In this document: piece after piece, positions 1-64,000 of the stretch
Layout of the letters: the number at the start of each line of letters is the position of its first letter
Position numbering within the stretch: the stretch's first letter is position 1
DNA from: a bacterium
Lineage (GTDB): Bacteria; Patescibacteriota; Minisyncoccia; Phycocordibacterales; UBA9973
Direction of reading: 5' to 3'
Assembly: GCA_027484965.1 (NCBI GenBank)
Contig: JAIXRY010000006.1
Coordinates: 1,738 to 65,737, forward strand
DNA length: 64,000 nt
The notes under the pieces: generated by a model
What the model saw: only the letters and a program-made list of their open reading frames with translations
The model's database searches: none
Told to the model about the DNA's origin: nothing
Translations under genes and position numbers: made by a program

Positions 1-519
1 TTGTGTGTCCCAGCCTTCCATCCATTTCCTGTTTCAGTATCTTCGTTATCAAGTTCTTTGTAAATTTCTTCTGGTGAGAACCATTTTACTTGCTCAATTT
101 CACTTTTTTGTATTTCAAGCTCACTACTGTCACCGTCAAAAATAGTAATGTAGTCACGAACCCAAAGACGAGACTCTTCCTTTTTACTTGTGCGCCAAGG
201 TAGAAGTTCTTCTTTTTCTACATTTATACCAATCTCTTCTGCAACTTCTTTAATTGCATTATCATCGTATGTTTCTTCTCCAGAAACGTGTCCACCAAAG
301 TGTGTCATCCACCATCCTGGGAAGCGTTCTTTGTTCAGAGAACGCTGGTGACAAAGAATTTCACCTTTTGTGTTCATAACGAAGATATTTGTCGTTCTGC
401 ACCAAAGCTTGTCTCCTATAACTTCTTTTCTTGTGAGTTGTTTTCCTACAAGATCTCCTGTGTGTTCATCTACTATTTGAAGTAGTTCTTCACCTAAATT
501 ATTGTGTGGTGTCATATAT
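1..519 (-). CDS. NUDIX hydrolase (partial; start codon at 519, C-terminus runs off the window edge)
   Basis: Reverse-strand translation from ATG at 519 gives MTPHNNLGEELLQIVDEHTGDLVGKQ...FGGHVSGEETYDDNAIKEVAEEIGI, a canonical Nudix box GX5EX7REUXEEXGU. It is absent from the ORF track because it is truncated at the window edge. The plus-strand ORF 288-485 is antisense noise. Confidence 0.7.
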
Positions 520-791
520 TATTTAAAAATTAATAAAAATCAAAAAACGCTCTGACGAGTGTTTTACTTTAGAACTCATTTTTAAATAGACTCTGAATAT
601 GTTTAAAAATTCGGGGTTTATTTAAAAATGGGTTCTGTCGATAATATAACATTTTTATCTTATTTTTCAAAATAACAGTATATTTAAAAACATATATATT
701 TAAAAGTTTTTGGTATTCTTTTCCACAATAAAATATCTTTCGCTAGTTGAAGTTCCTATTCAATCTGAAGACATTGTTGTATAATAAGTAA

Positions 792-1325
792 ATGGAAACA
801 CATACAAAATTTTCAAAATGGGCACTCATTATAGGAATAGTTATAGTTCTTAATTTGTTTTTTAACTACACACTATCTCTAGTATATGGTGAACCAAAAT
901 ATGAAGATTATATAAAACAATCTCAAGTTATAGAGAATATTAAAACAAAAGAAAATTGTCTTAGTCTTGGAGGACAATGGAGTGAAGGTCAAAAGATGGA
1001 ACCTGTAAAAACTGGAGAAGAAGTTGTAGAAGGATGGTGTGATCAAAATTACACAAATCAAAAAAACTACGATAGTGCAAGAAAAATATACGAAAGAAAT
1101 GTATTTATTACACTTGTAATACTAGGTGTAATATCTCTCGCGATTGGAATTTTTGTTTCTAATATTGTCCTTGCTCCAGCTCTCTCATTTGGTGGAGTAC
1201 TATCATTTATAGTTGCTTCGATGCGTTACTGGAGTCTTGCAGAAAAGGGAATTAGAGTATTTATACTTTTTGTCGCTCTTGCTTCACTAATAGGGCTTGC
1301 GATTAAAAAATTTAATCAAAAATAG
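792..1325 (+). CDS. hypothetical membrane protein (N- and C-terminal TM helices)
   Basis: ORF with hydrophobic segments; no recognisable family. Confidence 0.45.
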   Translation: METHTKFSKWALIIGIVIVLNLFFNYTLSLVYGEPKYEDYIKQSQVIENIKTKENCLSLGGQWSEGQKMEPVKTGEEVVEGWCDQNYTNQKNYDSARKIYERNVFITLVILGVISLAIGIFVSNIVLAPALSFGGVLSFIVASMRYWSLAEKGIRVFILFVALASLIGLAIKKFNQK

Positions 1326-1330
1326 ACTGT

Positions 1331-1699
1331 ATGAAAATTAAATTCACTTCAGTTTTGATTGGCGTAAAAGATATCCTCAAATCAAAAATATTTTATGAAA
1401 ATGTTTTTGGTGTCGTTTTTGATGAAGTGAGACCGCCTTTTTCAAGTTTTATTTTGAATGGAATTGAGTTTCAAATTGAAGAAAATTCTGCGGACAGATC
1501 CTCTAATTGGGATAAAAAATACTTAGGAACTCCAAAAGGTCTTTGTTTTGAAACAGATAAGATAGAAGATTTTTTAAAAAATGTTTCATCTAATAGGGGA
1601 AATGTATCTGAGATAAAAACGTATTCTTGGGGCTATAGGGAAGCAGATTTTTCAGATCTAGATGGCAATTCTTTTATTGTTGAACAAAAAATAATTTAA
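1331..1699 (+). CDS. glyoxalase/VOC-family small protein (putative)
   Basis: 122 aa with beta-alpha-beta-beta-beta-like pattern (FYENVFG...GIEF...DLDGNSFIV) typical of the VOC/glyoxalase fold. It is followed by an intrinsic terminator. Confidence 0.45.
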   Translation: MKIKFTSVLIGVKDILKSKIFYENVFGVVFDEVRPPFSSFILNGIEFQIEENSADRSSNWDKKYLGTPKGLCFETDKIEDFLKNVSSNRGNVSEIKTYSWGYREADFSDLDGNSFIVEQKII

Positions 1700-1703
1700 A
1701 TTA

Positions 1704-1732
1704 AAAACCCTCGAAATTTCGGGGGTTTTTTG
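1704..1732 (+). terminator. rho-independent terminator (CCCTCGAAATTTCGGGGG + T-run)
   Basis: GC hairpin followed by TTTTTTGG immediately after the stop of the 1331-1699 ORF. Confidence 0.7.
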
Positions 1733-1737
1733 GTATT

Positions 1738-4700
1738 ATGGAGTATATGAAAAAAGTGGAAACATATAATCATTTAAAGATAGAGAAAAAGTGGCAAAAG
1801 TTTTGGGACGAAAAGAAAACTTATCAAACTCTCTCTGTAGACAAGGCAAAGGTTAAAGGGCTTAAACCTTATTATGTACTTGATATGTTTCCGTACCCAT
1901 CTGGAGCAGGTCTACACGTAGGCCACCCTCGTGGATATATTGGATCTGATGTCTTTGCTCGCTTCAAAAGAATGCAAGGATTCAACGTGCTTCATCCAAT
2001 GGGATTTGACTCATTTGGTCTTCCCGCTGAACAATACGCCATCAAGACAGGGAAGCACCCAGGTCCATTTACTGATTCTCTTGTAAAAAAATATAAAAAG
2101 CAGTTAGAGATAATTGGTTTCTCTTATGACTGGTCACGCGAAGTGGAGACACATTCTCCAGAGTATTACAAATGGACTCAATGGATATTCTTACAACTTT
2201 ATAATAGTTATTATGATACAAAGAAAAACAAAGCAGAGAGTATTGAGACTTTGATAAAATATTTTAATAAAAATGGAAACAAAGATTGTAATGCTTTCAC
2301 AAATGATAGTGCAATTTTCTCAGCGCTTGAGTGGAAGAATTTTACTGAAAAAGAAAAGCAGTATGTGCTCATGAGTTATAGACTTGCGTATGAAGGATAT
2401 GCAGAAGTAAACTGGTGTCCGGAAATGGGAACAGTTCTTGCAAACGATGAAATCATTGAAGACAAAAATGGAAATATGGTTTCTGAGCGCGGAGAATATC
2501 CCGTAGAAAAGAAAATGATGCGTCAATGGTTCATGCGAATTACAGCATATGCAGATAGACTTATCTCAGGTCTTGATGAGATTGATTGGTCTTCTTCTAT
2601 AAAACAAACTCAAAAGAATTGGATAGGGAAATCAGAAGGTTCAGAAATAACTTTCTATATTGAAGATAAAGAATTTGGAAATTTTATTAGTAATGTAGAT
2701 ATATTTACAACACGTGCAGACACCCTCTTTGGTGTTACATATATAGCACTCGCAATTGATCATCCAATTGTTGAAAGACTACTAAAAGAACAAATTACTA
2801 ATTGGGATCAAGTATATACATATATACAAGAAGTAAAAAAACAAGAAAAAAATGATCTAAAAGAAATCACAGGCATAAAACTTGAAGGTATTGTAGCGAA
2901 GCAATCATTTTTAGATATTGAAATTCCTATATATTTAACTAATTATGTTCTTTCAAATTATGGTACAGGTGCAGTTATGGGTGTTCCTGCACACGATGAA
3001 CGTGATTTTAAATTTGCAGAAAAATATGATTTACCTATACAAGAGGTAATCATTCCTTCGGTTATAGACCTCTCAAACCCTCCACAAAAAGGAAAAGAAA
3101 CAAAAACAAGAAATACAGTTCATGTTATTGTTTATAATAAAAAAACAGATTCATTTTTAACTTTACGTTGGAAAAAATTTGATTGGCATACAATTGTACT
3201 TGGAGGTATAGATGATGGAGAGGATGTTATTAATGCTGCTCTTCGAGAAGTCAAAGAAGAAACAGGGTATTCAAATCTTTTATTTAAAAGAATTCTTGGT
3301 GGAAAGATTGAGGCAAAATATTTTGCAGCTCATAAGAATGAGAACAGAACAGCTATAACAACTGGAGTTTATTTTGAGTTGATTGACGAAACAAAAGTTG
3401 ATATTTCTCAAGAAGAGAAAGATAATTTTGATATTGAATGGGTTAAATCTTCAGATTTTTTTACAAAGAAAATGACTAATTCAGAGCTACCTTTCTGGAT
3501 TGAAAGACTACAAAAAGGAAAAAATGAAGCTTTTTGTGATTATGGAACATTAATTAATTCAGGTGACTTTGATGGTATGGATTCAGAATATGCTCGTACA
3601 AAAATTACCGAAAAGGTTAAAGGAAAAATTGTTACCAAGTACAAAATGCGTGATGCAATATTTGCACGCCAAAGGTATTGGGGTGAGCCAATACCGCTTA
3701 TTCACACAAAAGACGGTCTCATTGAAACTGTAAAAGAAAAAGACCTTCCACTTGAACTTCCAAAAGTAAAATCTTATCAACCTAGCGGTAATGGAGAGTC
3801 ACCACTTTCAAGTGTGTCTTCTTGGGTTAAATCTGGTTATGAGACTAATACAATGCCTGGTTGGGCTGGGTCTTCTTGGTACTTCTTGCGCTATATGGAT
3901 CCAAAAAATAAGAAAGAGTTTGCAAGTAAAGAAGCTCTTTCATATTGGAAACAAGTCGATATGTATATAGGTGGAACAGAACATGCAACAGGTCACTTGC
4001 TCTACTCACGTTTTTGGCACAAATTCTTAAAAGATATTGGATATGCAAAAACAGAAGAACCATTCAAAGCTCTTAAAAATCAAGGTCTTATTCTTGCTAC
4101 GGATGGAAGAAAGATGAGTAAGCGCTGGGGTAATGTTATTAATCCAGATGAAATAGTGAAGACTTATGGAGCAGATACTCTTCGTGTGTACGAAATGTTT
4201 ATGGGCCCATTTGAAGCATCTCAACCTTGGAATACAGAAAGTATTATTGGGTCACGTCGCTTTGTTGAGCGTGTATTTAGACTATCGGTTAGTGTGTTAG
4301 AAAATAATATAAAAGTTTCAAATAAAGAAAGTTTGAGAGCTCTCCATTCTATTATTGAAAAAGTTACGAGTGATATACAAAATTTTTCTTTCAATACTTC
4401 TATTTCAGGAATGATGATTGCTCTTAATACTTTTGAAAAAGAAAATCAATTATCAAAAAATGATTTCCTAAAATTCCTCTCACTTCTCGCACCTTTTGCT
4501 CCACATATAGCAGAAGAGTTATGGAATAAATTTGGACAAAAGGGAAGTATTCACACTTCAGTATTTCCAAAAGCTGACAAAAAATATTTAGCACAAGAAG
4601 AAGTTATTATTCCTATCTCAGTAAATGGAAAAGTTCGTGCGGAAATAATAGTTTCTCCAAAAATTTCACAAGAAGATATAGAAAATATTGCAATAAATAA

Positions 4701-4785
4701 CGAAAAAGTGAAGGTGTGGATAGAGGGAAAGGAAATTAAAAAATTTATTTACGTACCTGGCAAGATTGTGAATATAGTCATTTAA
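1738..4785 (+). CDS. leuS: leucyl-tRNA synthetase with an inserted Nudix hydrolase domain inside the CP1 editing domain
   Basis: HIGH motif (PYPSGAGLHVGHPRGY), KMSKS (KMSKRWGN), CP1 landmarks TTRADT and GTGAVMGVPAHDERD, and the anticodon-binding C-terminus. About 145 extra residues (aa ~455-598) contain a perfect Nudix box GGIDDGEDVINAALREVKEETGY. Confidence 0.9.
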   Translation: MEYMKKVETYNHLKIEKKWQKFWDEKKTYQTLSVDKAKVKGLKPYYVLDMFPYPSGAGLHVGHPRGYIGSDVFARFKRMQGFNVLHPMGFDSFGLPAEQYAIKTGKHPGPFTDSLVKKYKKQLEIIGFSYDWSREVETHSPEYYKWTQWIFLQLYNSYYDTKKNKAESIETLIKYFNKNGNKDCNAFTNDSAIFSALEWKNFTEKEKQYVLMSYRLAYEGYAEVNWCPEMGTVLANDEIIEDKNGNMVSERGEYPVEKKMMRQWFMRITAYADRLISGLDEIDWSSSIKQTQKNWIGKSEGSEITFYIEDKEFGNFISNVDIFTTRADTLFGVTYIALAIDHPIVERLLKEQITNWDQVYTYIQEVKKQEKNDLKEITGIKLEGIVAKQSFLDIEIPIYLTNYVLSNYGTGAVMGVPAHDERDFKFAEKYDLPIQEVIIPSVIDLSNPPQKGKETKTRNTVHVIVYNKKTDSFLTLRWKKFDWHTIVLGGIDDGEDVINAALREVKEETGYSNLLFKRILGGKIEAKYFAAHKNENRTAITTGVYFELIDETKVDISQEEKDNFDIEWVKSSDFFTKKMTNSELPFWIERLQKGKNEAFCDYGTLINSGDFDGMDSEYARTKITEKVKGKIVTKYKMRDAIFARQRYWGEPIPLIHTKDGLIETVKEKDLPLELPKVKSYQPSGNGESPLSSVSSWVKSGYETNTMPGWAGSSWYFLRYMDPKNKKEFASKEALSYWKQVDMYIGGTEHATGHLLYSRFWHKFLKDIGYAKTEEPFKALKNQGLILATDGRKMSKRWGNVINPDEIVKTYGADTLRVYEMFMGPFEASQPWNTESIIGSRRFVERVFRLSVSVLENNIKVSNKESLRALHSIIEKVTSDIQNFSFNTSISGMMIALNTFEKENQLSKNDFLKFLSLLAPFAPHIAEELWNKFGQKGSIHTSVFPKADKKYLAQEEVIIPISVNGKVRAEIIVSPKISQEDIENIAINNEKVKVWIEGKEIKKFIYVPGKIVNIVI

Positions 4786-4861
4786 TCCACTCGGAAAATT
4801 GTGCTGATTGAGGTATAATGTCTTAGTTACAAGAAGTTAATTATTATCATTTATACTTTAT

Positions 4862-7234
4862 ATGGATCCAGTACAACAACCCTCTAAAAAGGTAAGTTTG
4901 CTCAATAAACTTTCATTTTTTAGTTTTATATCAACTATTGTTCTTTTGCCTATATTCTTTATTCCAGGAACAACAATCTCTTTGGATATTGCAAAAGGTT
5001 TTATCCTTGTATTAGGAGTATCTCTTTCATTTTTGTTTTGGCTTATTGCAAGACTGGTTGATGGAGTTTTTACTATTCCAAAAACACCACTCATAACATC
5101 ACTCCTTGCTCTTGTTGGTGTGTTCTTTATATCAGGTCTTTTTTCCAAGTCGCCATATAAATCAATATTTGGACAAGGTTTTGAGCTGGGTACAGCTGTA
5201 TCAATGCTTGTAATGTTCCTTATCTTTTTCTTGTCTGCCACTCATTTTCAAATAGAGTCAAGAATCAAGAAGCTTTTTGGTGGATTGTTTGTAACTTTCT
5301 CTCTCGCAATTATTTGTACTGCAATCATGGCTTTCTTCGGTAACAAAGCCATGATTGCAAATTTCTTCGCACCTGTTGCGGGTGGAAGTATGATTGGTGG
5401 TTGGAATGATTTTGCTATTCTTGCAGGACTTGTGGCAATACTTTCTCTACTAGGTCTTCAGTTTATTGAAACAAAGAAAATAGCTAAAATTGGACTATCA
5501 CTTGGGTTGGTGTTGTCTATTTTAGTGTTAGGTATAATTAACTTCACTTCAGTATGGTATGTTCTTGGAACTATAGCTCTTATTGTGTTTGTATACTCTC
5601 TCTCTATTTCAACTCCTTCTGACAATGCTTCAAATCCTAACGAAAAACAACTTCCTCTTGCTCCATTTTTTGTTGTTCTTGCATGTCTATTTTTCCTTCT
5701 AGGAAATAGTTTGGTAAGTGATTTTGTTTCAAATAAATTAGGATTTTCTAATTCAGAAGTTCGCCCATCTCTGTCTACTACATTTACTGTTGGAGGAAAA
5801 TCTCTAATCAAAAATCCTCTAAGGTTTGTTGTTGGTGCTGGACCTAATAGATTTTCACAAATGTGGGCAGAATATCGTCCTGCAGATTTAAATCAAACAA
5901 TGTTCTGGGATACACGTTTTAATTCAGGATTTGGACTAGTTCCATCTCTAATGCTTACTACAGGTTTGATTGGTATTGTTGCATTTATATGGTTCTTGAT
6001 GGTTTTCTTATTTACAGGATTTAGAACGATTATTAGAAGTCTCCGAGATAGAGATGGAGGCTTTATGTTGATTGGTACTTTCTGTAGTGCGCTATATCTA
6101 TGGATATTTGCAATCATTTATGTACCAAGTCTTTCTTTGTTTGGAATGGCTTTCGTAATGACAGGACTTTTTGTTTCAATATTAGTAAAAAGAAAACTTC
6201 TTCCACTCCATGATTTCTCATACCTGAACGATCCAAGAAACAGTTTCTTTGCTATTCTTGCAATTATTGTTTCTGTAATGATTACGGTTTCAGCTGTTTA
6301 TCTGATTATTGGAAGATATGCAAGTATTTCTTCATTTAGTAATACAAACAAATCAAAAGATTTAAACGACGCAGAATACAAAATAATTAGAGCTATTCGT
6401 CTGTCTAATAATAATGATGTTTATTATAGAACTCTTTCTGATTTGTATCTTACAAAATTAAATAATCTTCTCAGTGAAAATAAAGACAATCTTAAGTCTG
6501 TAGAAAGTGATATTCAAAGTACTTATTCAAACTCTGAAGCTGCAGCAAGACAAAGTACTGTTATTGACGCAAGTGATCTTTTAAACTGGCTTCAACTAGG
6601 AAAAGTTTATGAGACAGGCGTTGCTTTGCAAAACAAAGAATCATACGAACTTGCTAAAAGTGCATACGAGCAAGCAAAATTGTTGAGTAAAAACAATCCA
6701 AGTCTTACTCTCTCTCTTGCTCAATTAGAAAAGACAAACAAAAATAATGAAGGAGCAATATCTTTTGCAAAAGAAGCTCTTTCTCTAAAAGGTGACTATG
6801 TAAATGCATATTATTTCTTGGCAGGTATTGCTTTTGAAGCAAATAATAAAGAAGATGGTTTTTATTACTTGAATCAAGCAATAAAAACAAATCCAAACGA
6901 TCCTAATGTTTACTTTACTGTAGGAGCAACAAAGTACAATCAACAAAGTTATGATACTGCTGTGCAAGATTTGGAAAGAGCTGTAAGACTTGCTCCTTCA
7001 TCACTTGATGCACGCTATATATTAGCTCTTGCGTACAACAAAGCAGGCCAAAAGAGTGATGCAATTTCACAATTAGAATTTATTCTAAAAATCGCTCCAG
7101 ATAGTGAGACTGTAAAAAAAGCATTAAATGATATAAAAGGTGGAGTTACTACACCAGCAGAAACAGTAGATACAGCATCTACAGACACTTCAGCAAATTT
7201 GACTGACGATAAAAAGACCACAAAGAAAAAATAA
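4862..7234 (+). CDS. polytopic membrane protein with C-terminal TPR repeats (O-antigen-ligase-like topology; function unknown)
   Basis: About 10 predicted TM helices in the N-terminal 450 aa. The C-terminal 300 aa carry repeated TPR-like 34-aa units (AYYFLAGIAFEANNKEDGFYYLNQAIKTNP...). Confidence 0.5.
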   Translation: MDPVQQPSKKVSLLNKLSFFSFISTIVLLPIFFIPGTTISLDIAKGFILVLGVSLSFLFWLIARLVDGVFTIPKTPLITSLLALVGVFFISGLFSKSPYKSIFGQGFELGTAVSMLVMFLIFFLSATHFQIESRIKKLFGGLFVTFSLAIICTAIMAFFGNKAMIANFFAPVAGGSMIGGWNDFAILAGLVAILSLLGLQFIETKKIAKIGLSLGLVLSILVLGIINFTSVWYVLGTIALIVFVYSLSISTPSDNASNPNEKQLPLAPFFVVLACLFFLLGNSLVSDFVSNKLGFSNSEVRPSLSTTFTVGGKSLIKNPLRFVVGAGPNRFSQMWAEYRPADLNQTMFWDTRFNSGFGLVPSLMLTTGLIGIVAFIWFLMVFLFTGFRTIIRSLRDRDGGFMLIGTFCSALYLWIFAIIYVPSLSLFGMAFVMTGLFVSILVKRKLLPLHDFSYLNDPRNSFFAILAIIVSVMITVSAVYLIIGRYASISSFSNTNKSKDLNDAEYKIIRAIRLSNNNDVYYRTLSDLYLTKLNNLLSENKDNLKSVESDIQSTYSNSEAAARQSTVIDASDLLNWLQLGKVYETGVALQNKESYELAKSAYEQAKLLSKNNPSLTLSLAQLEKTNKNNEGAISFAKEALSLKGDYVNAYYFLAGIAFEANNKEDGFYYLNQAIKTNPNDPNVYFTVGATKYNQQSYDTAVQDLERAVRLAPSSLDARYILALAYNKAGQKSDAISQLEFILKIAPDSETVKKALNDIKGGVTTPAETVDTASTDTSANLTDDKKTTKKK

Positions 7235-7237
7235 TCT

Positions 7238-8935
7238 ATGGTTAAGCGTGTTATCGAGGTTTTAAGTCGCGAATTTTCTAATGTGCATCAAGCGGCGCTC
7301 CTTTTGGGAGTAGCTGCTTTTTTGTCTCAAATGCTGGGACTTGTTCGAGATAGGTTGCTTGCCAACATAATTGGACCTTCTACAAATCTTGATATTTATT
7401 ATAGTGCGTTTCGTATTCCTGATTTTCTTTTTGTTTCTGTTGCTTCATTGGTATCTATCACTGTTCTTATACCTTTTATTGTTGATGCTCTAAATAATGA
7501 TAGTGAATCAAAAGAAAAAGCTAGACTTTTGTTCTCAAATATATTTACAGTTTTTCTTCTTCTCATAACTTTTGTTTCATTTATTGTTTGGATATTTTTA
7601 CCCAAAATAATCCCTTTTGTTACTCCAGGATTTTTTGGAGAAGAGCTCCGTCAAGTCATAATAGTGAGTCGAATAATGTTATTACAGCCAATACTTCTTG
7701 GGCTTTCCAATTTATTTGGTTCTATCACTCAGCTTTATAAAAGATTCTTTGTTTGGGCTATTGCTCCACTCTTTTATAATCTAGGTGTTATATTTGGAAT
7801 TATTTTCTTTTACAAAAGCTTTGGAGTTGTAGGGCTTGCTTTTGGAGTTGTCATTGGAGCATTTATGCACTTACTCATACAGCTCCCAGTCTTATTTAAG
7901 TATAATTTCGTTCCTAAAATATCAAGTCCAAAAGTTTGGAAAGAAACAGGAAAGGTTTTTCTTCTTTCAATCCCAAGAACTATAGGGCTTTCTTGTAATA
8001 GCATCGCAGAGATTGCTATTATTTCTCTCGCTACAACATTTACTGTTGGTTCTGTGTCTGTGTATCAGCTTTCGTTTAATATGGAATCATTTCCAATAAC
8101 CATTATAGGTCTTTCTTATTCTGTTGCTGTGTTTCCACTTCTTGCATCCCTTTGGAAAAAAGGAGACCATCAAAAATATTTAGAGTATGTTTCTAATGTT
8201 GCACGGCAGATTATATTTTGGTCATTGCCAATAATTTCTCTTTTTGTTGTTCTTCGTGCTCATATTGTTCGTGTTGTTCTTGGTTCAGGGAATTTTTCTT
8301 GGACACATACACGACTTGTGGCAGCTTCTCTAGCGCTGTTTACTCTTGCTGTGATTGGACAGGGGATGATACATCTTTTTGTGAGAGCGTATTATGCAAA
8401 AGGTGATACTTACAAACCTTTGTTTGTTAATATTCTTTCAGCTAGTTTTATTATATTATCTGCACACCTCCTTTCTTCTTTATTTGCTAGTAATCATACC
8501 TTTAGATATTTTATAGAATCATTACTTCGTGTTGTAGATGTGCCTGGGACAGAAGTGTTAATGCTTCCACTTGCGTATAGTATAGGTTCACTCATAAATG
8601 CTTTCGTTCTTATAATTCTATTTTCTAGAGATATGAAAATGTATGGTTTTAATATAAAACCAATAGCAAGAACTTTCTTATATAGTTTTGGAGCATCCTG
8701 CTTTATTGGGCTCGGCGCATATATGACGCTTAATATTTTTGTACCTCTTTATGATCAATCAACATTTATTGGAATTCTTCTTCAGGGGATAGTGGCGGGA
8801 CTCGTTGGGACTTCTGTCGGATTAATTATCCTCAAATTATTGAAGTCACAAGAACTCGATAGTGCATATGTATCTATTCGTAAGAAATTCTGGAAGACCG
8901 AGGTCGTCTCAGATGCTCAAAATCCTGGATTATAA
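7238..8935 (+). CDS. murJ: lipid II flippase MurJ/MviN
   Basis: N-terminal signature LLGVAAFLSQMLGLVRDRLLANIIG...YYSAFRIPDFLF and about 14 TM segments, 565 aa. Confidence 0.8.
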   Translation: MVKRVIEVLSREFSNVHQAALLLGVAAFLSQMLGLVRDRLLANIIGPSTNLDIYYSAFRIPDFLFVSVASLVSITVLIPFIVDALNNDSESKEKARLLFSNIFTVFLLLITFVSFIVWIFLPKIIPFVTPGFFGEELRQVIIVSRIMLLQPILLGLSNLFGSITQLYKRFFVWAIAPLFYNLGVIFGIIFFYKSFGVVGLAFGVVIGAFMHLLIQLPVLFKYNFVPKISSPKVWKETGKVFLLSIPRTIGLSCNSIAEIAIISLATTFTVGSVSVYQLSFNMESFPITIIGLSYSVAVFPLLASLWKKGDHQKYLEYVSNVARQIIFWSLPIISLFVVLRAHIVRVVLGSGNFSWTHTRLVAASLALFTLAVIGQGMIHLFVRAYYAKGDTYKPLFVNILSASFIILSAHLLSSLFASNHTFRYFIESLLRVVDVPGTEVLMLPLAYSIGSLINAFVLIILFSRDMKMYGFNIKPIARTFLYSFGASCFIGLGAYMTLNIFVPLYDQSTFIGILLQGIVAGLVGTSVGLIILKLLKSQELDSAYVSIRKKFWKTEVVSDAQNPGL

Positions 8936-8950
8936 TACAAAATCAAACAA

Positions 8951-8983
8951 GAGCGGAACCCTTCGGGTTCCGCTCTTGTATTT
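8951..8983 (+). terminator. intrinsic terminator GAGCGGAACCCTTCGGGTTCCGCTC + T-run
   Basis: Perfect 11-bp stem with a CTTCGG tetraloop-like loop, followed by TTGTATTT. A near-identical hairpin with compensatory changes lies at 27995-28019. Confidence 0.8.
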
Positions 8984-9035
8984 CTCTAACACTTTTCCCC
9001 ACAAAAACCTATAAAATCTATACTATAATAAACAC

Positions 9036-11498
9036 ATGTTACGTACTCTCAAGTACTTCTTGAGCCGAGCCTACACGATAGTATCTATCGTGCTTTTTGT
9101 ACTATCTTACGGAGCTCTCAAAGTATCAGCTATATACTATCCTACAGATAACATTACTAACCCTACCTGTGCACCAGGGGACTCTGGTTGTTATGTATCT
9201 CTTCTACCAGACCAAACATCTAAATCAGGTTCTTTACTCTTCTCTAATGGAAATAATCCTTCTTGGACATCTACTACCGGTTTGACTTGGGACAGCACAA
9301 TTAACAACCTAACACTTAATGGAACTAACGATTTAGCGGTCTTGGGTTCTGAAATGATTGGTGCAACAGCAAACAGAGATTTTTCTTCTGATACAGGGAG
9401 TTGGACAGGCTCAAACTGGACTATTGGTTCTGGTGTAATTACTCATACAGCAGGTGCTCCTGATGTGCTTACTCTATCAAACTTGGCACTAACTAGTAGT
9501 CCTGTTGCTGCTACTGTATATCAAATATCATTCACAACAAACACAACAAGCCCTGGAGTTCTTACTGTTTCTATGGGAGGTGTGAATGGTTCTCCTGTTG
9601 GTCACATTGTAGGTACTGTTACTCAAGGTCAAAACATAGAAGCAACTAATGCAACAGAACTTAAATTTACACCAGATTCTGCTTGGGCTGGTACTATTGA
9701 TAATATATCTGTAAAAGTCTTAACTCCGTCTAGTCCAGAACTGACAATTAAAAATCCAGGCCATGTTTTTGGTCTTCAGATTAGATCTGGAGGTTCTGGA
9801 TTAAGAAATGTACATATTGGATACTTGGCTGGATCGAGAGCGACGGGCGGTCTTAGTCGTGTCCTTGTTGGTCACACAGCAGGTACTAATACTCAAGGTG
9901 GTAATCTTGTTTTTATTGGGACAGGTGCTGGCAGTGGACATGTTTTTGGTTTTTCTAATGTTATGATAGGTACATCTGCTGGCGCTAGTAATGTTACAGG
10001 TAATCATGTTGTATTTCTTGGTACAAATGCTGGGAGGTTAGGCTCAAGCGTTATATACTCTACAATTATTGGTAGTAATGCAGGATACTCAAGTCAAGGA
10101 AATTCAAATGTTTTTATAGGTTCTTCTACTGGATATTCTTCTGGGTTAAGTACTGAAAGTGTCTATGTTGGTAATAATGCGGGGTATTCGGCTACTGGTT
10201 CATATAATACTATTTTAGGAACATTTGCTGGTTATAGCCATACAGGGAATTACAATGTAACTATTGGTCATTCAGCTGCAGCTTCGGGTGTAACATACTC
10301 AGGAGCAAACAATATTTCAATTGGTGCTTATGTTAGGCCAATTTTAGCGACAGGAAGCAGACAGTTGAATATTGGAAATGTATTGTACGGCCAAGGTCTA
10401 TATAATGGGACTTCAGTATCAGCTAGTGCTACAGCTGCAGGATCTATTGGTGTAGGTTCTGGAGATAAACTCTCTCGCTTCACAGTCACAGCTCCAGCAG
10501 ACACCACAAACATCGGTGGTACAACCACAGCGAGTTCTTCAACAACCATCACAGGAGTCGGAACAACTTTCACCACATCTCTCGGTATAGGTGATCGTAT
10601 CTCTCTTTCTTCTGCTTCATCTACTTACGCTACAGTTACAGCTATAGCATCAGACACATCTCTTACTGTAAATACTGCTTTAGGTAATGGGACATCTCAA
10701 ACAATTAATCTAAAGAAAAGTATTTTCCGTCTAGATGACGCTTCTAATGTGACTGACTTTATTGTGAATGATCTTGGTAATGTCGGTATCGCAAACTCAA
10801 CCCCCCTCTACACCCTCCACGTCGGCTCTTCATCAATCACCGGCATCGTCTCCCGTTTCCAAAACAGCACCGGAACATGTGACATCAACCCAACAACAAC
10901 ATCACTCTCATGTAGCTCAGACAGAACACTCAAAACAAACATCACAAACCTAAACAACACAACACTCAACCAAATCACTACACTCCAACCTGTAACATAC
11001 ACATGGATAAACGATAACACTAACCAACAACAAACAGGATTCATCGCACAAGACGTAGAACAAATCTTCCCATCTCTTGTATCTACTGATCCTACAACAA
11101 ACCTCAAGTCTTTAAACTACATAGGACTCATACCTTATGCTATAGAAGGTATCAAAGAACTAGACATCAAACTCAACCAACTCTCATCATTAGATACAAC
11201 ACTTCAAGGATCATTCGCTTTCCTTCTTAAAGAAGTACTAGGAAACGTAAGTAATGGAATCAATGAACTCTATGTTAAGGTTGTTAAGAGTGACAGGGTG
11301 GAGACGAAGGAGTTGTGTACTACTGATGGAATATGTTTGAGTGAGAATGATATTAAGAATCTATACCAAATATCTCAAGAAAGAAATCAATCAAATCCAC
11401 AAGTAGCACCACAAAATCCACCAGCACCAGAGACTCCTCCGGAAGAAGTTATTCCAGAAGAATTGCCTCCTCAAGAAAATGTAGAAGTTGTTCAATAA
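9036..11498 (+). CDS. cell-surface phage-tail-fibre-like protein with Gly-rich beta-helix repeats and a C-terminal intramolecular chaperone (peptidase S74-like) domain
   Basis: N-terminal signal/TM anchor. Repeated N(V/I)xIGxxAG units (NVHIGYLAGS, NLVFIGTGAGS, NVMIGTSAGAS, NVFIGSSTGYS...). C-terminal SDRTLKTNI...VTYTWIND...GFIAQDVEQIFPSLV...IGLIPYAIEGIKEL matches the tail-fibre and endosialidase chaperone motif. Pro-rich C-terminal tail. Confidence 0.7.
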   Translation: MLRTLKYFLSRAYTIVSIVLFVLSYGALKVSAIYYPTDNITNPTCAPGDSGCYVSLLPDQTSKSGSLLFSNGNNPSWTSTTGLTWDSTINNLTLNGTNDLAVLGSEMIGATANRDFSSDTGSWTGSNWTIGSGVITHTAGAPDVLTLSNLALTSSPVAATVYQISFTTNTTSPGVLTVSMGGVNGSPVGHIVGTVTQGQNIEATNATELKFTPDSAWAGTIDNISVKVLTPSSPELTIKNPGHVFGLQIRSGGSGLRNVHIGYLAGSRATGGLSRVLVGHTAGTNTQGGNLVFIGTGAGSGHVFGFSNVMIGTSAGASNVTGNHVVFLGTNAGRLGSSVIYSTIIGSNAGYSSQGNSNVFIGSSTGYSSGLSTESVYVGNNAGYSATGSYNTILGTFAGYSHTGNYNVTIGHSAAASGVTYSGANNISIGAYVRPILATGSRQLNIGNVLYGQGLYNGTSVSASATAAGSIGVGSGDKLSRFTVTAPADTTNIGGTTTASSSTTITGVGTTFTTSLGIGDRISLSSASSTYATVTAIASDTSLTVNTALGNGTSQTINLKKSIFRLDDASNVTDFIVNDLGNVGIANSTPLYTLHVGSSSITGIVSRFQNSTGTCDINPTTTSLSCSSDRTLKTNITNLNNTTLNQITTLQPVTYTWINDNTNQQQTGFIAQDVEQIFPSLVSTDPTTNLKSLNYIGLIPYAIEGIKELDIKLNQLSSLDTTLQGSFAFLLKEVLGNVSNGINELYVKVVKSDRVETKELCTTDGICLSENDIKNLYQISQERNQSNPQVAPQNPPAPETPPEEVIPEELPPQENVEVVQ

Positions 11499-11500
11499 TA

Positions 11501-11530
11501 AAAAGCCCTCAATTGAGGGCTTTTTATTTG
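11501..11530 (+). terminator. intrinsic terminator GCCCTCAATTGAGGGC + T-run
   Basis: Hairpin plus TTTTTATTTGG directly after the stop codon. Confidence 0.75.
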
Positions 11531-11606
11531 GTAATGAAAAAAATAAAAAGATATGTTATAGTAATTTATACCTAAATCATTATTAATGATCGGTTAAATA
11601 TTTTAT

Positions 11607-11678
11607 GGCCCTATCGTCTATCGGTTAGGACACATCCTTCTCAAGGATGGAAGCAGGGTTCGATTCCCTGTAGGGTCA
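11607..11678 (+). tRNA. tRNA-Glu (anticodon CUC)
   Basis: Cloverleaf: acceptor GGCCCTA/TAGGGTC, D-arm GTCT..GGAC, anticodon stem CATCC/GGATG with loop TTCTCAA, T-arm CAGGG-TTCGATT-CCCTG, discriminator A. No encoded CCA. Confidence 0.8.
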
Positions 11679-11747
11679 CAAGTTAAAGCAATAAAAAAAT
11701 CCGCCACCAGAATAACTGAAAGCGGATAGTAGATTGATTTTGTAATT

Positions 11748-12095
11748 CTAAAACTCTTTTTGTAAAACTAAACAAAGGTAATTTGAAACTACTGAGGTAG
11801 CAATCATAATATTTTTAAATTTTTCAATCTGATGAGTTGGTAACTGTGAGCAAATAAGCGCACTCATTTGACCAAGAGCATAAGAATGTTGATTGACTTG
11901 CTCTGACTTCATTAAATAAACCCATTGTCTGGTTATTCCATTAGAACTAATAGAGAGTGTCTGATCAATAGTTTCAAGTTGTGTTATTAATTTCTGTTTA
12001 AGATCAGAAGAAATATCTGGATCTTCTTTTAGAGATCTAAGATATAAAATGCTCTCTTCAGAAGCATTTTTCATTAATTCAAAGACTTTTTTCAT
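11748..12095 (-). CDS. hypothetical protein
   Basis: 115-aa ORF with a minus-strand intrinsic terminator downstream (hairpin ATCCGC...GCGGAT, T-run on the minus strand). Confidence 0.4.
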   Translation of the reverse strand: MKKVFELMKNASEESILYLRSLKEDPDISSDLKQKLITQLETIDQTLSISSNGITRQWVYLMKSEQVNQHSYALGQMSALICSQLPTHQIEKFKNIMIATSVVSNYLCLVLQKEF

Positions 12096-12310
12096 ATGGT
12101 TTCAATTAAAAATGATTTATTATATAATAAAATAATTTTATATATTTGTCAATATTATATATACTGCCAGAAAGATATATTTTAATAAACAGCATATAAT
12201 GTCTTATATGTTTCTAAAAGAAGATTAGGTGAGCCCTAAAATAGAAATAATAAATACTAAAATTATATAACTAGAAAAAATACAAAAAGACCTCATTTGA
12301 GGTCTTTTTA

Positions 12311-13360
12311 TTATTCATCATCACTATCTATTTTATCCAAAAGGATTGTTTCGAGTTCTGGAGACGCGCCTGTTATGCGGGTCACATCCTTGTCTATCTT
12401 CTTGAGTTCTTTTCCTGAACTATTGTAATGATTTATCACTGTACCAAGACTTCCACCTAATTTTTTGTGATATTCTTCATACACTTTTAGATGTTTTCCG
12501 AGTTCTTCGACGCGCTTCACGATATCTTTTGCGCTTTCTTCTATCTGCATCGCTTTCAGACCTTGGAGGACTGTTTGGAGATATGCGAGGAATGAAGTAG
12601 GAGATACGATGATCACTTTGTATTTACCAGCGGCGCGTTGAATCAGATTTTCTGTGTCTTCTGTGACTGCGCCGATTTTGTTTACGAGTAAGTCGTAATA
12701 TATTGCTTCATGAGGAATGAACATAAATGCGAAGTCCATTGTGTTGTCGTTTGGCTTTATATATTTTGAAGTTTCTACAATTCTATTTTTCAAATCGTTT
12801 AAGAATATTTTTTCGAAACGTTCTTTTTCGGCAGGGTCATTTGTCTCTGTAATACGATTATAATTCTCGAGAGAGAATTTTGAATCGATAGGGATAATCT
12901 TGTCTTTGACGAAAACTACAGCATCAACAATGTTTCCATCTGGAAAAGTGTATTGCATTTGATAGCTTCCAGTAGGGAGGACATTTTTTAAAAGAGTTTC
13001 GAGATAATATTCACCCAAGATTCCGCGTTGCTTTGGATTTTTCAAGATGTCTTGGAGGTTTTTGAGTTGGTCTGCGAATGAGACTACTTGTTTGTTGGTC
13101 TCGTCGAGACGGGTGAGCTTCTCTGTAATATCACGAATGAGCTTCTGAGATTCTGTGGCTTGGGTTATATTGCTTTTGTTATTCTCACCAATTTTCTCGT
13201 CTACGACACGAGAGAGTTCTTGCATTTGAGAAAGGAGGAGTTGAAGACCTGTATTGTCCTCCTTAACTTCTGGTTTTTTGGAGATTTTTGAGAGAGTTAT
13301 ACTTACAAAAACTATAAGTATAATAACGAGAATTGAGAGAATTATAAGGATTGTTGTCAT
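12311..13360 (-). CDS. rmuC: DNA recombination protein RmuC
   Basis: N-terminal TM helix, a coiled-coil, then RmuC-domain motifs (QRGILGEYYLETLL, IDSKFS, FMFIPHE, IVSPTSFLAYL). Confidence 0.75.
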   Translation of the reverse strand: MTTILIILSILVIILIVFVSITLSKISKKPEVKEDNTGLQLLLSQMQELSRVVDEKIGENNKSNITQATESQKLIRDITEKLTRLDETNKQVVSFADQLKNLQDILKNPKQRGILGEYYLETLLKNVLPTGSYQMQYTFPDGNIVDAVVFVKDKIIPIDSKFSLENYNRITETNDPAEKERFEKIFLNDLKNRIVETSKYIKPNDNTMDFAFMFIPHEAIYYDLLVNKIGAVTEDTENLIQRAAGKYKVIIVSPTSFLAYLQTVLQGLKAMQIEESAKDIVKRVEELGKHLKVYEEYHKKLGGSLGTVINHYNSSGKELKKIDKDVTRITGASPELETILLDKIDSDDE

Positions 13361-13442
13361 GAGATAATTTTATCATAGTTAGTAAATAAAACGAATGTAT
13401 ATAAGGTTTATTTGGAAAATATGAATACAAGATACAAAATAC

Positions 13443-13471
13443 TTGCTTTTTTGTTTTATATATGCTATAAT
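13443..13471 (+). promoter_or_regulatory. consensus-like sigma70 promoter (TTGCTT - 17 bp - TATAAT)
   Basis: -35 at 13443-13448, exact 17-bp spacer, and -10 TATAAT at 13466-13471. It faces a ~770-bp region with no convincing ORF that ends at the terminator at 14215-14250. Confidence 0.5.
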
Positions 13472-13753
13472 ATTTTTAGTTAAGTTCTTTGAGTATTCAC
13501 CTGAATCGCGAACAGGTGATAGTGAAAGCTCAGTTTTTATTTTATATAGAAATTCTGATTAGTGTTGATACTTTATCAGCGGGGTTGTGAAAAATCAGTT
13601 ATCAGAATAATTTCTTTTGGGGTTTGATATATTTCAAATTTATTCTAAAACTCCAAGTAATAAGTAAAGAGCGGATTTTTTATTTAATGAATATCTGCTG
13701 GTATTTTTACCACTTGTGAAAGCATGCAAAAAACTGTCTTAAAGAATTTACTG

Positions 13754-13773
13754 CCACGAACTTATGTTCGTGG
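13754..13773. promoter_or_regulatory. putative LexA/SOS box: 20-bp palindrome CCACGAAC-TTAT-GTTCGTGG (GAAC-N4-GTTC class)
   Basis: Perfect 8-bp arms around a 4-bp spacer, of the same GAAC-N4-GTTC type as the box in the lexA promoter at 52637-52652. Only these two instances occur in the whole window. The ATG of the 71-aa ORF at 13764 lies inside it. Confidence 0.5.
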
Positions 13774-13994
13774 CTTCTTTGTTTTTATTTGCAAAATTAA
13801 TTTTAAATGGTACTCTTTGGTTAGATTACTACTTACAATCGTCCGAACATAAAGGAAACCAAATTCTCTTGAATTGGTTTCGGAAAAAACATCACGGAAA
13901 AGATATGAGTAATAGATTATGTATACCCATAAAAAATGTTTATCATTTTTTCATAGGGTTGTTCTTAATAAAATTTTAAAATACTTGAATTGCA

Positions 13995-14198
13995 GAACTG
14001 AAACATCTAAGTACGCAAATTAAATTCAAGTAAATTCTATGAGTAGTTGCGAGCGAAAGTAGAATAGCCCAAACCATAAAAAATTTTACGATGCGAAACT
14101 ATTTTATGGGGTTGTAGGACTCCCTTGGGAGTATCCTGAGTAATACGAAGTCGGAGATGCTTTGTGTGAATCTGCCGGCACCATCCGGTAAGGCTAAT
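13995..14198 (+). rRNA. orphan fragment of 23S rRNA domain I (E. coli positions ~190-445), probably a pseudogene or derived ncRNA
   Basis: Contains the universal 23S motifs GAACTGAAACATCTAAGTA, AGTAGTTGCGAGCGAAAGTAG (compare AGTAGCGGCGAGCGAA), AGCCCAAACC, GGGGTTGTAGGAC, ATCCTGAGTA and CACCATCCGGTAAGGCTAA. Homology stops abruptly and is followed by a terminator. A weak, degenerate rRNA-like extension may run upstream to ~13930 (CATAGGGT...). Confidence 0.65.
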
Positions 14199-14214
14199 TT
14201 TGAAATTTTTTAAA

Positions 14215-14250
14215 CCGAGTCCTCTAATATACTGTGAGGCTCGGTTTTTT
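14215..14250 (+). terminator. intrinsic terminator (CCGAGTCCTC...GAGGCTCGG + T6)
   Basis: Long imperfect hairpin followed by TTTTTT, 17 nt after the end of the 23S-like fragment and 48 nt before the uvrB start. Confidence 0.7.
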
Positions 14251-14297
14251 ATTTGGCTTTTTTTATTTCTCAAAATAGCGTATTCTTATATGTATAA

Positions 14298-16388
14298 ATG
14301 GCTAAAGAATCAATATTTAAATTAAAGAGTAATTACAAGCCAGATGGTGACCAGCCGGTCGCTATTTCAGAGCTTGTAAAAGGGATAGAAAAGGGTTTAC
14401 AAAAACAAACACTTCTTGGTGCTACTGGTACAGGTAAGACATTTACTGTGGCGAATGTTATACAAGAAATAAATAAACCTGCACTCATTATTGCTCACAA
14501 CAAAACTCTCGCAGCTCAGCTTGCTCAAGAATTTCGTGAATTTTTCCCTGATGCTGCTGTACACTATTTCGTATCATACTATGACTATTATCAGCCAGAG
14601 GCATATATGCCAGCGTCTGATACATATATTGAAAAAGATGCACAAATCAACAAAGAGATTGACCGTCTTCGTCATGCGACAACTCAAGCACTCCTTACAC
14701 GTAAAGATGTGATTATTGTTGCTTCTGTATCGTGTATATACGGTCTCGGTAGTCCAAAGGAGTACGAAAGTGTAAATCTAAAAATTGAAAAAGGAATGAA
14801 GATAGAGAGAAATGAATTGATGAAAAGATTGATTGAAATTCATTTCACTCGCACACAAGCAGATCTTTCGCCTGCACAATTTCGTGTGATTGGTAATAGA
14901 GTAGAGCTTATGCCTGTGTCTGAGACTATTATGTATCAGATAAATCTAAAAGGTGATAAAGTTGATTCTATTATAGCTATTGATGCTGTATCTTCTACAA
15001 TCATAAAAGATTGCGAACATCTTTTTGTTTTCCCTGCGAAGCACTTCATTACAGCTGATGATAAAAAAGAAAAAGCAATAAAAGATATCAAAAAAGAATT
15101 GGATGCCCAATTGAAATTTTTTGAAAAAGAAGGGAAGCTTCTTGAAGCTGAAAGAATAAAAAGAAGAACAAATTATGATCTCGCCATGATACGTGAAGTC
15201 GGATATTGTAATGGTATCGAGAACTATTCTCGTGTCTTATCTGGCAAAAAAGAAGGTGAACCACCAGAAACTCTTTTGTCATATTTTCCTCACGACAAAA
15301 AAGGTAATCCAGAATTTATAACATTTATAGATGAATCACACGTAACAATTCCACAACTCCAAGGAATGTATGCAGGAGACGCTTCTCGTAAGAAGACTCT
15401 TGTTGATTTTGGATTTCGTCTTCCGTCAGCAAAAGATAACAGACCTCTAAAATATCCAGAATTCGCAGATAGAATAGGGCAGGTAATATATGTGTCAGCA
15501 ACTCCAAGTGCTTATGAAAAAGAAGAGAGTTCTAAAATTGTAGAGCAAATTATTCGTCCGACAGGTCTTATTGATCCAGAAATACTTATTAAGCCAGTTA
15601 CTCCAAGTAGTGAATATATAGGACAAGTGCAAGATTTTATTCTTGAAACAGAGAAGACTATAAAGAAAGGTTTTCGTGTGCTTGCGACTACTCTCACAAA
15701 GAAAATGGCTGAAGACTTGTCTGTATACCTAAAAGACAGAGGAATAAAAGCAGAGTATCTTCATAGTGAAATCAAGACTATTGAACGTATTCAAATTCTT
15801 ACACAATTTCGTAAGGGAGACTTCGATGTGCTTGTAGGTGTGAACCTCCTTCGTGAGGGCTTGGACTTACCAGAGGTTGCTTTGATTGGAATTCTCGATG
15901 CTGACAAAGAAGGCTTCCTTCGTTCTGAAACATCTCTCATTCAGACAATTGGACGTGCTGCTCGTAATTCTGAAGGGCGAGTAATTCTCTATGCAGATAA
16001 GATGACAGGCTCACTTGAACGTGCAATAGGTGAGACAACACGTCGTCGCAATATTCAGCTTGCGTATAATAAAAAGCATGGAATTACACCAAAGACCATT
16101 CTGAAAAAAATTAATGATATTACAGAAGCTTTTGAATCTACTCACGGCAAAGCAGTGAACGCTGAACTTGCTCTTGATATAGAATTATTTAAAAATACTC
16201 TTTCAAAAGAAGGAAAGAAAGGTAATCTTGCAAAACTTTCTGATGAAGAACGTGAAGGTTTAGTATATGACAAGATTATAAAAATAAAGGAGAAGGCTAT
16301 GAAAGACGCGGTGAAAGCTCTAGATTTCGAGACTGCTGCAATATTGCGTGACGAGATAGGAGTACTTCTTGATAGAAAGTCAAAATAA
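14298..16388 (+). CDS. uvrB: excinuclease ABC subunit B
   Basis: Helicase motifs (GATGTGKTFT, DESH), the beta-hairpin region and a C-terminal UvrB/UvrC interaction domain (FETAAILRDEI); 696 aa. Confidence 0.9.
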   Translation: MAKESIFKLKSNYKPDGDQPVAISELVKGIEKGLQKQTLLGATGTGKTFTVANVIQEINKPALIIAHNKTLAAQLAQEFREFFPDAAVHYFVSYYDYYQPEAYMPASDTYIEKDAQINKEIDRLRHATTQALLTRKDVIIVASVSCIYGLGSPKEYESVNLKIEKGMKIERNELMKRLIEIHFTRTQADLSPAQFRVIGNRVELMPVSETIMYQINLKGDKVDSIIAIDAVSSTIIKDCEHLFVFPAKHFITADDKKEKAIKDIKKELDAQLKFFEKEGKLLEAERIKRRTNYDLAMIREVGYCNGIENYSRVLSGKKEGEPPETLLSYFPHDKKGNPEFITFIDESHVTIPQLQGMYAGDASRKKTLVDFGFRLPSAKDNRPLKYPEFADRIGQVIYVSATPSAYEKEESSKIVEQIIRPTGLIDPEILIKPVTPSSEYIGQVQDFILETEKTIKKGFRVLATTLTKKMAEDLSVYLKDRGIKAEYLHSEIKTIERIQILTQFRKGDFDVLVGVNLLREGLDLPEVALIGILDADKEGFLRSETSLIQTIGRAARNSEGRVILYADKMTGSLERAIGETTRRRNIQLAYNKKHGITPKTILKKINDITEAFESTHGKAVNAELALDIELFKNTLSKEGKKGNLAKLSDEEREGLVYDKIIKIKEKAMKDAVKALDFETAAILRDEIGVLLDRKSK

Positions 16389-16390
16389 AA

Positions 16391-16415
16391 AGCAAGAATT
16401 AAATTAATTCTTGCT
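16391..16415. terminator. bidirectional terminator hairpin AGCAAGAATTAAATTAATTCTTGCT
   Basis: Perfect 10-bp stem flanked by an A-run and a T-run. It serves the convergent uvrB (+) and receiver-domain gene (-). A near-copy lies at 16851-16873. Confidence 0.7.
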
Positions 16416-16806
16416 CAAAAATTTTTACTAGTTCATGTGCTAACTTTTCAAGTGCATGCTCTCTTAAATCCTCTCTATCCAAAATACATTTTCTGTTCCA
16501 ATGAAATTTGCAGTAATTTTGATCTTCTACACTAGTACCTAACACTAAAATTTTTTCTTTCTTTTTTAATTCTCTAAAAATATCACTTCCATCAAAATTA
16601 TTTTCTAAGTTATGGTCAAGCAGAACAATATCAGGATTGATTTGCTTTACTTTCTCTAGAATTTCTTCCTGAGTGGTTGATTTAAAAACTGTTATTATTT
16701 CAACTGTATTAAGTCCAACTTCTTCAACTAAGAATTTTTTAATTTCTAAACTCAAGTGCTCTTTGTCATCTATAATGACAAACACTTTTTCTTTTTGTGT
16801 ATTCAT
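16399..16806 (-). CDS. stand-alone response-regulator receiver (CheY-like) domain protein
   Basis: 135 aa with VFVIIDDKEH...DIVLLDHNL...ILVLGTS pattern, matching the acidic pocket and beta-alpha topology of REC domains. No output domain. Confidence 0.55.
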   Translation of the reverse strand: MNTQKEKVFVIIDDKEHLSLEIKKFLVEEVGLNTVEIITVFKSTTQEEILEKVKQINPDIVLLDHNLENNFDGSDIFRELKKKEKILVLGTSVEDQNYCKFHWNRKCILDREDLREHALEKLAHELVKIFEQELI

Positions 16807-16850
16807 TTTGTTATTTTTTTTGATAATATAATAAATAAAATTAAATATGT

Positions 16851-16873
16851 CAAATAAAAAGCAAGAATTATAT
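16851..16873. terminator. terminator hairpin GCAAGAATTATATTAATTCTTGC (paralog of 16391-16415)
   Basis: Same stem as the hairpin 460 bp upstream, with a 1-nt loop difference. It sits just downstream of the minus-strand gene 16885-17361. Confidence 0.65.
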
Positions 16874-16884
16874 TAATTCTTGCT

Positions 16885-17361
16885 TTAAGATTTGGACAAC
16901 TCTTCTTTTTCTATTTTTCTAACTCCTACAACACCTCTATCTTGGGTATGTTTTTTTACGAGATCTCCATCCTTTATGTCTGTAGAAAAACATTGTCCTC
17001 TATAAAGACTTAGCTCATCGTAGTCTATAGGACTTGTATCCTGATCACTGCTAGGATTTGGATTTGTAGTAATATCTGTAGGGATTTCTAAATGTATATG
17101 TTCAGAGAGGAATAAAATGTTATTTTTGTTGTCTTGTCCTCTGTAAACATAAACTCTCCCTTCCTCTAACTGGTCAGGCTTGTAATGTCCAAGTCTGTAC
17201 GAAGAGAATATTCCAGTACAAAATGCAATAAAGATTAAAAATAATAAAATAAAATTTATTTCTAAATTAATATTCTTTACCAATAATATTATTAGAGAGA
17301 TAATAAATAAGCAAATGCTTATAAATAGCAGTACTGCACTGCCTAAAGAATGTGGCTTCAT
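16885..17361 (-). CDS. hypothetical membrane protein
   Basis: Two N-terminal TM helices; no recognisable family. Confidence 0.4.
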   Translation of the reverse strand: MKPHSLGSAVLLFISICLFIISLIILLVKNINLEINFILLFLIFIAFCTGIFSSYRLGHYKPDQLEEGRVYVYRGQDNKNNILFLSEHIHLEIPTDITTNPNPSSDQDTSPIDYDELSLYRGQCFSTDIKDGDLVKKHTQDRGVVGVRKIEKEELSKS

Positions 17362-17448
17362 GATTTTTAGTTTTTTAATTTTCTACACTATAAATCTTTG
17401 AGCTTTGTTTGTCAAATACTATTGATATGGTATTATTGATACATATTT

Positions 17449-20070
17449 ATGCAATCAAAGAAGACAAAAATAGTTCCATCTGACAGTATTATCGTTCATG
17501 GTGCTAGAACTCACAATCTAAAGAATATTTCAGTAGAAATGCCTCGTAATAAGATGGTGGCTATTACTGGTATGTCAGGAAGTGGAAAGTCATCACTTGC
17601 ATTTGATACTATCTTTGCTGAAGGACAGCGTCGCTATGTGGAGTCTCTTTCTGCTTATGCGAGACAATTCTTAAATCAAATGCCAAAGCCAGACGTAGAC
17701 GAAATTACTGGTCTTTCTCCTGCAATCTCTATTGATCAAAAATCTCGTTCAAACAATCCTCGTTCTACAGTGGCGACTATTACAGAAATATACGACTATC
17801 TCCGTGTTCTTTATGCGCGCGTTGGTCATCCTCATTGTCCAGAGTGTGGAGAAGAAATTAAGCGTCTTTCTAATGAAGAAATTGTTTCTTTTGTCTTAGA
17901 AAAAATAAATGAGTTTAAGAAAAATAACAAAAAAGATAAAACAAATTCAAAGGTGAAAACTGTGATGGGTGTAGAATGGAATGAAACAGAACTAGAAATA
18001 TTTGCTCCTATTGTTCGTGGTAGAAAAGGTGAGTATTATCAAATGCTCTATGATCTTCTTGGAAAAGGTTTTCAAGATGTTCGTATTAATGGCGACATGA
18101 AAAAACTTCGCGAAAAGATAGAACTCGCAAAAACAAAGAAACACAATATTGATGTTCTTGTTGATACTCTTATGGTGCACGAGTTTTTTGATAGTATTGA
18201 AGGTGCTCGCATGAGACTCGCAGAGGGTATTGAACGTGCTCTTATTGAGGCTGACGGACTTGTAATAATAAAGATAGGTGATGAAGAATTCCTCATGTCT
18301 TCAAAGTTCTCTTGTCCTAATGATGGATTTTCTTTTCCTGAGGTTGAGCCAAGACTATTTTCATTTAATAGTCCTTATGGTGCATGTCCTACATGTAATG
18401 GGTTAGGTTCAAAATATTTTGGAGGGAGTGAGGTTTGCGATGATTGTAAAGGTGCTCGTCTGCGTACTGAAGCTATGCACGTATTTCTTGGCGGCAAGAA
18501 AACAAACATTGTAGACCTTACAGCACTTTCTATTGAAAATGCGATGAATTTTTTTGGAGATATTAAACTTTCAGAGCAAGAACGTGAAATTGCAAAAGTT
18601 ATAATAAAAGAAATTGAAGCGCGTTTAGCTTTCCTTTTGAATGTTGGACTTGAATATCTATCTCTTAACAGAAAGGCGAGTACTCTCTCAGGTGGTGAAT
18701 CACAACGTATCAGACTTGCTTCACAGCTCGGTTCACGCCTCGTAGGAGCGATGTATGTACTTGATGAGCCGACTATTGGTCTTCATCAAAGAGATAATGA
18801 AAAGCTTATCAAAACACTTGAAGATTTGCGTGATCTTGGAAATACTATTTTGATTGTTGAACACGATGAAGATACTATTTTTGCATCTGATTATATTGTG
18901 GATATTGGTCCAAAAGCTGGTCTTCATGGTGGGCAGGTTGTTGTGGATGGATGGCTTACAGACCTTCTTGATGCGAAGACAAATAAGAGTGGATCACGCA
19001 CTCTCGCGTACCTTCGCGGTGAAGCACGTATAGAAGTCCCAGAAGAAAGACGTACTCGGGATAAGGGCTTTCTCAAAATAACTGGGGGAAATATTTTTAA
19101 TATCAAAAATTTAAATGCCGAGATTCCTCTCGGAAGAATGACAAGTATTACAGGGGTGTCTGGTTCTGGTAAGAGTTCTTTTATGTACGAGATTGTCTAC
19201 AAAAATCTTCAAGCACGTCTTGAGAAAAAATATCGTACAGCTAAAATATTTAATTGTGCAACATTTACAGGTACAGAGTATGTTTCTCGTTCTGTACTGA
19301 TTGATCAATCTCCAATAGGGAGAACTCCGCGTTCTAATATCGCCACATATACCGGAGCATTTACACATATACGTGATCTTTTTGCAGCGAGTGAGGATGC
19401 ACGCTTCCGTGGTTGGAAATCAAACAGATTCTCTTTTAATGTAAAAGGTGGGCGTTGTGAGGCGTGTGAAGGTAATGGACAAATTGCAGTTGAGATGCAC
19501 TTCTTGCCAACGGTGTACGTGACTTGTGATGTATGTAATGGAAAGCGTTTTGATAAAGAAACTCTCACAGTAAAATACAAAAAGAAAAACATTCACGAAA
19601 TATTAAAAATGACTATAGAAGAGGCAAATACTTTCTTTGCTGATATTCCTGCAGTCCATGACCGTGTAAAGACTCTTATAGATGTAGGTCTTGGATATCT
19701 TGAGCTCGGACAATCAGCCACAACACTTTCTGGCGGTGAAGCACAGCGTGTTAAAATCGCTTCAGAGCTCTACCGTCCTCACTTAGAAAAGACTATATAT
19801 CTCTTAGATGAGCCAACGGTAGGTCTTCACTATGATGACGTTGCAAAACTTCTCGAAGTTCTTGAGAAGTTGGTGGTAAAAGGTAATACAGTACTTCTTA
19901 TTGAACATAATATGGATATTATAAAATGTTCAGACTATATTATTGATATTGGCCCAGAAGGTGGAATTGGTGGTGGTCAGATTGTAGCAAGAGGTACACC
20001 TGAAGAAGTTGCAAATAACCCAAAGTCATACACTGGGAAATATTTGAAGAAAATTTTGAAAAATAAGTAG
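17449..20070 (+). CDS. uvrA: excinuclease ABC subunit A
   Basis: Two ABC ATPase modules ([14 protein letters not shown]; [13 protein letters not shown]), signature LSGGE motifs and zinc-finger Cys clusters. 873 aa, somewhat shorter than typical UvrA. Confidence 0.9.
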
Positions 20071-20089
20071 TTAAAATAAAAAGCCGCTT

Positions 20090-20608
20090 TTATAAGCGGC
20101 TGTATTGTAAATCTTTAATAAGATGATTCCTCAAATCTTTTTCAGACCAATAAGAGTGTCTTTTAGACTCTATTGTTTTGATTAATTCACCATCATTTTC
20201 ATATAGACTAACAATTGTTTTTTGTCGTATTTCTAAAATTGCAACGAAGAAATATTTATAAACAAATATTTCTTCGTCAAATTTTTGAAATTTACTTTTT
20301 TTCAAGATAAAATCCAAAAAAGTTTTTTTTGCTTCTTCAAATAAAACAGATTTTTTACCTCGAACTTTTATTTGTTTTATTATGTTCCAAATACGTATCA
20401 ATTTTTTTGTTTTAAATTTTTGATAAGTATTCTTATTAAATAAATCAAATTTAAATTTTTTCTCAACTTGTCTTACAAGATAAGGAGTAGATTTTTTTTC
20501 TTTTTGAGGCTTGTAAAGTTCTACAATTACTGCTTCTGTTTGTCGATTTGTAGGATTGCTAAATCTGAATCCTGAATTTTCGATGACTTTTTCTTGATCC
20601 TCTTGCAT
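20090..20608 (-). CDS. hypothetical Lys-rich protein
   Basis: 172-aa ORF between uvrA and uvrC; no recognisable family. Confidence 0.4.
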   Translation of the reverse strand: MQEDQEKVIENSGFRFSNPTNRQTEAVIVELYKPQKEKKSTPYLVRQVEKKFKFDLFNKNTYQKFKTKKLIRIWNIIKQIKVRGKKSVLFEEAKKTFLDFILKKSKFQKFDEEIFVYKYFFVAILEIRQKTIVSLYENDGELIKTIESKRHSYWSEKDLRNHLIKDLQYSRL

Positions 20609-21022
20609 GAGATAGGCTTTTTAAAAATAAAAAATTATTGAGTTTTAGTGTGCAGTATGCTTTTCCCAGAAAAACATGTGCGGGTGCTTTTTAGAAGTTT
20701 ACTCTTTTTTTGGAAAATATTCAAATAAAAAAAACCCTTACTAGGATGTTGAGACTTTATGAGGTTTTTCGAAGTTTTCAAATAATTCACATTTTTCGAT
20801 ACCTAATTTAAAAAATAATTTTTGGATATCTAATAATATTTCTTTTGTAATACCTCTCTGAGTCTTTAATTCAGCGGGATTGCAATTTGTCAGAAACAAA
20901 ATTTTTATTTCTTTCGGTTTTTTCTTTGTATAAAATAGAAATGAACTCTTCTAAACTCATTTCATGTATTTCTATATGTTGGTTCATTTGGTATTAATTT
21001 TATTATATAGTAATATAATATT

Positions 21023-22249
21023 GTGAAAAGTCAAGAATTTAAAAAACTTAACATACCTAAAAAACCAGGAGTTTATTTCTTTAAAAAAGATGAAGAAATT
21101 ATCTATATAGGAAAAGCTACTTCTCTAAAAGATCGAGTAGGGAGTTATTTTGGTGCAGATCTTATTTCTACTCGAGGTCCAGCGCTTGTTGATATGGTAA
21201 CCCAGTCTATATCTATAGAATGGATTGAGACGGACTCCGTACTCGAAGCTCTTATCCTTGAAGCTGAGCTTATCAAGAAACACCAGCCAAAATACAATAC
21301 AAAAGAGAAAGATAATAAGAGTTTTTATATGGTAGGTATCACAGATGATACTTTGCCAAGGGTTGTTCTTGTGCGTGCTAGGAATATAACTCTAAAAGAA
21401 GAAATAAAAAGACTTAATATAAAATATACTTTCGGTCCTTATCCAAATGGTGGAGCACTCCGTGATGCTATGAGAATTATTAGAAGAATATTCCCGTACA
21501 TAGATGGTGATTCTCTTAAGAAAGACAATCAAGAATTCTATCGTCAACTTGGTCTTACTCCTGACACAAGAGAAAATACAGTGAGTGAAGCCTATCAGGA
21601 AAATATAAAACATATAAGAGATTTTTTTGCTGGAAAGAAAAAGAAAATATTAGTTGAGCTTGAGAAAAAAATGTATAGTCTTGCAAAACAACAAAAATTT
21701 GAACGCGCGTCTCTCGTTAAGAAACAAATTTTTGCTCTCACTCATATCAACGACGTAGCGTTAATGAAGAAAGAATATTTTGATACAAATATTGGAAATA
21801 CTGTTCGTATTGAATCTTATGATATAGCTCATATGTCTGGTAAAAACATGGTTGGAGTCATGACTGTTGTGATAGGGAATCAAAAAGCTCAAAATGAATA
21901 TAAAAAGTTCATTATTCGTGGCAATACTGGCGCAGATGATACGAAAGCTCTAAGAGAGATATTGGAGAGGAGATTTAATCATGAAGAATGGGGAATCCCT
22001 GATGTTGTCGTTATTGATGGAGGACAAGCTCAGATTTCGGTAGGGCAACAAGTTTTGAAAGAATTAGGGAAAAATATTTCCGTGGTATCAGTCTTGAAAG
22101 ATGAAAGACATAAGCCAAAAGATATTTTAGGAGACAAGCAAATAATAGAAAAATACAAAGAACAAATTTTGCTTTCTAATGCTGAAGCTCATAGATTCGC
22201 CATTACTTTCCACAGAGAAAAGAGAGGGAAGAATTTTCTAAATAAATAA
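21023..22249 (+). CDS. uvrC: excinuclease ABC subunit C, short form lacking the C-terminal (HhH)2 domain
   Basis: GTG start. N-terminal GIY-YIG motif (GVYFFKKDEEIIYIGKATSLKDRVGSYF), a UvrB-interaction helix region and an RNase H-like endonuclease region (ESYDIAHMSGKNMVGVM). Only 408 aa. Confidence 0.8.
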   Translation: MKSQEFKKLNIPKKPGVYFFKKDEEIIYIGKATSLKDRVGSYFGADLISTRGPALVDMVTQSISIEWIETDSVLEALILEAELIKKHQPKYNTKEKDNKSFYMVGITDDTLPRVVLVRARNITLKEEIKRLNIKYTFGPYPNGGALRDAMRIIRRIFPYIDGDSLKKDNQEFYRQLGLTPDTRENTVSEAYQENIKHIRDFFAGKKKKILVELEKKMYSLAKQQKFERASLVKKQIFALTHINDVALMKKEYFDTNIGNTVRIESYDIAHMSGKNMVGVMTVVIGNQKAQNEYKKFIIRGNTGADDTKALREILERRFNHEEWGIPDVVVIDGGQAQISVGQQVLKELGKNISVVSVLKDERHKPKDILGDKQIIEKYKEQILLSNAEAHRFAITFHREKRGKNFLNK

Positions 22250-22313
22250 TTGACATATGTATATTTATATAGTAATCTTTTGAAAGATATTTTAAAATAA
22301 AACAAAATAAAAC

Positions 22314-22757
22314 ATGAAAAAAATCATTCTCATGACTGCGGTGTTATTTGTAGGGATTACTAAGAATACCCAAGCTCAAAATGTCATTTCTCCTGAAAAA
22401 GTTAAGACATTATTTACGGCACTCAAAAAAGATCAGGTTTTATCAGAAACTAAAGAGTTGAGTCATTATAAATCAACTATCTTTGGTTGGAGGCCTGTAC
22501 TGGTGCCAACATTTTCAGTTTCAGACTGTCATCGTATAAGCTTGTCTCCTGTTGTTGGGGCAAAAATTACAGATGATAAATCAAAAGAAGCTATCGTCTT
22601 GTTCGAGTACGATAAAAATGGTGAGTTGTTTAAAATATATACCATAAATTGGATGGGCAATATTTGTGCTAGTCTAAATTGTGGAGATCAAAAGCAACAA
22701 AACCAAAATTATCAGCAATTGGTAGCTAGCGTGATTCAGAGAATTCAGATACTTTAA
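22314..22757 (+). CDS. hypothetical secreted protein (signal peptide)
   Basis: N-terminal MKKIILMTAVLFVGITKNTQA signal-like segment, followed by a terminator (CCCATCTCAATGAGATGGGG + T-run). Confidence 0.4.
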   Translation: MKKIILMTAVLFVGITKNTQAQNVISPEKVKTLFTALKKDQVLSETKELSHYKSTIFGWRPVLVPTFSVSDCHRISLSPVVGAKITDDKSKEAIVLFEYDKNGELFKIYTINWMGNICASLNCGDQKQQNQNYQQLVASVIQRIQIL

Positions 22758-22833
22758 AGACTCTGCAAAGCCTTACCCATCTCAATGAGATGGGGTTTTT
22801 ATTTTTTTCTCACACCCTAAAATCCTTTTTTGA

Positions 22834-23826
22834 ATGTATACTATATGTATGAATACTTTATGTGTTGGAGTTCTCCGAGGTGGTGATACATATATAGAAG
22901 AATCTCTTCTATCTGGAAAACATATTTTAAATGTTTTAAAAAAAATGGGACATGAGCCTATTGATATTTTAGTAGATAAAGACGGTATTTTCTATACTGG
23001 AGGACTCCCTATAACTCTACACAAACTTTCTCATAAAGTAGATGTTGTATGGAATGCACTTCATGGCGGCTTTGGAGAAGATGGAACAATTTCAAAAATG
23101 CTCGATGATGCTCATATACCGCACACAGGAAGTACTGTTCTTGGAGGAGCGCTTTCTTTACATAAAGTTCATGCAAAAGAACGTGCAAAATCTCTTGGCT
23201 TCAAAACCGCTCCTCATGTAGTTATTCCTTTTGTGCCTTTTAAGAATATAGATGATTGCCGTAAGAAGGCTCAAGAACTTGCTGTTTCTATTCATGCAAA
23301 ATTTGCTCCACCCTGGGTTGTGAAGCCACTTCGAGGTGTAGGAAGTCATAATCTTGCATATGCAGAAACATTACATAGATTGATTACAATATTAGAAGAT
23401 GCTCTTATTGTAGGAGAAGATTTTCTCGTAGAGAGTTTTATTTCAGGAAGAGAAGTTGTGTTTGGCTTTGTTGAAGGAATGAGAGATGAGTCATGGTATT
23501 CACTTCCAAAACAATCTGTAATGTATCATGACAAGGTTTTCTATAGAGGTCCCAAGAGAGATAGTGCTTATAGACTTGTCCCAGAAAAGACAGATGCTGA
23601 ATTTAATTCTTCACTGAAAGGACTTATAAAAGATTTTGGTATACATTCATATACACTTCTTCAATTTAGAGAAACTCCTAAAGGTTTGTATTTTATGGAA
23701 ATAGATGATTTACCTCAAGTTCACGACGGCTCTATTTTCCATAAATTATTAGAACAGACAGGGGTAAATCAAGAGACTTTTATTACACATATTTTGGCAC
23801 TTGCGAAAGAAAGGAAAAAGAGTTAG
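22834..23826 (+). CDS. ddl: D-alanine--D-alanine ligase (ATP-grasp)
   Basis: VGVLRGGDTYIEESLLSGKHI...VDVVWNALHGGFGEDGTISKMLDDAHIPHTGSTVLGGALSLHKVHAKE matches the Ddl N-terminal and central-domain pattern. True start may be the internal Met at 22849. Confidence 0.7.
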   Translation: MYTICMNTLCVGVLRGGDTYIEESLLSGKHILNVLKKMGHEPIDILVDKDGIFYTGGLPITLHKLSHKVDVVWNALHGGFGEDGTISKMLDDAHIPHTGSTVLGGALSLHKVHAKERAKSLGFKTAPHVVIPFVPFKNIDDCRKKAQELAVSIHAKFAPPWVVKPLRGVGSHNLAYAETLHRLITILEDALIVGEDFLVESFISGREVVFGFVEGMRDESWYSLPKQSVMYHDKVFYRGPKRDSAYRLVPEKTDAEFNSSLKGLIKDFGIHSYTLLQFRETPKGLYFMEIDDLPQVHDGSIFHKLLEQTGVNQETFITHILALAKERKKS

Positions 23827-23911
23827 AATAATCCTCATACGTTCTTTCTTTTTTAAATAGGTTGATGTATATTTATATACATCAGTCGCGTCCAGTGATT
23901 TCACTGGTACT

Positions 23912-23984
23912 GGGCCGTTAGCTCATCTGGTAGAGCACATCATTTGCAATGATGGGGTGGCAGGTTCGAGTCCTGTACGGTCCA
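23912..23984 (+). tRNA. tRNA-Ala (anticodon UGC)
   Basis: Acceptor GGGCCGT/ACGGTCC with the G3:U70 alanine identity pair, anticodon stem CATCA/TGATG with loop TTTGCAA, T-loop TTCGAGT, discriminator A. It is followed by the terminator at 23993-24020. Confidence 0.85.
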
Positions 23985-23992
23985 CAAACAAA

Positions 23993-24020
23993 AAATCCAT
24001 CTCCTGATGGATTTTTTGTT
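23993..24020 (+). terminator. intrinsic terminator ATCCATCTCCTGATGGAT + T6
   Basis: Hairpin plus T-run directly 3' of tRNA-Ala. Confidence 0.7.
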
Positions 24021-24254
24021 TTCTATCGCTTTATTTAAAGCGATAGAAATTTGCTTTAGCAAATGTGGGCCGTAAGAATAGTCTGGGAGACTATTCGTCA
24101 GGACTCGAAGCCTGTTTGAGATATTTTTGGAATATATGAACAAAAATATCCAAACATGGATACTGATCCTGTAAGGATCGAGTCCTACAAAAATCTAAAG
24201 ACTTTTTACTATTTTTTTTGTTTTCTATTTTAAATATTGTTATAATATTAAAAT

Positions 24255-24635
24255 ATGCAAAATAAAAATACTATTATCGTTGGAATCGTTTGTCTCGTTA
24301 TTGGCTCTTTTGTGGGTTCTCAATTTTTTCCAAAAAACATGGAGCATACAATGAATGATGGTTCAAAAATGGCGGGCGATATGCACCATGAAATGTCTAT
24401 GGATACAATGATGCAAGATATGAAAAATTCTTTAAAAGGAAAACAAGGTGAAGAATTTGATAAAGAATTTCTAAAACAAATGATTGTTCATCATGAAGGT
24501 GCTGTGCTGATGGCTGAAGATGTTTTAATAAATTCAAAAAGACCAGAACTTGTTAATCTTGCAAATGATATAATCTCAGCTCAGAAAAAAGAGATAGAAA
24601 TGATGAAAACTTGGCAGAATAGTTGGTTTAAATAA
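24255..24635 (+). CDS. DUF305-family protein (membrane-anchored, His-rich; metal-stress associated family)
   Basis: N-terminal TM helix, then DMHHEMSMDTMMQDM and FLKQMIVHHEGAVLMAE, resembling DUF305 HH.GA..M motifs. Confidence 0.5.
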   Translation: MQNKNTIIVGIVCLVIGSFVGSQFFPKNMEHTMNDGSKMAGDMHHEMSMDTMMQDMKNSLKGKQGEEFDKEFLKQMIVHHEGAVLMAEDVLINSKRPELVNLANDIISAQKKEIEMMKTWQNSWFK

Positions 24636-24641
24636 TTTTTT

Positions 24642-24863
24642 ATGCATCACGACAAAAGAAATCGTTCGATAACAAAGGCTATAACTTACCGTATTATTAG
24701 TATCATGTTTGATAGTACTCTTGCTTTTTTGATTACTCAAAGTGCGGAAAAGACTTTTATTTTAGTTGTTATTTCTAATATTTTTAGTATATTTATGTAT
24801 TTTGCTCATGAAAGAGTATGGAACCGTATACCTTGGGGTAAACATAGTATTGATTGTAAATAG
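24642..24863 (+). CDS. small membrane protein (DUF2061-like)
   Basis: KAITYRIISIMFDSTLAFLI...HERVW pattern. Confidence 0.35.
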   Translation: MHHDKRNRSITKAITYRIISIMFDSTLAFLITQSAEKTFILVVISNIFSIFMYFAHERVWNRIPWGKHSIDCK

Positions 24864-24920
24864 ACTTATATTAAGACTTGTTCAATGCAGGTCTTTTTAA
24901 TTTTTGTTATAATTATTCAT

Positions 24921-25970
24921 ATGAAATTATTTAATTCAAATGATAAAAAAGTTCGTGTTGCTATTAATGGATTTGGAAGAATTGGGAGAGCTTTCTTGAA
25001 GATTGCATGGGAAAGACCAGAAATTGAAATAGTAGCCGTAAACGATCTTGGAAGTATCGAAAGTCTTGCATACCTTTTGAAATATGACACTGTGTATCGC
25101 AATTGGGGACATGATGTAAAAATCGATGGAACAAATCTTGTTATTGATGGAAAAAAAGTAACTTTCGTTTCTGAAAAAGATACAACAAAACTTCCTTGGG
25201 GAGCTCTTGAAGTGGATGTTGTTGTAGAATCAACAGGACTCTTTACAGATTATGCGAAAGCACATTTTCATATTGATTGTGGAGCAAAAAAGGTGGTGAT
25301 TACCGCACCAGCAAAAGGTGAAGGTGAAGGAACTCTCGGACAAACAATTCTTCTTGGTGTAAATGAAGATAAATTCGGAATGTGTCCTATTACTTCAAAT
25401 GCTTCTTGTACTACCAATGCCGCTTCACCACTTATTGGAATTTTGAGTGAAGCTCTCGGAATCGAAAAAGCCATTCTTAATACTGTTCATGGATATACAG
25501 CATCTCAATCTCTTGTGGATGGTCCAAGCAAAAAGGATCTTCGTGAAGGACGTGCTGCTGCCCAAAATATCGTCCCATCTTCAACAGGTGCTGCTATTGC
25601 TGTAACTAAGGCATATCCAGAACTCGAAGGATTATTCGATGGTATATCTATCCGTGTTCCTGTTCCTGCTGGATCTATTGTGGATGTGACATTTATCTCA
25701 AAGCGCGACACAACAGCCGAAGAGGTTAATGAAATCTTGAAAAAAGCTTCAGAAAGTGATCATTGGAAAAACATTTTTTCAGTTACAGAAGAACCTCTCG
25801 TATCTTCTGATATTCTAGGTAATTCTCATGCGTCTATCGCTGACCTCGAGATGACTCGTGTTGTTGGAGGAAACTTGGTAAAGGTGATGGGGTGGTACGA
25901 CAATGAAATGGGGTATACGCATACTTTGGTGGATCATGTGATTAAGACAGGAAAAACAATTAGTCATTAA
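24921..25970 (+). CDS. gap: glyceraldehyde-3-phosphate dehydrogenase
   Basis: VRVAINGFGRIGRAFLKIA Rossmann motif and catalytic SNASCTTNA (Cys). The ORF-track start at 24885 is probably too far upstream; the Met at 24921 (MKLFNSNDKKVRV) is preferred. Confidence 0.9.
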   Translation: MKLFNSNDKKVRVAINGFGRIGRAFLKIAWERPEIEIVAVNDLGSIESLAYLLKYDTVYRNWGHDVKIDGTNLVIDGKKVTFVSEKDTTKLPWGALEVDVVVESTGLFTDYAKAHFHIDCGAKKVVITAPAKGEGEGTLGQTILLGVNEDKFGMCPITSNASCTTNAASPLIGILSEALGIEKAILNTVHGYTASQSLVDGPSKKDLREGRAAAQNIVPSSTGAAIAVTKAYPELEGLFDGISIRVPVPAGSIVDVTFISKRDTTAEEVNEILKKASESDHWKNIFSVTEEPLVSSDILGNSHASIADLEMTRVVGGNLVKVMGWYDNEMGYTHTLVDHVIKTGKTISH

Positions 25971-26230
25971 TCAATCAATAAATATTATTATGAATTTTGT
26001 CATAAAAGTTTTATCTATTATCGGCGCAATGGTGTTTATTGTTGCTGGCATTACTGGAACAATAAAGCCGTTTGGTGATTTCCTAGAACACGGAACAATT
26101 TTAAGAATTTTTGAAGTAATGCTTGGTTTAGTATTACTTTATAATGTTTCCAGGCTAAAATAATTTATATTGCTATATATAGTCCATCTTGCTAGACTTA
26201 GTATAAGTAGATTTTTGGAATCGATACCTA

Positions 26231-26551
26231 GTGCGAATATTAGTTAATTATTTTTATATTATGAATGAAAATGAACTCCCTTATAGTTTTGGTGTAGGAG
26301 AAAGTAAGTTTGCAGAAGAATCTCCAAAAGAAGAGACTTTAACAGAAGCACAATCAAAAGCTGCAGAAATGGAACCTGGAATGTTTGCAATGATGAAGGG
26401 TGAAGATAAATATTATATTGTTAAGAATATAGACAAAGAAAAAGGCGAAGTTACTTTAGAAACAGAATTAGAAGGAAAGAGTGCTTCTTATGGAGTAACA
26501 GTAAGCGCTGATAAGATAATAGACTACTATTTTCCAACAGTAAAAGATTAA
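26231..26551 (+). CDS. hypothetical acidic protein
   Basis: 106-aa ORF followed by a strong terminator (GACGCGCCCATTATGGGCGCGTC + T-run). Confidence 0.4.
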   Translation: MRILVNYFYIMNENELPYSFGVGESKFAEESPKEETLTEAQSKAAEMEPGMFAMMKGEDKYYIVKNIDKEKGEVTLETELEGKSASYGVTVSADKIIDYYFPTVKD

Positions 26552-26702
26552 TTAGAATAAAAACAAAAGACGCGCCCATTATGGGCGCGTCTTTTGTTTG
26601 ACATTAATCTTTAAGTATGCTATTCTTTATAAGTCATTGATTCTCCGTATATCTACTCTAAATGTAGATTTTTATTTCTAAGTGGTGAATTTGTGACCAC
26701 TT

Positions 26703-27983
26703 ATGGAACAAAAAACATATACAAAGGGGTACCAAAATGGTAGCTCTACAAAACCTACTGGTGGCTTTAAAAAGAAATCAGGCTTCGGTTCTATGGGAGG
26801 AAGTAGATCTTTCTCTTCTGGACGAGGAAAATTTAATAATCGTGGAGGTGGCGGTAATAGACGTAAAACTGGGTCTTTTATTGATTTCTCAAAATTTGTA
26901 AACCGCGCTGTAACAACTACTGAAGAAGTATATGTTCCAACACACTCTTTTACAGATTTCGAAATGAATGAAACACTCAAAAAGACTATTCTTGCTCGTG
27001 GATATACAACTCCAAGTCCAATTCAAGACAAGGCAATTCCTGCTGGTCTTGAAGGACGCGATATTGTTGGACTTGCGAATACTGGTACTGGTAAAACAGC
27101 AGCATTTCTTATTCCAATCATTGATCGTATCTCAAAAGGTCTCGCAACAAAAGCTATAATCATGGCACCAACACGCGAACTTGCAATTCAAGTTGAACGT
27201 GAAGCTTATGAATTTATAAAAGGTCAACGTATGTGGACAGTAGTCTGTGTAGGTGGAGCACCTATTTTTAAGCAAATCAACGAGCTTAAAAGAAAGCACC
27301 ATATTGTTATTGGTACACCAGGACGCTTGAAAGATCTTTATGATCGTGGAGCTCTATACTTGGCTGATACTGATATCGTAGTGCTTGATGAAGCCGACCA
27401 AATGCTTGATATGGGATTCATCGACGATATGCGTCTAATTATCCAAAAGACAAAAACAGAAAGACAAACACTTCTTTTTTCAGCTACTCTTCCTCCAGCA
27501 ATTGAAAAATTCATTTATGAATTTACAAAAGAGCCGATTAAGATTTCTGTAAAATCTCGTGATACATCAAAAAATATTGACCAAGATGTTGTGGAATATA
27601 AAGAAAGACATCACAAAATTGAACAACTTCATGACTTGCTCGTCCGCAAAGAATTCGACAAAGTATTAATCTTCGGAGAAACAAAGCATGGCGTTGAAGA
27701 TCTAACAGAAGAACTTCAAAAGAGAGGTTTTGCTGTAGAATCAATTCATGGTGATAAGCGTCATCGCGAACGTCAACGTTCATTGAAGAAATTCAAGGAC
27801 AGTGACGTGCAAGTTCTTATTGCAACAGACGTTGCAGCAAGAGGTCTTGATATCAACGACGTATCTCATGTTATTAACTACGAAATACCTTCTTCATACG
27901 AAACATATATTCACCGTATTGGAAGAACTGGACGTGCAGGTAAGACAGGTAAGGCTCTTACTTTTATTCCTACAAGACGTTAA
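26703..27983 (+). CDS. DEAD-box ATP-dependent RNA helicase with an N-terminal Gly/Arg-rich extension
   Basis: Q-motif region, motif I ANTGTGKTAAF, DEAD (VLDEADQMLD), SAT, and HRIGRTGRAG motif VI. The N-terminal ~70 aa are RGG-like (GGSRSFSSGRGKFNNRGGGGNRR). Confidence 0.85.
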   Translation: MEQKTYTKGYQNGSSTKPTGGFKKKSGFGSMGGSRSFSSGRGKFNNRGGGGNRRKTGSFIDFSKFVNRAVTTTEEVYVPTHSFTDFEMNETLKKTILARGYTTPSPIQDKAIPAGLEGRDIVGLANTGTGKTAAFLIPIIDRISKGLATKAIIMAPTRELAIQVEREAYEFIKGQRMWTVVCVGGAPIFKQINELKRKHHIVIGTPGRLKDLYDRGALYLADTDIVVLDEADQMLDMGFIDDMRLIIQKTKTERQTLLFSATLPPAIEKFIYEFTKEPIKISVKSRDTSKNIDQDVVEYKERHHKIEQLHDLLVRKEFDKVLIFGETKHGVEDLTEELQKRGFAVESIHGDKRHRERQRSLKKFKDSDVQVLIATDVAARGLDINDVSHVINYEIPSSYETYIHRIGRTGRAGKTGKALTFIPTRR

Positions 27984-27994
27984 GTCAAATAAAA

Positions 27995-28026
27995 GAGCGG
28001 GACCCTTCGGGTCCCGCTCTTTTATT
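27995..28026 (+). terminator. intrinsic terminator GAGCGGGACCCTTCGGGTCCCGCTC + T-run (paralog of 8951-8975 with compensatory substitutions)
   Basis: Same hairpin as after murJ, but with A->G and T->C changes on opposite stem sides that preserve pairing. Confidence 0.8.
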
Positions 28027-28079
28027 ATTAACCCTAATAATAATGACTATAAACTGATTTTAGTTTATACTGTATTTAT

Positions 28080-28517
28080 ATGAAGGTATATATCGCTTCA
28101 GACCATGCTGGATTTTCTCTGAAAGAAATACTAGTCCCGTTTATTTCATCTCTTGGATATTTAGTATCTGATCTTGGTCCTACAACATATAATGAAGATG
28201 ATGATTACCCATCTCTTGTGCGCCCTGTTGGGTCGCTTGTTTCTCATGAATCTGACGCTTTTGGTATTATTATTGGCGGATCTGGTGAAGGTGAGGCAAT
28301 GGTGGTAAATCACATGGAAGGTATTAGATGTGCTGAATATTATGGTGGAAGTCTCGATATTCCAAAGCTTGCACGTGAACACAATAATGCAAATATACTA
28401 TCTTTAGGAGCGCGTTTTGTAACAGAACATGAAGCAAAAGATGCTGTACAGATATTTTTGGAAACACCATTTTCTGGAGAAGAAAGACATAAGAGAAGAA
28501 TAGAAGAAATAGAATAA
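28080..28517 (+). CDS. rpiB: ribose-5-phosphate isomerase B
   Basis: MKVYIASDHAGFSLKE...GIIIGGSGEGEAMVVNHMEGIRCAEY is the RpiB/LacAB signature, including the catalytic Cys. Confidence 0.85.
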   Translation: MKVYIASDHAGFSLKEILVPFISSLGYLVSDLGPTTYNEDDDYPSLVRPVGSLVSHESDAFGIIIGGSGEGEAMVVNHMEGIRCAEYYGGSLDIPKLAREHNNANILSLGARFVTEHEAKDAVQIFLETPFSGEERHKRRIEEIE

Positions 28518-28518
28518 T

Positions 28519-28575
28519 ATGAAAGAAATAATTCCCGCAATAATGCCACGTAATTTTTTTTTTTTTTTTTAAAAG
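28519..28575 (+). other. upstream in-frame segment of the rpe-like gene (MKEIIPAIMPRNFFFFF) ending in TAA at the 3' edge of a T17 tract
   Basis: ATG at 28519 is in the same frame as ATG 28576. IIPAIMPRNF aligns with the RPE N-terminal motif IAPSILSADF. A T17 run (28554-28570) encodes FFFFF, and TAA lies at 28570-28572. Confidence 0.5.
28554..28570. repeat. homopolymeric T17 tract inside or adjacent to the rpe-like coding frame
   Basis: 17 consecutive T residues. Confidence 0.9.
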
Positions 28576-29202
28576 ATGTCACTAGTTGATGGCTTTGTTT
28601 CAACTGTGCAGATAGACCTCTGTGATGGTATTTATGTGCACACTAAGACCTGGCCATATCATCCTAAAGATGAAAATTCTTTGGAGATTATTTTTTCTGA
28701 AGAAGAAGGTATGCCTTTCTGGGAAACTCTTGATCTAGAGATTGATTGTATGGTCAAAAACCCTGCAAAAGAACTAGAGACTATTATAAGATTTGGTCCA
28801 AAGAGAATAGTCTTTCATTTAAAAAGTCTGGAAAATCCAAAAGAGTTTTTTGAAACTCTAGATCCATACATAAAAGAACAATGTGAAATTGGTCTTGCTA
28901 TAGTACCTGAAACAAATATTTCTGAAATAGAAAATCTTATTGAAGAAATTGATTTTATTCAATGTATGGGTATTGATGAAATAGGTTTTCAAGGTAATCC
29001 TTTTGATAAAAAAGTTTTAGATCAAGTAAGAGAAATAAAACAAAAATATCCTCACATGATAGTGAGTGTTGACGGCGCTGTTAATGAAAATACTATAGAA
29101 GAATTAAATAATGCCGGGGTAGATAGGTTTGTGATAGGATCTGCCATTTTTAACACAGAAAGCCCAGGATACACAGCTCAAAATTTTATCGACATGATAT
29201 AA
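28576..29202 (+). CDS. ribulose-phosphate 3-epimerase-like protein (divergent; canonical metal-binding His residues replaced)
   Basis: C-terminal SVDGAVN...AGVDRFVIGSAIF matches RPE EVDGGV...AGADMFVAGSAIF. IDLCDG and EIDCMV stand where RPE has H-x-D and H-L-M-V. Confidence 0.6.
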   Translation: MSLVDGFVSTVQIDLCDGIYVHTKTWPYHPKDENSLEIIFSEEEGMPFWETLDLEIDCMVKNPAKELETIIRFGPKRIVFHLKSLENPKEFFETLDPYIKEQCEIGLAIVPETNISEIENLIEEIDFIQCMGIDEIGFQGNPFDKKVLDQVREIKQKYPHMIVSVDGAVNENTIEELNNAGVDRFVIGSAIFNTESPGYTAQNFIDMI

Positions 29203-29209
29203 TTGCATC

Positions 29210-30067
29210 ATGGAACTCAATGATGAAAAAATTCTTGGACTAAGAGAAATCTCAAACAATATTCGTGAATCAATTGTAGAAATGCTTTTGTCTGCAGGAA
29301 GTGGGCACACAGCAGGACCTCTTGGAATGGCGGATGTTTTTACTATTTTATATTTTCATATTTTAAAACACGATCCAAAAAATATAGAATGGGAAGAACG
29401 CGATAGAGTGGTGCTCTCTAATGGTCATATTTGTCCTGTGTTATACGCAACAATGGCTCATGCAGGATATATGCCTGTATCAGAATTAAACACTCTCCGC
29501 AGATTTGGTAGTCGTCTGCAAGGACACCCTCATCGTGAATTCATGCCTTGGCTTGAAACAAGCTCTGGTCCGCTAGGTGAAGGTCTCTCTCAAGCTGTAG
29601 GAATGGCTATTGCTCTTCGTATAGACAATAAGAAGAATTTTACTTACTGTTTCTTGGGTGACGGTGAGCTCAATGAAGGGCAAAACTGGGAAGCGATAAT
29701 GCTTGCAGGAAAAGAAAGACTAGGGAAGCTTATAGTTTTCGTTGATCGTAACAATATTCAGATAGATGGTAATACAGAAGATATAATGCCACTCAATAGT
29801 CTTACTGCAAAATGGACTGCTTTCAACTGGCATGTTCAGGAAGTTGATGGACATAATTTTGAAATGATAAATGACGCTGTAGGTAAGGCTCATACAGTAC
29901 CAGAACAACCTTCTGTAATAATCTGCCGCACCATTCCCGGTAAAGGTGTTTTAGAATTCGAATATGATTATCACTGGCACGGCAAAGCTCCAAATAAAGA
30001 TGAAGCAAAGAAGGCTCTAGAAGAACTTCATACTTTAGGAGGTAAAATTAAAGCAGAACACCACTAG
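29210..30067 (+). CDS. transketolase, N-terminal (TPP-binding) subunit
   Basis: GSGHTAGPLGMADVF...WEERDRVVLSNGH...GDGELNEGQNWEA are transketolase N-domain motifs. 285 aa, so split-subunit architecture. Confidence 0.85.
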   Translation: MELNDEKILGLREISNNIRESIVEMLLSAGSGHTAGPLGMADVFTILYFHILKHDPKNIEWEERDRVVLSNGHICPVLYATMAHAGYMPVSELNTLRRFGSRLQGHPHREFMPWLETSSGPLGEGLSQAVGMAIALRIDNKKNFTYCFLGDGELNEGQNWEAIMLAGKERLGKLIVFVDRNNIQIDGNTEDIMPLNSLTAKWTAFNWHVQEVDGHNFEMINDAVGKAHTVPEQPSVIICRTIPGKGVLEFEYDYHWHGKAPNKDEAKKALEELHTLGGKIKAEHH

Positions 30068-30121
30068 GAGTAAAGTAGTTAGAAAATAGTAATTTAGTAT
30101 ATAGAAAATAAATACAAATGT

Positions 30122-30358
30122 ATGGAACATAATATAAAACCAGGACAACTATACAAACACTACAAAGGTGATACATATAAAATAATTACCCTTGCTAAAC
30201 ATTCAGAAACTGGAGATTGGCTCGTTGTATATGAAAGAATGACAGATTTTGTACATAATGGTGACTGGAAGATAAGAGCAAGACCTCTAGAATTATTTAC
30301 TGGAAAAGTAGAGATTGAAGGAAGAGAAATTCTAAGATTCGAATTTATTAGCGAATAA
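30122..30358 (+). CDS. DUF1653-like small protein (copy 1)
   Basis: MEHNIKPGQLYKHYKGDTYKII.LAKHSETGDWLVVYERM pattern; 78 aa. Confidence 0.5.
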   Translation: MEHNIKPGQLYKHYKGDTYKIITLAKHSETGDWLVVYERMTDFVHNGDWKIRARPLELFTGKVEIEGREILRFEFISE

Positions 30359-30367
30359 TAAATATAT

Positions 30368-30595
30368 ATGGACCATAATATAAAACCAGGACAATTATAC
30401 AAACACTTTAAAGGTGATACTATGAAAATTATTTGTATCGCCAAGGATTCTGAGACGTTAGAAGATATGGTTGTCTACGATCATATGGATACAGATGAGC
30501 GTGCAAATATTTGGGTTCGTAAAGTTTCGATGTTTTTGGAAACTATAGAGCGAGACGGAAAACAAATTAAAAGATTTGAACTTATTGAAGGGTAA
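30368..30595 (+). CDS. DUF1653-like small protein (copy 2, tandem paralog)
   Basis: MDHNIKPGQLYKHFKGDTMKIICIAKDSETLEDMVVYDHM; about 50% identical to copy 1; 75 aa. Confidence 0.5.
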   Translation: MDHNIKPGQLYKHFKGDTMKIICIAKDSETLEDMVVYDHMDTDERANIWVRKVSMFLETIERDGKQIKRFELIEG

Positions 30596-30596
30596 T

Positions 30597-31589
30597 ATGT
30601 TAAACAAAAATTTAAAATTAAATGAAAAAATGTTTGACCAAGATGTCGAGCAAATTCCTATTCGCCAAGGATTTGGGGAAGGTCTTCTAGAAGAGGGAAA
30701 ACACAATAAAGATATTGTTGCTCTTTGTGCTGACCTAACAGAATCTACAAAGATGAATTTGTTCGCTGAAGCCTTCCCAGATAGATTTGTGGAGATTGGA
30801 ATTGCAGAACAAAACCTCGCGTCTGTTGCTTCAGGAATGGCAGCAATAGGGAAGCTCCCTGTTATTTCTTCTTATGCAATGTTTTCTCCTGGACGTAATT
30901 GGGAACAAATTCGCACTACAATCTGCTACAACGATCGCCCTGTAATTATTGCAGGTTCTCATGCGGGGATATCGGTGGGCCCAGACGGAGGTACACATCA
31001 GGCAATAGAAGATATTGCAATTACACGCGTAATACCAAATATGATTGTTGTTTCTCCTTGTGATTCTATTGAAGCAAAGAAAGCTATACAAGCTCTTTTA
31101 AAAATTGGTAAGCCTGCATATATTCGACTTGCTCGTGAGAAGACACCTATTATGACTACACTTGAGACCCCTTTTGAATTAGGACAATCTCAAACTCTTT
31201 GGAAAGGAGAAAATCCAGAAGTCGCGATAATTGCAACAGGAGCTCTGGTCCACAAAGCACTTGTAGCAGCAAAGAAATTAGAAGAAATAGGAATATCTGT
31301 GAGTGTTACAAATCTTGCAACAATCAAGCCACTCGACGAAGAAAGTATCATTACTCTTGCAAAAGAATCTGGAGCGATTGTTACCGTAGAAGAGCATCAG
31401 ATTGCAGGAGGAATGGGGAGTGCTGTGGCAGAATGTCTCGCGCAGTATGCTCCTGTGCCTGTAGAATTTGTAGGAGTACGAGATTTATTTGGACAATCAG
31501 GGACACCCGATGAACTTATAGAATATTATGGAATGGGTATTTCTCATATAATGTCAGCAGTTAAGACTGTAATAGAGAGAAAAAAGTAA
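30597..31589 (+). CDS. transketolase, C-terminal (pyrimidine-binding plus C-terminal domain) subunit
   Basis: FGEGLLEEGKHNKDIVALCADLTESTKM...FVEIGIAEQNLASVASGMA motifs. The ORF-track start at 30576 overlaps the preceding gene; the Met at 30597 is more likely. The alternate-frame ORF 31199-31513 is an artefact. Confidence 0.85.
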   Translation: MLNKNLKLNEKMFDQDVEQIPIRQGFGEGLLEEGKHNKDIVALCADLTESTKMNLFAEAFPDRFVEIGIAEQNLASVASGMAAIGKLPVISSYAMFSPGRNWEQIRTTICYNDRPVIIAGSHAGISVGPDGGTHQAIEDIAITRVIPNMIVVSPCDSIEAKKAIQALLKIGKPAYIRLAREKTPIMTTLETPFELGQSQTLWKGENPEVAIIATGALVHKALVAAKKLEEIGISVSVTNLATIKPLDEESIITLAKESGAIVTVEEHQIAGGMGSAVAECLAQYAPVPVEFVGVRDLFGQSGTPDELIEYYGMGISHIMSAVKTVIERKK

Positions 31590-31594
31590 AATAA

Positions 31595-31620
31595 AAATCC
31601 GCCATTGGCGGATTTTTATT
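31595..31620. terminator. bidirectional terminator ATCCGCCATTGGCGGAT
   Basis: Hairpin flanked by an A-run and a T-run between convergent genes. Confidence 0.75.
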
Positions 31621-31622
31621 TT

Positions 31623-32633
31623 CTATATCTTTGTTAGTTTATATCCTTCAGGGAGATTTTTTAATTCAATTTCCATTTGATCCTTTTTAAGTAATCCTTC
31701 TTGCGCTCCTACATATTGTACAACAGAAGCAGAATTTATAGGTCCCCACATCAGCGCTTCTTCGAGTGTCTTACCTAGAGCAAGTGCGCAAGTTACTGTT
31801 GAAGCAAAAGCATCTCCAGCACCTGTACGTTCTACCGGAGCAGATTTATCTGGGTATATAGGTATTTGCCAGAGTGTATTTTCTTTGTATGCATACGCAC
31901 CATTTGGACCATCACTAATAACAACAATCTTTGGTCCAAGTTTTGAAAGTTCTTGTGAGAGTTTCAATACTTCAGCATCTTGCATGTCTAATATAGCGCG
32001 AGCCTCTTCAACATTACAGAAAAATACTTCAGTACGAGCATATAGTCTTGCAAGTTTTTCTTTACCAAGATTAATTTCATTTTTACCTGGTTGGAAGGCG
32101 AGTTTTATTTCAGGATTATTTTCTAGATATTCGGCAACAACATTATGAAAAGGAAAAGCAGTATTACTTACAGAACTAAAATACACCCACTTTGGTTTTC
32201 CAATACTTGGTAATTCGTAGGGATATTTTTCGTGTTTAATTAATATAGTTCTTTCTGTTTTATACCAGAGTACGTAGTGATAATTTGTTTTTATGCCTTT
32301 ATTGATTTTTACAAATTTTGTAGAAATATTCTCACTTTTTAGGTTATCAAGACAATCTTCTCCATATGTATCATCTCCAAGATTTGTTACTAGAGCTGTT
32401 TTCAATCCTAGACGCGCAGCAGAGACAGCAGCATTTGCAGCATTTCCTACAGCATTTAGTACATGTACTTCTTCATAAGGAATCTTGTCGGCAAAAGGAA
32501 TACAAATTTTGTAGTCTTCATGTCCTGCACTTCCTACTATATCCACACGGTCTTTATCTGTGAGTTTGATAAATGCGTCAATAACAGTATCTCCAATTGC
32601 TAAAAAATCATATTGTTTACTAAATAAATTCAT
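31623..32633 (-). CDS. PfkB-family carbohydrate kinase (ribokinase-like)
   Basis: FLAIGDTVIDAF N-terminal motif and C-terminal TGAGDAFASTV anion-hole motif. Confidence 0.75.
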   Translation of the reverse strand: MNLFSKQYDFLAIGDTVIDAFIKLTDKDRVDIVGSAGHEDYKICIPFADKIPYEEVHVLNAVGNAANAAVSAARLGLKTALVTNLGDDTYGEDCLDNLKSENISTKFVKINKGIKTNYHYVLWYKTERTILIKHEKYPYELPSIGKPKWVYFSSVSNTAFPFHNVVAEYLENNPEIKLAFQPGKNEINLGKEKLARLYARTEVFFCNVEEARAILDMQDAEVLKLSQELSKLGPKIVVISDGPNGAYAYKENTLWQIPIYPDKSAPVERTGAGDAFASTVTCALALGKTLEEALMWGPINSASVVQYVGAQEGLLKKDQMEIELKNLPEGYKLTKI

Positions 32634-32676
32634 AATGTTCTAATTTTATCTTTTATTATACTTACTATTGTAACAC

Positions 32677-33339
32677 ATGATATACTTTACTTATATGAAG
32701 CAATCAAGACTAGATTCACTTTCTGATGGTATTTTTTCTATTGTTATGACTATTTTGGTTTTCGAAATACACGTACCAGATTTTTTTGGTCGTATTTCAA
32801 ATCAAGATTTATTAATGACAATGATATCAATGTACCCATTGTTCTTAAGTTACTTGCTCTCATTTTTACTTTTGTTTACTTATTGGAGGAGTCATCATTA
32901 TATTGCTTCTGTCCTTGCAAAAAATATAGATATTCGTTTTAGTAATTTGAATGCATTATTTTTTATTTTCGTTTGTCTAATACCTTTCTCAGCTGCAACT
33001 CTCGGTAAATTTAGCTACACTCAAACATCCGTTATATTTTTTGCTGTGAATGTTATCTGTATTGGACTCTCATTATTTTGGATGAGAAAATATGTTCTCC
33101 TTTCTAATACTATTGAAAATACTCCTGTAACTGAAGTAGAGAATGAACATGCATATACAAGAATTCTTTTTCCTGTATTTGCGGCAATACTTGCTATCGT
33201 TATTAGTTTTTACAATATACAACTTTCTCTGTCATTATTTACTCTTGCTATATTTTTCAATTTATCTACAAGGAGTACAACATATACTTGGAAAATTTTA
33301 AATATATTTAGAAAAAAACAGAACGCTAATTTATTATAA
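32677..33339 (+). CDS. DUF1211 / TMEM175-like putative K+ channel family membrane protein
   Basis: RLDSLSDGIFSIVMTILVFEI matches the RxxxFSDGxFAIAxTLLVLE signature helix; multiple TM helices. Confidence 0.6.
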   Translation: MIYFTYMKQSRLDSLSDGIFSIVMTILVFEIHVPDFFGRISNQDLLMTMISMYPLFLSYLLSFLLLFTYWRSHHYIASVLAKNIDIRFSNLNALFFIFVCLIPFSAATLGKFSYTQTSVIFFAVNVICIGLSLFWMRKYVLLSNTIENTPVTEVENEHAYTRILFPVFAAILAIVISFYNIQLSLSLFTLAIFFNLSTRSTTYTWKILNIFRKKQNANLL

Positions 33340-33343
33340 TTAT

Positions 33344-34213
33344 ATGGAACAAAAAATAAAAACATTAAGAGAATATATAGAAGAAGCAAAAACACAAGGG
33401 AGAGCTGTGGGACATTTTAATATTTCAAATCTGGAAGCATTTCACGGGATAGTAAACGCAGCGACAAAACTCAATCTCCCTGTAATTATTGGAGTTTCGG
33501 AAGGAGAAGAAGCTTTTGTTGGTAGAGATGAAATTTTTGCTCTTGTAAAAGCAATGAAAGAACAAGGAAAACCCGTATTTCTTAATGCAGATCATCACTA
33601 TACTTTCGATAGTGTAAAAGCTTGTATTGATAGAGGTTTTGATTCTGTAATTGTTGATGGTGCAGCTCTTTCTTTTGAAGAAAACGTTGCTCTTGCTAAG
33701 AAGTGTGTGGAATATGCAAGAAATTGTGGGCGCGATGTTGTTGTAGAAGGTGAGCTTGGATATATTGGTCAATCTTCAAAAATACTAGAAGGTGTTCCAG
33801 AAGGAGTACTTTTAGATAGTCTTACAACAGCAAAAGATGCAAAAAGATTTGTGGAAGAAACAGGTGTAGATATGCTTGCTCCAGCTGTGGGTAATATTCA
33901 TGGAATGTTTAAAGGAGGAGTTGATCCAAGATTAAATATTGAGAGAATTAAAGAGATTAGTGATGCTGTAGGAATACCTCTAGTGCTTCATGGAGGATCA
34001 GGAAATGAAGCTGATTTTGCTGAAGCTATCAAAGCTGGTATGGCAATTGTGCATATCAATACCGAGATTCGTGTTGCATATAAAGAAGCTTTAGAAGAAA
34101 GTCTTGAAGCTCATCCTGAAGAAGTTGCACCTTATAAAATTCTCAAACCAACAGTTGAAGCTGTAGAAGAAAAAGTTATTGAGAAATTAAAATTGTTTAA
34201 TAATATTGATTAG
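33344..34213 (+). CDS. fba: class II fructose-bisphosphate aldolase
   Basis: AVGHFNISNLE...LNADHHYT...VIVDGAALSFEEN...NIHGMFKGG...LVLHGGSG are class II FBA/tagatose-bisphosphate aldolase motifs. Confidence 0.8.
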   Translation: MEQKIKTLREYIEEAKTQGRAVGHFNISNLEAFHGIVNAATKLNLPVIIGVSEGEEAFVGRDEIFALVKAMKEQGKPVFLNADHHYTFDSVKACIDRGFDSVIVDGAALSFEENVALAKKCVEYARNCGRDVVVEGELGYIGQSSKILEGVPEGVLLDSLTTAKDAKRFVEETGVDMLAPAVGNIHGMFKGGVDPRLNIERIKEISDAVGIPLVLHGGSGNEADFAEAIKAGMAIVHINTEIRVAYKEALEESLEAHPEEVAPYKILKPTVEAVEEKVIEKLKLFNNID

Positions 34214-34312
34214 CATAAAAAGCCCTACAAGAGGGTCTTTTTTATTAATCACAATAACAATTCCCACAAAACAAGACTATATTAACAAGCTATAATTTAG
34301 TATGATGTATAT

Positions 34313-35980
34313 ATGGAAATCATTGAACAAATAAAAAATATAATAGAGGGAGATGTAGATATTAGCAATGAGACTTTAACAAAATATTCTCATGATGCGA
34401 GTATCTTTGAAGTTAGACCAGAAATTGTTGTTTATCCAAAACATTCAAAAGATGTTCAAGCTCTAGTAAGATTTGTTCAAGAGCGTAAGCCTGGTATGGC
34501 TAAGCTTTCTATTACAATGCGTGCGGCTGGTACATGTATGTCTGGTGGAGCCATCAATGAATCAATCATTATGGATACTACTCGCTATATGAATAATGTT
34601 GTTTCTATTGAAAACAATGTTGCTATTGTTGAGCCTGGGTGCTTCTACAGAGACTTTGAAAAAGTTGTAGCAGAAAAAGGTCTCTTTATGCCCGCATACA
34701 CTGCTTCAAAAGAATTGTGTGCTGTTGGTGGAATGGTGGGTAATAATGCTGGTGGTGAAAAGTCTATTTCTCACGGAAAAGTTGAAAATTGGATAAAAGA
34801 ATTGAAAGTAGTATTCCGTGATGGATATGAATATACAATAAGACCTATTTCCAAAAAAGAACTATATGCAAAAATTGCTGAACCAGGACTTGAAAGTGAG
34901 TTGTATAGAGAAATGTATAAAATCATTACAGAAAATACTGCCCTCATAAAAGCTGGGAAGCCTCTAGTTTCAAAGAATTCTGCTGGATATTATCTTTGGA
35001 ATATATATGATGAAAATACAGAGATGTTCGACCTTTGTCGTCTCATAGTTGGGTCACAAGGAACACTTGGGGTGGTAACACAAATTAGTTTTAAATTAAT
35101 TCCAATACCAAAACAATCACAACTTCTTGTAATGTTTTTGCCTGACATAAAAAGATTGGGCGAACTTGTAGATATAATACTTCCTTTTGGTCCTGAAAGT
35201 ATTGAGTCTTATGATGACTATAGTTTGAAGCTTGCAATAAAGTTTTTTCCAGATTTTATGCGCACTATGAAGTTTTGGGATTTCATAAAGATGGGAATTT
35301 CTTTTATTCCTGAAGGATTTATGTTGCTTCAAAAAGGACTTCCAAAATTAGTTATGATTGTGGAGTGTGTGGGTGATAATCAAGAAGAACTTGATGAAAA
35401 GATGTCTAAACTCATCCGCGCGGTAGAACCTTTTGGTTATAAAACACGTTTAGCAAAAACAAAAGAACAGAGTGAAAAATATTGGCGTGTCCGTAGAGAG
35501 AGTTTCAATATGCTCCGCAAGCATATAAAAGGTAAGCATACAGCACCATTCATAGATGATATATGTGTTCTTCCAGAATATCTTCCTGAATTTTTGCCAA
35601 AACTTACTAATATCTTAGATGGTTATGGTTTTGTGTATACAATTGCAGGGCATGCAGGAAATGGAAATTTCCATATCATACCTTTGATGGATTTCTCTGA
35701 TCCAAAAACAAAAGATATTATTCTTGAGGTTTCTGATAAAGTGTATGATCTTGTAATTGGGTATCATGGGACGATTACAGCTGAACATAATGATGGTATC
35801 GTAAGAACTCCGTATCTGGAAAAGATGTACGGAAAAGAAATATATAATCTTTTTATTCAAACAAAGAAATTGTTCGACCCTCTCAACATATTCAATCCAG
35901 GTAAGAAAGTGGGGGGCACAAAAGAATATCTTGCAAATCATTTGTTGATAGAAAAACACGATAAAACTCATGTTTCATAA
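34313..35980 (+). CDS. FAD-linked oxidase (PCMH-type FAD-binding domain; GlcD/D-lactate dehydrogenase-like)
   Basis: VVYPKHSKDVQALVRFV...RAAGTCMSGGAI FAD-binding motif plus a C-terminal oxidase domain. Confidence 0.7.
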   Translation: MEIIEQIKNIIEGDVDISNETLTKYSHDASIFEVRPEIVVYPKHSKDVQALVRFVQERKPGMAKLSITMRAAGTCMSGGAINESIIMDTTRYMNNVVSIENNVAIVEPGCFYRDFEKVVAEKGLFMPAYTASKELCAVGGMVGNNAGGEKSISHGKVENWIKELKVVFRDGYEYTIRPISKKELYAKIAEPGLESELYREMYKIITENTALIKAGKPLVSKNSAGYYLWNIYDENTEMFDLCRLIVGSQGTLGVVTQISFKLIPIPKQSQLLVMFLPDIKRLGELVDIILPFGPESIESYDDYSLKLAIKFFPDFMRTMKFWDFIKMGISFIPEGFMLLQKGLPKLVMIVECVGDNQEELDEKMSKLIRAVEPFGYKTRLAKTKEQSEKYWRVRRESFNMLRKHIKGKHTAPFIDDICVLPEYLPEFLPKLTNILDGYGFVYTIAGHAGNGNFHIIPLMDFSDPKTKDIILEVSDKVYDLVIGYHGTITAEHNDGIVRTPYLEKMYGKEIYNLFIQTKKLFDPLNIFNPGKKVGGTKEYLANHLLIEKHDKTHVS

Positions 35981-36023
35981 GGGTTTTGTTGCCTAAAAAA
36001 CTTTTTTGTGTTACTATTCTTGA

Positions 36024-36656
36024 ATGCAAATATTAACCGCAACAAAACGAAGTAAGACAGACAAGATGGGAGATGTTCGTAACCAAGGACTCGTACCAGC
36101 TGTTATCTATGGCGCACGTGTGGAAAACACTCCAATCGCCATAAATAGTCGCGATTTTATAAAATTATTCAAAATAGCAGGTGAATCAAGTGCTATTGTT
36201 ATCGATCTTGAAGGAAAGAAAATTGACGCTCTTGTACAAGAAGTACAATATGAAGCAGTAAAAGGATACCCTTTACACGTAGACTTCCTAGCAATTGATG
36301 CAAGTAAACCTGTAACTGTTTCTGTAGCACTTACATTTGAAGGTGTGTCACCTGCAGTAAAAGGAAATCTTGGGTCACTTGTAAAAGTTATTCACGAAGT
36401 AGAAGTTAGTGCTCTTCCAAAAAATCTTCCTCATGAAATAGTTGTTTCTATCGAAAAACTAGTAACTCTTGAAGATCAAATTCATGTTTCAGATATAATT
36501 CTTCCAAAAGATGTGACAATGGAAACTGATGGAGAAGAAGTTGTAGCTCTCGTGGCTCCACAACAAGAAGAAAAAGAATCAGAACCTCTAGATATCTCTT
36601 CAATTGAAGTTGAAAAGAAAGGTAAAAAAGAGGAAGAAGAAGTTTCAGCGGAATAA
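36024..36656 (+). CDS. rplY: 50S ribosomal protein L25 / general stress protein Ctc
   Basis: RNQGLVPAVIYGARVENTPIAINSRDF signature and an acidic C-terminal tail. Confidence 0.8.
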   Translation: MQILTATKRSKTDKMGDVRNQGLVPAVIYGARVENTPIAINSRDFIKLFKIAGESSAIVIDLEGKKIDALVQEVQYEAVKGYPLHVDFLAIDASKPVTVSVALTFEGVSPAVKGNLGSLVKVIHEVEVSALPKNLPHEIVVSIEKLVTLEDQIHVSDIILPKDVTMETDGEEVVALVAPQQEEKESEPLDISSIEVEKKGKKEEEEVSAE

Positions 36657-36697
36657 TATAATATCTATACATATTCACAAAAAACCACCCCAAGAGG

Positions 36698-38068
36698 GTG
36701 GTTTTTTGTGGTATACTTATAAGACATATGTTTATTAAACGTTTTTTTATTTTTTCACTAATTCTTTCAATGTTCTTAGGAAGTATTGGTGTAATTTATG
36801 CGCAAACATCAGAAGATGAACGTGCCAAGTTGTACGCAGAACTTGATGCTTTACAAAAAGAAATTGTCCAAAAAGAAGCACAATTAAATGAGCAAAGAAA
36901 ACAAACAGGGACTATAAAAAAGGATGTAGATTTGCTTACAAATCAGATTAATTTAGCCAAAACAAAAATTAAATCAAAAAATCTATTAATTAATAAATTA
37001 TCAAAAGATATTAATAGCAGAACAAAAACTATCAATATTCTTGAAGATAAGCTTGATATTTCAAAAGATTCTCTTGCTCAACTTCTTAAAAAAACCAATG
37101 ATTTGAGTCAGGAAAATGTTGTGTATATGCTTCTTTCTAATGACAGTGTTTCTGGGTTTTATCAAGATCTAGATTCCTTTGCTTCATTAAAGAAGTCTGT
37201 TAAATCTAGTGTAGATAATATAAAAATTATTAAATATGACAATGAAGAGCAAAAGAAAAATTTAGAAAAAAATAAAGAAGATGAACTTGACGCTCGTGAT
37301 GTTATAGATAATCAGAAAAAAGTTGTAGAAAAAACAGAAAAAGAGAAAAAAACTTTACTTCAAATTAGTAAAAATAAAGAAGCTGAGTATCAAAAAGTTC
37401 TAGCAGAAAGACAAAAACGTGTTACAGAAATAAAAAACGCACTATTTAGATTTGCTGGTGGAAATACAAAAGCAATACCTTTTGACGAAGCTTTAATGTA
37501 TGCAGAAAAAGCTTCTGAAAAAACTGGTGTTAGGACTGCTTTTATCCTTGCAATTTTAACTCAAGAATCTAATCTTGGTAAAAATGTGGGAACGTGTAAT
37601 AGATCTACAGATCCTGCTTCTAAAAGTTGGAAGGTTGTTATGCATCCAACAAGAGATCAGCCAGCTTTCTTGAGAATTACAGAGAAGTTAGGACTTAATC
37701 CTGAAACTACACCTATCTCTTGTCCTGCTCCTGGTGGTGGTTGGGGTGGAGCTGTTGGGCCGGCGCAGTTCATTCCTTCTACTTGGGAGTCTGTAAGTTC
37801 TGAAGTCTCAAATCTTTTAGGTGTGTCATATGCAAATCCTTGGAGAGCGGAGGATGCTATAATGGCTTCTGCTACTTATCTTAAAAGAAGAGGTGCTGTA
37901 GGTGGTAATACAGCAGAAAGAAATGCTGCTTGTAGATATTATTCAGGTAGGCCTTGTGATAATAAAAGACCAGCAAATACTTTTTATGGTAATTCTGTTA
38001 TTTCTATTTCAAAAAGAATACAAGGGGACATTGACTATCTAAAACAATATGGTGTTTCAAGAAGGTAG
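36698..38068 (+). CDS. secreted coiled-coil protein with a C-terminal lytic-transglycosylase-like domain
   Basis: Signal/TM region, 200 aa of heptad-rich coiled coil, then TQESNLG...GPAQFIPSTW, resembling the SLT catalytic Glu-Ser and GLMQ motifs. Confidence 0.5.
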   Translation: MVFCGILIRHMFIKRFFIFSLILSMFLGSIGVIYAQTSEDERAKLYAELDALQKEIVQKEAQLNEQRKQTGTIKKDVDLLTNQINLAKTKIKSKNLLINKLSKDINSRTKTINILEDKLDISKDSLAQLLKKTNDLSQENVVYMLLSNDSVSGFYQDLDSFASLKKSVKSSVDNIKIIKYDNEEQKKNLEKNKEDELDARDVIDNQKKVVEKTEKEKKTLLQISKNKEAEYQKVLAERQKRVTEIKNALFRFAGGNTKAIPFDEALMYAEKASEKTGVRTAFILAILTQESNLGKNVGTCNRSTDPASKSWKVVMHPTRDQPAFLRITEKLGLNPETTPISCPAPGGGWGGAVGPAQFIPSTWESVSSEVSNLLGVSYANPWRAEDAIMASATYLKRRGAVGGNTAERNAACRYYSGRPCDNKRPANTFYGNSVISISKRIQGDIDYLKQYGVSRR

Positions 38069-38111
38069 TTATATTGATAATTTATATTAAATATGATACA
38101 ATTTTTTAGTT

Positions 38112-38366
38112 ATGAAGAAAGATATACACCCAAAAAACAACCGATACGTTATCTTTGAAGATAATTCAAACGGAGCTCAATTTTTGGTGCTCTCTACGGT
38201 AAATACAAAAGAGACAGCAAAATGGACAGATGGTAAAGAATACCCACTTTTCCGCGTTGAAATTTCAAGTGCCTCACACCCATTCTTTACAGGAACTGAG
38301 AAAGTTCTTGATACTGCTGGACGTGTTGACCGTTTCAAAAAGCGTGCATCACTTGCAGGTAAATAA
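38112..38366 (+). CDS. rpmE: 50S ribosomal protein L31
   Basis: MKKDIHPKN...HPFFTG signature. Confidence 0.85.
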
Positions 38367-38427
38367 ATTAATTTAAAACAAAAGTCGCTTTGTAGAGCGA
38401 TTTTTTGTTTGCTACAATAAATACATT

Positions 38428-39402
38428 ATGGAAATAGATTTTGATTTAGAAGCAGTTAAAAAAGACCATAAGACCTCTTATTTTGGAGGGCTTCTTCAGT
38501 CTGTTTTGTATAAGATTGAAGAAACTAAAATTCTTTCAGAAGATGAATCTTTAAAGGAATTAGCTGAAGAGGATTTAAAAAATCTTGAAATAGAAAAAGA
38601 GGGACTTGTTGCTCAGATTAAAACTATTTTGGAATCAGAAAAAGAAGAAGAAGAATTTCCAAATGAGGTTGTTTTTGAAATCCGCGCTGGAGCAGGAGGA
38701 GACGAAGCTTCACTCTTTGCTGGTGAGCTCGTAGAAATGTATAAAGGCTACGCTGTAACTCGTAAGTGGCAATGGACAACACTTGAGACATCTCTTTCTT
38801 CAGCTGGTGGGTATAAAGAAGCTTCTTTTGAAATTAAAGGTAAAGATGTCTATAAAACTCTCCGCTTCGAGACTGGAGTTCATCGTGTTCAACGTATTCC
38901 TCAGACTGAGAAGAATGGTCGTGTTCACACTTCTACTGTAACAGTTGCTGTGCTTCCTATTCGTACTAAAAGTACTTTTGTTATTAATCCTTCAGATTTA
39001 GAAATTGAATATTCTCGTTCTGGTGGCGCTGGAGGACAAAATGTTAACAAGGTTGAAACAGCCGTACGTCTCATTCACGTTCCTACAGGAATAGATGTGC
39101 GCTGTACATCAGAGAGAAGTCAGTTAAAGAATCGTGAAAGAGCTATGTCTATTTTGCTTTCAAAACTACAACTCAAAAAAGATGAAGAAGAAGCAAAAAA
39201 ATATGAAGGCGAACGTCGTGATCAAATTGGGACAGGGGATAGAAGTGAAAAAATTCGCACATATAACTTTCCTCAAGACAGAATTACTGATCATCGTATT
39301 AAACAATCATGGTCAAATTTGCCAGGTATAATGCTTGGTAATATCCAGAAAATTATTGACGCTCTCCAGTCTGGAACAGTGGGTGACTCAGATGATGAAT
39401 AA
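38428..39402 (+). CDS. prfA: peptide chain release factor 1
   Basis: GGQ motif ([18 protein letters not shown]) and PQT tripeptide in the codon-recognition position (the RF1 PxT type, not SPF). Confidence 0.8.
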
Positions 39403-39507
39403 AAGTTGCTCAAATATTATAATATTTTCGCTTTTATAATTTTATACATGAATTTATAACATAATTTTATTTGCTAAATATAGGTTTTTTTGGTATATTC
39501 TAGAAAC

Positions 39508-39579
39508 GCGTGTATAGTTCAGTGGTAGAACGCTGTCCTGATAAGACAGAGGTCCTTGGTCCGATTCCAAGTACACGCA
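39508..39579 (+). tRNA. tRNA-Ile (anticodon GAU)
   Basis: Acceptor GCGTGTA/TACACGC, D-arm GTTC-AGTGGTA-GAAC, anticodon stem CTGTC/GACAG with loop CTGATAA, T-arm CTTGG-TCCGATT-CCAAG. It is followed by a terminator (AAACCCCAC...GTGAGGTTTTTT). Confidence 0.85.
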
Positions 39580-39646
39580 CAATAAATAAAACCCCACTTA
39601 AATATTGTGAGGTTTTTTATTTAAATTAAGCTATACTAAATAATGT

Positions 39647-40327
39647 ATGAAAGGCACACTCTCTGTAGTATCTACTCCAATAGGCAATCTAGAAGACATT
39701 ACTCTTCGAGCTCTTCGTATTTTAGGTGAATGCGACGCTGTTTTGTGTGAAGATACTAGAGTTACAGGAAAACTACTTTCTCACTACAATATCAAAAAAC
39801 CTCTTTTTAGATACGATGCTCACTCTACAAAAGAAAGAGTTGCTCCTATAATTGCAAAATTAGAAGAAGGTAAACATTTATGTCTTGTCACTGATGCTGG
39901 CACTCCTTGCATATCTGACCCAGGATTTCTTTTAATAAAACAAATAAAGGATGATTTACCTGAAGTTAAAATAGAAAGCATTCCAGGAGCCAGTGCTGTT
40001 ATTTCAGCTTTGTCTATATCAGGCATACCTGTATCTTCTTTTTCTTTTTTAGGATTTTTACCTCAAAAAAATGGTAGAAACACAATTTTTGAAAAAATGA
40101 AAGAAAGTGAGGTTCCTATTGTTTTTTACGAATCAACACATAGAATTAAAAAAACATTACTATCTCTTTCAGATAAATTGCCAGAAAATCAGATTATTAT
40201 TGTTAAAGAATTAACAAAAATTCATGAACAAGTTTTTGCTGGAAAAGCTATTGATATAATTGAGAAATTTGACGAAGACGAGCGTCTTCTGCGTGGTGAG
40301 TTTGTGGTCATTGTCGCACCTCACTAG
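39647..40327 (+). CDS. rsmI: 16S rRNA (cytidine1402-2'-O)-methyltransferase RsmI
   Basis: GTLSVVSTPIGNLEDITLRALRIL...VLCEDTR is the tetrapyrrole-methylase-fold RsmI signature. Confidence 0.8.
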   Translation: MKGTLSVVSTPIGNLEDITLRALRILGECDAVLCEDTRVTGKLLSHYNIKKPLFRYDAHSTKERVAPIIAKLEEGKHLCLVTDAGTPCISDPGFLLIKQIKDDLPEVKIESIPGASAVISALSISGIPVSSFSFLGFLPQKNGRNTIFEKMKESEVPIVFYESTHRIKKTLLSLSDKLPENQIIIVKELTKIHEQVFAGKAIDIIEKFDEDERLLRGEFVVIVAPH

Positions 40328-40347
40328 GTCTTGTATACTATCTAGAT

Positions 40348-40551
40348 ATGAGACGAGACTACACACTACTTTTTATTGGTATCTGGACTATGATAGTTCC
40401 TTTCTTGGGTTTTCCTCCTAGTTGGAAAAAAATTATTTTTATAATCACAGGTCTCGTGGTTGTATCTGTCGGATATTCAATTTGGAGAGAATACAATAAG
40501 AACAAAGAAAAAGAAATATCTCAGACCGTAGATCAGTTTCAAAACTTATAA
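40348..40551 (+). CDS. small membrane protein
   Basis: 67 aa with two TM helices. Confidence 0.35.
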   Translation: MRRDYTLLFIGIWTMIVPFLGFPPSWKKIIFIITGLVVVSVGYSIWREYNKNKEKEISQTVDQFQNL

Positions 40552-40563
40552 AAATAAAATTCT

Positions 40564-41772
40564 ATGGATAAAGATTTTATTACAAAACAAAAAACAAGAA
40601 CATCTTTAATTCTATCTGTTTTTATTACAGGAGTTATAATCTTTGGTGTTGGGTACTACACGGGGAGTAGGGGTTCTATAGTTAACGCTGAAACGCTAGG
40701 ATCTTCAAAAGCTAATGCTGATTTAACTTCATTTTGGCGAGTATGGAGATTGATAGATGAAAAATCTCCCAGCGCTAAAGAAAGTACCACTGAAAAGCGA
40801 TTGTATGGCGCTATACAAGGTCTTGCAAGTTCTTTGGATGATCCATATACAGTATTTTTCCCACCAGAAGAAAATAAGGCTTTTTCTGAGACAATTTCTG
40901 GAGAATTTGGTGGAATCGGTATGGAGGTGGGTATAAAGGATGGGTTACTCACTGTTGTGTCCCCTTTGAAAGATACTCCTGCGTATAAATCAGGAATTAA
41001 ATCCGGAGATATTGTTTTCAAAATAGATGACACATTCACTAAGGATTTATCTGTTGATAATGCTATAAAATTGATCAGAGGTAAAAAGGGTACAGAAGTA
41101 AAACTTACTATAATAAGAAAAGATATTAAAGAGCCAATAGAGTTTAAAGTCGTTCGTGATACTATAATTGTTCCTGTTGTTGAAAGTGAAGATAAGAATG
41201 GTGTTCATATTATTCACGTTTATACATTTTCAGAAAATGTTGAAGCTAAATTTAGAACAGCTTTAAGACAATTTTATGTTTCAGGAAATAAAAAATTAAT
41301 CATTGATCTTAGAGGAAATCCTGGAGGATACTTAGAATCAGCTATTGATATGGTGAGTTGGTTTTTGCCTAGTGGTGAGATTGTTGTAAGAGAAGATTTT
41401 GGAAATAATAAAGAACAAAAAATTCACGCAAGTAAAGGATATAATGTTTTTGGAAATGATTACAAAATAGCAATTCTTATTGATGGAGGCTCTGCTTCTG
41501 CTTCAGAAATATTTGCCGGTGCAATGCAAGATCATAAGAAGGCTGTTCTTGTTGGTAAAAAAACTTTTGGAAAAGGGTCTGTACAAGAAGTTATTCCTAT
41601 TACAAGTGATACATCTTTAAAAATTACTATTGCAAAATGGTTTACGCCAAATGGTTTATCAATCTCTAAAAATGGCCTTAATCCAGATGTTGATGTATCT
41701 GTTACAGAAGAAGATATCTTAGCAGGTAAGGATGTGCAGATGGAGAAAGCAATATCAGTATTAAATAATTAA
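40564..41772 (+). CDS. ctpA: carboxyl-terminal processing protease (peptidase S41) with PDZ domain
   Basis: PDZ (GIKSGDIVFKIDD) and S41 catalytic region (IIDLRGNPGGYLESAI, GSASASEIFAGA, K in the KKAVLVG region). Confidence 0.8.
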   Translation: MDKDFITKQKTRTSLILSVFITGVIIFGVGYYTGSRGSIVNAETLGSSKANADLTSFWRVWRLIDEKSPSAKESTTEKRLYGAIQGLASSLDDPYTVFFPPEENKAFSETISGEFGGIGMEVGIKDGLLTVVSPLKDTPAYKSGIKSGDIVFKIDDTFTKDLSVDNAIKLIRGKKGTEVKLTIIRKDIKEPIEFKVVRDTIIVPVVESEDKNGVHIIHVYTFSENVEAKFRTALRQFYVSGNKKLIIDLRGNPGGYLESAIDMVSWFLPSGEIVVREDFGNNKEQKIHASKGYNVFGNDYKIAILIDGGSASASEIFAGAMQDHKKAVLVGKKTFGKGSVQEVIPITSDTSLKITIAKWFTPNGLSISKNGLNPDVDVSVTEEDILAGKDVQMEKAISVLNN

Positions 41773-41776
41773 TTAT

Positions 41777-42220
41777 ATGAAAGTTATTTTTTTAAAAACA
41801 TTAAAAAACGTTGGTAGGCAAGATGAAATTAAGGATGTTAATGATGGGTATGCACAAAATTTTTTGTTCCCACAAAAAATAGCAATCCCTGCAAATAATG
41901 CATCACTATCTTCTCTTAAAAAGAAATTAGAAATAGTTAAGATAGATAAGGTTGTTCAAGAAAATCTTTTAGAAAAGAATTTAGCTTCAATAAAAGATGT
42001 TGTGGTAGAAGTAGAACTTCCAGCCAATAATGAAGGTCATCTATTCTCAGGAATTCACGCAAAAGACATTGTAGGATTTCTATCTAAAAATCATATAGAA
42101 GTTGATGAAAAATTAATTGATTTAGATAAACCAATCAAATCTACTGGAAAGCATGAAATATTGGTCAAGGCTGGTAACAAGAGTAGTGTATTTACTCTTG
42201 TTATTAATCATTCAAAATAA
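41777..42220 (+). CDS. rplI: 50S ribosomal protein L9
   Basis: MKVIFLKTLKNVGRQDEIKDVNDGYAQNFLFPQKIA signature. Confidence 0.8.
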   Translation: MKVIFLKTLKNVGRQDEIKDVNDGYAQNFLFPQKIAIPANNASLSSLKKKLEIVKIDKVVQENLLEKNLASIKDVVVEVELPANNEGHLFSGIHAKDIVGFLSKNHIEVDEKLIDLDKPIKSTGKHEILVKAGNKSSVFTLVINHSK

Positions 42221-42289
42221 ACTCCATACTAAAATAAATAAAAATAAAACCCGATATTTATCGGGTTTTATTTTTATTTGGTCGAAATC

Positions 42290-42565
42290 TTAAATTTCAA
42301 TGTTCACTACTTTTTTGACAATTGTTTTTCCGTCAAAGTGAGTTTTTCTTTTTGTTCCAAATTTTACTTTTCCTTCTTTCAATGCAAAAAGAGTGTGGTC
42401 TTTTCCAAGTCCAACATTGTTTCCTGGGAGGATTTTTGTCCCTCTTTGGCGAACAATAATACTACCTGCTTGAGCATGTTCTCCAGCGTATAGTTTAGTT
42501 CCTAGATATTGTGGGTTTGAGTCGTTAAGGTTTTTTGCTGAACCTCCAGCTTTTCTATGTGCCAT
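42290..42565 (-). CDS. rpmA: 50S ribosomal protein L27
   Basis: [29 protein letters not shown] signature. Confidence 0.85.
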
Positions 42566-42604
42566 AGTGTTATTATATTTCTAATCTTTGTTATACTAAG
42601 TTAT

Positions 42605-43030
42605 ATGAGTATAACTAATTTTATTCAAAAAATCAAGGGGTTTATGGATAGCGAGGAGGGGAGAATCATAGCCTTTATTTTAATAGTTATTTTAACAGGA
42701 ACAAGTTCGTTTTTACTGGGTAGAATGTCGAATTCATTGAAAAATAAGGATAATACATGTGTTAATATTGAAAATTCAAATAATAATATAACCACACAAT
42801 CAAATAATATTAAGTCAATATATGATAAGTCGTTAGGGAAGGCTAATGCTCTAGATAGTATTTCAGTCTCAAATCAATCTGGATCATATGTTGCTTCTAA
42901 GAGAGGTAAGAGATTTTATCCTGTTGATTGCAGTGCTGCATCGAGTATAGTTTTGAAAAATAGGGTATACTTTAGTACAAGCGAAGAAGCAATACAAAAA
43001 GGTTATAGTGCTTCACCAAGCTGTGAGTAA
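42605..43030 (+). CDS. hypothetical membrane-anchored protein
   Basis: The ORF track starts at 42557, overlapping the rpmA start. An internal Met at 42605 or 42644 is more plausible. One TM helix and a Ser/Asn-rich ectodomain. Confidence 0.35.
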   Translation: MSITNFIQKIKGFMDSEEGRIIAFILIVILTGTSSFLLGRMSNSLKNKDNTCVNIENSNNNITTQSNNIKSIYDKSLGKANALDSISVSNQSGSYVASKRGKRFYPVDCSAASSIVLKNRVYFSTSEEAIQKGYSASPSCE

Positions 43031-43052
43031 TTATCATTAAACTTGTCTTTAC

Positions 43053-43976
43053 ATGCGCATTATTAAACTCGTTTTTACACTTTTGGTACTATATGGGATA
43101 TATATTTATAGTGATCAAATTTTGAATTTTATTAAAAAGTACAGTCCAACAGCATTAAATAATGGAATTTCTTATGTAAAAGATTCTATTACAAAAGCAC
43201 AAATTGGCCTTGAGGATTCTATTGGTAAAAATGTTTCTCAAATGGATTTTTTATCAAACCCAGGAGCTCTTGTTGTTGATTCTGGTTCAATTAAAAATAA
43301 TACAAAAGGAGAGCTTACATCTTTTTCTATTATAGAGTCTACCAACAATGCTCGTATAGAAAATGGACTTGAACCACTTACAGAAAATACATTATTAAAT
43401 AGTTCAGCTCTTATAAAAACAAATGACATGCTCGCTAAACAATATTTTGAACATGAATCACCTGAAGGGCGTGGAGTTTCTGATCTTGCTTCAGATGTTA
43501 ATTATGAGTATATACTTGTTGGCGAAAATCTTGCAATGGGACCCTTTACTACAGGACAAGATATTGTAGATGCTTGGATGAAAAGTCCTGGACACAGGGC
43601 AAATATTTTACAAAATAATTACAAAGAAATCGGAATCGGATTGGTTAAAGGAAAATATGAAGGTAAAGATGTTTGGATGTCTGTACAACACTTTGGTAAT
43701 CCACGATCATCTTGTCCTCCTATTGATGAAAAATTAAAAACTCAGATAGATTCATTCAAAAAAGATATTAGTGATTTAGATTCTAATCTAAAATTATTAC
43801 AATCAACAATAAGTAATGCATCTACAAATTCTTCAGGTCCATCTATTGCGGGTCTTATTACAACTTACAATCAAAAAGCCGCTGAGTATAATGCACTATC
43901 TAAAACTATTAAGCAAGCTGTAGACACATATAACAATCAAATAAGACTGTTTAATAATTGTGCTGGAGTTAAATAA
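43053..43976 (+). CDS. CAP (SCP/PR-1-like) domain secreted protein
   Basis: GENLAMGPFTTGQDIVDAWMKSPGHRANIL...KEIGIGLV CAP motifs, with an N-terminal signal/TM. Followed by a terminator (AAACCCTAAACTTGTTTAGGGTTTT). Confidence 0.7.
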   Translation: MRIIKLVFTLLVLYGIYIYSDQILNFIKKYSPTALNNGISYVKDSITKAQIGLEDSIGKNVSQMDFLSNPGALVVDSGSIKNNTKGELTSFSIIESTNNARIENGLEPLTENTLLNSSALIKTNDMLAKQYFEHESPEGRGVSDLASDVNYEYILVGENLAMGPFTTGQDIVDAWMKSPGHRANILQNNYKEIGIGLVKGKYEGKDVWMSVQHFGNPRSSCPPIDEKLKTQIDSFKKDISDLDSNLKLLQSTISNASTNSSGPSIAGLITTYNQKAAEYNALSKTIKQAVDTYNNQIRLFNNCAGVK

Positions 43977-44461
43977 ATATAAAACCCTAAACTTGTTTAG
44001 GGTTTTATATTACAACAATAATTAATACATGTGTCAAATAATATTTTGAATATACCTTACTCAAGGGGAGAGCGTATTGGTTGTATATGTTTTAATTATT
44101 GGCAACAAAAGATACTAAGAAATATTTAAGAGGATATTTGTGAGAATATAATATCAAAATATTTTCGTCAAATGTGCAAGTTTCACGATCTAAGGGTATA
44201 GGTGTGGAAAACTATTATAGTGTCGCACAATATATCTTTTGCGACATACAATAAAAAATAAAGCTTTAAATATATACATATTATAAAAACTATATTTTTC
44301 TATTAAATTCAACACTTGGTATTATTGTCACGCACATTCATTATTCACAAATAAGGTCTTCGCTCGGTAACCACTTCTCTTAAGGTTTTTGTCTCTTTTT
44401 TAAAATTTTTCTAAAAAATATTTTTCCTAAAAAAATATCAAAAAATTATTTCCCTGTCAAA

Positions 44462-44490
44462 AAATAAAAAAATTCCTCGGAAGGAATAAT
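44462..44490 (-). terminator. minus-strand terminator (ATTCCTTCCGAGGAAT + T-run on the minus strand)
   Basis: Hairpin ATTCCT-CGGA-AGGAAT preceded on the plus strand by an A-run; lies 65 nt downstream of the EVE gene stop. Confidence 0.6.
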
Positions 44491-44554
44491 TTATACATCT
44501 CTTTAAATGAGTACTTATATGACTTTACCTATTACACATGGCTTATAGGTCATT

Positions 44555-45013
44555 TTAAGGCTTCATTCTTTCTACAACATACTTAAAATGTTTTTCCTCT
44601 ACAGGCTGTATAGAAAGTCTAGATCCTTGAGCTCGGACCATCATTCCATCTAGGTTTGTATTAAATTTAATTTGATCTAAGCTCACAGGTGATTTAAAGG
44701 CCTCTAAAAATGAAATGTCGACACAATACCAGATAGGTTTTTCTTTTGTTGCTTTTGGATCGTAGTGATCATCTTTTTTGTTGAATTGAGTTTCGTCTGT
44801 ATGAGGCTTACTAGATACCTTTGCAAGACCATATACACCATTTGGTTTTGAGTTTGAATGATAGAAGAGACAAAGGTCTCCAATAGACATGTCTTTCATC
44901 ATGAAATTTCTTGCCTGATAATTACGAATACCAGTCCAAGAAGTTCGCTTGTCTTTTTTGAGTTCTGATATAGGGTAGCAAGAGCCTTCTGATTTTAGTA
45001 GCCAGTATTTCAT
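44555..45013 (-). CDS. EVE (PUA-like) domain protein
   Basis: MKYWLLKSEGSCYPISELKKDKRTSWTGIRNYQARNFMMKDMSIGDLCLFYHS is the EVE/DUF55 signature. Confidence 0.7.
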   Translation of the reverse strand: MKYWLLKSEGSCYPISELKKDKRTSWTGIRNYQARNFMMKDMSIGDLCLFYHSNSKPNGVYGLAKVSSKPHTDETQFNKKDDHYDPKATKEKPIWYCVDISFLEAFKSPVSLDQIKFNTNLDGMMVRAQGSRLSIQPVEEKHFKYVVERMKP

Positions 45014-45152
45014 AAAATTTATTTAAAAGTAGGAGAGTGACTTCCCTTCTAATTTTTTAATTTTACCATATAAAAACTGACCAAGAAAATTGATCAGTTT
45101 TTAATTTAGTATATTTATTGTTTTAGTTTCTCTTTACTTGAAGTTTGTGTAT

Positions 45153-45530
45153 TTAATTTAAATTTTCGAATCTCCATTTTTTGACACCTAATTTCTTACC
45201 ATTATCCATTCCTTTTTTAAATCCTTTTTCTGGAAGACCTGCGGCTATGAGTGTTGCCTTTGCTTTTTCTATATCTCCTGCTTTTGCTTGAGATTTTGCG
45301 TCTTTGATCGCTTTTCTTTGAGCGTCAGTAAGAATTGCTTTTTTATGAGTCTTTCTTGTAGAGTTTCTTTCAGGAGTTATAGAAGTTGTTATTGTCTGAT
45401 TTGTAGTAGAGGTGTCACTTGTTTGAGCATTAGTCATATTTGCTACTCCAGCAAAAGCTAGAACACCCATAGTTCCACCAATAATGAAGTTTTTACCTGT
45501 ACGGCGCATTCCTTTTGTGTATTTATCCAT
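45153..45530 (-). CDS. hypothetical secreted protein
   Basis: Signal-peptide-like N-terminus and a Lys/Ala-rich C-terminus. Confidence 0.4.
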   Translation of the reverse strand: MDKYTKGMRRTGKNFIIGGTMGVLAFAGVANMTNAQTSDTSTTNQTITTSITPERNSTRKTHKKAILTDAQRKAIKDAKSQAKAGDIEKAKATLIAAGLPEKGFKKGMDNGKKLGVKKWRFENLN

Positions 45531-45620
45531 ATATGTATTTTTAGATTAGTTCTAATAAATTAGTGCCTATCTTTATGTGCACCTACATATATATACGATG
45601 ATCTATTATCTTTTATTTCA

Positions 45621-46421
45621 TCAATTATTGAATAGATCAAATTTTTTACATTGGTCAAGAATAGCGCTCATATTTTGCTTGCGAGGTATACGTTTTTTAA
45701 TCTCTTTTTTTCTATTATTTCTATCTTCTAATGATTTTTGATCAAAATCCCAAGGAAACAATGCACAAGCAATAAAATTATCAGGACCACTAATATCTCC
45801 AAGAACTCTTATGTTTCTACCTAATTGAGCAGATTCCCTTATTTCTTTTGGAATTTTAGTTGTATTTACAACCCAAGTTTTACCTTTTTTGTCAGTAATT
45901 ACTATTGATTCTTCATTATTAATATCTGTAATAACACCTAAAACCCGACCTTTTTCTGGGGAGGACCATTTATTCATTTCTGTTTGTTTTGTGTATTTTT
46001 CAAACCCAAAGGAATAAGAAACAACTTTTTTATTGATTAAAATAAAGACTAATTCCCCTAAAATAATACTAATCAAAAGACTTGATAAAAGTATTGTAGC
46101 TCTCTTGTATTTATATCCATCATTAGTCCTCCTTATAAAATTAAATGTAAAAAAATAAAACAACACAAAAGACAGTATCCAAATATACGGTATATTTTCT
46201 AGTATAAATTCTTGAGTTGAAGGATGTGTAAAGCGTCTAAATTCCCAACCGCTATTTGTCGCTCCATACATCATTCCATAAATAGCAATACTTCCAATCA
46301 GTGTGCATAAAATCCCAGGCAGCCACAAAGCAAGTCTTTTAATAATAAAAACCCATCGAGGTACAGGTCTCAGTGATTTTCTTTGTATTTCATTTATTAT
46401 TTTTTCTGATAAGTTTTCCAT
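45621..46421 (-). CDS. putative anti-sigma factor (membrane protein translationally coupled to the ECF sigma gene)
   Basis: Starts 2 nt after the ECF sigma stop. Cytoplasmic N-terminus, about 4 TM helices, then an extracytoplasmic domain. The assignment is positional. Confidence 0.4.
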   Translation of the reverse strand: MENLSEKIINEIQRKSLRPVPRWVFIIKRLALWLPGILCTLIGSIAIYGMMYGATNSGWEFRRFTHPSTQEFILENIPYIWILSFVLFYFFTFNFIRRTNDGYKYKRATILLSSLLISIILGELVFILINKKVVSYSFGFEKYTKQTEMNKWSSPEKGRVLGVITDINNEESIVITDKKGKTWVVNTTKIPKEIRESAQLGRNIRVLGDISGPDNFIACALFPWDFDQKSLEDRNNRKKEIKKRIPRKQNMSAILDQCKKFDLFNN

Positions 46422-46422
46422 A

Positions 46423-46989
46423 TTATTTTTTTAGTATTTTTTTTAAATCATTTTTTGCTCTGTTTAGCCATGTAGCGACTGTCCCTATAGGTATTTTGAG
46501 AATATCACTGATTTCTTCATATGACTTATCTTCAAAGTATTTCTGTATAAGTATTTCTCTATATTCGGGTTTTAATTTTTCTAATGCTTGGATAATATAT
46601 TCTTTTTCTTTTAATTTATCGAATCTTTTGAAATCATCTTCTTTTGTGTCATCTGATATTTTTTCTAGTATACCTATATCTGTATCATCAAGTGATAACG
46701 AAGCTCTTGTTTTATCTTTTCTGTACCAGTCTATAAGTTCATTGTATGTTATGCGATATATCCACGAAGAAAAATTTAGATTTTGATCATAATCATTTAT
46801 ATTTTTATAAACTTTAATAAAAACATTTTGTAAAATATCTTCGACATCTTGCTTTGTAGCATGAGATCTTCTTTTTATGTATTTTGATAGTTTTTCATTG
46901 TATCTATCCACAATAACACCAAAAACCTCTGAATTTTTTAAAATCAGTTTAATAAGCTCACTATCTGTAAGTGTCTTGTATGTATCCAT
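46423..46989 (-). CDS. ECF-type RNA polymerase sigma-70 family factor
   Basis: Region 2 (DVEDILQNVFIKVYKNINDY...FSSWIYRITYNELIDWYRK) and region 4 HTH (KSYEEISDILKIPIGTVATWLNRAKNDL). Confidence 0.8.
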   Translation of the reverse strand: MDTYKTLTDSELIKLILKNSEVFGVIVDRYNEKLSKYIKRRSHATKQDVEDILQNVFIKVYKNINDYDQNLNFSSWIYRITYNELIDWYRKDKTRASLSLDDTDIGILEKISDDTKEDDFKRFDKLKEKEYIIQALEKLKPEYREILIQKYFEDKSYEEISDILKIPIGTVATWLNRAKNDLKKILKK

Positions 46990-47090
46990 ATAATGACTCT
47001 ACTTTATATTATACGTTTATTTGAGATATTTTCTTTCTATTGACAATTCTGTAATGTATATTAAAAATAAAAAAGCCTTAAAAAGGCTTT

Positions 47091-47522
47091 TTAAACATGA
47101 GGAACAATACCTCTTACTGAATCAGTGATGAGGCATGGGGTTTTGCAAATTTCAATTGAATTTGTTTTCCCCTTGAGCTTTTTTGGATCAACAAAATAAA
47201 TTCTCGGTCCGTCCACACGGGTTTGTTTTGTTAAAAACGTTTTGTAAAAATGAAACACAATATTCTCTATTGATAAAGTATTTATTTTCTCAAAAGAATC
47301 TGGTTTAAGTTGACTTTTAAAGTATAATGCAATCGTTTCTTTTAAAAGATCTTTCTCATCTTCTGGGGTAAAAGTTTTATGAGACTCTTTTTTGTGTGAT
47401 AAAAATTTAACAACTTCGCTTTCGTATTGTTCTGATCTTTCAATTTTCATGAGAAATTTTCCCGTATTGTTTAAAGCAATTAAAACAATACAATTTTTTA
47501 CCGTTTGTGCTTGTGCTCCCAT
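47091..47522 (-). CDS. hypothetical protein
   Basis: 143-aa ORF; no recognisable family. Confidence 0.35.
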   Translation of the reverse strand: MGAQAQTVKNCIVLIALNNTGKFLMKIERSEQYESEVVKFLSHKKESHKTFTPEDEKDLLKETIALYFKSQLKPDSFEKINTLSIENIVFHFYKTFLTKQTRVDGPRIYFVDPKKLKGKTNSIEICKTPCLITDSVRGIVPHV

Positions 47523-47635
47523 AATATTATTTTGTTTTTGGTTTCATGCTATTCTACTCCTTTTTATAATAGAGTCAATATATATTATTTAATTAAAAAA
47601 CCTCTCACTTGTTGAGAGGTTTTTTAATGTAAGAC

Positions 47636-47881
47636 TTATAGTTTGTTTATTTCAGCATCTATAGAATCAAATTCTGAATCTGAATTCTCTAGATTGATAT
47701 CTTGAATATTTTCTTCTATGGCTGTTGTTGTGTCTTGTTTTGTTGCATTATCTATAGATTGTACAGAGTTTACATCTTCTATAGGTTGTAACTTCTCTTT
47801 ATTGTTTTTTGTAAACATATAGAATCCTAACCCTAGTACAATAATGACAACGAGAATTATAATTATATTTCTGGTATTCAT
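47636..47881 (-). CDS. small membrane-anchored acidic protein
   Basis: N-terminal TM helix; 81 aa. Confidence 0.35.
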   Translation of the reverse strand: MNTRNIIIILVVIIVLGLGFYMFTKNNKEKLQPIEDVNSVQSIDNATKQDTTTAIEENIQDINLENSDSEFDSIDAEINKL

Positions 47882-47887
47882 ATATTT

Positions 47888-48946
47888 CTATTGTTGAGTT
47901 GCTTGTGTTTGTTGGTCGACCGGCTGAGTAGCTGTTTGTGTCCCTGCTTCATTTATTTTTTGGATTTTTTTGAGAGCATTTATTATATTTTTAAGCGAAT
48001 CATAAGATTTTTTTATAGATTCATTTGTTGTTTTTATATCATTTTTCATCTGATCTCTTGTAGCACCTAGGGTTGTTTTCAAATTTGTTTGATCTGTCAC
48101 TTGTATTGTGTAAACTTTTCCAGCTTGCACTGCTATTGCTGCTCTCGCTGCGCTTATTGAAGTTTCTGCTTGTGTTATAAGTGGTCTGATTGTTGAAACA
48201 TTTATATTTTCTGCAGCTGCCTTGTCTGTTCTAGACTCAATAGAAATAAGAGTATTTTCCATTTTTGTTATTGTTTCTGTAAATCTATTTACAGCATTTT
48301 CATTTACCTTTTGAATTGATGTTGTAATGTTTTCTACAGCTACTTTTTTATTTTCATCTTTTATTTTGGCAATCTCTATTTTTAGATCTGCCTTTTTTTG
48401 TTCTATACTATCTTTTTTTCCTTCTATTTCTTGTTTGAATGAATCTCTCTTTTCTTTAATTGTCTGTAAGATTTGAACTCTTTTTTCTTGTACTAATTCT
48501 TGCTTATTCTCTTTTGTATCTTTTAGTTGTTTTTGAAATTCAGTACGGATATCTTTTATTTCTGCTTCTGCTTTTTGACGATTTTCTTTTGAAGTATCAA
48601 TAATCATTTTGTAAGCGTCTTCTTTTTTTATTTCACCACTTTCTACTTTTGCTTTAAGTTCGTCTCTAAGATTTTTTACAGATTCTTGTCCGTTCTTTCT
48701 TACTTCACCAACTTTCATTTTTCTATCTTCTATCTCCTGCCCTCTCTTTTGTTTATATTCAGATCTAATATCTTTTATATCTTTTCTTAATTCTGGAGGT
48801 CTTGGACCTTCTAGCTTTTTAACTTCTTCACTGGTTGTCATTATAGGTTCTGTATTTATAGGTTCTTGCGCATTAGCAATACCAATATTCATACAAAAAA
48901 CACATAACACTCCCGCTATGATAATTTCTTTATTGTTTTTATTCAT
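47888..48946 (-). CDS. secreted Lys/Glu-rich coiled-coil protein
   Basis: Probable start at the Met of MNKNNKEIIIAGVLCVFCMNIGIANA (signal peptide); the remainder is highly charged coiled coil. Confidence 0.4.
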   Translation of the reverse strand: MNKNNKEIIIAGVLCVFCMNIGIANAQEPINTEPIMTTSEEVKKLEGPRPPELRKDIKDIRSEYKQKRGQEIEDRKMKVGEVRKNGQESVKNLRDELKAKVESGEIKKEDAYKMIIDTSKENRQKAEAEIKDIRTEFQKQLKDTKENKQELVQEKRVQILQTIKEKRDSFKQEIEGKKDSIEQKKADLKIEIAKIKDENKKVAVENITTSIQKVNENAVNRFTETITKMENTLISIESRTDKAAAENINVSTIRPLITQAETSISAARAAIAVQAGKVYTIQVTDQTNLKTTLGATRDQMKNDIKTTNESIKKSYDSLKNIINALKKIQKINEAGTQTATQPVDQQTQATQQ

Positions 48947-49075
48947 AATGTATATATTGTACCTAATAAAAAATAATAAAAACAATAAGTTTTCCACAAT
49001 ATTCTTTTGTTTACAATATATTCAAATTATTTACCCCTCCGCTTTTTTAATAAATGGTATTTTCTTACTTAATAT

Positions 49076-50041
49076 TTAAAACCTTACAGGTATATATTTT
49101 ATTTTTTTAGAGAAAGTATCTCTAATTATATCTTTGATTTTGCACCAAATACCACAATAAGAAAGTATTACTCCATTTTTACCCATCTTGTCACTGTCTA
49201 TACATTCGTCACAACATAGAAAATGTTTGTGACACATAAGATTTGCACAGTTTACGTACTGCTCTGTTTTCTGGTGACATTTTTTACAGATACCTATTGT
49301 TTGGTGAGATTTTTCATTATTAAAATGGACTGTTTTTCTTTTATCAAAAACATAAAGTGATCCAAGGAAGTTTTTTCCTGGATATTTGTTCATGTAGCTT
49401 ACTATCCCTCCGTCCAATTGATACACTTCTTTGAAACCTTCTTTTAGTAAAAAACCTGAAGCTTTCTCACATCGTACTCCTCCTGTACATACTGTAAGTA
49501 CGGGCTTATCTTTCAATTCTTTTATCTTTTTCAAGTCCTTCCTCAGGTCGCGAAAATTTTTCATTCCTGGGAAGATTGTATTTTCAAATTTACCCACTAG
49601 AAGTTCATAGTCATTTCTCATATCAACAATATGAAATTCTTTACCTTCTTCATACCATTTATTAAGTTCTTCTGGCTTTAAATGCGTCCCTGTTGTTTCG
49701 TTGGGATCAAAATCATTCTCCCCCAAATGAAGTGATACTATTTCTTTTCTTGCTTTAACAGAAAGTCTCGGGAAAGCCGTCATGTCTTCTGTACCTTCAC
49801 TTATCTTCCAGTGAATATCACTAAATCTAGGGTCAGCTTTCATGTGATTCATATATGCATTACAAAAGGCCTCTGTGCCCTCTAGGGTGCCATTTATACC
49901 CTCTTCTGCCACTATGACGCGCCCCTTCATTTCGAGGGTCTTACATAGGTCATATTGCTCTTTTCGAAGAAGTTCAGGATCTTCTATTTTTACATATTTG
50001 TAATATAAGAGTATTTTGTTTTTATTTGAGTTGTTTTCCAT
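49076..50041 (-). CDS. trhO: rhodanese-domain tRNA uridine(34) hydroxylase TrhO (UPF0176/YceA family)
   Basis: Rhodanese active-site loop TVCTGGVRCEKASGFL and the N-terminal YKY.KIEDP pattern, plus C-terminal Cys clusters. The preferred start is the Met at MENNSNK. Confidence 0.7.
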   Translation of the reverse strand: MENNSNKNKILLYYKYVKIEDPELLRKEQYDLCKTLEMKGRVIVAEEGINGTLEGTEAFCNAYMNHMKADPRFSDIHWKISEGTEDMTAFPRLSVKARKEIVSLHLGENDFDPNETTGTHLKPEELNKWYEEGKEFHIVDMRNDYELLVGKFENTIFPGMKNFRDLRKDLKKIKELKDKPVLTVCTGGVRCEKASGFLLKEGFKEVYQLDGGIVSYMNKYPGKNFLGSLYVFDKRKTVHFNNEKSHQTIGICKKCHQKTEQYVNCANLMCHKHFLCCDECIDSDKMGKNGVILSYCGIWCKIKDIIRDTFSKKIKYIPVRF

Positions 50042-50076
50042 ATTTTTAAAAAGTATGGAGTATTGTATCATTTTTT

Positions 50077-50367
50077 TTATATAATTTCTACTCTAACTTT
50101 GACAACCTCTCCTTCAAAAAGGTTTTCTTGTCCCCTTATTTTTTTCTTTATAGAAATTAAATAAGTCTTTTCTTTTTTGTTTGGAAATAGAGCTGTTTCC
50201 CAAACAGATTTTCCTATTGATACTTTTGTTTTTATAAAACCCGCACCGTAAGGATTCCCAATAATTCTTATTTTTTCTGAATTTTTTTTATCTACAGTCA
50301 AAAAGTGCCATCCACCATCACCAGGCCAGCGCCAAATTTCTCCTTTTATTAAAAAAACCTTAGACAT
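50077..50367 (-). CDS. DUF1905-like small protein
   Basis: GDGGWHFLTVDKKNSEKI pattern. Confidence 0.45.
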   Translation of the reverse strand: MSKVFLIKGEIWRWPGDGGWHFLTVDKKNSEKIRIIGNPYGAGFIKTKVSIGKSVWETALFPNKKEKTYLISIKKKIRGQENLFEGEVVKVRVEII

Positions 50368-50369
50368 AG

Positions 50370-50783
50370 CTACTTACTATTTAATACTGTAATTGTTATT
50401 TGTAGTACTGTTGCAAAAGAAACCCAAAGAAGATATGGAATATTTACAAGACTAATCCATTTAGCGTATGGATATATGGCCACCAGAGCCCATATGAGGG
50501 TTGATAATATTAATAATATATCAATTGATGCGAGTAAGTTATTTTGTAATTGAAATTGTATTGGTGAGAATAAAAAGTTAAATATCAAATTCAATATAAA
50601 AGGAAGTGCTATTATGAATGGGATTTGTTTGTTATAAGCCATCAATAATACCTTTCCAAAACTAACAAAAATAATCAAGTACAAAAAGCTCCATACAGGA
50701 CCAAAAATCCATGGCGGTGGCGCCCATGTTGGTTTGATTAAGTTTTGATACCAAGAGTATGTTTGCATGAGTAAAGTATACAC
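50370..50783 (-). CDS. TspO/MBR (tryptophan-rich sensory protein) family membrane protein
   Basis: WYQNLIKPTWAPPPWIFGPVWSFLY signature; 5 TM helices. Confidence 0.7.
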   Translation of the reverse strand: MYTLLMQTYSWYQNLIKPTWAPPPWIFGPVWSFLYLIIFVSFGKVLLMAYNKQIPFIIALPFILNLIFNFLFSPIQFQLQNNLLASIDILLILSTLIWALVAIYPYAKWISLVNIPYLLWVSFATVLQITITVLNSK

Positions 50784-50873
50784 TAATTAGTAAAAACATA
50801 ATTTATGAATATAATTAAACTAATATTGACTTTTAACTAAAATAGTTTTATTATTTTTACAAATAAAGTACAT

Positions 50874-51452
50874 ATGGAACTAGATTTAGAAAAAAGAAAA
50901 AGATTGGCAGAAGAGTTAAAAAATTTAAAATTTAACAAAATTTCAGAAATAATTTGGTTTGATCAGTATTACGATGAGATTATTAATACTTTGAACAATA
51001 TTTTGTTTAATGAAAAAATTGAACAAGAAATAAAGGAAATTTTTGAAAAAATATCAGACATGCTTTTAGCCCCGATTATAATAGACGAGTTTGAAGAAAA
51101 AGAGAGGGATTTGTTGAAAAAAGAAATGAGGGAAAAAATTAGATCAATAAATCCAGAACTTTTAAAAATTCACGAACTTAATCTTCTTATGGCTTCTAAC
51201 TTGAGTAATGTGCTTTCACAGGCTGAAGTATTCGAAGTTTATTTTGATTTTGAAATGCCAAACGAATTAGAAAATCAGTACAAAAAAGCAACTCTTATTT
51301 TTTCTGGCGAAGTTGGAAATGCGCAAGCAAGAAATTATGTCGATAATAAAAAAGATATCGAAAGGATCGAAATTGCCAAAGAAGTATTTGTTTTTGGAAA
51401 AAATTATTTTTTTTATCTAGCTAATCATCTAAACAAAGAAACCACCTCCTAA
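50874..51452 (+). CDS. hypothetical protein
   Basis: 192 aa, Glu/Lys-rich. A terminator hairpin (AACCAC...GTGGTT + T-run) overlaps the stop. Confidence 0.4.
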   Translation: MELDLEKRKRLAEELKNLKFNKISEIIWFDQYYDEIINTLNNILFNEKIEQEIKEIFEKISDMLLAPIIIDEFEEKERDLLKKEMREKIRSINPELLKIHELNLLMASNLSNVLSQAEVFEVYFDFEMPNELENQYKKATLIFSGEVGNAQARNYVDNKKDIERIEIAKEVFVFGKNYFFYLANHLNKETTS

Positions 51453-51512
51453 ATTAAGGATAGTGGTTTTTATTTTTTTGTAGTCTTATTCTTTTATCTA
51501 TACTTATTAAGT

Positions 51513-51818
51513 TTATCTACCGTCATCTCCTTTTGCAATAATTTTTTTATCAAAACCTCCTCTTTTCTCTTTCTTCTCTAGTCTGATTTCTTCAACATTA
51601 GAAAATTCCGGTAGTGTTTTTATTGCTTCTATGACTTCCATTATATCTGCCAATTCTTCATTACTCTGATCACTTATAAATTCATTTACTTCTTCTTCAA
51701 GTTTGATAATGAGTTCATTTCTAAATTCAGTTTCGTCGGCAGTATAAATTTCATAGGCTATACCTTTTTCATCTAATATTTCTGGGATTTTATCTCTAAC
51801 CAATTTTTTGTAGTGCAT
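51513..51818 (-). CDS. MazG/HisE-like all-alpha NTP pyrophosphohydrolase (putative house-cleaning enzyme), last gene of the lexA operon
   Basis: N-terminal KLVRDKIPEI plus acidic EExxE/EELADIMEVIEAI clusters typical of the MazG-like fold. Starts 10 nt after the lexA stop. Confidence 0.5.
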   Translation of the reverse strand: MHYKKLVRDKIPEILDEKGIAYEIYTADETEFRNELIIKLEEEVNEFISDQSNEELADIMEVIEAIKTLPEFSNVEEIRLEKKEKRGGFDKKIIAKGDDGR

Positions 51819-51828
51819 ATGATTAAAT

Positions 51829-52398
51829 TTAGTATTTTCGAATAACAGCTTTTACTATTGCTGTAATGCGAAGATATTGTTCTGGATAAATATTTTTGAA
51901 GTTTTTGTTTGCTGGTTCAAGCCATACCTTACCACCTTCTTTTCGGAAATATTTCATTGTAGATTCTCCGTCTATATCTGCAATAACAATATCTCCATCT
52001 TTTGCGACTTCTGTTTTCTCGACTAGGACCATGTCCCCGTCAGCAATATGAGCGTCTATCATAGACTCCCCATCCACTTTCAATAGGAATGAATTAGCCT
52101 TCTTTGATGTCGTTAGATATGAGTCTATATTAATAGTGTTCAATTCCACTTCCTCTGCATTACTTGGAAATCCTGCTTTGATTGATCCTAAAAGTGGAAT
52201 TTCATTAAAAGATTTTTCTGCTATTAATCTTCCTAAATGATCTTTTGAAACAAAACCTGCATCAATAAACTTTTCCACAAGACGAGCAACTGCATTCTTT
52301 GATTTAAAACCAAACAGAGCCATCATCTCTGTGTATGTGGGCATTCTGTTTTCTTTTTCGTGAAAGTATATTAATTTTTGTTTGTAGTTTTGTTCCAT
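51829..52398 (-). CDS. lexA: LexA repressor (wHTH plus S24 peptidase)
   Basis: N-terminal wHTH (MPTYTEMMALFGFKSKNAVARLVEKFIDAGFV), an Ala-Gly cleavage site (SIKAGFP), catalytic Ser (VDGESM) and Lys (AIVKAVIRK). Confidence 0.85.
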   Translation of the reverse strand: MEQNYKQKLIYFHEKENRMPTYTEMMALFGFKSKNAVARLVEKFIDAGFVSKDHLGRLIAEKSFNEIPLLGSIKAGFPSNAEEVELNTINIDSYLTTSKKANSFLLKVDGESMIDAHIADGDMVLVEKTEVAKDGDIVIADIDGESTMKYFRKEGGKVWLEPANKNFKNIYPEQYLRITAIVKAVIRKY

Positions 52399-52401
52399 GA
52401 A

Positions 52402-52596
52402 TTAAAAAAGTGGAAGCATGTGAAAGAATTTAGTAAATATATTTCCACTTGAGTGTTGGATTAATTTTTTGCGAAGTAGTTTGTGATCACGTGCTTCTTT
52501 TGCATATTCTTCACCTGAGAGAATCTTCATATCAATTTTTTTGTTTATGTTGTGAATTTCTCTTTCTATGATTTTTAGATATTGTTCTTTACTCAT
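52402..52596 (-). CDS. small hypothetical protein, first gene of the lexA operon
   Basis: 64 aa; stop is 3 nt before the lexA start; sits directly downstream of the SOS-box promoter. Confidence 0.45.
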   Translation of the reverse strand: MSKEQYLKIIEREIHNINKKIDMKILSGEEYAKEARDHKLLRKKLIQHSSGNIFTKFFHMLPLF

Positions 52597-52629
52597 AATG
52601 CTTAAATATTATTATCCTGCTATGTATTT

Positions 52630-52658
52630 ATTATAAGTGAACGCTCGTTCACACGCAA
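52630..52658 (-). promoter_or_regulatory. SOS-regulated promoter: -35 TTGCGT (52653-52658), -10 TATAAT (52630-52635), with LexA box GTGAACGAGCGTTCAC (52637-52652) filling the 17-bp spacer
   Basis: Reading the minus strand: TTGCGT-GTGAACGAGCGTTCACT-TATAAT, 34 nt upstream of the small-ORF ATG. The box is a GAAC-N4-GTTC palindrome (Cheo-box class). Confidence 0.7.
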
Positions 52659-52756
52659 ATAAATTCCTGTGGATAAGTTATAAAAATAATCATTAAGTAA
52701 ATATAAATTGACAAAATATATTAAATATTTATAATGTATTTAAATTTAATAATATT

Positions 52757-53008
52757 ATGTCACAAATAGAAACGACTCCAAACGAAAAATTCTCTCTACT
52801 TAAAGAAATTGTTTCTAGAGTAAAAGATGAAAATTCTTTGATTAAAGACCCTGATATTATAAAAAAAAGTATTGAAGAGCTTAGGGTTGTTAAGCTTGGA
52901 TTAAAAAATAAAAGCGCTTCAGCTTTCTATTCTGATATGAAGAAGATAATAGCTGAAAAGAAAAAAGATGGAGAAATACTTTTTCCATCAAAAAAGCCCT
53001 CAAATTGA
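52757..53008 (+). CDS. hypothetical protein (divergent from the lexA operon)
   Basis: 83-aa ORF, about 105 nt from the LexA box on the other side. Confidence 0.4.
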   Translation: MSQIETTPNEKFSLLKEIVSRVKDENSLIKDPDIIKKSIEELRVVKLGLKNKSASAFYSDMKKIIAEKKKDGEILFPSKKPSN

Positions 53009-53021
53009 GAGCTTTTTATTT

Positions 53022-53192
53022 TTATATAAAGCGTGCAAGATATGCGACAAATAATACAGCAGCTACAAATCCAAGAACTTTTTGATAGTTTGTAAGAATT
53101 GCGATTGCTACTACAATAACAGCAGTTTTTACTATACCAAGCGTTAATACCGAATTCCAGATAGTTGGAAGAATATTTAAAAAAGTGTTCAT
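53022..53192 (-). CDS. small membrane protein (56 aa; below the ORF-track cutoff)
   Basis: Reverse translation MNTFLNILPTIWNSVLTLGIVKTAVIVVAIAILTNYQKVLGFVAAVLFVAYLARFI; two TM helices; immediately upstream of the rhodanese gene. Confidence 0.3.
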   Translation of the reverse strand: MNTFLNILPTIWNSVLTLGIVKTAVIVVAIAILTNYQKVLGFVAAVLFVAYLARFI

Positions 53193-53201
53193 ATTGTAAT
53201 T

Positions 53202-53450
53202 TTATAGAATACTATCAATTCCTCCAAGATTTGTAATATGTGTAAAACCTTCTTTTTCTAGTATTTCTTTTGCAATACTGGCGCGAGCTCCAGATCTACA
53301 ATATACAGATATGTCAGTGTCTTTTGGAGCGTCTTTTAATAAACCTAAGTTTCCTTCACTTATATCTATAAGAGAAATATTTAGTGCGTCTTTTGCGTGC
53401 TTCTCGTCAAACTCTTCTTTTGTTCTTACGTCGATAATAATCTTGTTCAT
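53202..53450 (-). CDS. single-domain rhodanese (sulfurtransferase)
   Basis: Active-site loop VYCRSGARAS and an N-terminal IIDVRTKEEFDEKH. Confidence 0.7.
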   Translation of the reverse strand: MNKIIIDVRTKEEFDEKHAKDALNISLIDISEGNLGLLKDAPKDTDISVYCRSGARASIAKEILEKEGFTHITNLGGIDSIL

Positions 53451-53548
53451 ATAAACATTCTACTATAAATATTAATTATTATTAATATGATATTTACATT
53501 TTATTTAAAATGTGTTATTGTTTTAATTAATAAATTGTACATTAAATT

Positions 53549-53878
53549 ATGAAAGTCAAAGAAGAAAGATTGTGGTCGTTTTTTGTTATAGTCTTAGGAC
53601 TTGTTTTTTTCAATCTAGTATCTCTATTTAATAAGATATATATTATTAAAGAGATAATAACCTTAAGAGAGCTTATATTCTATCAATTAGTATCTGTTGT
53701 GCTGATTTGTTTAGATTTCTTTCTTTATGTAAGACATTTTGAACAAAAATATGAATTTAGAAAATCACTACTAAATTACAAAACATTGGTGTTGGCTATT
53801 TTGTATGTGATCTTACAATTAACCGTTGATTGTATTACGATAATATCGTTAATCGGATCTAATACCCCTATTAAATAG
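53549..53878 (+). CDS. hypothetical membrane protein
   Basis: 3 TM helices; no recognisable family. Confidence 0.35.
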   Translation: MKVKEERLWSFFVIVLGLVFFNLVSLFNKIYIIKEIITLRELIFYQLVSVVLICLDFFLYVRHFEQKYEFRKSLLNYKTLVLAILYVILQLTVDCITIISLIGSNTPIK

Positions 53879-54139
53879 GGGTATTTTTTTATATCCTTCC
53901 TCTGTTAATTTTCTAATTTTTTCTTCCTGACCTCCTCTATTGTAGTTACCTATCTTCCCGTCTGATCGTATCACTCTGTGACATGGGATAGATTCGTCGT
54001 AGTTGTTTTTCATAAAAGTACCTACAGCGCGGGAAGCTCCAGGGCTTCCCGCAAGCTTTGCAACTTCCATATAAGTCATAACATTCCCTTTTGGAATATT
54101 TTTTACAACTTCTAAAACTTTTTCCTTAAAAGATTTCAT
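53849..54139 (-). CDS. methylated-DNA--protein-cysteine methyltransferase family protein (MGMT DNA-binding and active-site domain only)
   Basis: Active-site IPCHRVIRSDGKIGNY (PCHR motif) and HTH VMTYMEVAKLAGSPGASRAVG. Preferred start is Met MKSFKEK. Confidence 0.75.
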   Translation of the reverse strand: MKSFKEKVLEVVKNIPKGNVMTYMEVAKLAGSPGASRAVGTFMKNNYDESIPCHRVIRSDGKIGNYNRGGQEEKIRKLTEEGYKKIPLFNRGIRSD

Positions 54140-54202
54140 ATGCCTATAGTATATCAAAAATATAAAAACCCTCATTTTTGAGGGTTTTTATATTGAGAAA
54201 GA

Positions 54203-54793
54203 TTATTTCTTTTTCTTTGCTACAACTTTTTTAACAGCTGGAGCTTTTTTTGCTACTACTTTTTTTACAGCTTTAACTTCAACTTTCTTAACTACTGCTT
54301 TCGTAACTTCTTTTTTAACTTCAGCTTTTGGAGCTACTGCTTTTACAACAACAGCTTCAACTTTTGGCTGATTCATTTTTTCAATTGCACTTACGAGACG
54401 ATCGATTTTCATACTGATTTCTCCTAATTGCTTCTTCATTTCATCGTTTCCTCCACTTTGTTGTGGACGAGCGAATTCTTGACGTGGAGCTCTATCATTA
54501 TTAAATTCTCTTCTTGGTGAGCGTTCTGTAAAATCATTTCTTGGGCGACGTTCTTCACGATCTCCACCTTCTCTTTTACTACTGAAACAATCGTTACAGT
54601 ATACTGGCTTTTCGCCTGTTGGACGGAAAGGGACTTCACAACTTTTACCACATTCACTACAAGTAGTTTTATGCATTGTTACTTCTCCACGATCACGATC
54701 TCCACCAAAACTTCTTTTAAAATCTGGACGACCACCGCGGTCTCCTCCTCTAAATCCTCCACCTCTATTTCCTCCTCTTTCAAAATTTCCCAT
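54203..54793 (-). CDS. RGG-box / CxxC zinc-ribbon protein with a histone-H1-like Lys/Ala-rich tail (putative nucleic-acid-binding)
   Basis: N-terminal GNRGGGFRGGDRGGR, Zn-ribbon CSECGKSCEVPFRPTGEKPVYCNDC, and C-terminal AVKKVVAKKAPAVKKVVAKKKK repeats. Confidence 0.5.
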   Translation of the reverse strand: MGNFERGGNRGGGFRGGDRGGRPDFKRSFGGDRDRGEVTMHKTTCSECGKSCEVPFRPTGEKPVYCNDCFSSKREGGDREERRPRNDFTERSPRREFNNDRAPRQEFARPQQSGGNDEMKKQLGEISMKIDRLVSAIEKMNQPKVEAVVVKAVAPKAEVKKEVTKAVVKKVEVKAVKKVVAKKAPAVKKVVAKKKK

Positions 54794-54884
54794 ATATTTT
54801 TTCTATGTTGATTGTCTATACCTTATAGACAAATTACTATTATGGAAATATTATACAATTTTTAAAAGAAAAAAGCAAGTATTT

Positions 54885-55397
54885 TTAAATTTTCCTTGAA
54901 TCATAAGCCCAATGGAGTAATGCTTGTCTTTGTTTTGGTCTACAATTTGTATCTTCTGGACGGCAATTATGTACTATTTGTCCCACATGTCTTCGTATTG
55001 CTTTCCATCTTTTTATTTGTTTTTTATCTTCTTGTGGTAATCTTCGGCCCATATAATATCTACAGTACCACTCAAACCAACCTCTAGGATCGTGATCTTG
55101 ATTTATCCAACCCTTTTTAATCCATACAGATAGAGGTTGACTTGCATCTATTTTGAAAAAGTTTAACGAAATATCTTTTTTGTCACCTTTTGCAAATTTG
55201 GAACGTTTGAACCAATCTTCTGGATATTCTTTTGTACAATCACGCATATATTTACCTCCGAAGACTCCCAGTGAAAGCATTTGTTTCGGAGTTAGGTCTG
55301 GTTTGAATTCTGGATCAAAATCTTTACCTATTGGAGCTGTGAGTTCATACACATACCCTTTCTGCATTTTGTTATTTACTCGAACTTTTTTATTCAT
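54885..55397 (-). CDS. hypothetical basic protein with a conserved DPRGWFEWYCRYY motif
   Basis: 170 aa; no recognisable family. Terminator AAACCGC...GCGGTTTTT downstream on the minus strand. Confidence 0.4.
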   Translation of the reverse strand: MNKKVRVNNKMQKGYVYELTAPIGKDFDPEFKPDLTPKQMLSLGVFGGKYMRDCTKEYPEDWFKRSKFAKGDKKDISLNFFKIDASQPLSVWIKKGWINQDHDPRGWFEWYCRYYMGRRLPQEDKKQIKRWKAIRRHVGQIVHNCRPEDTNCRPKQRQALLHWAYDSRKI

Positions 55398-55602
55398 AAA
55401 TACATAATAACAAAAAACCGCCCATTTTATAAAATATCGAGCGGTTTTTGTTGTTTTATTTTGCTACAACTTTCTTTGGTTTCTTTTTTTCTTTGCGAGC
55501 ACCTATTCCTTTTGCCATAATATTTTTTTAAATATGTTTTTAATAAATCTCTAACTCATATAAGTGTACCAAATTTTAAAAAAATATGTATACTGTTTGT
55601 GT

Positions 55603-55833
55603 ATGGAAGAAGATGAAAAAATTATAGTAAAAGATGCTCATGGAAATGTTTTAGAAAACGGTGATAGTGTTGTTATTATAAAAGATCTCAAAGTGAAAGG
55701 AAGTTCTATTGTTTTGAAACAAGGTACAAAGATAAAGAATATTAGACTTACAGATGATGATGACCTTATAGAATGTAATGCTGACGGAATAAAAGGCTTG
55801 GTGTTGCGAGTTGAGTTTTTAAAAAAGGGGTAA
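55603..55833 (+). CDS. PhnA-like C-terminal domain protein
   Basis: VKDAHGNVLENGDSVVIIKDLKVKGSSIVLKQGTKIKNIRLTDDDDLIE matches the PhnA/YjdC C-terminal domain. Preferred start is Met MEEDEK (the ORF track starts at 55564). Confidence 0.55.
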   Translation: MEEDEKIIVKDAHGNVLENGDSVVIIKDLKVKGSSIVLKQGTKIKNIRLTDDDDLIECNADGIKGLVLRVEFLKKG

Positions 55834-55852
55834 TAATCCCCCTTTTTTTAAT

Positions 55853-56419
55853 TTATCCAAATATTGTATCAATAAGCTTTTCCAAGCCCGCCCTCTTTTT
55901 TGAAGAAAAAGGAATGACTGTATGATCTTTTGTAATAGCTTTAATCTCGAGCATTTGTTTATGAGATTCTGATTGATTCATCTTATCTATTTTGTTTGCA
56001 ATAACAATGAAATTTTTGCCGTATTCTTTTAAGTCTTCGAACATGCTTATGTCTTTGTCTGTCATTCCTACGTTTGCATCAATAATCATCACAATTAATT
56101 TTTGTTCGAATGGATTATTAAAAAGATAATTATCTATAAGGTCGCCAATCTTCTCTCTGCCGAGTCCACCCATACGAGCAAATCCGTACCCAGGAAGATC
56201 TACTAGGTAAAAGCTGTCATTTACAAGAAACACATTTATTTCTTGTGTTCTACCAGGAAAAGAACTCGTACGAGAAACACTACTACCTGTCAGAGTGTTG
56301 ATTAATGTCGATTTACCAACGTTTGAGCGCCCAATAAAAGCAACCTGAGGAATTCCATCACGAAGTACCTCGTCTTCTCCTACAACCCCTTTTATGAATT
56401 TTGTACTAGTAATTTTCAT
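55853..56419 (-). CDS. engB: ribosome biogenesis GTP-binding protein EngB/YsxC
   Basis: G1 FIGRSNVGKSTLIN, G3 DLPGYG, G4 NKID. Confidence 0.85.
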   Translation of the reverse strand: MKITSTKFIKGVVGEDEVLRDGIPQVAFIGRSNVGKSTLINTLTGSSVSRTSSFPGRTQEINVFLVNDSFYLVDLPGYGFARMGGLGREKIGDLIDNYLFNNPFEQKLIVMIIDANVGMTDKDISMFEDLKEYGKNFIVIANKIDKMNQSESHKQMLEIKAITKDHTVIPFSSKKRAGLEKLIDTIFG

Positions 56420-56460
56420 TTGTGTCTACATACTAACAGATATTCGACTTTTCTGCGATA

Positions 56461-57594
56461 TTACTTATTAATTGTTTTGTTAATGAGATTTTCTGCAAGT
56501 GTGTCAGGATTGAAAGACTCTCTTTCTTTTAGACACTCTGTTTGTTTTGGATCGTCATAATTCATACACTCTGTAGCTCTAAGTATAAAAGATACTTTTG
56601 CGAGTTTCTGTTCTATTTTTGCAATATAAGAATATGTTGTAAATGTACTTCCGGCTGCACCTTCGCTCGTTGTTGTTATACAGTATTCTCTTTCAGAAAT
56701 AATTTTCTTCACCGTTGTTCCTTTTAGATTTATTTTGTTTGGTTCTGTTACTGGAGTTTCTTTACAAACAAAAGAGCCTTTAGTGGTAGTTACTTTTGGC
56801 GGCCAAGGATTTTGACTACTTATATACTTAGTGGTTAGTGATGTTTCATCTCCTTTAACAATATCTGTAATGACTACTTTTTCATCTTTTACAATATAAG
56901 AAAATAGTGCACCTCCTTGTACATGCCCATCTTCGTACTTCATTATCCCCGTCTTTTTATCTGTATCTAGATGAATACTTGTTATATACCAAGATCCACC
57001 AAGTGTTGGTTTTTCTGGTGAAAGTGTTTGTATATTTTCTTTAATATATTTTTCTACAAGAATTCTGTTATTAAGATCTTCGCAAGAAACGTCAGTCATA
57101 TTTTGACTATAAGTTAGAGTATTTATATCTTTGTATATGTATACACCTTCACTTTGTTGTACCATCTCTCCGAATCCTGCTACAGCAGTACCTTCGCCAA
57201 ACTTTATTTGTAATTGTTCTCTATTCTTAATACCTTCAGCAAAAGTGTTCCACCATACAAGAGCGGTACGAGACATACTTTGTTTGTCGACTTCACCAAC
57301 AGTTCCTTCGAATGTTCCAATCTTACTATCTTTCTCGGCTGGTAAATAACGAAATTCTCCAGAAACACTATTGTCTAAGATGCTCATTTTTACCCAAGAA
57401 ACATCATACAATCCACGAGATGTTTTTGTTTCTTGATAGAAACACATTTGTATTGGTGTTTTGTTTGCCGGATTTTCTATGGGCGTCACCACTTCTTTTT
57501 TTGTATTTGTTTTATTAAAATATACTATTCCCAAAGCCGCAATAATACACACTACTCCAAGAACGATGCTCATTGTGATTAAAACTTTTTTCAT
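56461..57594 (-). CDS. hypothetical membrane-anchored extracytoplasmic protein
   Basis: Preferred start is Met MKKVLITMSIVLGVV (TM anchor). The ORF track extends to 57738, overlapping the next gene. Confidence 0.4.
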   Translation of the reverse strand: MKKVLITMSIVLGVVCIIAALGIVYFNKTNTKKEVVTPIENPANKTPIQMCFYQETKTSRGLYDVSWVKMSILDNSVSGEFRYLPAEKDSKIGTFEGTVGEVDKQSMSRTALVWWNTFAEGIKNREQLQIKFGEGTAVAGFGEMVQQSEGVYIYKDINTLTYSQNMTDVSCEDLNNRILVEKYIKENIQTLSPEKPTLGGSWYITSIHLDTDKKTGIMKYEDGHVQGGALFSYIVKDEKVVITDIVKGDETSLTTKYISSQNPWPPKVTTTKGSFVCKETPVTEPNKINLKGTTVKKIISEREYCITTTSEGAAGSTFTTYSYIAKIEQKLAKVSFILRATECMNYDDPKQTECLKERESFNPDTLAENLINKTINK

Positions 57595-57682
57595 ATCTTT
57601 ATTATACGCTATATCAAGTTTATATGTGTGTAAAAAAGTCCCGCCAAACAAATGTTTGGCGGGACTTTTTAATAAGAAGTTA

Positions 57683-57889
57683 TTATTTAGCCACTTCTTC
57701 TGATTCTGTAGATTCACTTTCTTCTGTAACGATTTCAACTTTTGTATCTTCGCCTTCTACGTGTGCACCTGTAACTACTACTTTTTCAACATGAGCTTCT
57801 GCACCTTCTGTTGTTTCTGTAATTTCTGTTTCTGAAACTTCTACTGTCATAGGAGTTGTTTCATCTTTTTTGATTTCTTCGTCTTGCAT
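57683..57889 (-). CDS. small highly acidic protein
   Basis: 68 aa, Glu/Thr/Val-rich with an internal AHVE repeat. Confidence 0.35.
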   Translation of the reverse strand: MQDEEIKKDETTPMTVEVSETEITETTEGAEAHVEKVVVTGAHVEGEDTKVEIVTEESESTESEEVAK

Positions 57890-57900
57890 ATTGTTTTTTG

Positions 57901-57938
57901 TCTGGCTAGATTTATTTTTTAAAATAAATCTAGCCAGA
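57901..57938. promoter_or_regulatory. perfect 18-bp-arm inverted repeat TCTGGCTAGATTTATTTT|AAAATAAATCTAGCCAGA, 12 nt upstream of the acidic ORF start
   Basis: Exact palindrome with a 2-nt centre, separate from the 58052 gene's own terminator at 58021-58045. Confidence 0.5.
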
Positions 57939-58051
57939 CTTTGATTATTTGTTTCTAACCGACTCGTGCGAGTATACGCTAATAGTTGGATATATCCTAA
58001 TTTTTATTTTGTAAATAAAAAAGCCGCACACTAGTGTGCGCGGCAGGGAAA

Positions 58052-59836
58052 TTACTTCCCTTTTAAATTCAAAATTTTCTGTTTCTCTTCGGGTGAAAGT
58101 TTTGACCATTCGTCATCACTTACTCCTTCTGACTTGTTGATAATCTTTTCTGTTCTTATGGAATCAGTATAAAATTCAACTTTTTCAATGATAGAATCTT
58201 TTTTAAATCCAAAAGATAGGTTATCAAAATTAATCAAAGAAAATTCGTTACTGTTTTGATTCTTTATGTATATAATCTTAACAATATCATCTTCTTTTGT
58301 TAAAGGAATTTCATTTGAAATGTTGCTGGATGTGCTAAATAAAATATTTGGCTCTTTTTCAAAAATAAAGTGATAGAAAGTATTACCTTTTACAACTTCT
58401 GAATTGAACCTTTTTATTTTTGATATAAGTACATTTTTTTGCATTTCACTTGTTGTGGCGGTGGGACTATTTCCTCTATTGTTTAGTTGTGAAGTGTAGT
58501 CACGAATCGCTTCATGTCTGTTTTCTCCAATACCAACAATTGTGTGATCATGTACATTTACCAATGCAATCAATTTCATTAATCCTCCTTTATCTTTAAG
58601 TAAAAATTCATATGTTGGGTAACCTCCAATGTTGTATGTAATACCATCAGAGCCAACATATCCTTTTTCTTGAACTTTTCCTTCAGCAGATTTTTTTGCA
58701 GCATCTTCTGTTGCTCCTGCTTGTCTAAACCAATGAACCTTTTTTGTTCTTGTGTCCACCATCATAAATCCTACAGTTGAATTCTCATTCCCTTTAGATG
58801 TAAGTCCAAAATAAAAGTAGGATCTCTGGTCATTACCTAGAACAATAGAATTTCCTTGAGATGTCGTTATTTTATCTGACCCTGACCAATTCCAGTATCC
58901 ATTTACCAATTCTCCCCAATCATCAATTTGATCAGAAACAAAACTTTCTGGTTGGATTCTGTCTATCCATTCAGGAGCTTTTTCTACTGGGTATTCTTCA
59001 ATTTTTCCAGTCTCTGGATCTACTGTTAATACTCCAATAGCATCATCTCCTTCAAATCCAATTTTTGAATCATAAATAGTGACTGTCCAATATGGATTCC
59101 AGTTATCATCTACTTCAAAAGTTTTTTCTGTAAACATTGTCGAGCCATATCCATTACTATAAATATGTCTCGTTAAATCAGTAGAAAAGTAGGCTCTAGT
59201 TTGATATTTTATATGTAATTTTTTGCCGTTAATCTCAGTAACCATTTTGTAGTCTTCTTGATTTGTGGCTGATACATATACATACCCAGGAGTTCCTTCG
59301 TTTTTGAATGTGTTCCACTTCCAGTAACCACTATGTTCTATTGGTGCTATCCAATAAAGCTGTTTGTTTACGGATTGAAGTGTAAATTCTCCAAGTTCTG
59401 CGCGACTTCCAAGTCCAGGATCTGATCCTAACTCTTTTTCACCAATACGCCTAGCTATCTCTTTGTCTACAATGATCATTTGATTTGGAGCGATGGGTTG
59501 AATATTAGATGTAAAAGTCGTTTCTTTTACTTCGCCTATTAAGGCTCTATATTCACTACTTCTCCCAAATAATCCGCCCCATGTCCCAAATAATCCTATA
59601 GATAACATTAGAATGAAACTTATTGCACATATTGCACAAAATAGTTTAGAAATAGGTGTAATTTCTTGATTTTCAAAGTCTACACTTATTAAAGCTAATA
59701 TTAAGAAATATGAAAAAAGATTCCAGTAAATACCAGTTGAAGCTGTAAAGCTTAAAGTTGGCATGAATAGATAGATTGACAGTAATAACCATACCACTGT
59801 CCAAATTGCTGATAAGATAATTTTTGTTCTGCTCAT
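58052..59836 (-). CDS. hypothetical large membrane-anchored protein
   Basis: 594 aa with N-terminal TM helices and a large extracytoplasmic domain. Terminator GCCGCACACTAGTGTGCGCGGC downstream. Confidence 0.45.
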   Translation of the reverse strand: MSRTKIILSAIWTVVWLLLSIYLFMPTLSFTASTGIYWNLFSYFLILALISVDFENQEITPISKLFCAICAISFILMLSIGLFGTWGGLFGRSSEYRALIGEVKETTFTSNIQPIAPNQMIIVDKEIARRIGEKELGSDPGLGSRAELGEFTLQSVNKQLYWIAPIEHSGYWKWNTFKNEGTPGYVYVSATNQEDYKMVTEINGKKLHIKYQTRAYFSTDLTRHIYSNGYGSTMFTEKTFEVDDNWNPYWTVTIYDSKIGFEGDDAIGVLTVDPETGKIEEYPVEKAPEWIDRIQPESFVSDQIDDWGELVNGYWNWSGSDKITTSQGNSIVLGNDQRSYFYFGLTSKGNENSTVGFMMVDTRTKKVHWFRQAGATEDAAKKSAEGKVQEKGYVGSDGITYNIGGYPTYEFLLKDKGGLMKLIALVNVHDHTIVGIGENRHEAIRDYTSQLNNRGNSPTATTSEMQKNVLISKIKRFNSEVVKGNTFYHFIFEKEPNILFSTSSNISNEIPLTKEDDIVKIIYIKNQNSNEFSLINFDNLSFGFKKDSIIEKVEFYTDSIRTEKIINKSEGVSDDEWSKLSPEEKQKILNLKGK

Positions 59837-59928
59837 TTTTTATTTTATTTTTAAGGGTTCAAAATTGTTTTTTGTTTGTATTTATTATAATTCACTTAGT
59901 GATATTTGTCAAATATAAATTACATCTA

Positions 59929-59957
59929 TTGACCTTTATTATGATATAATATATAAT
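59929..59957 (+). promoter_or_regulatory. consensus sigma70 promoter TTGACC - 17 bp - TATAAT (copy 1)
   Basis: It drives a ~120-nt non-coding interval that ends at the terminator at 60057-60086. Confidence 0.5.
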
Positions 59958-60056
59958 ATAAAAAGATAGGTTAAGGTTTTTGTTTCCTAGCTGTTCATTT
60001 TTAATTGTTTATCGCTTAAGTTTATTGATTTGATTACACATTTTTTAAACAAGCGG

Positions 60057-60086
60057 CCCACGTCTCACGACGTGGGATTTTTTTTT
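60057..60086 (+). terminator. intrinsic terminator CCCACGTCTCACGACGTGGG + T9
   Basis: Perfect 7-bp GC-rich stem and a 9-T run; the stem is paralogous to 60561-60579. Confidence 0.75.
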
Positions 60087-60112
60087 GCGACAATTTAAAA
60101 ACAGTATATCTA

Positions 60113-60141
60113 TTGACATTTATATAAATATAGTATATAAT
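60113..60141 (+). promoter_or_regulatory. consensus sigma70 promoter TTGACA - 17 bp - TATAAT (copy 2; shares the ATCTATTGAC context with copy 1)
   Basis: About 19 nt upstream of ATG 60160. Confidence 0.55.
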
Positions 60142-60159
60142 ATATACAAATACATTAAC

Positions 60160-60525
60160 ATGAAAAACAACAACGCAATTTTCGATTTTGAGCGCTATAG
60201 CGCCACAGGAATTTATTTATTCTTAGCATTTATTTTAGTTGGTACATTTTTTGCTGTACTTCTTATTGAAGCTAAAAAGCAGAATTCCAGCTGGTCCGCA
60301 CCTGTTTGGTTTGTAAATATTACTATTGCAGTATTGTCTTTACTTGTCGGTTCTCTTCTTTTTAGGATCATTCAAGTATTGACTGGACTGACTATTTTTT
60401 CTGAATCTTGGAATTTGATTCCAATTTCAATTCTTGGCTGGATGAGTACATTCTTTATTCATGCTATTGTGAAAAAAATCGCACCAGTAAAATTAAAGGT
60501 TGTTGCCCTAAAAATGTTTTCCTAA
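60160..60525 (+). CDS. hypothetical membrane protein
   Basis: The ORF track starts at a TTG (60085) inside the upstream terminator; ATG 60160 downstream of the promoter is preferred. 4 TM helices. Confidence 0.4.
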   Translation: MKNNNAIFDFERYSATGIYLFLAFILVGTFFAVLLIEAKKQNSSWSAPVWFVNITIAVLSLLVGSLLFRIIQVLTGLTIFSESWNLIPISILGWMSTFFIHAIVKKIAPVKLKVVALKMFS

Positions 60526-60560
60526 CTGTTCTTTCTTTGTTCATTTATTTGAACCAAAAC

Positions 60561-60586
60561 CCCACGTCTAAAGCGTGGGTTTTTTA
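60561..60586 (+). terminator. intrinsic terminator CCCACGTCTAAAGCGTGGG + T-run
   Basis: Same stem as 60057-60076 with a different loop. Confidence 0.75.
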
Positions 60587-60656
60587 TTTATAATATTATA
60601 AAACTTCTAAATTTACTTAAATAATTTATGTTATACTATCGTCAAATACTTGTTTC

Positions 60657-60881
60657 ATGAAAAATACAAAATACTCAAAATTTTTAACTAGAGCTAACTT
60701 TTTAATTACGGTTAACCTTCTAGCTGTAATTGGTTCAATTACCCTTTTATTACTACCTTTATTTTCTTCGTTTGACATCACAAATCTCTATGGAGGTGTA
60801 TGGTTTCGAGACGTGAGTCCTTATGTAATAATACTTTATGTATGTATAAACAGTTTTCGTTTTTTTGTAAATAGAGCATAA
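60657..60881 (+). CDS. small membrane protein
   Basis: 74 aa with two TM helices; terminator AACCGCATTGAGCGGTT downstream. Confidence 0.3.
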   Translation: MKNTKYSKFLTRANFLITVNLLAVIGSITLLLLPLFSSFDITNLYGGVWFRDVSPYVIILYVCINSFRFFVNRA

Positions 60882-60915
60882 GGTTAGTATTAAAAAAACC
60901 GCATTGAGCGGTTTT

Positions 60916-61422
60916 TTATTTAAAAAATTCCAAAGACAACTCTTGTCCTCTTTTTATTATAGCGTCTCCTATTTCTCCCCAATCAAAATAATTTTTATAT
61001 TCTTTTATATCTATAATTTTTATTTCTGTAATTCCACCCGCTGGATCTTCTATGAATTCTCCAAATGGTTCTACTTTTGCAGATACCCTGAGTTGGTATA
61101 TAGGTTCTTTTCCTTCTGTTGTTACTTTTTGATATCCAATAGGTATGAAGTCCAACACCTTCATATTGGATTCTTCTTTTATTTCACGAAGAAATGTTTC
61201 TTCAATAGTCTCTCCCTTCTCTATAGATCCACCGATAAGACCCCATGATTTTTCATGTCCACCAAACCAACCAAAACCAAAAACTATTTTGTCTGGTTCT
61301 GTAAAACAAACTCCATAGACTTGCTTCACTCTTTCTTGTGGAAGATCGTTTAAATCATCACATTCGTGATATTCAAAAGTATATTCTATTCCTTTTTTGT
61401 CTATAAATTTTGATGTGATCAT
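60916..61422 (-). CDS. NUDIX hydrolase
   Basis: Nudix box GGSIEKGETIEETFLREIKEESNM (GX5EX7REUXEEXGU). Confidence 0.7.
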   Translation of the reverse strand: MITSKFIDKKGIEYTFEYHECDDLNDLPQERVKQVYGVCFTEPDKIVFGFGWFGGHEKSWGLIGGSIEKGETIEETFLREIKEESNMKVLDFIPIGYQKVTTEGKEPIYQLRVSAKVEPFGEFIEDPAGGITEIKIIDIKEYKNYFDWGEIGDAIIKRGQELSLEFFK

Positions 61423-61576
61423 ATTATTGATTATAAATTATTTTCTATGGTTTATATAGACAATAAGAATAATATTGCAAACAGTGGGATTTTTAGTTTT
61501 TGGATCATGAATTTTATTTTAAAATAAATATTGACATATTTTATATATTTTATATAATCTAAAAAATATTAAAGCA

Positions 61577-62149
61577 ATGAATATAAACAAAAGAATTATC
61601 GATACCATGACTGGTACTCGATATGGAGAGATCTTATCTGTAACAGATGAACAAATTAATGAGTTTCTTAAATCACTGGATAATAATCCTGTAAAAGAAA
61701 ATGAGCTTGTGTTGGGCACCATAACCCCTCTTGAAGCTGCAGTATTTTTTCTTCATGAAAAATATTGTCCAAAAAATGAAGAGTTGTTGGAGGTTTACAT
61801 GAAAAAACAAAAAGAAGTGCTAAATTTACATAATTCTTTCTTTTTTATCCAAGAAATTCTTTCCGGTGAGATCTTTGAAACTGATGATGAAAAAATGAAA
61901 GAATTAAATGGTTTACTTGAAAAACTTAATTCAATCATGCCTCTCCATAATTTTTATAGTGATGAGATGTGGAAACTTATCAGGGAAAGATTCCCTGAAT
62001 CTAAAAACAAAACTATTGAATTACGGGCAGGTGGACAAATTGTCGTATCAGAAGACATTAATATTTTTGATGAAATACATAATGAAAATGATGATTTTGC
62101 TCATGAACCTTTTTTCAACTTTAGAAGAGGTCCTGTAGGTGAGGCGTGA
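61577..62149 (+). CDS. hypothetical protein
   Basis: 190-aa ORF; terminator AGCAACTTCGGTTGCT + T-run downstream. Confidence 0.4.
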   Translation: MNINKRIIDTMTGTRYGEILSVTDEQINEFLKSLDNNPVKENELVLGTITPLEAAVFFLHEKYCPKNEELLEVYMKKQKEVLNLHNSFFFIQEILSGEIFETDDEKMKELNGLLEKLNSIMPLHNFYSDEMWKLIRERFPESKNKTIELRAGGQIVVSEDINIFDEIHNENDDFAHEPFFNFRRGPVGEA

Positions 62150-62178
62150 CAACAAAATAGCAACTTCGGTTGCTTTTT

Positions 62179-62442
62179 TTATTTCTTCCAACGTGGGGCG
62201 AAGCGAATCATGAATGTGTATAGTTTTGCGAGTATGTATGGAGTACCATTTTTGCGCATTGATTCATAACACACCCTTTGGAATTCTTTCAAATCTGTGC
62301 CTTCATAACACAATTTTCCATCTTTGAAGCAGTAGCTGCAGTATCTAGGATTCTCTCTTTTGTCTCCCATTGAGTCCTTATCAAAAGGCATCAGACAACT
62401 CTCACAAGCTTTACATTTATTTTTTGTATTTGTATTTTCCAT
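62179..62442 (-). CDS. zinc-ribbon domain small protein
   Basis: CKACESC...CSYCF Cys pairs. Confidence 0.4.
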   Translation of the reverse strand: MENTNTKNKCKACESCLMPFDKDSMGDKRENPRYCSYCFKDGKLCYEGTDLKEFQRVCYESMRKNGTPYILAKLYTFMIRFAPRWKK

Positions 62443-62445
62443 ATT

Positions 62446-63942
62446 TTAAATTCTTCTCAAAACTTCTTCTTTACCTAAAATAAAACAAAGTTCGAATGGG
62501 TCGGGAGATTTTTCACGACCTGAGAGTGAAACGCGGAGTGGCCAGAGTACTTCTCCACGGCCATATTTGTCTGTGAGAGGCCATACTACATCCTTTATCG
62601 CCTCTTTGTCGCTCCACTTGTCATCTTCAAGATTTGAGAGAATTTCGCGAACCTCTGCAATGTATGATTTTGATTTTGGAAGTCCATCTGCATCGTCTTT
62701 TAGAGACTTCCAAACTAGTGTGTTTTCATCTTGTATGTTTGGCTTTGTGAAGAAGTATGAAATATTCTCTTCATACGTATCTGTGATATCTGTTCCCTTT
62801 TCTATGCGTTCGATAAGTGTACCGAGAAGTCTTGGGAGGACTTCTTTGTAATTGTCACTCTCCTTTGCTATAGCTGGCATGAAGTTGTCGACATAGCTTT
62901 CAAATTCTTCTTTGCTTAGCTTCTTCAAGTATTCGTGATTGTACCAATCAAGCTTTTCTAGATTGAACACTGCACCTGATTTGTTTACTTTCTCTAGGGA
63001 GAACTCTTCCACTAATTCTTTTAGAGTGAAAAGTTCTCGTTCGTCGCCTGGATTCCAGCCCAAGAAGGCCACGAAGTTCAAAAGCGCTTCTGGAAGATAT
63101 CCTTTATCTTTATAATCCATCACAGCGACGTCACCTTGGCGTTTTGAGAGCTTTGAGCGGTCAGAATTGAGAAGAAGTGGAAGGTGTGCGAATAGTGGCT
63201 TCTCCCAGCCAAAACATTCGTAAAGGTACAAGTGCTTTGGAGTACTAGAAATCCATTCTTCACCACGTATCACATGAGTGACTTCCATATGATGATCATC
63301 CACTACTACAGCGAGGTGATATGTTGGGAATCCATCAGACTTCAAAAGTACTTGGTCATCCACATCAGAATATTGAAAGCTTACACTTCCACGAATTTGA
63401 TCTTCGAATACACTTGCGCCAACTTCTGGTATAGAGAGACGTATCACGTGCTTTTCACTTGCTTGCAATTTTACATCTACCTCTTCCTTTGATAGTGTCT
63501 TACAGAGTCCGTCGTATCCTGGTGGGAGCTTGTCGGCTTGTCTTTGTGTCTTCACTTCCTCGAGTCTCTCTGGTGTACAGAAACAATAATACGCGTGACC
63601 TTTTTCTATTAATTCTTCTGCATACTTTTTGTATAGATTGAGACGCTCAGACTGGATATATGGACCATTGTGTCCTGTCTCCATTATTGCGCCATTTTCA
63701 TCGAGCTTGATACCTTCATCAGGTATTATTCCTGCCCAAGCAAGAGAGTGAGTAATATTCTCAATACCACCTTCTACGGTGCGCGCTTGATCGGTATCTT
63801 CGATACGAAGAAGAAATCTACCTCCAGACTTTTTGGCCATGAGATACGCATACAGAGCCGTACGGAGGCCTCCTACATGGAGATATCCAGTAGGACTTGG
63901 AGCAAAACGTGTGACGATTTGGGTGTTTGTATTCTCTGACAT
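62446..63942 (-). CDS. gltX: glutamyl-tRNA synthetase
   Basis: HIGH-type PSPTGYLHVGGLRTALYAYL and KMSKS-type KLSKRQG; 498 aa. Confidence 0.9.
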   Translation of the reverse strand: MSENTNTQIVTRFAPSPTGYLHVGGLRTALYAYLMAKKSGGRFLLRIEDTDQARTVEGGIENITHSLAWAGIIPDEGIKLDENGAIMETGHNGPYIQSERLNLYKKYAEELIEKGHAYYCFCTPERLEEVKTQRQADKLPPGYDGLCKTLSKEEVDVKLQASEKHVIRLSIPEVGASVFEDQIRGSVSFQYSDVDDQVLLKSDGFPTYHLAVVVDDHHMEVTHVIRGEEWISSTPKHLYLYECFGWEKPLFAHLPLLLNSDRSKLSKRQGDVAVMDYKDKGYLPEALLNFVAFLGWNPGDERELFTLKELVEEFSLEKVNKSGAVFNLEKLDWYNHEYLKKLSKEEFESYVDNFMPAIAKESDNYKEVLPRLLGTLIERIEKGTDITDTYEENISYFFTKPNIQDENTLVWKSLKDDADGLPKSKSYIAEVREILSNLEDDKWSDKEAIKDVVWPLTDKYGRGEVLWPLRVSLSGREKSPDPFELCFILGKEEVLRRI

Positions 63943-64000
63943 ATAAGATTAATAGTAACACAAGTATATAGTAATTAGAATATAGATTATAGATATTTGA

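Follow-up and report, generated by a model that had tools for sequence, protein, structure and literature searches.

In a 64-kb stretch of patescibacterial DNA (the window, to whose first nucleotide all positions refer), we found a mosaic gene in which the nearest relatives differ between leader, body, S74 cassette and tail. We consider it probable that this gene belongs to a family of mosaic fibres in Patescibacteria (Paceibacterota) resembling the mosaic adhesive trimer (MAT) fibres of Bdellovibrio, and that the cassette encoding its S74 chaperone evolves concertedly. Judged from its sequence, the 820-residue product is best explained as a surface protein that is secreted, resembles trimeric fibres and carries an S74 chaperone at its C terminus (Table 1). 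Its homologs come mostly from uncultured Patescibacteria and nearly all carry PF13884; genome matches of the family were found in Paceibacterota, Nomurabacteria and Saccharibacteria.

Table 1. Features of the fibre gene and its immediate surroundings, in window coordinates
Feature	Position	Strand	Basis or remark
Intrinsic-terminator-like hairpin after murJ	8947..8979	+	15-bp stem, 9 GC pairs, T tract
ORF, 820 aa	9036..11498	+	ORF list; Pfam S74; 112 homologs
Probable Sec signal peptide, aa 1-32, MLRTLKYFLSRAYTIVSIVLFVLSYGALKVSA then IYYP	9036..9131	+	sequence reading
Conserved leader domain, YYPTDNITNPTCAPGDSGCYVSLLPDQTS...	9132..9269	+	nucleotide matches, leader protein alignment; common to all paralogs
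Variable fibre body, Gly/Ser/Thr/Asn-rich, repeats e.g. NVxIGxxAG, ordinary T3-rich codons	9270..10775	+	
Minor codon-shift patch, C3 0.33-0.35	10455..10604	+	sub-module TVTAPADTT...GIGDRISLSS, also in L001
AC-rich tract = S74 'TGTCDINP' cassette	10785..11215	+	composition, shared-tract boundaries, synonymous divergence
Predicted catalytic motif S628-D-R-T-L-K633, Ser-Lys dyad	10917..10934	+	invariance, 6f45 alignment
Pfam Peptidase_S74 match, aa 628-682	10917..11081	+	profile positions 1-57 of 58
C-terminal tail of the predicted released chaperone: helix, Cys-x5-Cys element, Pro/Glu/Gln-rich end	11216..11495	+	
Terminator hairpin AAAAAGCCCTCAATTGAGGGCTTTTT right after the stop codon	11500..11525	+	sequence reading; detected as hairpin repeat
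tRNA-Glu(CTC)	11607..11679	+	ARAGORN, Rfam

The body of the gene is matched by L001 only (70.9% nucleotide identity, 8993-10753), which has the leader and body of the window gene and a different S74 module, while the positional ortholog L002 combines the same leader and the same S74 module with an unrelated 1.6-kb body. These alternative C-terminal modules and bodies support the domain shuffling that an earlier, sequence-only reading had proposed. Leader matches of 72-78% at the nucleotide level extend to L001, L002, L003, L004, L005, L006, L009 and L062 and stop at ~9199-9323, mostly at 9266-9269. The cassette is matched at 83-94% in L002, L003, L005, L006, L008 and L009, with the shared tract starting at 10776-10857 and ending at 11158-11355. 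The tail has its nearest relative in L062 (77% nucleotide identity, 11151-11529; predicted helices present), not in L002, and has a separate history. The surroundings change partners as well: upstream, synteny with L002 covers LeuRS-TPR-MurJ (81% over 5.3-5.7 kb), and downstream it is shared with L062, where a fibre gene is again followed by tRNA-Glu(ctc). L063, a contig of the same species (99.9% identical), diverges from the window at 11673. The tRNA-Glu neighbourhood highlighted before does matter, in that the 3' end of the tRNA gene is a strain-variable junction, not a phage att site with an integrase. On the other side, the terminator-like hairpin after murJ suggests that the fibre gene would form a transcription unit of its own.

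The open reading frame contains a genuine Peptidase_S74, or intramolecular-chaperone, domain, as had been supposed from its C-terminal motif. The PF13884 profile matches with E = 8e-17 (61.7 bits, cut-off 22), all 42 aligned sequences retain S628 and K633, and a sequence match in the PDB to the chaperone of phage S16 gp37 (6f45, E = 2.5e-5) aligns the motif with SSDRRIKKDI. SDxxxK is given as the defining motif in PMC10769870. An AlphaFold model has pLDDT values of 89-97 over ~aa 629-718 (85 to residue 728); the best PDB fold is the MyRF ICA domain (7dc3, E = 1.5e-4, TM 0.59-0.64, rmsd 1.6-2.6 Å), followed by 3gud and 3gw6, so that the predicted fold agrees with the MyRF, GA-1 and endoNF chaperones. 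Self-cleavage is predicted just N-terminal of S628, freeing aa 628-820. Other details of the sequence-only reading needed revision. What it took for an N-terminal membrane anchor reads instead as a probable Sec-type signal peptide, with the n-region KYFLSR, a 17-residue h-region and a KVSA-IYYP boundary, and the body, described as phage-tail-fibre-style repeats, matched no Pfam model even at E ≤ 1.

The AC-rich, G- and T-depleted segment noticed in the coding strand is real. Across the 64 kb, A+C in 200-nt windows averages 0.481 (sd 0.054), and values of at least 0.66 occur only at 10761-11200 (maximum 0.77, z ~5.3); within 10800-11100, GC skew reaches a low of -0.63 and AT skew a high of +0.39. 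The runs caacccaacaacaacatcactctc and acaaacctaaacaacacaacactcaacc, quoted as examples, are present. Upstream in the same gene the usage is T-rich as described (T3 0.45-0.72, C3 0.03-0.12), against T3 0.07-0.15, C3 0.35-0.62 and G3 0-0.03 at 10776-11050. Indeed, NNC/(NNC+NNT) is 0.87 in the segment and 0.09-0.47 in the 52 other ORFs tabulated. The cassette begins with the last capping-loop motif (VGIANSTPLYTLHVG), includes the catalytic site and extends to the IKELDIKLNQL helix; its 5' edge is sharp (~10785-10791), and its 3' end fades gradually to ~11200-11260.

Can amino acid content account for this composition? We kept the protein sequence of 120 codons fixed and drew codons from the window's own usage in 20,000 simulations. 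C3 was 50 observed against 13 ± 3.3 simulated (maximum 27), a departure of ~11 sd, and T3 was 19 against 55 ± 4.8. Thus, the Thr/Asn/Gln-rich composition contributes to the AC-richness and does not explain it. The shift in composition is entirely synonymous: C-ending codons replace T-ending ones, and A-ending codons replace G-ending ones. Neighbouring-codon context was also considered as a cause and ruled out, C3 being 0.09-0.12 for any next base.

The AC-richness coincides with the shared tract, and it recurs elsewhere in the family. An A3+C3 excess of at least 0.15 over the upstream part of the same gene was found in ~16 of 54 cassette copies, from diverse lineages with 45-57% amino acid identity, and a deficit of that size (≤ -0.15) in none. 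The AC-rich cassette is present in the sister genome's orthologous gene and in at least three paralogs there, and many Patescibacteria have related AC-rich copies. Whatever maintains the skew is not needed by S74 domains in general, because ordinary codons are used by the S74 module of L062, which is of a different type, and by P0011 in L004, a same-species paralog with the same TGTCDINP module type.

Within the sister genome CTOTU14240, the one multi-copy genome from which homogenisation of AC-rich copies was judged, the cassette is the only part that the fibre paralogs have in common, with identities of 99.5% (398 nt), 97.8% (314 nt) and 92.7% (368 nt). Between T-rich paralogous modules elsewhere, identity is just 66-76%. 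Between genomes, the synonymous divergence of the cassette is 2-4 times below that of flanking genes. Synonymous codon differences between the window and L002 number 13/97 in the cassette and reach 0.27-0.45 in six flanking genes; the cassette differs from one flank set (579/1530, p = 3e-7), from a second (519/1831, p = 1e-3) and from the leader of its own gene (20/64, p = 0.009). This low divergence could reflect recency, by exchange between lineages, instead of constraint. In the clade, derived changes at third positions lead away from A and C (C>T 15 vs T>C 4; A>G 8 vs G>A 1), as if an inherited state were decaying, at least in L006 and L003.

We suggest the following arrangement for such a fibre family. 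Signal peptide and short conserved leader would lie at the cell-proximal end, the leader presumably serving both as the retained end and as a 5' homology arm; the long exchangeable Gly/Ser/Thr-rich body would present the variable surface; and the S74 chaperone would first fold the trimer and then remove itself at S628 through a Ser628-Lys633 dyad, leaving a putative adhesin. The AC-rich stretch would be the DNA of the S74 cassette, evolving as its own unit, and no separate foreign insert. Homologous recombination, probably gene conversion, would hold the cassette near-identical among the paralogous fibre genes of one genome, cassette and leader would act as homology arms between which the body is swapped, and recombination inside the cassette would also link different chromosomal neighbourhoods. 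The switch in codon endings would be a property of the cassette lineage, which we infer to be kept by some synonymous-site constraint at the level of translation, mRNA or DNA, not by fresh import.

One candidate for such a constraint is translational selection, in which C- and A-ending codons, as Watson-Crick partners of G34 and U34 tRNAs, would be favoured for speed or accuracy, since mis-made residues of the chaperone or cleavage site would poison the whole trimer. In highly expressed bacterial genes, codon bias is coupled with low Ks; the cassette likewise joins strong synonymous bias to reduced synonymous divergence, a combination classical for selected usage. The shift is confined to synonymous sites with the third-position purine/pyrimidine ratio kept at background, no other part of the protein is as conserved as this segment (98% amino acid identity between genomes, against 72-85% in flanking proteins), the excess recurs in distant lineages, and the adjoining RmuC gene has a milder C3 excess that is stable across three genomes, C<->T flux there running both ways. 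However, the skew is no general codon preference of the genome: ribosomal proteins L9 and L25, GAPDH and aldolase lack it (fC2 0.09-0.33), and UvrA and UvrB, equally conserved at 95-96%, have ordinary codons, as do P0011 and the third S74 module type in L062. Both Cys codons remain TGT even in the most C-rich copies. On balance we regard translational selection as an unlikely explanation.

A selected element at the nucleic-acid level is similarly doubtful. Here the G/T-poor strand would be favoured as such within the coding sequence, either as an unstructured, palindrome-poor homology arm promoting cassette exchange, with a GT-rich complement that is RecA's best pairing DNA, or as a C-rich, G-poor, rut-like stretch of mRNA for Rho loading. 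The tract has a C/G ratio of 4.6 over 200 nt and 3.2 over 430 nt, its RNA is almost unstructured (-23.9 kcal/mol per 300 nt, no better than shuffles), and it holds 11 4-mer palindromes, half the window average (21.9 ± 5.8), but few structures and palindromes follow automatically from the composition. Its synonymous sites appear constrained and it coincides with the recombining segment, and homogenisation is seen in AC-rich copies and absent in T-rich paralog copies, a correlation that comes from three genomes only. However, the skew is absent from many family members, the tract has no Rfam match, and promoter-like matches around it stay at chance level.

The sequence-only reading had taken the compositionally foreign segment as acquired, i.e. 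a C-terminal module that came in recently from a phage or other organism of different codon usage and is still unameliorated. The sharp 5' compositional edge does coincide with a homology breakpoint, S74 domains are typical of phage tail fibres, the third-position changes toward T and G are those predicted by amelioration, and the module crosses phyla, because a related cassette (57% amino acid identity) exists in Emticicia (Bacteroidota). Yet the same cassette sits in the sister genome's positional ortholog and its paralogs, and no matching donor emerged. IMG/VR holds no viral contig encoding the GTCDINPTTTS core or a relative, and the best INPHARED matches are ≤43% identical over ~60 aa. Among the sampled lineages and phages none combines C3-rich, A3-rich and G3-poor usage: mid-GC relatives reach C/(C+T) of ~0.5, and high-GC relatives have G3 of 0.2-0.3 and A3 of ~0.15. 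The window contains no phage, integrase or reverse-transcriptase genes and no DGR was found; the other ORFs scanned are all housekeeping, in keeping with the earlier view of a cellular gene and not a prophage. Moreover, neutral amelioration fits the lowered synonymous divergence only if the module entered both lineages after the genomes had split. A recent import is thus improbable; a cassette internal to the family, evolving concertedly and under constraint at synonymous sites, is the better description of the tract.

Strand-asymmetric mutation seems very improbable. It would require the cassette's template strand to be repeatedly single-stranded, e.g. as the 3' tail of a recombination intermediate begun at the 5' edge, so that C>U and A>I deamination appear as G>A and T>C in the coding strand. 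Vertebrate mitochondrial DNA has a strand-asymmetric third-position skew, and like its sense strand the cassette is A+C-rich and G-poor at third positions. The third-position purine/pyrimidine ratio matches the background, from which the composition would arise with T>C ~85% complete and G>A complete, the sharp 5' edge with gradual 3' decay and the coincidence with the conversion tract agree with such a process, and, with no need for selection, synonymous divergence would appear lower through convergence on the same codons. However, the current substitutions run in the opposite direction to an ongoing deamination bias. Outside the window's clade the skew is not mirrored at amino-acid-changing positions (r = 0.18; across 47 distant cassette copies, positions 1+2 do not parallel position 3), no break site or nuclease is known at the cassette, and its left edge varies by up to 80 nt among copies, following the ends of homology. 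Unlike both mitochondrial DNA and highly expressed genes, the skew is restricted to ~430 nt within one gene.

Part of the mosaic, especially the join of cassette, tail and tRNA-Glu, could be an assembly artefact, because near-identical multi-copy segments invite chimeric joins and the source is a metagenome-assembled genome. That the whole mosaic and its compositional step are a chimeric join is most unlikely: the cassette is multi-copy with up to 99.5% identity, synteny switches exactly at the fibre gene and the protein is recorded once, in one contig (an exact-sequence look-up gave no second contig), but AC-rich cassette and T-rich body share one ORF in many independent NCBI, JGI, ENA and Logan assemblies (including L002, L003, L005, L006, L008, L009, L018, L033 and L050), the reading frame is unbroken over all junctions, L006 is colinear through cassette plus tail (10785-11355), and an assembler cannot itself create composition.

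The closest known counterpart of the proposed mosaic fibre family is provided by the MAT fibres of Bdellovibrio bacteriovorus (Caulton et al. 2024, PMC10769870), of which 13 of 21 end in S74, such as Bd3182 (PDB 8OJN/8ONB/8ONC). These fibres combine a signal peptide, a conserved N-domain, a mosaic fibre and an SDxxxK S74 terminus (PMC10769870). Both families are cellular, non-phage and multi-copy, with secreted fibres of ~700-1,000 aa, a signal peptide (a probable one in the window protein), a family-wide conserved N-terminal part, a long repetitive body and a C-terminal S74 domain with SDxxxK; in both, one end is conserved and other parts are swapped, and Bdellovibrio is likewise a bacterium living on other cells. 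Repeated V-G-x-G-T-T-x-P-x-x-x-L-H-V motifs resemble the MAT capping loops, and over these repeats a weak sequence match to Bd3182 was found (8ojn, E = 0.045). The families differ in that the host is a member of the Patescibacteria/CPR with a Gram-positive-like envelope, the conserved leader is ~45 aa instead of ~130 aa, and it is the S74 end that is conserved most and evolves concertedly, while the body is exchanged. No codon-usage or synonymous-site anomaly is reported for MAT (PMC10769870), and surface location and ligand binding of the window protein are putative.

With the phage chaperone domains (endosialidase endoNF 3GW6, GA-1 gp12 3GUD, T5 pb1, S16 gp37 6F45) and eukaryotic MyRF ICA (7DC3), the protein shares the S74 match, the Ser-Lys dyad, the predicted fold and a C-terminal position after the fibre, and trimer-dependent self-cleavage freeing the chaperone would be expected. 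Unlike the phage proteins, to which it is only distantly related, it is encoded in a housekeeping neighbourhood without virion genes and has a probable signal peptide.

Cassette-based variation of surface proteins by gene conversion is known from Neisseria pilE/pilS, Borrelia vlsE and Mycoplasma MgPa. As there, the fibre genes form multiple paralogs in which segments conserved at the nucleotide level flank variable ones, and the shared segments would be homogenised and act as homology arms. Unlike in those systems, all fibre copies seen are complete genes with their own leaders, with no silent promoter-less cassettes, single expression site or high-frequency switching in evidence, and the conserved arm encodes a catalytic or chaperone domain.

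Two smaller compositional features accompany the cassette: the weaker patch within the body shows the same kind of codon shift, and the third-position profile of the tail contains a short G3-rich patch at 11256-11340.

Here, we found that the C-terminal part of the fibre gene is encoded by DNA of a composition that occurs nowhere else in the window. Over the whole 64 kb, the A+C content of 200-nt windows has a mean of 0.481 (sd 0.054), and values of at least 0.66 occur only in 10761-11200, with a peak of 0.77; a 200-nt sliding profile gives a GC skew as low as -0.63 and an AT skew as high as +0.39 between 10800 and 11100. The ORF was verified in the ORF list, and the AC runs quoted in the sequence-only reading are present in the sequence. 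Over the 5'-most 1.7 kb of the gene, the fraction of T at third codon positions (T3) is 0.45-0.72 and that of C (C3) is 0.03-0.12. From about 10785, C3 rises to 0.53-0.62, T3 falls to 0.07-0.15 and G3 is 0, and 3' of this jump the profile returns gradually to normal by about 11200-11260. The NNC/(NNC+NNT) fraction of the tract is 0.87, compared with 0.09-0.47 in the 52 other tabulated ORFs.

This composition resides in the choice of codons. When the amino acids were held fixed and codons were drawn from the window's own usage, 20,000 draws gave 13 ± 3.3 C-ending codons (at most 27) where 50 of 120 are observed, and 55 ± 4.8 T-ending codons where 19 are observed. The simulation rules out amino-acid composition as the cause, the Thr/Asn/Gln-rich peptide merely contributing, and context tables, in which codon choice hardly depends on the base that follows, rule out an effect of neighbouring bases. 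The purine/pyrimidine ratio at third positions equals that of the background; in effect, T is exchanged for C, and the few G for A, at synonymous sites. The unusual composition that the sequence-only reading had noticed in the DNA of the C-terminal module is borne out by the A+C windows, the third-position profile and the fixed-amino-acid simulation, which together confirm an AC-richness far beyond chance and a phenomenon of synonymous sites. Two further ORFs that overlap the tract, one in the +2 frame and one antisense, are expected by-products of a T- and G-poor, hence stop-poor, sequence, and since the antisense and sense frames share their wobble positions, the former is unable to constrain these positions. 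Just 3' of the tract, G-ending codons (aag, agg, gtg, gag, acg, aag, gag, ttg) cluster in a short patch (G3 0.30 versus a background of about 0.08), which is partly kept in L002, the positional ortholog.

The only Pfam match of the protein is Peptidase_S74 (PF13884, 'chaperone of endosialidase') at aa 628-682, with E = 8e-17 and a score of 61.7 bits (cut-off 22), covering profile positions 1-57 of 58. The Ser-Lys dyad motif S628-D-R-T-L-K633 (SDxxxK) is present, with S628 and K633 unchanged in all 42 homologs aligned. Searched by sequence, the PDB yielded the chaperone end of the long-tail-fibre protein gp37 of phage S16 (6f45, E = 2.5e-5), in which SSDRRIK(K) aligns with SSDRTLK of the fibre protein. 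In an AlphaFold (AF2) monomer model of aa 489-820, the pLDDT is 89-97 over about aa 629-718, and the best PDB match found by Foldseek is the intramolecular chaperone auto-processing (ICA) domain of MyRF (7dc3; E = 1.5e-4, TM 0.59-0.64, rmsd 1.6-2.6 A), followed by gp12 of phage GA-1 (3gud) and endosialidase (3gw6). The 140 residues upstream of the chaperone are beta-rich in the monomer model, with a pLDDT of only 33-68. Sequence, catalytic motif and predicted fold together thus secure the S74/ICA identity proposed earlier for the C-terminal module. Self-cleavage is predicted to occur just before S628, freeing aa 628-820; trimerisation, cleavage, surface display and a role as an adhesin would be expected from membership of this family. 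The N-terminus (MLRTLKYFLSR / AYTIVSIVLFVLSYGAL / KVSA|IYYP), previously taken for a membrane anchor, reads instead as a cleavable signal peptide. No Pfam family is matched by the Gly-rich body repeats, even at E <= 1.

The fibre gene is a mosaic. Its nearest nucleotide relatives change from segment to segment, which is the signature of swapped cassettes that the sequence-only reading had suggested looking for in homologs.

Features of the window, with the nearest nucleotide relatives of the fibre-gene segments
Feature	Coordinates	Strand	Remarks
Leucyl-tRNA synthetase (LeuRS) gene	1738-4785	+	1015 aa
Block inserted or relocated	676-8992		8.3 kb; glyoxalase-like, LeuRS, TPR protein, MurJ
Hairpin terminator, upstream	8947-8979
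Promoter region, signal peptide and conserved leader	8957-9269		all paralogs/orthologs, 72-78% nt
Fibre ORF	9036-11498	+	820 aa
Body	9270-10753		only L001 (GCA_964586445), 71% nt
Overlapping ORF, +2 frame	10768-10953
S74 cassette	10776/10785 to 11158-11355		L002, L003, L005, L006, L008, L009, 83-94% nt
Antisense ORF	10808-11107
Tail	11151-11529		L062 (GCA_031972175), 77% nt
G-ending patch	11256-11340
Hairpin terminator, downstream	11500-11525
RmuC gene	12311-13360	-
Direct repeat	30111-30234 and 30357-30480		124 nt, 73% identical, 246 nt apart
Flip of gene orientation	~44000-44600
Glutamyl-tRNA synthetase gene	62446-63942	-	C3 ~0.3 patches at 62779-63228

The locus that shares the body, L001, carries a different S74 module at another chromosomal position. 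In the positional ortholog L002, the LeuRS-TPR-MurJ flank matches at 81% identity over 5.3-5.7 kb; leader and cassette correspond to those of the fibre gene, but the body, of about 1.6 kb, is unrelated. Synteny between genomes switches exactly at the fibre gene. In L062, the locus that shares the tail, the fibre gene is likewise followed by tRNA-Glu(CTC), and the sequence directly upstream of it is the NUDIX-side sequence that forms the first 675 nt of the window (84% identity). Because this side adjoins the fibre gene in L062, the 8.3-kb block has been inserted or relocated between the two in the window relative to L062; its breakpoints lie at the leader and the tail of the fibre gene.

Differences between strains are found beside tRNA genes. 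A second fibre paralog of the window's own species is carried by L004, a contig from another sample (Logan SRR30952592) whose identity to the window is 100% over 18983-23985 and 99% over 24215-28020. Immediately behind tRNA-Ala(TGC), L004 contains an extra 3.8 kb (5004-8812) that is missing from the window (23985-24215) and encodes a pilin-like (N_methyl) protein, the second S74 fibre protein (P0011) and the product of a 146-aa ORF. This insert is flanked by a 57-nt near-repeat of tRNA-distal sequence. Fibre genes therefore are strain-variable cargo adjoining tRNA genes. In L063 (2525-2963), a locus of the same species that is 99.92% identical over window 11673-14196, the sequences part within the last bases of tRNA-Glu (11673-11679), beyond which L063 lacks a tRNA and runs into an unrelated ORF. 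Beside the fibre gene, there is thus a second junction between strains at the 3' end of a tRNA. All compared sequences are metagenome assemblies, in which near-identical repeats are prone to assembly error, including the joins in the window. The skewed composition and the placement of the cassette on a T-rich body cannot be artefacts, because both recur in many independent assemblies.

The AC-rich stretch is also the part that paralogs have in common. The sister genome CTOTU14240 (GCA_031972855) contains at least four cassette-bearing genes, and the three comparable ones share only the cassette, at 99.5% over 398 nt, 97.8% over 314 nt and 92.7% over 368 nt. These shared tracts map to window ~10842-11239, i.e. 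the AC-rich stretch, and in each paralog T3-rich codons give way abruptly to C3/A3-rich ones where the cassette begins. T-rich paralogous modules of other genomes have a mutual identity of only 66-76%. Between the window and L002, the nucleotide identity is about 94% in the cassette core and 78-90% in the flanking genes. As a measure of synonymous divergence, we used the fraction of different codons among those with an unchanged amino acid between the window and the sister genome. This fraction is 0.13 in the S74 cassette (13/97 codons), 0.31 in the leader of the same gene (20/64), 0.30 in LeuRS, 0.37 in the TPR membrane protein, 0.45 in MurJ and 0.27-0.29 in RmuC, UvrB and UvrA. The divergence of the cassette is 2-4 times below that of the compared regions (Fisher tests against three control sets: p = 3e-7, 1e-3 and 0.009). 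From these comparisons, AC-richness, near-identity of paralogs and suppressed synonymous divergence therefore coincide on about 430 nt.

Is the skew a common property of S74 cassettes? Among 54 distinct copies collected in a metagenome scan and a genome scan, about 16 have an A3+C3 at least 0.15 above that of the preceding part of the same ORF, and a deficit of that size is found in none. The skewed copies belong to lineages that are only 45-57% identical in protein sequence and include a Saccharibacteria genome with a background C3 of 0.08-0.10; the window's clade is the extreme, with an excess of +0.30 to +0.37. Outside this clade, codon positions 1+2 do not track position 3 (r = 0.18, n = 47). 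S74 modules are not always AC-rich: T-rich usage is found in the third module type, that of L062, and in numerous copies of the cassette's own type (L004, L014, L016, L017, L020, L027 and others), P0011 from the window's own species among them.

The skew belongs to the cassette lineage and is probably held there by some constraint on synonymous sites. One such constraint would be local translational selection for speed or accuracy, for which a strong bias that goes with low synonymous divergence is the classical pattern; it leaves unexplained why sister modules of the same species are without bias. Another would be a function of the nucleic acid itself, in loading of Rho or in pairing by RecA. 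The tract is C-rich and G-poor (C 0.39, G 0.085, C/G 4.6 over 200 nt), its RNA is almost unstructured (MFE -23.9 kcal/mol for 300 nt) and palindromes are few, properties that would suit either role, and it agrees with a rut-like description (at least 80 nt, C-rich, G-poor, unstructured RNA), which is a purely compositional one. Low structure and few palindromes are also the automatic outcome of such a composition. A known or structured RNA was rejected, as the tract has no Rfam match and its fold energy is no better than that of shuffles (z = +0.9). A more specific proposal is that the C/A-only codon choice is a DNA-level adaptation, in which the cassette would have been selected for efficient exchange, as a homology arm that lacks structure, is poor in palindromes and has a GT-rich complement. 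We consider this a long shot. If it held, episymbiotic CPR bacteria could reshuffle their host-recognition fibres by exchange among paralogs and with DNA-uptaking strains, with chromosome rearrangement at the fibre genes as a side effect.

A foreign donor with another codon usage could also have supplied the tract, but the combination of C3 ~0.4, A3 ~0.4 and G3 ~0 was matched in none of more than 60 related loci, the higher-GC relatives or the phage matches; the comparison took in the codon usage of every ORF of the related loci. The segment had been described as compositionally foreign in the sequence-only reading: it does differ from its recipient, but no donor with a matching gene- or genome-wide usage was found. 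Deamination of the template strand, as in mitochondrial DNA or in a resected recombination intermediate, would fit the preserved purine/pyrimidine ratio and a profile that is sharp on the left and gradual on the right; the derived third-position changes of the clade run in the opposite direction (15 C>T versus 4 T>C, 8 A>G versus 1 G>A). The genes for ribosomal proteins L9 and L25, GAPDH and aldolase, among the few of their kind in the window, use ordinary T/A-ending codons, which counts against expression-linked selection for genome-wide preferred codons. A replication-strand effect fails since minus-strand genes of the window have A3 > T3 without raised C3 and paralogs at other loci share the skew, and GC-biased gene conversion would raise G3, which falls, CAA, AAA and GAA being used rather than CAG, AAG and GAG.

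Milder C-ending excesses occur elsewhere in the window. The RmuC gene has one throughout on its own coding strand (C3 0.26, rising to 0.47 in patches; NNC fraction 0.47), while uvrA and uvrB beside it have a C3 of 0.10; the excess is retained in two related genomes, three with the window, with C<->T changes going both ways. As a model for the cassette, RmuC was rejected: its mild C3 excess is stable but its synonymous divergence is normal. The RmuC protein is unusually conserved in Paceibacterota, with 72-81% identity among the best 120 matches listed (E <= 1e-30 was reached by all 8,000 candidates scored). The glutamyl-tRNA synthetase gene has an NNC fraction of 0.43 and a four-fold C fraction of 0.21.

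The fibre gene belongs to a cellular gene family and is not a prophage remnant, in agreement with the sequence-only reading, which had seen no other phage genes. Bounded by hairpin terminators on both sides, it forms a transcription unit of its own; upstream of it lie LeuRS, a TPR membrane protein and MurJ, and downstream tRNA-Glu(CTC), a small ORF, RmuC and UvrB/A/C. Besides the fibre ORF, the window contains 52 ORFs of 120 aa or more; in the 50 of these scanned with Pfam (all except a 146-aa and a 190-aa ORF at 60-62 kb), no phage, integrase or reverse-transcriptase domain was found, all being housekeeping or of no known function. No IMG/VR contig contains the cassette or its GTCDINPTTTS core, and the best matches among the 50,697 phage genomes of INPHARED reach at most 43% identity over about 60 residues, or 42% of the module; with no phage gene context and only such remote matches, an origin as a phage or prophage tail-fibre gene was rejected. 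We also rejected a variable region of a diversity-generating retroelement: no second copy of the segment that could serve as template repeat exists within the 64 kb, no reverse transcriptase is encoded by the scanned ORFs, and the AAC (Asn) codons of the cassette remain Asn in all close copies, which differ by ordinary synonymous changes and show no concentration of variation at adenine (AAY) positions. Look-ups of the window's own fibre protein and of the protein P0009 returned no contig. The closest relatives come from uncultured Paceibacterota and farther ones from Nomurabacteria, Saccharibacteria and Emticicia (Bacteroidota). The Emticicia copy, a 751-aa protein of the free-living Emticicia sp. 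BO119 (NZ_JACETV010000002.1: 444564-452956), ends in the 'RFQNSTGTCDINPT' type of S74 cassette at 57% identity, which suggests that the module has moved across phyla.

Patescibacteria (CPR) grow on the surface of other microbes, and little is known of the way in which they recognise their partners. A multi-copy, strain-variable family of S74 fibres is an obvious candidate for this recognition, in parallel to the mosaic adhesive trimer (MAT) fibres of Bdellovibrio. No paper that connects S74 proteins with Patescibacteria or Saccharibacteria was found in the literature searched. In the MAT fibres, with which Bdellovibrio recognises its prey, a signal peptide precedes a conserved N-terminal region and a mosaic body; 13 of 21 carry a terminal S74 domain with the SDxxxK motif, the self-cleavage of which has been demonstrated for Bd3182 (PMC10769870). 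We propose that the product of the fibre gene would be a secreted trimeric fibre of the same kind. The likeness extends to the presence of several mosaic S74 fibre genes in one genome, with at least four in CTOTU14240 and a second one in the window's species. Between the body and the solved MAT fibres, there is only a weak phmmer match, to Bd3182 (8ojn; E = 0.045), over VGxGTTxPxxxLHV repeats. The signal-peptide-like N-terminus of the Paceibacterota paralogs is followed by a conserved leader of about 45 aa, whereas the conserved MAT domain has about 130 aa. In the Paceibacterota family, leader and S74 cassette represent the two conserved ends, with the body between them and the tail behind them being exchanged, the cassette homogenised among paralogs and chromosomal neighbourhoods switching at the cassette.

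At the protein level, this is a further case, in a new phylum, of cellular S74-terminated mosaic fibres, a kind already known. Out of the ordinary is that a tract shared by paralogs, a lowered synonymous divergence and a codon skew absent from ribosomal-protein genes fall on the same 430 nt. If selection acting on the nucleic acid, or recombination itself, maintains the skew, the cassette offers a clean natural case of synonymous sites shaped beyond expression-linked codon preference; if it is merely the relic of some donor, the gene is an ordinary mosaic adhesin gene.

Three further features of the window were observed. Gene orientation flips from almost all plus (1-44 kb) to almost all minus (44.5-64 kb); the plus strand has T > A throughout, so that minus-strand genes have A3 > T3, and because no skew switch matches the flip, it is not obviously an origin or terminus. 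The direct repeat sits in the spacer between the genes for the N-terminal and C-terminal halves of transketolase. In LeuRS, a NUDIX hydrolase domain (aa 457-579, E = 8e-13) is inserted after the editing domain, and L001 encodes an isoleucyl-tRNA synthetase with a His_Phos_1 insertion.

Follow-up and report, generated by a model that had tools for sequence, protein, structure and literature searches.

Bacterial 23S rRNA domain I (Rfam family RF02541) and several smaller RNAs are the described systems closest to the element reported here. Ribosomal-protein leaders (those of L1, L10, L20 and S15) are short, cis-acting and rRNA-like by convergence, and lie in the 5' UTR of ribosomal-protein operons. 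Among split rRNAs (RNase III-excised intervening sequences, scrambled organellar genes, eukaryotic 5.8S) a piece of the large-subunit rRNA is found as a separate molecule, which is essential to the ribosome and conserved like rRNA. Y RNAs/YrlA (with a tRNA-like module and the Ro partner Rsr) and 6S RNA copy tRNA or promoter DNA and bind the proteins of what they copy; UV stress and the turnover of rRNA have been linked to the Rsr/Y RNA system. Ribosomal RNA pseudogenes and truncated rrn operons are incomplete copies at non-operon sites, and are expected to show neutral pair-breaking changes and lost expression signals.

The element between rmuC and uvrB compares with each of these in part. With 23S domain I it has homologous sequence and secondary structure, and a boxA-type leader motif is common to both; it differs in its size of ~240 nt, in the loss of two arms, in having its own AU-rich helix for closure, in its site between rmuC and uvrB before its own terminator, and in the substitution of universal bases in a relative (L006). 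The action proposed for it, an rRNA-like protein-binding surface outside the ribosome, is that of the ribosomal-protein leaders, but the element is truly homologous to rRNA over an entire sub-domain, stops at a terminator of its own, and has rmuC and uvrB as neighbours rather than a ribosomal-protein gene. The long helix that flanks it is reminiscent of the RNase III processing stems of split rRNAs, whereas its rate of change, its scattered occurrence and the fact that domain I is intact in related 23S genes argue against ribosomal use. Like the Y RNAs and 6S RNA it would copy a cellular nucleic acid and bind its proteins, but what is copied is an rRNA domain, and no Ro-like gene adjoins it. 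Like the pseudogenes it is an incomplete copy, probably formed by partial duplication; unlike them it shows neither of the two expected signs of decay. No precedent for such an RNA was found in Rfam or the searchable literature. We hold with moderate confidence that the element is an independently transcribed, rRNA-derived structured RNA, a trimmed 23S domain I which would act in trans as a decoy or buffer for proteins.

Results

Identity and extent of the element

The window (the whole stretch of 64,000 nt that was analysed) carries the element between the genes for RmuC (12311-13360, - strand) and UvrB (14298-16388, + strand). A preliminary description had proposed an orphan piece of 23S domain I here, outside any rRNA operon, and suggested alignment to a covariance model as a check. 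Scanning of 13300-14350 bore the proposal out: LSU_rRNA_bacteria (RF02541) matched at 13971-14208 of the + strand with 106.6 bits against a gathering score of 50 (E = 1.8e-32), far beyond chance, and the elements of relatives scored 106.5 and 109.6 bits. All of the 23S blocks quoted in that description were found, in the order given, at 13995-14197; the folded element is slightly larger than the 13995-14198 first assigned, and occupies 13968-14212 once the closing helix is counted. The match runs from model position 37 to 482 and skips 133 nt and 87 nt internally; homology is confined to model positions 37-46, 180-320 and 406-482, and the arms at 47-179 and about 320-406 are missing. An rRNA gene would have six domains including the peptidyl-transferase centre (~2.9 kb), and only positions 37-482, less 220 nt, are present here. 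The last homologous block is AAGGCTAA (14190-14197), and the intrinsic terminator said to begin 17 nt beyond it was located as a hairpin (14215-14224 / 14236-14244) followed by a U-run (14245-14250). No other rRNA-like piece was found elsewhere in the 64-kb window or in 10-kb flanks of the relatives.

Features of the unit

The features of the unit, in order along the window, are as follows.

13443..13471, + strand: promoter P1, with -35 TTGCTT (13443-13448), 17-nt spacer and extended -10 TGcTATAAT (13463-13471), from sequence reading.
13479..13492, + strand: boxA-type leader motif GTTAAGTTCTTTGA, with core GTTCTTTGA at 13484-13492, directly 3' of P1.
13478..13752, + strand: RNA1, structured and conserved, lying between P1/boxA and the first hairpin, from alignment and RNAalifold.
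13753..13785, + strand: hairpin T1, GCCACGAAC-TTAT-GTTCGTGGC with a U-rich tail, which looks like an intrinsic terminator, from a terminator scan.
13757-13770, + strand: perfect LexA/Cheo-type palindrome CGAACTTATGTTCG inside the T1 hairpin.
13789..13816, + strand: promoter P2, with -35 TTGCAA (13789-13794), 16-nt spacer and extended -10 TGgTACTCT (13808-13816), from sequence reading.
13823..13967, + strand: 5' extension of the mini-domain transcript, with conserved hairpins, from alignments A3 and A6.
13968..14212, + strand: mini-domain I RNA, from covariance-model alignment, MFE fold and RNAalifold.
14213..14254, + strand: intrinsic terminator T2, with stem CCGAGuCCUC / GAGGCUCGG, 11-nt loop and UUUUUU, from the MFE fold.
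14272..14297, + strand: invariant 26 nt just 5' of the uvrB start codon, from alignment of all relatives.

The transcription unit of the mini-domain probably spans about 13789-14254, with the transcript probably starting from P2 at about 13823, as judged from these signals. Positions 13783-13802, in the P2 region, were invariant in three relatives, and the P2 -10 varied among TACTCT, TAATCT and TATTCT with TAnnnT always kept. The upstream promoter P1 was conserved in L006, L004 and L007, and is absent from the listing of the consensus promoter scan. Within RNA1, for which there was no Rfam family match, RNAalifold with three relatives found 9 pairs changed on both sides, and pairing of its 5' boxA segment with 13737-13750 is predicted. 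The 5' extension is conserved with weak covariation (2 pairs) and holds a decayed H9/H10 trace (TTTTTTCATAGGGTTGTTC versus ATTTCCCAATGGGGTAACCC in real 23S); comparison of RNA1 and the 5' extension with 16S and 23S rRNA returned only the boxA match and this weak trace.

In the mini-domain, about 13970-13983 and 14196-14210 pair as an AU-rich closing helix, inside which lie the 23S helices that correspond to model positions 180-472. These are the GAACUGAAACAUCUAAGUA hairpin, the AGUAGNNGCGAGCGAA hairpin, a long-range AGCC/GGCU helix, a variable hairpin, the stump of the next arm (GGACUCCC-UUGG-GAGUAUCC), a GGAGA-loop hairpin and a GCCGG-CACCAU-CCGGU hairpin. The T2 segment 14221-14247 was invariant in relatives whose four-fold sites diverge by 24-33%; T2 was missed by the consensus terminator scan because its loop exceeds 8 nt. 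The invariant 26 nt beyond it are probably uvrB's own promoter or 5' end, and they stay joined to uvrB in L004 and L007, although 370 nt of inserted sequence, in which there are a small ORF and another terminator, separate them from T2.

Signals of the rrn and LexA types

The motif at 13484-13492, right after P1, is presumably the rrn antitermination boxA, and it stands downstream of a promoter as in an rrn-type unit. Its 14 nt match exactly a spacer sequence ~75 nt upstream of the real 23S gene in L073, and the motif occurred within 250 nt upstream of 82 of the 95 real 23S genes versus 24 of 600 control windows (4%). Among the other elements it was present in L004 and L016, had one mismatch in L006, L014 and L139, and was absent in L017.

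The preliminary description had also placed a promoter and a LexA-type palindrome upstream of the fragment, and both are there. The perfect GAAC-N4-GTTC at 13758-13769 is one of only two in the 64-kb window; the second is found in the spacer of the promoter that serves the window's lexA-like operon, and a LexA-like protein is encoded at 51829-52398. The first box stands 18 nt upstream of the -35 of P2, is at the same time a terminator-like hairpin, and has one half-site degenerate in L006.

The same junction in relatives

The layout rmuC / element / terminator / uvrB was the same in four independent assemblies of related Patescibacteria (L004, an NCBI MAG; L007, a second MAG; L006, an ENA scaffold; L005, an unbroken Logan contig), so that conservation at this locus, another check proposed at the outset, extends to element, junction and terminator alike. 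These assemblies bear upon the chance, raised in the preliminary description, of a chimeric join, whereby a 23S read or contig end had been misjoined to the uvrB region. Logan k=31 contigs from three samples do end or begin inside the element, at window positions 14163-14196, as a misjoin would predict; but the two Logan contig sets share 34 nt there and match the window, the closing helix is formed between what follows the supposed join and what precedes the element, and the internal deletions and diverged helices are unlike any real 23S recovered. With the junction repeated in the relatives, we regard the probability of an assembly artefact as negligible. The breaks at the 34-nt stretch imply a second copy of it in the same samples, most simply a normal 23S gene.

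Comparison with real 23S genes

The closest real 23S genes recovered, L073 and L082, belong to another genus (the tRNA-Ala in their spacer shares only 73% identity with that of the window), and the host genome's own 23S gene was not among the sequences recovered. In both genes domain I is intact and the arms deleted in the element are retained. A 36-nt run of the element is identical to a real 23S.

The preliminary description had left room for a separately encoded piece of a split 23S, that is, a host 23S lacking part of domain I with the fragment supplied in trans as in organellar split rRNAs. Such a ribosomal component would accord with the fragment being exactly one sub-domain closed by one helix (model 37-46 with 473-482), and with the rrn-type promoter and boxA signals, and the host's own 23S gene was not seen. 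The retention of the segment in L073 and L082 disfavours it, as does the second copy implied by the Logan breaks; further, bacteria of the candidate phyla radiation (CPR) have, in a published survey, a 23S of about 2.8 kb with only H9, H63 and H78 missing (PMC9297842). The content of the element is also highly variable across lineages, and more distant relatives lack it upstream of uvrB (below). Together with the rate of change described in the next section, we judge a true ribosomal component very improbable; this reading is already largely refuted.

Fold and selection on structure

The mini-domain had an MFE fold z of -3.2, and RNAalifold independently recovered the same helices as the Rfam-derived structure. 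Across six sequences, 87.5% of the pair cells of the Rfam-derived structure were paired versus 30-49% when partners were slid, and 28 pairs had changed on both sides; the observed values were reached in 0 of 500 shuffles, although much of this six-sequence covariation could be inherited from each lineage's own 23S. The changes within the genus (members with UvrB proteins 96-98% identical) and the closing helices are the sole structural evidence free of that caveat. Between the window and L006, 10 of 15 changed pairs were still canonical (5 double-compensatory and 5 one-sided pair-keeping); between the window and L004, 7 of 11 (4 double-compensatory and 3 one-sided pair-keeping).

Within the genus the element diverged by 10-17%, compared with 24-33% at the four-fold sites of uvrB, rmuC and uvrA, and a 30-nt run (14168-14197) was invariant in relatives. 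L006 has four substitutions in the universally conserved GAACUGAAACAUCUAAGUA block, which there reads GAAAUGAAAUAUCUAAAUA; neither this nor the divergence is rRNA-like, where universal nucleotides are invariant. The element is thus evolving below the neutral rate, yet much faster than real rRNA would (approximately ten-fold faster than would be expected of rRNA in general at this divergence). Because its sequence drifts so much faster, the mini-domain is very probably not a working part of the ribosome; because selection keeps the fold, it looks like a working RNA and not a dead fragment.

We examined against these data whether the element could be a decaying relic, without function of its own, of a lost second rrn operon or partial 23S duplication, in which the rRNA-like blocks survive through sporadic gene conversion by the real 23S and the limited age of the duplication. 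A duplicated 23S 5' region is indicated by the boxA leader and the H9/H10 trace; the 36-nt identity to a real 23S and the near-neutral drift of a universally conserved hairpin loop in L006 would also be in keeping with it, as would the graded reduction of the element among lineages described below. Neutral evolution with random breaking of pairs, expected of a pseudogene, was not what we found: divergence is well below that of four-fold sites, and changed stem pairs mostly remain paired. Nor have expression signals been lost, since relatives conserve P1, P2, boxA and T2; nothing in a 23S gene corresponds to the promoters, T2 or the closing helix, and these are nonetheless conserved or compensated. 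We judge a relic somewhat unlikely. Of the duplication relic suggested in the preliminary description, the origin probably stands, as the boxA leader has been kept, and the present state probably does not.

Distribution and neighbouring genes

A GTDB-wide pattern scan found similar orphan domain-I RNAs in three other Patescibacteria MAGs (L014, L016 and L017); as the pattern was strict, requiring the exact conserved blocks and the second deletion, three is a lower bound. The scan also matched one real Paenibacillus 23S and, by chance, one site within the coding region of an actinobacterium. Among named proteins, those nearest to L014 UvrB and L017 GyrB were from Paceibacteria/Patescibacteria, and a spread of the element over two classes is not claimed. 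Each of the three orphans comes with a terminator of its own and is closed by a helix of 10-15 bp in lineage-specific sequence. Such a helix cannot be supplied by gene conversion from 23S, and its presence in every lineage, with differing sequences, points to an independent unit and speaks against a relic.

The extent of the copy is graded: L016 and L017 keep H5-H10, L014 keeps part of this, the window none, L139 has a stump, and L143 and L145 have nothing. Upstream of uvrB the element was found in L014 and the genus of the window, and L139-L142 have a reduced form of it; it was not found there in the more distant relatives L008, L010, L011, L143 and L145 (UvrB 77-94% identical). With this patchy distribution and the L139 stump, the element looks dispensable or decaying. 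Elements of different lineages are each nearer to real 23S than to one another, as a relic would be, and for this reason a single family with one function is not proven.

In a metagenome scan with the 27-mer GAATCTGCCGGCACCATCCGGTAAGGC, at least 120 loci were found, all of them ordinary full-length 23S, with no new element among the matches listed; this 27-mer is a common sequence of real 23S. The phage collection gave no match to the element. A match on a viral contig proved to be an unrelated 23S remnant inside a tRNA array.

The position of the element relative to uvrB would also suit a cis-acting uvrB leader, with the P2 transcript running through the domain-I mimic, T2 serving as attenuator, and a bound ribosomal protein or factor setting the read-through into uvrB. 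The element has the same orientation as uvrB and is immediately 5' of it in the window genus and L139, and in L014 it is upstream of an SDR-uvrB-uvrA cluster; the LexA-type box upstream of P2 is of the same kind as that of the lexA promoter, with none between T2 and uvrB, and only 48 nt, without a clear -35/-10 pair, separate T2 from the uvrB start. However, T2 is strong and invariant, with no alternative pairing with the closing helix apparent; the extra ORF and second terminator intervene between element and uvrB in L004 and L007; a good promoter follows the element's terminator in L014; and uvrB is not the next gene in L016 and L017, the next gene in L017 being convergent. The neighbours in other lineages are SDR/uvrB, a UvrD-type helicase-nuclease, or LOG/gyrB. 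We consider a uvrB leader unlikely.

Discussion

The compensatory changes, the closing helices peculiar to each lineage and the below-neutral rate are best fitted by an exapted noncoding RNA or protein-binding decoy, the last of the options in the preliminary description. The trans-acting RNA would have arisen as a partial duplicate of the 5' part of 23S together with its boxA leader. The copy has lost two peripheral arms and gained a helix joining its 5' and 3' ends, with which it closes into a single folding unit; promoter(s) of its own precede it and a strong intrinsic terminator follows, its transcription being predicted from these sequence signals, and selection holds its rRNA-type helices paired. 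Such an RNA would display in trans the surface of the large subunit's early-folding core to the protein or proteins that normally recognize that part of nascent 23S, either early-assembly ribosomal proteins or an assembly factor, and would serve as a decoy or buffer for them. L24 and L4, proposed earlier as partners, are less likely, because their main site is the arm deleted here.

The level of the RNA could, speculatively, follow rRNA transcription and possibly DNA damage, given the rrn-like signals and the nearby LexA-type operator; a link to DNA damage would fit the recurrent position beside uvrB. Of the ribosome biogenesis factors that are usual in bacteria, Patescibacteria have only about half. 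A broader proposal is that Patescibacteria encode an unrecognized class of trans-acting true paralogues of an rRNA domain, each a self-closing mini-domain I under rrn-like and SOS-linked control, which titrate early 50S assembly proteins or a biogenesis factor and so couple ribosome production to rRNA transcription or DNA damage; we put this forward as a long shot.

If functional, the element would be the first bacterial noncoding RNA gene, as far as Rfam and the searchable literature show, that is a homologous, trimmed copy of an rRNA domain and not a convergent mimic, and it would offer an experimental handle on the proteins that recognize the early-folding 23S core in CPR bacteria, whose ribosomes and biogenesis machinery are, to our knowledge, reduced and biochemically unstudied.

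The element has also some bearing upon annotation. Whole-window Rfam scans, in both gathering and E-value modes, did not report the LSU match, because their speed filters pass over the element; the match was reported only by scans of 1.4 kb or less. Such an element is invisible to standard whole-contig Rfam scans, breaks k-mer assemblies at the stretch common to real 23S, and, in the quality control of MAGs, could be taken for a partial rRNA gene, for a chimeric join or for contamination.

Identity and extent of the element

The preliminary description had placed an orphan piece of 23S rRNA, outside any rRNA operon, between rmuC and uvrB; the conserved 23S blocks (13995-14197) were found in the sequence, as was the intrinsic terminator, a GC-rich hairpin and U run starting 17 nt past the end of homology. 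The region is arranged as follows.

12311-13360, minus strand: RmuC gene, flanking the element
13443-13471, plus strand: promoter P1 (TTGCTT, 17 nt, TGcTATAAT)
13479-13492, plus strand: boxA-type motif GTTAAGTTCTTTGA, after P1
13478-13785: RNA1, about 270-300 nt including a 3' hairpin, conserved and apparently structured, directly after P1 and boxA
13753-13785: T1, terminator-like hairpin with a U-rich tail, holding a perfect CGAAC-N4-GTTCG palindrome (LexA-type box)
13789-13816: promoter P2 (TTGCAA, 16 nt, TGgTACTCT), conserved; the -10 varies with TAnnnT kept
after P2: 5' extension of about 145 nt bearing a faint H9/H10 trace
13968-14212, plus strand: the element (mini-domain)
14213-14254: T2, intrinsic terminator
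14298-16388, plus strand: UvrB gene, flanking the element, then UvrA and UvrC

When 13300-14350 was scanned with Rfam, the sole strong match was to LSU_rRNA_bacteria (RF02541) at 13971-14208, plus strand (106.6 bits, gathering score 50; E = 1.8e-32). The match runs over model positions 37-482 and skips 133 nt of the model after position 46, which we take to be approximately helices H5-H10, and, in the following arm, 87 nt of its distal part (around positions 320-406; presumably about H19/H20). Its first ten nt pair with its last ten, where real 23S has the GC-rich helix 37-46 / 473-482. The element is homologous to 23S domain I, of which it is a trimmed copy that closes on itself. Rfam in both modes detected no other rRNA-like sequence in the window, and a full rRNA operon used as blastn query matched only the element and one tRNA, in agreement with a location outside any rRNA operon. 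The host is a member of the Patescibacteria, with its best named UvrB relatives in Paceibacteria. The speed filters hide the 106-bit match in scans of the 64-kb window (gathering and E-value modes), and it appears only when the searched stretch is 1.4 kb or shorter; the element would thus escape ordinary annotation, and filtered Rfam scans may systematically miss short rRNA-derived elements.

Assembly of the locus

Three contigs of the same species (Logan, short-read, k = 31) stop or start within the element, and their two sides share a 34-nt overlap, TGTGTGAATCTGCCGGCACCATCCGGTAAGGCTA, that agrees with the window. Real 23S genes carry almost this sequence: the rRNA operon contigs L073 and L082 (the closest real 23S genes, outside the window's genus) share a 36-nt run with the element without mismatch, and the inner 27-mer occurred in at least 120 full-length 23S genes in a metagenome scan. 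A k-mer repeat common to the element and a real 23S would cause breaks of this kind. The order rmuC, intergenic region, element, terminator, uvrB is common to four further assemblies of related species within the genus, namely L004 (NCBI MAG), L007 (a second MAG), L006 (ENA scaffold) and L005 (a Logan contig unbroken through the element). A chimeric contig join, raised earlier as a possible source of the fragment, is disfavoured by these layouts, and also because the flank right of the supposed join base-pairs with the flank left of the element, which a join would not yield. An assembly artefact is largely excluded, its probability being negligible.

Transcription signals

The 937-nt intergenic region is conserved whole within the genus, and the element has conserved promoter and terminator signals. 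The boxA-type motif, which we take to be the rrn antitermination boxA, is a 14-mer that recurs unchanged in L073, about 75 nt before the real 23S gene; of 95 real 23S genes, 82 have its core GTTCTTTGA in the 250 nt upstream, versus 24 of 600 control windows. Among Patescibacteria MAGs with orphan elements of their own (L014, L016, L017), the same motif lies 49 nt ahead of the element in L016 and is absent from L017; versions with one mismatch were seen in L014, its relative L139, and L006. Pairing is predicted between the 5' boxA segment of RNA1 and 13737-13750, immediately ahead of the terminator-like hairpin. RNA1 matches no Rfam family; it may represent another non-coding RNA or else an rRNA leader that was remodelled.

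A promoter and a LexA-type palindrome had been noticed upstream previously, and both are present; the palindrome is the perfect one in the T1 hairpin, which may serve as operator, terminator or both, and one of its half-sites is degenerate in L006. One other perfect GAAC-N4-GTTC occurs in the window, within the promoter spacer of an operon encoding a LexA-like protein, and the T1 palindrome is therefore of the same type as the genome's own SOS box.

The final 26 nt before uvrB are invariant. A 370-nt insert parts them from T2 in L004 and L007, yet they stay next to the gene; uvrB therefore probably has its own transcription start. That the element is a leader or attenuator of uvrB is suggested by its position and by the LexA-type box, but is unlikely given the strong, invariant terminator T2, the inserts in L004 and L007, a separate promoter in L014, and the contexts without uvrB in L016 and L017. 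The insert (L004 3540-3934; L007 4007-4401) holds a terminator of its own and a small ORF, called at 46 aa, and is absent from the window and L006.

Rate of change and selection on the fold

Compared with L006 (UvrB 98% identical), the element (245 nt) differed by 17.1%, and four-fold sites of uvrB, rmuC and uvrA by 24-32%; compared with L004 (UvrB 96% identical), the values were 10.2% and 30-33%. T2 differed by 0-2.5% in these comparisons. Alignment of the three sequences showed no change in T2, in a 30-nt run (14168-14197) or in several promoter-proximal stretches, and variable intergenic columns made up only 28% of the total.

Pair changes were counted after mapping onto the window the Rfam consensus structure, derived without any of these sequences. 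Against L006 there were 5 double changes still canonical, 5 one-sided changes still canonical and 5 other changes; against L004, 4, 3 and 4, respectively. Compensated helices in the relatives include CAUAAAAA/UUUUAUG to CACGUGAG/CUCACGUG and AAUACGAAGU/GCUUUGUGU to AGGAUAAGGU/GCCUUGUCC, and the closing helix changed from AAAUUUUAAA/UUUGAAAUUU to AAAUUUCAGA/UCUGAAAUUU. Real rRNA at such divergence should show barely any change, and relative to that expectation the element changed ten-fold as much; even the universally conserved GAACUGAAACAUCUAAGUA is GAAAUGAAAUAUCUAAAUA in L006. The fold is under selection. Since the element evolves below the neutral rate and mostly keeps its pairs, yet is faster than expected for rRNA, it is under its own, weaker and different constraint, neither neutral nor ribosomal.

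Counterparts in other lineages

A pattern demanding the second deletion, run on one genome per GTDB species, identified orphan LSU matches, outside any 23S gene, in three further Patescibacteria MAGs: L017 (224 bits, model positions 38-481), L016 (223 bits, 37-483) and L014 (162 bits, 46-470). The element thus occurs in several Patescibacteria lineages without link to other rRNA sequence. The first arm is mostly or partly retained in these three, each ends in an intrinsic terminator, and L017 has a clear promoter; their closing helices, of 10-15 bp, differ in sequence (UCUCAGAAUAU/AUAUUCUGAGA, UUAAGAUUAAUUUAA/UUAAAUUAAUUUUAA and AAAAAUUCUU/AAGAAUUUUU). The record titles read 'Saccharibacteria', and the nearest named proteins are from Paceibacteria/Patescibacteria.

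From a six-sequence alignment RNAalifold recovered the rRNA helices unaided, with double changes in 25 of 59 pairs. On the Rfam-derived structure 87.5% of cells were paired, versus 30-49% with slid partners, and 28 pairs had changes on both sides; 0 of 500 shuffles reached the observed values. This covariation could partly be inherited from each lineage's own 23S, because each element is closer to real 23S than to the elements of other lineages, and by sequence a single origin is not established.

Relatives of L014 are further reduced or lack the element. Upstream of uvrB in L139-L142, whose UvrB is 90% identical to that of L014, all that is left is the GAACUGAAACAUCUAAGUA hairpin together with two small hairpins, GGUAAGGCU and a terminator; L143 and L145 have zero intergenic space at the corresponding site, and the element is absent upstream of uvrB in window relatives at 77-78% UvrB identity. 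A decaying relic kept recognisable through gene conversion would suit such graded reduction across lineages, as it would the long tract that matches real 23S exactly. Against it stand the sub-neutral rate, the conservation of expression signals and the compensation in the closing helices, and we consider this reading possible but rather improbable.

Two further sequences came to attention. L013 (Paenibacillus oryzisoli NZ_JBCMUN010000024.1, 1-2832, minus strand) is a full-length real 23S (2886 bits, about 90 nt below model length) that fits the pattern requiring a distal arm (H19/H20 region) of at most 36 nt; apparently, then, the arm missing from the mini-domains can also be lacking in a genuine 23S. 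L138 (IMGVR_UViG_3300007314_000040), a viral-classed contig with arrays of tRNA genes (nine in all) and an IS605-orfB-I (TnpB omega) RNA, carries between tRNA-Pro and tRNA-Asn (about 7717-7990, minus strand) a different trimmed domain-I remnant, with the distal arm deleted and a short hairpin in place of the GAACUGAAACAUC loop.

Proposed nature and function

The element would have originated by partial duplication of the 23S 5' region together with its leader, and its predicted transcript is a discrete RNA about 240-430 nt long. We infer that it is not built into ribosomes, because of its rate, variable content and patchy presence, the intact domain I of the nearest real 23S, and the published CPR 23S of about 2.8 kb, missing only H9, H63 and H78 (PMC9297842). 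A split 23S rRNA, of which the element would be one piece, is disfavoured on rate, patchiness and that intact domain I, and is very improbable. Of the options first put forward, a decoy RNA is the one we propose; a relic probably describes the origin, but not the present state.

The RNA may bind proteins that recognise the early-folding core of nascent 23S, and so buffer or titrate them. The arm deleted from the element is presumably the main L24/L4 site, making other partners more likely. The long AU helix might, speculatively, be processed by RNase III in the manner of the stems that flank pre-23S. CPR bacteria are described in one preprint as having about half the usual ribosome biogenesis factors (bioRxiv 10.1101/2024.11.29.625318).

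In two lineages (the window's genus, and L014 with its L139 relatives) the element lies upstream of uvrB, and in L016 it adjoins a UvrD-type helicase-nuclease. These DNA-repair neighbours, together with the nearby LexA-type box, hint at a link to the damage response in a small sample; shared ancestry of the tgt...uvrB slot could account for the position.

Rfam holds no family for the element beyond the LSU model, and full-text literature searches returned no description of a stand-alone 23S-domain-like RNA; two CPR rRNA surveys that applied this LSU model either merged partial hits or dropped them, and mention no orphan fragments. We rate the element with rRNA-mimicking or stable-RNA-derived non-coding RNAs, of putative expression, partner and function.

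Other loci

The LexA-like gene (Peptidase_S24, 189 aa; 51829-52398, minus strand) is preceded by a 64-aa ORF (52402-52596) and a promoter, TTGCGT-GTGAACGAGCGTTCACT-TATAAT, whose spacer holds the perfect GAAC-N4-GTTC box (about 52639-52650). The layout of 51829-52650 (minus strand) resembles that of a classic SOS operon regulating itself, here in a Patescibacteria genome.

Genes for tRNA-Ala(TGC) (23912-23985) and tRNA-Ile(GAT) (39508-39580), usually located in the 16S-23S spacer, are solitary and 15 kb apart in a 64-kb window with no rRNA gene; the host rRNA genes lie elsewhere and probably miss these spacer tRNAs. A sub-threshold Rfam match to Rickettsia sRNA47 at 41460-41602, minus strand (38.9 bits versus gathering 60, E = 2e-6), within or antisense to ORF 40564-41772, is probably spurious. 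In L014 an imperfect palindrome, ACAACACAGGAACGTGTTGT (7560-7600, minus strand), lies downstream of the promoter that follows the element and may be an operator for the SDR-uvrB-uvrA cluster.

What the first reader, a model, noticed from the sequence alone, without database searches (positions are those of the whole stretch)
28519..28600. rpe-like gene interrupted by an in-frame TAA at the edge of a T17 homopolymer; catalytic His ligands replaced
Seen in sequence. ATG 28519 (1 nt after the rpiB stop) opens MKEIIPAIMPRNF, which matches the RPE N-terminal strand (IAPSILSADF). A 17-T run follows, encoding FFFFF, then TAA (28570-28572). Then, in the same frame, K-M-SLVDGFVSTVQIDLCDG... continues with exactly the spacing expected before the first RPE metal-binding motif. 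So the N-terminus and body are one reading frame broken only by a stop created at the T/A homopolymer boundary. A single A->T at 28571 would make an 18-T tract and repair the gene. Length changes of the T run would not restore the frame: every slipped frame hits a stop within 6 codons. In addition, the residues aligned with RPE His32 and His65 are Ile/Gln and Asp (IDLCDG, EIDCMV), while the two Asp ligands are kept. Interpretations: a sequencing error at a homopolymer; a recent pseudogenisation of an already divergent (possibly non-catalytic) RPE paralog; or a hypermutable contingency tract switching expression of a short versus full-length product. The gene sits in an otherwise intact rpiB / tkt-N / tkt-C pentose-phosphate cluster.
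Basis: partly seen in the sequence, partly recalled or inferred. Interest (0 to 1): 0.55.

Follow-up and report, generated by a model that had tools for sequence, protein, structure and literature searches.

The report
Probable assembly artefact breaking an rpe gene
The stop codon and 17-T run that split this pentose-phosphate gene occur only in this one deposited assembly, because four independent assemblies of the same bacterial population read a normal, intact gene there, so the break is most likely a sequence-record error, while the unusual active-site residues are a normal trait of the whole gene family.

Summary
ATG 28519 opens MKEIIPAIMPRNFFFFF, T17 spans 28554-28570, an in-frame TAA sits at 28570-72, and the same frame continues to 29202.

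Logan assemblies of four sequencing runs cover 57,086 bp of the window. Outside a strain-variable island next to a tRNA gene, they differ from it at only two places. One is a T9/T8 terminator tail. The other is nine positions within 28559-28584. Eight of those nine turn the native ATGATTTGAAAG (codons YDLKE) into T, with no length change.

The intact 227-aa protein is recorded only in Logan (5 contigs). The 208-aa truncated product is recorded only in the NCBI record (1 contig). All 12 close relatives and 75 species-level Paceibacteria genomes lack the tract. No T-run length from 14 to 21 opens the frame.

I conclude the break is a record-level artefact (about 0.75) or, less likely, a very recent private null allele (about 0.2). 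It is not a contingency tract, a recoding site or an old pseudogene.

The His-to-Gln and His-to-Asp replacements are real. They are invariant in the 130 closest homologues, within a family of about 1,000 clusters, and the gene sits in a conserved rpiB-rpe-tktN-tktC operon. They are a lineage trait, not decay.

The parts
28080..28517 (+). rpiB (ribose-5-phosphate isomerase B), 145 aa, intact
   Evidence: Pfam PF02502 at 2e-39. The exact protein is on record in both NCBI and Logan.
28519..29202 (+). Full rpe-like reading frame (227 codons), interrupted at codon 18 in this record
   Evidence: Pfam PF00834 at 4e-24. Apart from 9 bases, the frame is identical to the intact 227-aa allele P0122.
28519..28572 (+). 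17-codon N-terminal fragment MKEIIPAIMPRNFFFFF plus TAA. It carries strand beta1 (residues 3-8).
   Evidence: The AF2 model of the intact allele places beta1 at residues 3-8 and helix alpha1 at 13-23.
28554..28570 (+). T17 homopolymer, made of the native T5 (28554-28558) plus 12 further positions that read T
28559..28570 (+). The overwritten stretch. Independent assemblies read ATGATTTGAAAG here. Eight of the 12 positions differ (28559, 61, 62, 66-70), all to T, with no indel.
   Evidence: L004, L005 and L006 compared with the window. L001-L003 and L013 carry the same native bases.
28570..28572 (+). In-frame TAA, created by G-to-T at 28570 (native GAA, Glu18)
28584..28584 (+). Ninth private difference, CTA here against CTT (both Leu22) in every other assembly, 14 nt after the tract
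28576..29202 (+). 208-aa ORF from the internal Met20. This is the product annotated in the NCBI record (P0127).
   Evidence: It would lack beta1 and most of alpha1.
28609..28617 (+). Codons Gln31-Ile32-Asp33, which align to human RPE His35-Leu36-Asp37
   Evidence: Gln31 and Asp33 are invariant in 130 of 130 homologues.
28738..28746 (+). Codons Glu74-Ile75-Asp76. Asp76 aligns to human RPE His70.
   Evidence: Glu74 and Asp76 are invariant in 130 of 130 homologues.
28960..28962 (+). Codon Gln148 on strand beta6, which switches together with position 31 (Gln/Gln or His/His) across the family
29071..29073 (+). Codon Asp185, which aligns to human RPE Asp175
29210..30067 (+). Transketolase N-terminal subunit, 285 aa
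   Evidence: Pfam PF00456 at 1e-65.
30597..31589 (+). Transketolase C-terminal subunit (330 aa as called in the Logan contigs; the longest ORF starts at TTG 30576)
   Evidence: Pfam PF02779 and PF02780.

Best explanation
The locus is the normal ribulose-5-phosphate 3-epimerase gene of a Paceibacteria (candidate phyla radiation) bacterium, second gene of a conserved rpiB-rpe-tktN-tktC operon.

In this one deposited metagenome-assembled genome, twelve consecutive bases (28559-28570, natively ATGATTTGAAAG, codons 14-18 YDLKE) read as T. They fuse with the native T5 to form T17 and turn GAA into TAA. One more base, 14 nt downstream, is also private to this record.

The most likely cause is an error in the sequence record. 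Possible routes are a low-quality or low-coverage stretch carried into the consensus, a local misassembly or polishing error, or masked bases rendered as T. On this reading the organism has an intact 227-aa gene.

What is shown:
- The lesion is private to this record.
- It is a length-preserving overwrite.
- The gene is otherwise identical to an intact allele.
- The family is under purifying selection.

What is inferred: that the cause is technical rather than a mutation.

The Gln31 and Asp76 replacements of the two canonical His metal ligands are a native, conserved trait of this clade's enzyme. Its operon position implies that it still interconverts ribulose-5-P and xylulose-5-P. I infer that it does so with a harder metal such as Mg2+ or Mn2+, or with a rearranged metal site.
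For: (1) Logan assemblies from four runs (SRR30952543, -584, -591, -592) cover 57,086 of the 64,000 bp. Outside an island next to a tRNA gene, they differ from the window only at 28559-28584 (9 mismatches) and at a T9/T8 terminator tail.

(2) Eight of the nine mismatches are A or G changed to T within 12 nt, with no indel, and they create the T17 and the TAA.

(3) Exact-sequence look-ups show that the window's RpiB and TktN are on record in both NCBI (contig of 238,858 bp) and Logan. The 208-aa product is in NCBI only (1 contig), and the intact 227-aa P0122 is in Logan only (5 contigs).

(4) All 12 other members of the 90% cluster read NFYDLKEKM. Across 75 species-level genomes the longest homopolymer in the first 105 nt is 4 to 8, and 74 of the 75 show no internal stop in the tblastn match; the exception is L085, a partial match near a contig end.

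(5) T17 is unique in the window, where the next-longest run is 9, and no A or T run elsewhere could have served as a template.

(6) Close relatives show 2 synonymous and 0 non-synonymous changes in codons 1-19, and 29-43 synonymous against 10-16 non-synonymous changes in the rest of the gene.

(7) The lesion falls at the start of helix alpha1 of a confidently modelled (beta/alpha)8 barrel (pLDDT 94.9) that matches RPE and AlsE structures at TM about 0.8.
Against: - No raw reads could be inspected, so a real variant fixed in the sample behind this MAG is not excluded.
- The MAG is a slightly different genotype from the Logan contigs. It has a different island after tRNA-Ala and a T9 where they have T8. 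Private real differences are therefore possible.
- I cannot name the technical route that would write twelve T's of exactly the right length.
- I could not show that the MAG comes from the same runs as the Logan contigs.
Confidence: 0.75

Rival explanations
1. The tract is a real, very recent, private complex mutation, meaning a multi-nucleotide substitution in one sub-strain. It makes a null or severely crippled rpe allele. The products would be a 17-aa peptide plus, at best, a 208-aa protein restarted at Met20 that lacks strand beta1 and helix alpha1.
For: The MAG differs from the Logan genotype at an island after tRNA-Ala and at a T8/T9 tract, so it is not the identical clone. The deposited record carries the lesion, and its annotation calls the 208-aa product.
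Against: - Eight clustered changes, all to T, with length preserved and a ninth change 14 nt away, stand against zero ordinary SNPs in about 56 kb.
- No known bacterial mutational process does this. Slippage changes tract length, and no template tract exists in the window.
- The gene body shows no relaxation of selection, being identical to the intact allele apart from one synonymous base.
- The gene is conserved in the operon of 75 related species.
Confidence: 0.2
2. The tract is a hypermutable contingency (phase-variation) tract, or a transcriptional or translational recoding site, that switches between a short and a full-length product.
For: A 17-nt homopolymer inside a coding frame is the classical substrate for slippage by DNA or RNA polymerases (established knowledge).
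Against: - No T-run length from 14 to 21 opens the frame. In-register lengths keep the TAA, and the other lengths reach a stop after 4 or 6 sense codons.
- The tract is absent from every relative at every distance.
- The variation seen is substitution, not length.
- TAA is the commonest stop codon of this genome, closing 28 of 39 long ORFs.
- There is no hairpin or terminator-like structure at the site.
Confidence: 0.02
3. The gene is an old, decaying, non-catalytic RPE paralogue, and the loss of the His ligands and the stop codon are two steps of the same degradation.
For: Both canonical His ligands are replaced. The protein scores far below NCBIfam's rpe cut-offs, at 90.5 bits against 212.6.
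Against: - Gln31, Asp76 and Gln148 are invariant in the 130 closest homologues and present in 122 of 149 family representatives.
- Both catalytic Asp residues, Met78, Met150 and the phosphate-binding loops are conserved.
- The operon position between rpiB and tkt is conserved.
- Synonymous changes outnumber non-synonymous ones.
- The lesion is absent from the same strain in other assemblies.
Confidence: 0.02

Closest known systems
Ribulose-5-phosphate 3-epimerase (RPE; Pfam PF00834; e.g. human RPE, PDB 3ovp, and S. pyogenes RPE, PDB 2fli)
   Same: It has the same (beta/alpha)8 fold, at TM 0.78-0.82, and passes the Pfam gathering score. It keeps the two catalytic, metal-binding Asp residues (Asp33, Asp185), two of the three cushion Met residues (Met78, Met150), His100 and the C-terminal phosphate-binding loops. 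It sits between rpiB and transketolase.
   Different: Both His metal ligands are replaced, His35 by Gln31 and His70 by Asp76, and Met39 is replaced by Cys35. An extra conserved Gln148 lies on strand beta6 and covaries with position 31. An insertion of roughly 5-10 residues lies between beta2 and beta3. Scores are below the NCBIfam rpe cut-offs, so NCBI names family members 'hypothetical protein'.
D-allulose-6-phosphate 3-epimerase AlsE (PDB 3ct7)
   Same: It is the best structural match (E 1.9e-15, TM 0.78/0.81) and the only solved structure whose sequence alignment reaches the N-terminal strand (query residues 4-212).
   Different: Identity is 26%. The protein scores 91.5 bits against the 271-bit NCBIfam cut-off. 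The operon context is pentose-phosphate, not allose catabolism.
Local consensus or assembly errors in metagenome-assembled genomes
   Same: The lesion is a private, tightly clustered, length-preserving set of base differences at a low-complexity AT-rich site, in one assembly only, and it breaks a conserved gene.
   Different: The exact technical route is not identified, and the reads could not be examined.
Homopolymer contingency loci (phase-variable genes of Neisseria, Haemophilus, Campylobacter and Mycoplasma)
   Same: A long homopolymer lies inside the 5' part of a coding frame.
   Different: Tract length does not control the frame. The tract is absent from all relatives, and the variation is by substitution.

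Membership tests
RPE family (Pfam PF00834) | Score above Pfam's gathering threshold | tested here: met
   85.6 bits against a cut-off of 21.1. The match covers only profile positions 56-198.
RPE family (Pfam PF00834) | (beta/alpha)8 barrel superposable on solved RPE structures | tested here: met
   The AF2 model has pLDDT 94.9 and pTM 0.92. Foldseek gives TM 0.78-0.82 to 3ct7, 3ovp, 2fli and 4nu7.
Canonical rpe equivalog (NCBIfam TIGR01163 / NF004076) | Score above the curated cut-off | tested here: not met
   90.5 bits against 212.6, and 94.6 against 165, for the intact allele P0122. Relatives P0058 and P0078 score 91-118 bits.
Canonical rpe equivalog | Metal site made of His-x-Asp (beta2), His (beta3) and Asp (beta7) | tested here: not met
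   The site reads Gln31-x-Asp33, Asp76 and Asp185. Both His are replaced and both Asp are kept.
Canonical rpe equivalog | Catalytic acid/base Asp pair and the Met cushion | tested here: met
   Asp33, Asp185, Met78 and Met150 are invariant in 130 of 130 homologues. Met39 is Cys35 in 115 and Met in 14.
Canonical rpe equivalog | Pentose-phosphate genomic context | tested here: met
   rpiB lies upstream in 73 of 75 loci, tktN downstream in 69 of 75 and tktC downstream in 63 of 75.
Canonical rpe equivalog | Ru5P to Xu5P epimerase activity and its metal dependence | not testable with these tools
   This needs a purified enzyme.
Homopolymer contingency locus | Tract length changes switch the reading frame on and off | tested here: not met
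   T14 to T21 all end in a stop.
Homopolymer contingency locus | The tract is present and variable in length among strains or relatives | tested here: not met
   The tract is absent in 12 of 12 cluster members, in 4 same-population assemblies and in 75 species-level loci.
Programmed stop-codon readthrough or reassignment | The stop is conserved in orthologues, and the codon is not used as an ordinary terminator | tested here: not met
   Orthologues have GAA (Glu) at this position. TAA ends 28 of 39 long ORFs.
Pseudogene | A disabling lesion in the record | tested here: met
   In-frame TAA at codon 18.
Pseudogene | The lesion is real in the organism's DNA | not testable with these tools
   The reads are not available. 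Independent assemblies of the same population lack the lesion.
Pseudogene | Signs of relaxed selection elsewhere in the gene | tested here: not met
   Codons 20-227 differ from the intact allele by one synonymous base.

The most novel reading that the evidence does not exclude
Leaving the break aside, the gene belongs to a large Paceibacteria clade of ribulose-phosphate 3-epimerases, about 1,000 clusters at 50% identity. In this clade the two canonical His metal ligands have been replaced by Gln31 and Asp76, and a new conserved Gln148 on strand beta6 switches together with position 31 (His/His in one subclade, Gln/Gln in the other). If these enzymes are active, a central pentose-phosphate enzyme works here with a carboxylate/amide site, meaning a different metal (Mg2+ or Mn2+) or none, instead of the Fe2+/Zn2+ site of every characterised RPE. 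I did not find this described in the papers searched, but the search was shallow.
Probability: 0.45. Interest if true: 0.45.

Novelty: not a real feature. Interest (0 to 1): 0.15.

Why it matters
For the headline finding, the practical value is a correction. One deposited MAG carries a 12-base overwrite that truncates its rpe annotation to 208 aa. A metabolic reconstruction could wrongly score this organism as lacking a working non-oxidative pentose-phosphate branch.

The case also shows that a striking homopolymer-plus-stop pattern can be settled without reads, by comparing independent assemblies of the same population.

The side result may be worth a biochemical test. RPE is the textbook example of an Fe2+ enzyme that is vulnerable to oxidants, and a natural clade without His ligands would show how the same chemistry can run on a different metal site.

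Tried and rejected
- Exact look-ups of the 208-aa product returned 'not on record', although the cluster table does list it as NCBI-only.
- A wildcard DNA pattern covering both the T17 and the native variant found nothing in GTDB representative genomes or in JGI metagenome contigs. The window's genome is therefore not in those collections, and the original record could not be read.
- A literature search for the run accessions returned one irrelevant hit. Searches on CPR plus 3-epimerase, and on the RPE ligand residue names, returned nothing about a His-less RPE.
- I looked for a terminator or RNA structure that would give the U-run a function. There was none, with a folding z-score of 0.70.
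- I considered template switching or gene conversion from another tract. No other run longer than 9 exists in the window.
- I considered a diversity-generating retroelement. I rejected it because G positions as well as A positions changed, and all of them changed to T.
- I considered masked N bases rendered as T by a 2-bit style conversion. This would fit the preserved length, but it is untestable here and does not explain position 28584.
- I could not check for a second, canonical rpe elsewhere in the genome, because only the 64-kb window is held.

Full report
**1. The observation**

- rpiB ends with TAA at 28515-28517.
- After one base, ATG 28519 opens MKEIIPAIMPRNFFFFF.
- The run of T spans 28554-28570 (17 T).
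- TAA sits in frame at 28570-28572.
- The same frame continues with K-M(28576)-SLVDGFVSTVQIDLCDG and ends at the stop at 29200-29202.

T17 is an extreme outlier. T-run counts fall 496, 247, 120, 37, 8 and 1 for lengths 4 to 9, and nothing else in the 64 kb exceeds 9.

**2. What the gene is**

The 208-aa ORF matches Pfam PF00834, the ribulose-phosphate 3-epimerase family, at 4e-24. Its neighbours are rpiB (PF02502) and a split transketolase (PF00456; PF02779 plus PF02780).

A sequence search returned about 200 homologues. The listed ones run about 223-247 aa and align with the query from its first residues. The closest cluster has 13 members. Twelve are 227 aa and read MKEIIPAIMPRNFYDLKEKMSLVDG. 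The thirteenth, P0127, is the window's own 208-aa product, found in NCBI on a contig of 238,858 bp.

An AlphaFold2 model of the intact allele P0122 is confident (pLDDT 94.9, pTM 0.92). It is a (beta/alpha)8 barrel with strand beta1 at residues 3-8 and helix alpha1 at 13-23. Its best matches among solved structures are AlsE (3ct7) and human RPE (3ovp), at TM about 0.8. The lesion, at residues 14-18, falls at the start of alpha1. A product restarted at Met20 would lack beta1 and most of alpha1.

**3. The decisive comparison**

P0122 has the same body as the window's protein, with an intact N-terminus. It is encoded on Logan contigs from runs SRR30952543, -584, -591 and -592.

Locus L004 aligns to window 27993-39202, which is 11,210 bp, with no gap and nine mismatches. 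All nine lie at 28559-28584.
- Eight of them (28559, 61, 62 and 66-70) convert the native ATGATTTGAAAG to T.
- The ninth is CTA against CTT (Leu22) at 28584.
- More distant relatives, at 87-90% nucleotide identity, also read TAT GAT TTG AAA GAA and CTT.

I extended the comparison with further Logan contigs until 57,086 of the 64,000 bp were covered. The only other differences were these:
- A T9 that is T8 in four Logan contigs, at 60078-60086, in the U-tail of a terminator hairpin.
- A strain-variable island that begins exactly at the 3' end of tRNA-Ala(TGC), which spans 23912-23985.

Exact-sequence look-ups show that the window's RpiB and TktN are on record in both NCBI and Logan. The 208-aa product is in NCBI only (1 contig), and the intact 227-aa protein is in Logan only (5 contigs).

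**4. Interpretation of the break**

The lesion is a length-preserving overwrite of twelve bases by T. It is private to one deposited assembly of a population whose other assemblies are otherwise base-for-base identical.

Ordinary mutation does not produce eight clustered changes to one base with zero SNPs in the surrounding 56 kb or so. Slippage changes tract length. The window contains no A or T tract that could have served as a template.

The gene shows no sign of relaxed selection. Codons 20-227 differ from the intact allele by one synonymous base. Between close relatives, synonymous changes outnumber non-synonymous ones: 2 to 0 in codons 1-19, and 29-43 to 10-16 in the rest.

I therefore rank a record-level artefact first, at about 0.75. 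Possible routes are a low-quality or low-coverage stretch carried into the consensus, a local misassembly or polishing error, or masked bases rendered as T.

A real, very recent private null allele comes second, at about 0.2. I keep it alive because the MAG is not the identical genotype (it has a different island, and T9 where the others have T8), and because the reads could not be inspected.

A contingency tract or a recoding site is contradicted by four results.
- No tract length opens the frame.
- The tract is absent from 12 cluster members and from 75 species-level genomes, where the longest homopolymer in the first 105 nt is 4-8.
- TAA is the usual terminator, closing 28 of 39 long ORFs.
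- There is no RNA structure or terminator at the site.

**5. The His replacements**

The alignment to human RPE pairs these residues: Gln31 with His35, Asp33 with Asp37, Cys35 with Met39, Asp76 with His70, Met78 with Met72, Met150 with Met141 and Asp185 with Asp175. The human residue numbering and the ligand roles come from my own knowledge of the hRPE structures 3ovp, 3ovq and 3ovr.

Among the 130 closest homologues, Gln31, Asp33, Glu74, Asp76, Met78, His100, Gln148, Met150 and Asp185 are invariant.

A profile search of 1.84 billion representative proteins finds 1,033 at E <= 1e-30. Of the 149 top hits examined, 122 carry the same nine-residue signature. A few keep His at position 31, at position 76 or at both.

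Among 75 GTDB representative genomes (Paceibacteria, Nomurabacteria and relatives) there are two covarying types:
- Gln31 with Gln148, in about 54 loci.
- His31 with His148, in 19 loci.

Both types have Asp76.

The gene order rpiB, rpe-like, tktN, tktC holds in 73, 69 and 63 of the 75 loci respectively.

The replacements are therefore a conserved lineage trait of the enzyme that occupies the rpe slot, not decay. Positions 31, 76 and 148 each lie two residues before a barrel-facing catalytic or cushion residue. I infer that they share one interior layer of the barrel. That would fit a rebuilt metal site or hydrogen-bond site rich in carboxylate and amide groups, which would favour Mg2+ or Mn2+, or no metal at all. 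This last point is inference and was not tested.

**6. Relation to known families**

- The protein passes Pfam's RPE threshold and has the RPE fold.
- It fails the curated NCBIfam rpe cut-offs, at 90.5 bits against 212.6 and 94.6 against 165.
- It lacks the defining His pair.
- NCBI names the family members 'hypothetical protein', and JGI names them RPE.
- It works like an RPE by context and by its retained catalytic Asp pair. Its activity and metal dependence are untested.

**7. Verdict**

The headline feature, an interrupted gene at a hypermutable tract, is most likely not a biological feature. If it is real, it is an ordinary private null allele. Interest is low, at 0.15.

The most novel reading still open is the His-less active site of the whole clade. 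I give it a probability of about 0.45 of reflecting a real change in metal use, with moderate interest if true.

Noticed in passing
window 60078-60086: The second-longest homopolymer of the window (T9) forms the U-tail of a terminator hairpin (CCCACGTC-TCAC-GACGTGGG). It is T8 in all four independent Logan contigs (L091-L094). It is the only other point-like difference in 57 kb, and it also lengthens a T run in this record.
   Followed up: partly
window 23912-24673; L007 9820-14100: A strain-variable island starts exactly at the 3' end of tRNA-Ala(TGC), which spans 23912-23985. Where the window has 229 bp (23986-24214), the Logan contigs carry about 3.8 kb. That stretch encodes a pilin-like N_methyl protein (245 aa), a Peptidase_S74-domain protein (699 aa) and a 146-aa ORF. 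The next gene (24255-24635, DUF305/DUF4142, 126 aa) is a diverged allele, with 38 nucleotide and 12 amino-acid differences. Identity returns to 100% after 24673.
   Followed up: partly
window 28609-28611 and 28960-28962; loci L013-L087: In the RPE-like family, position 31 (human RPE His35) and position 148 (human Leu139, strand beta6) switch together. They are Gln/Gln in about 54 genomes and His/His in 19 of the 75 GTDB representatives. Position 76 (human His70) is Asp in both types. A few representatives keep His76.
   Followed up: partly
window 30122-30595: Two tandem DUF1653 genes (78 and 75 aa) lie between the N- and C-terminal transketolase subunit genes. A DUF1653 homologue was found near the rpe gene in only 4 of 75 related loci; in three of them (L013, L014, L017) it lies between the two tkt halves, and in L081 it lies downstream of tktC.
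   Followed up: no
window 27990-28023: A perfect palindromic terminator, AAAAGAGCGGGACCC-TTCG-GGGTCCCGCTCTTTT, follows the DEAD-box helicase gene. All three fetched Logan contigs of this region (L004-L006) end at 27991-27993, inside it. This is probably a de Bruijn graph break rather than biology.
   Followed up: no
protein family level (P0058, P0078, P0095, P0100): NCBI names members of this rpe-like family 'hypothetical protein' because they score 90-118 bits against NCBIfam rpe cut-offs of 165-212. Pathway reconstructions based on NCBI names would therefore miss rpe across Paceibacteria.
   Followed up: partly
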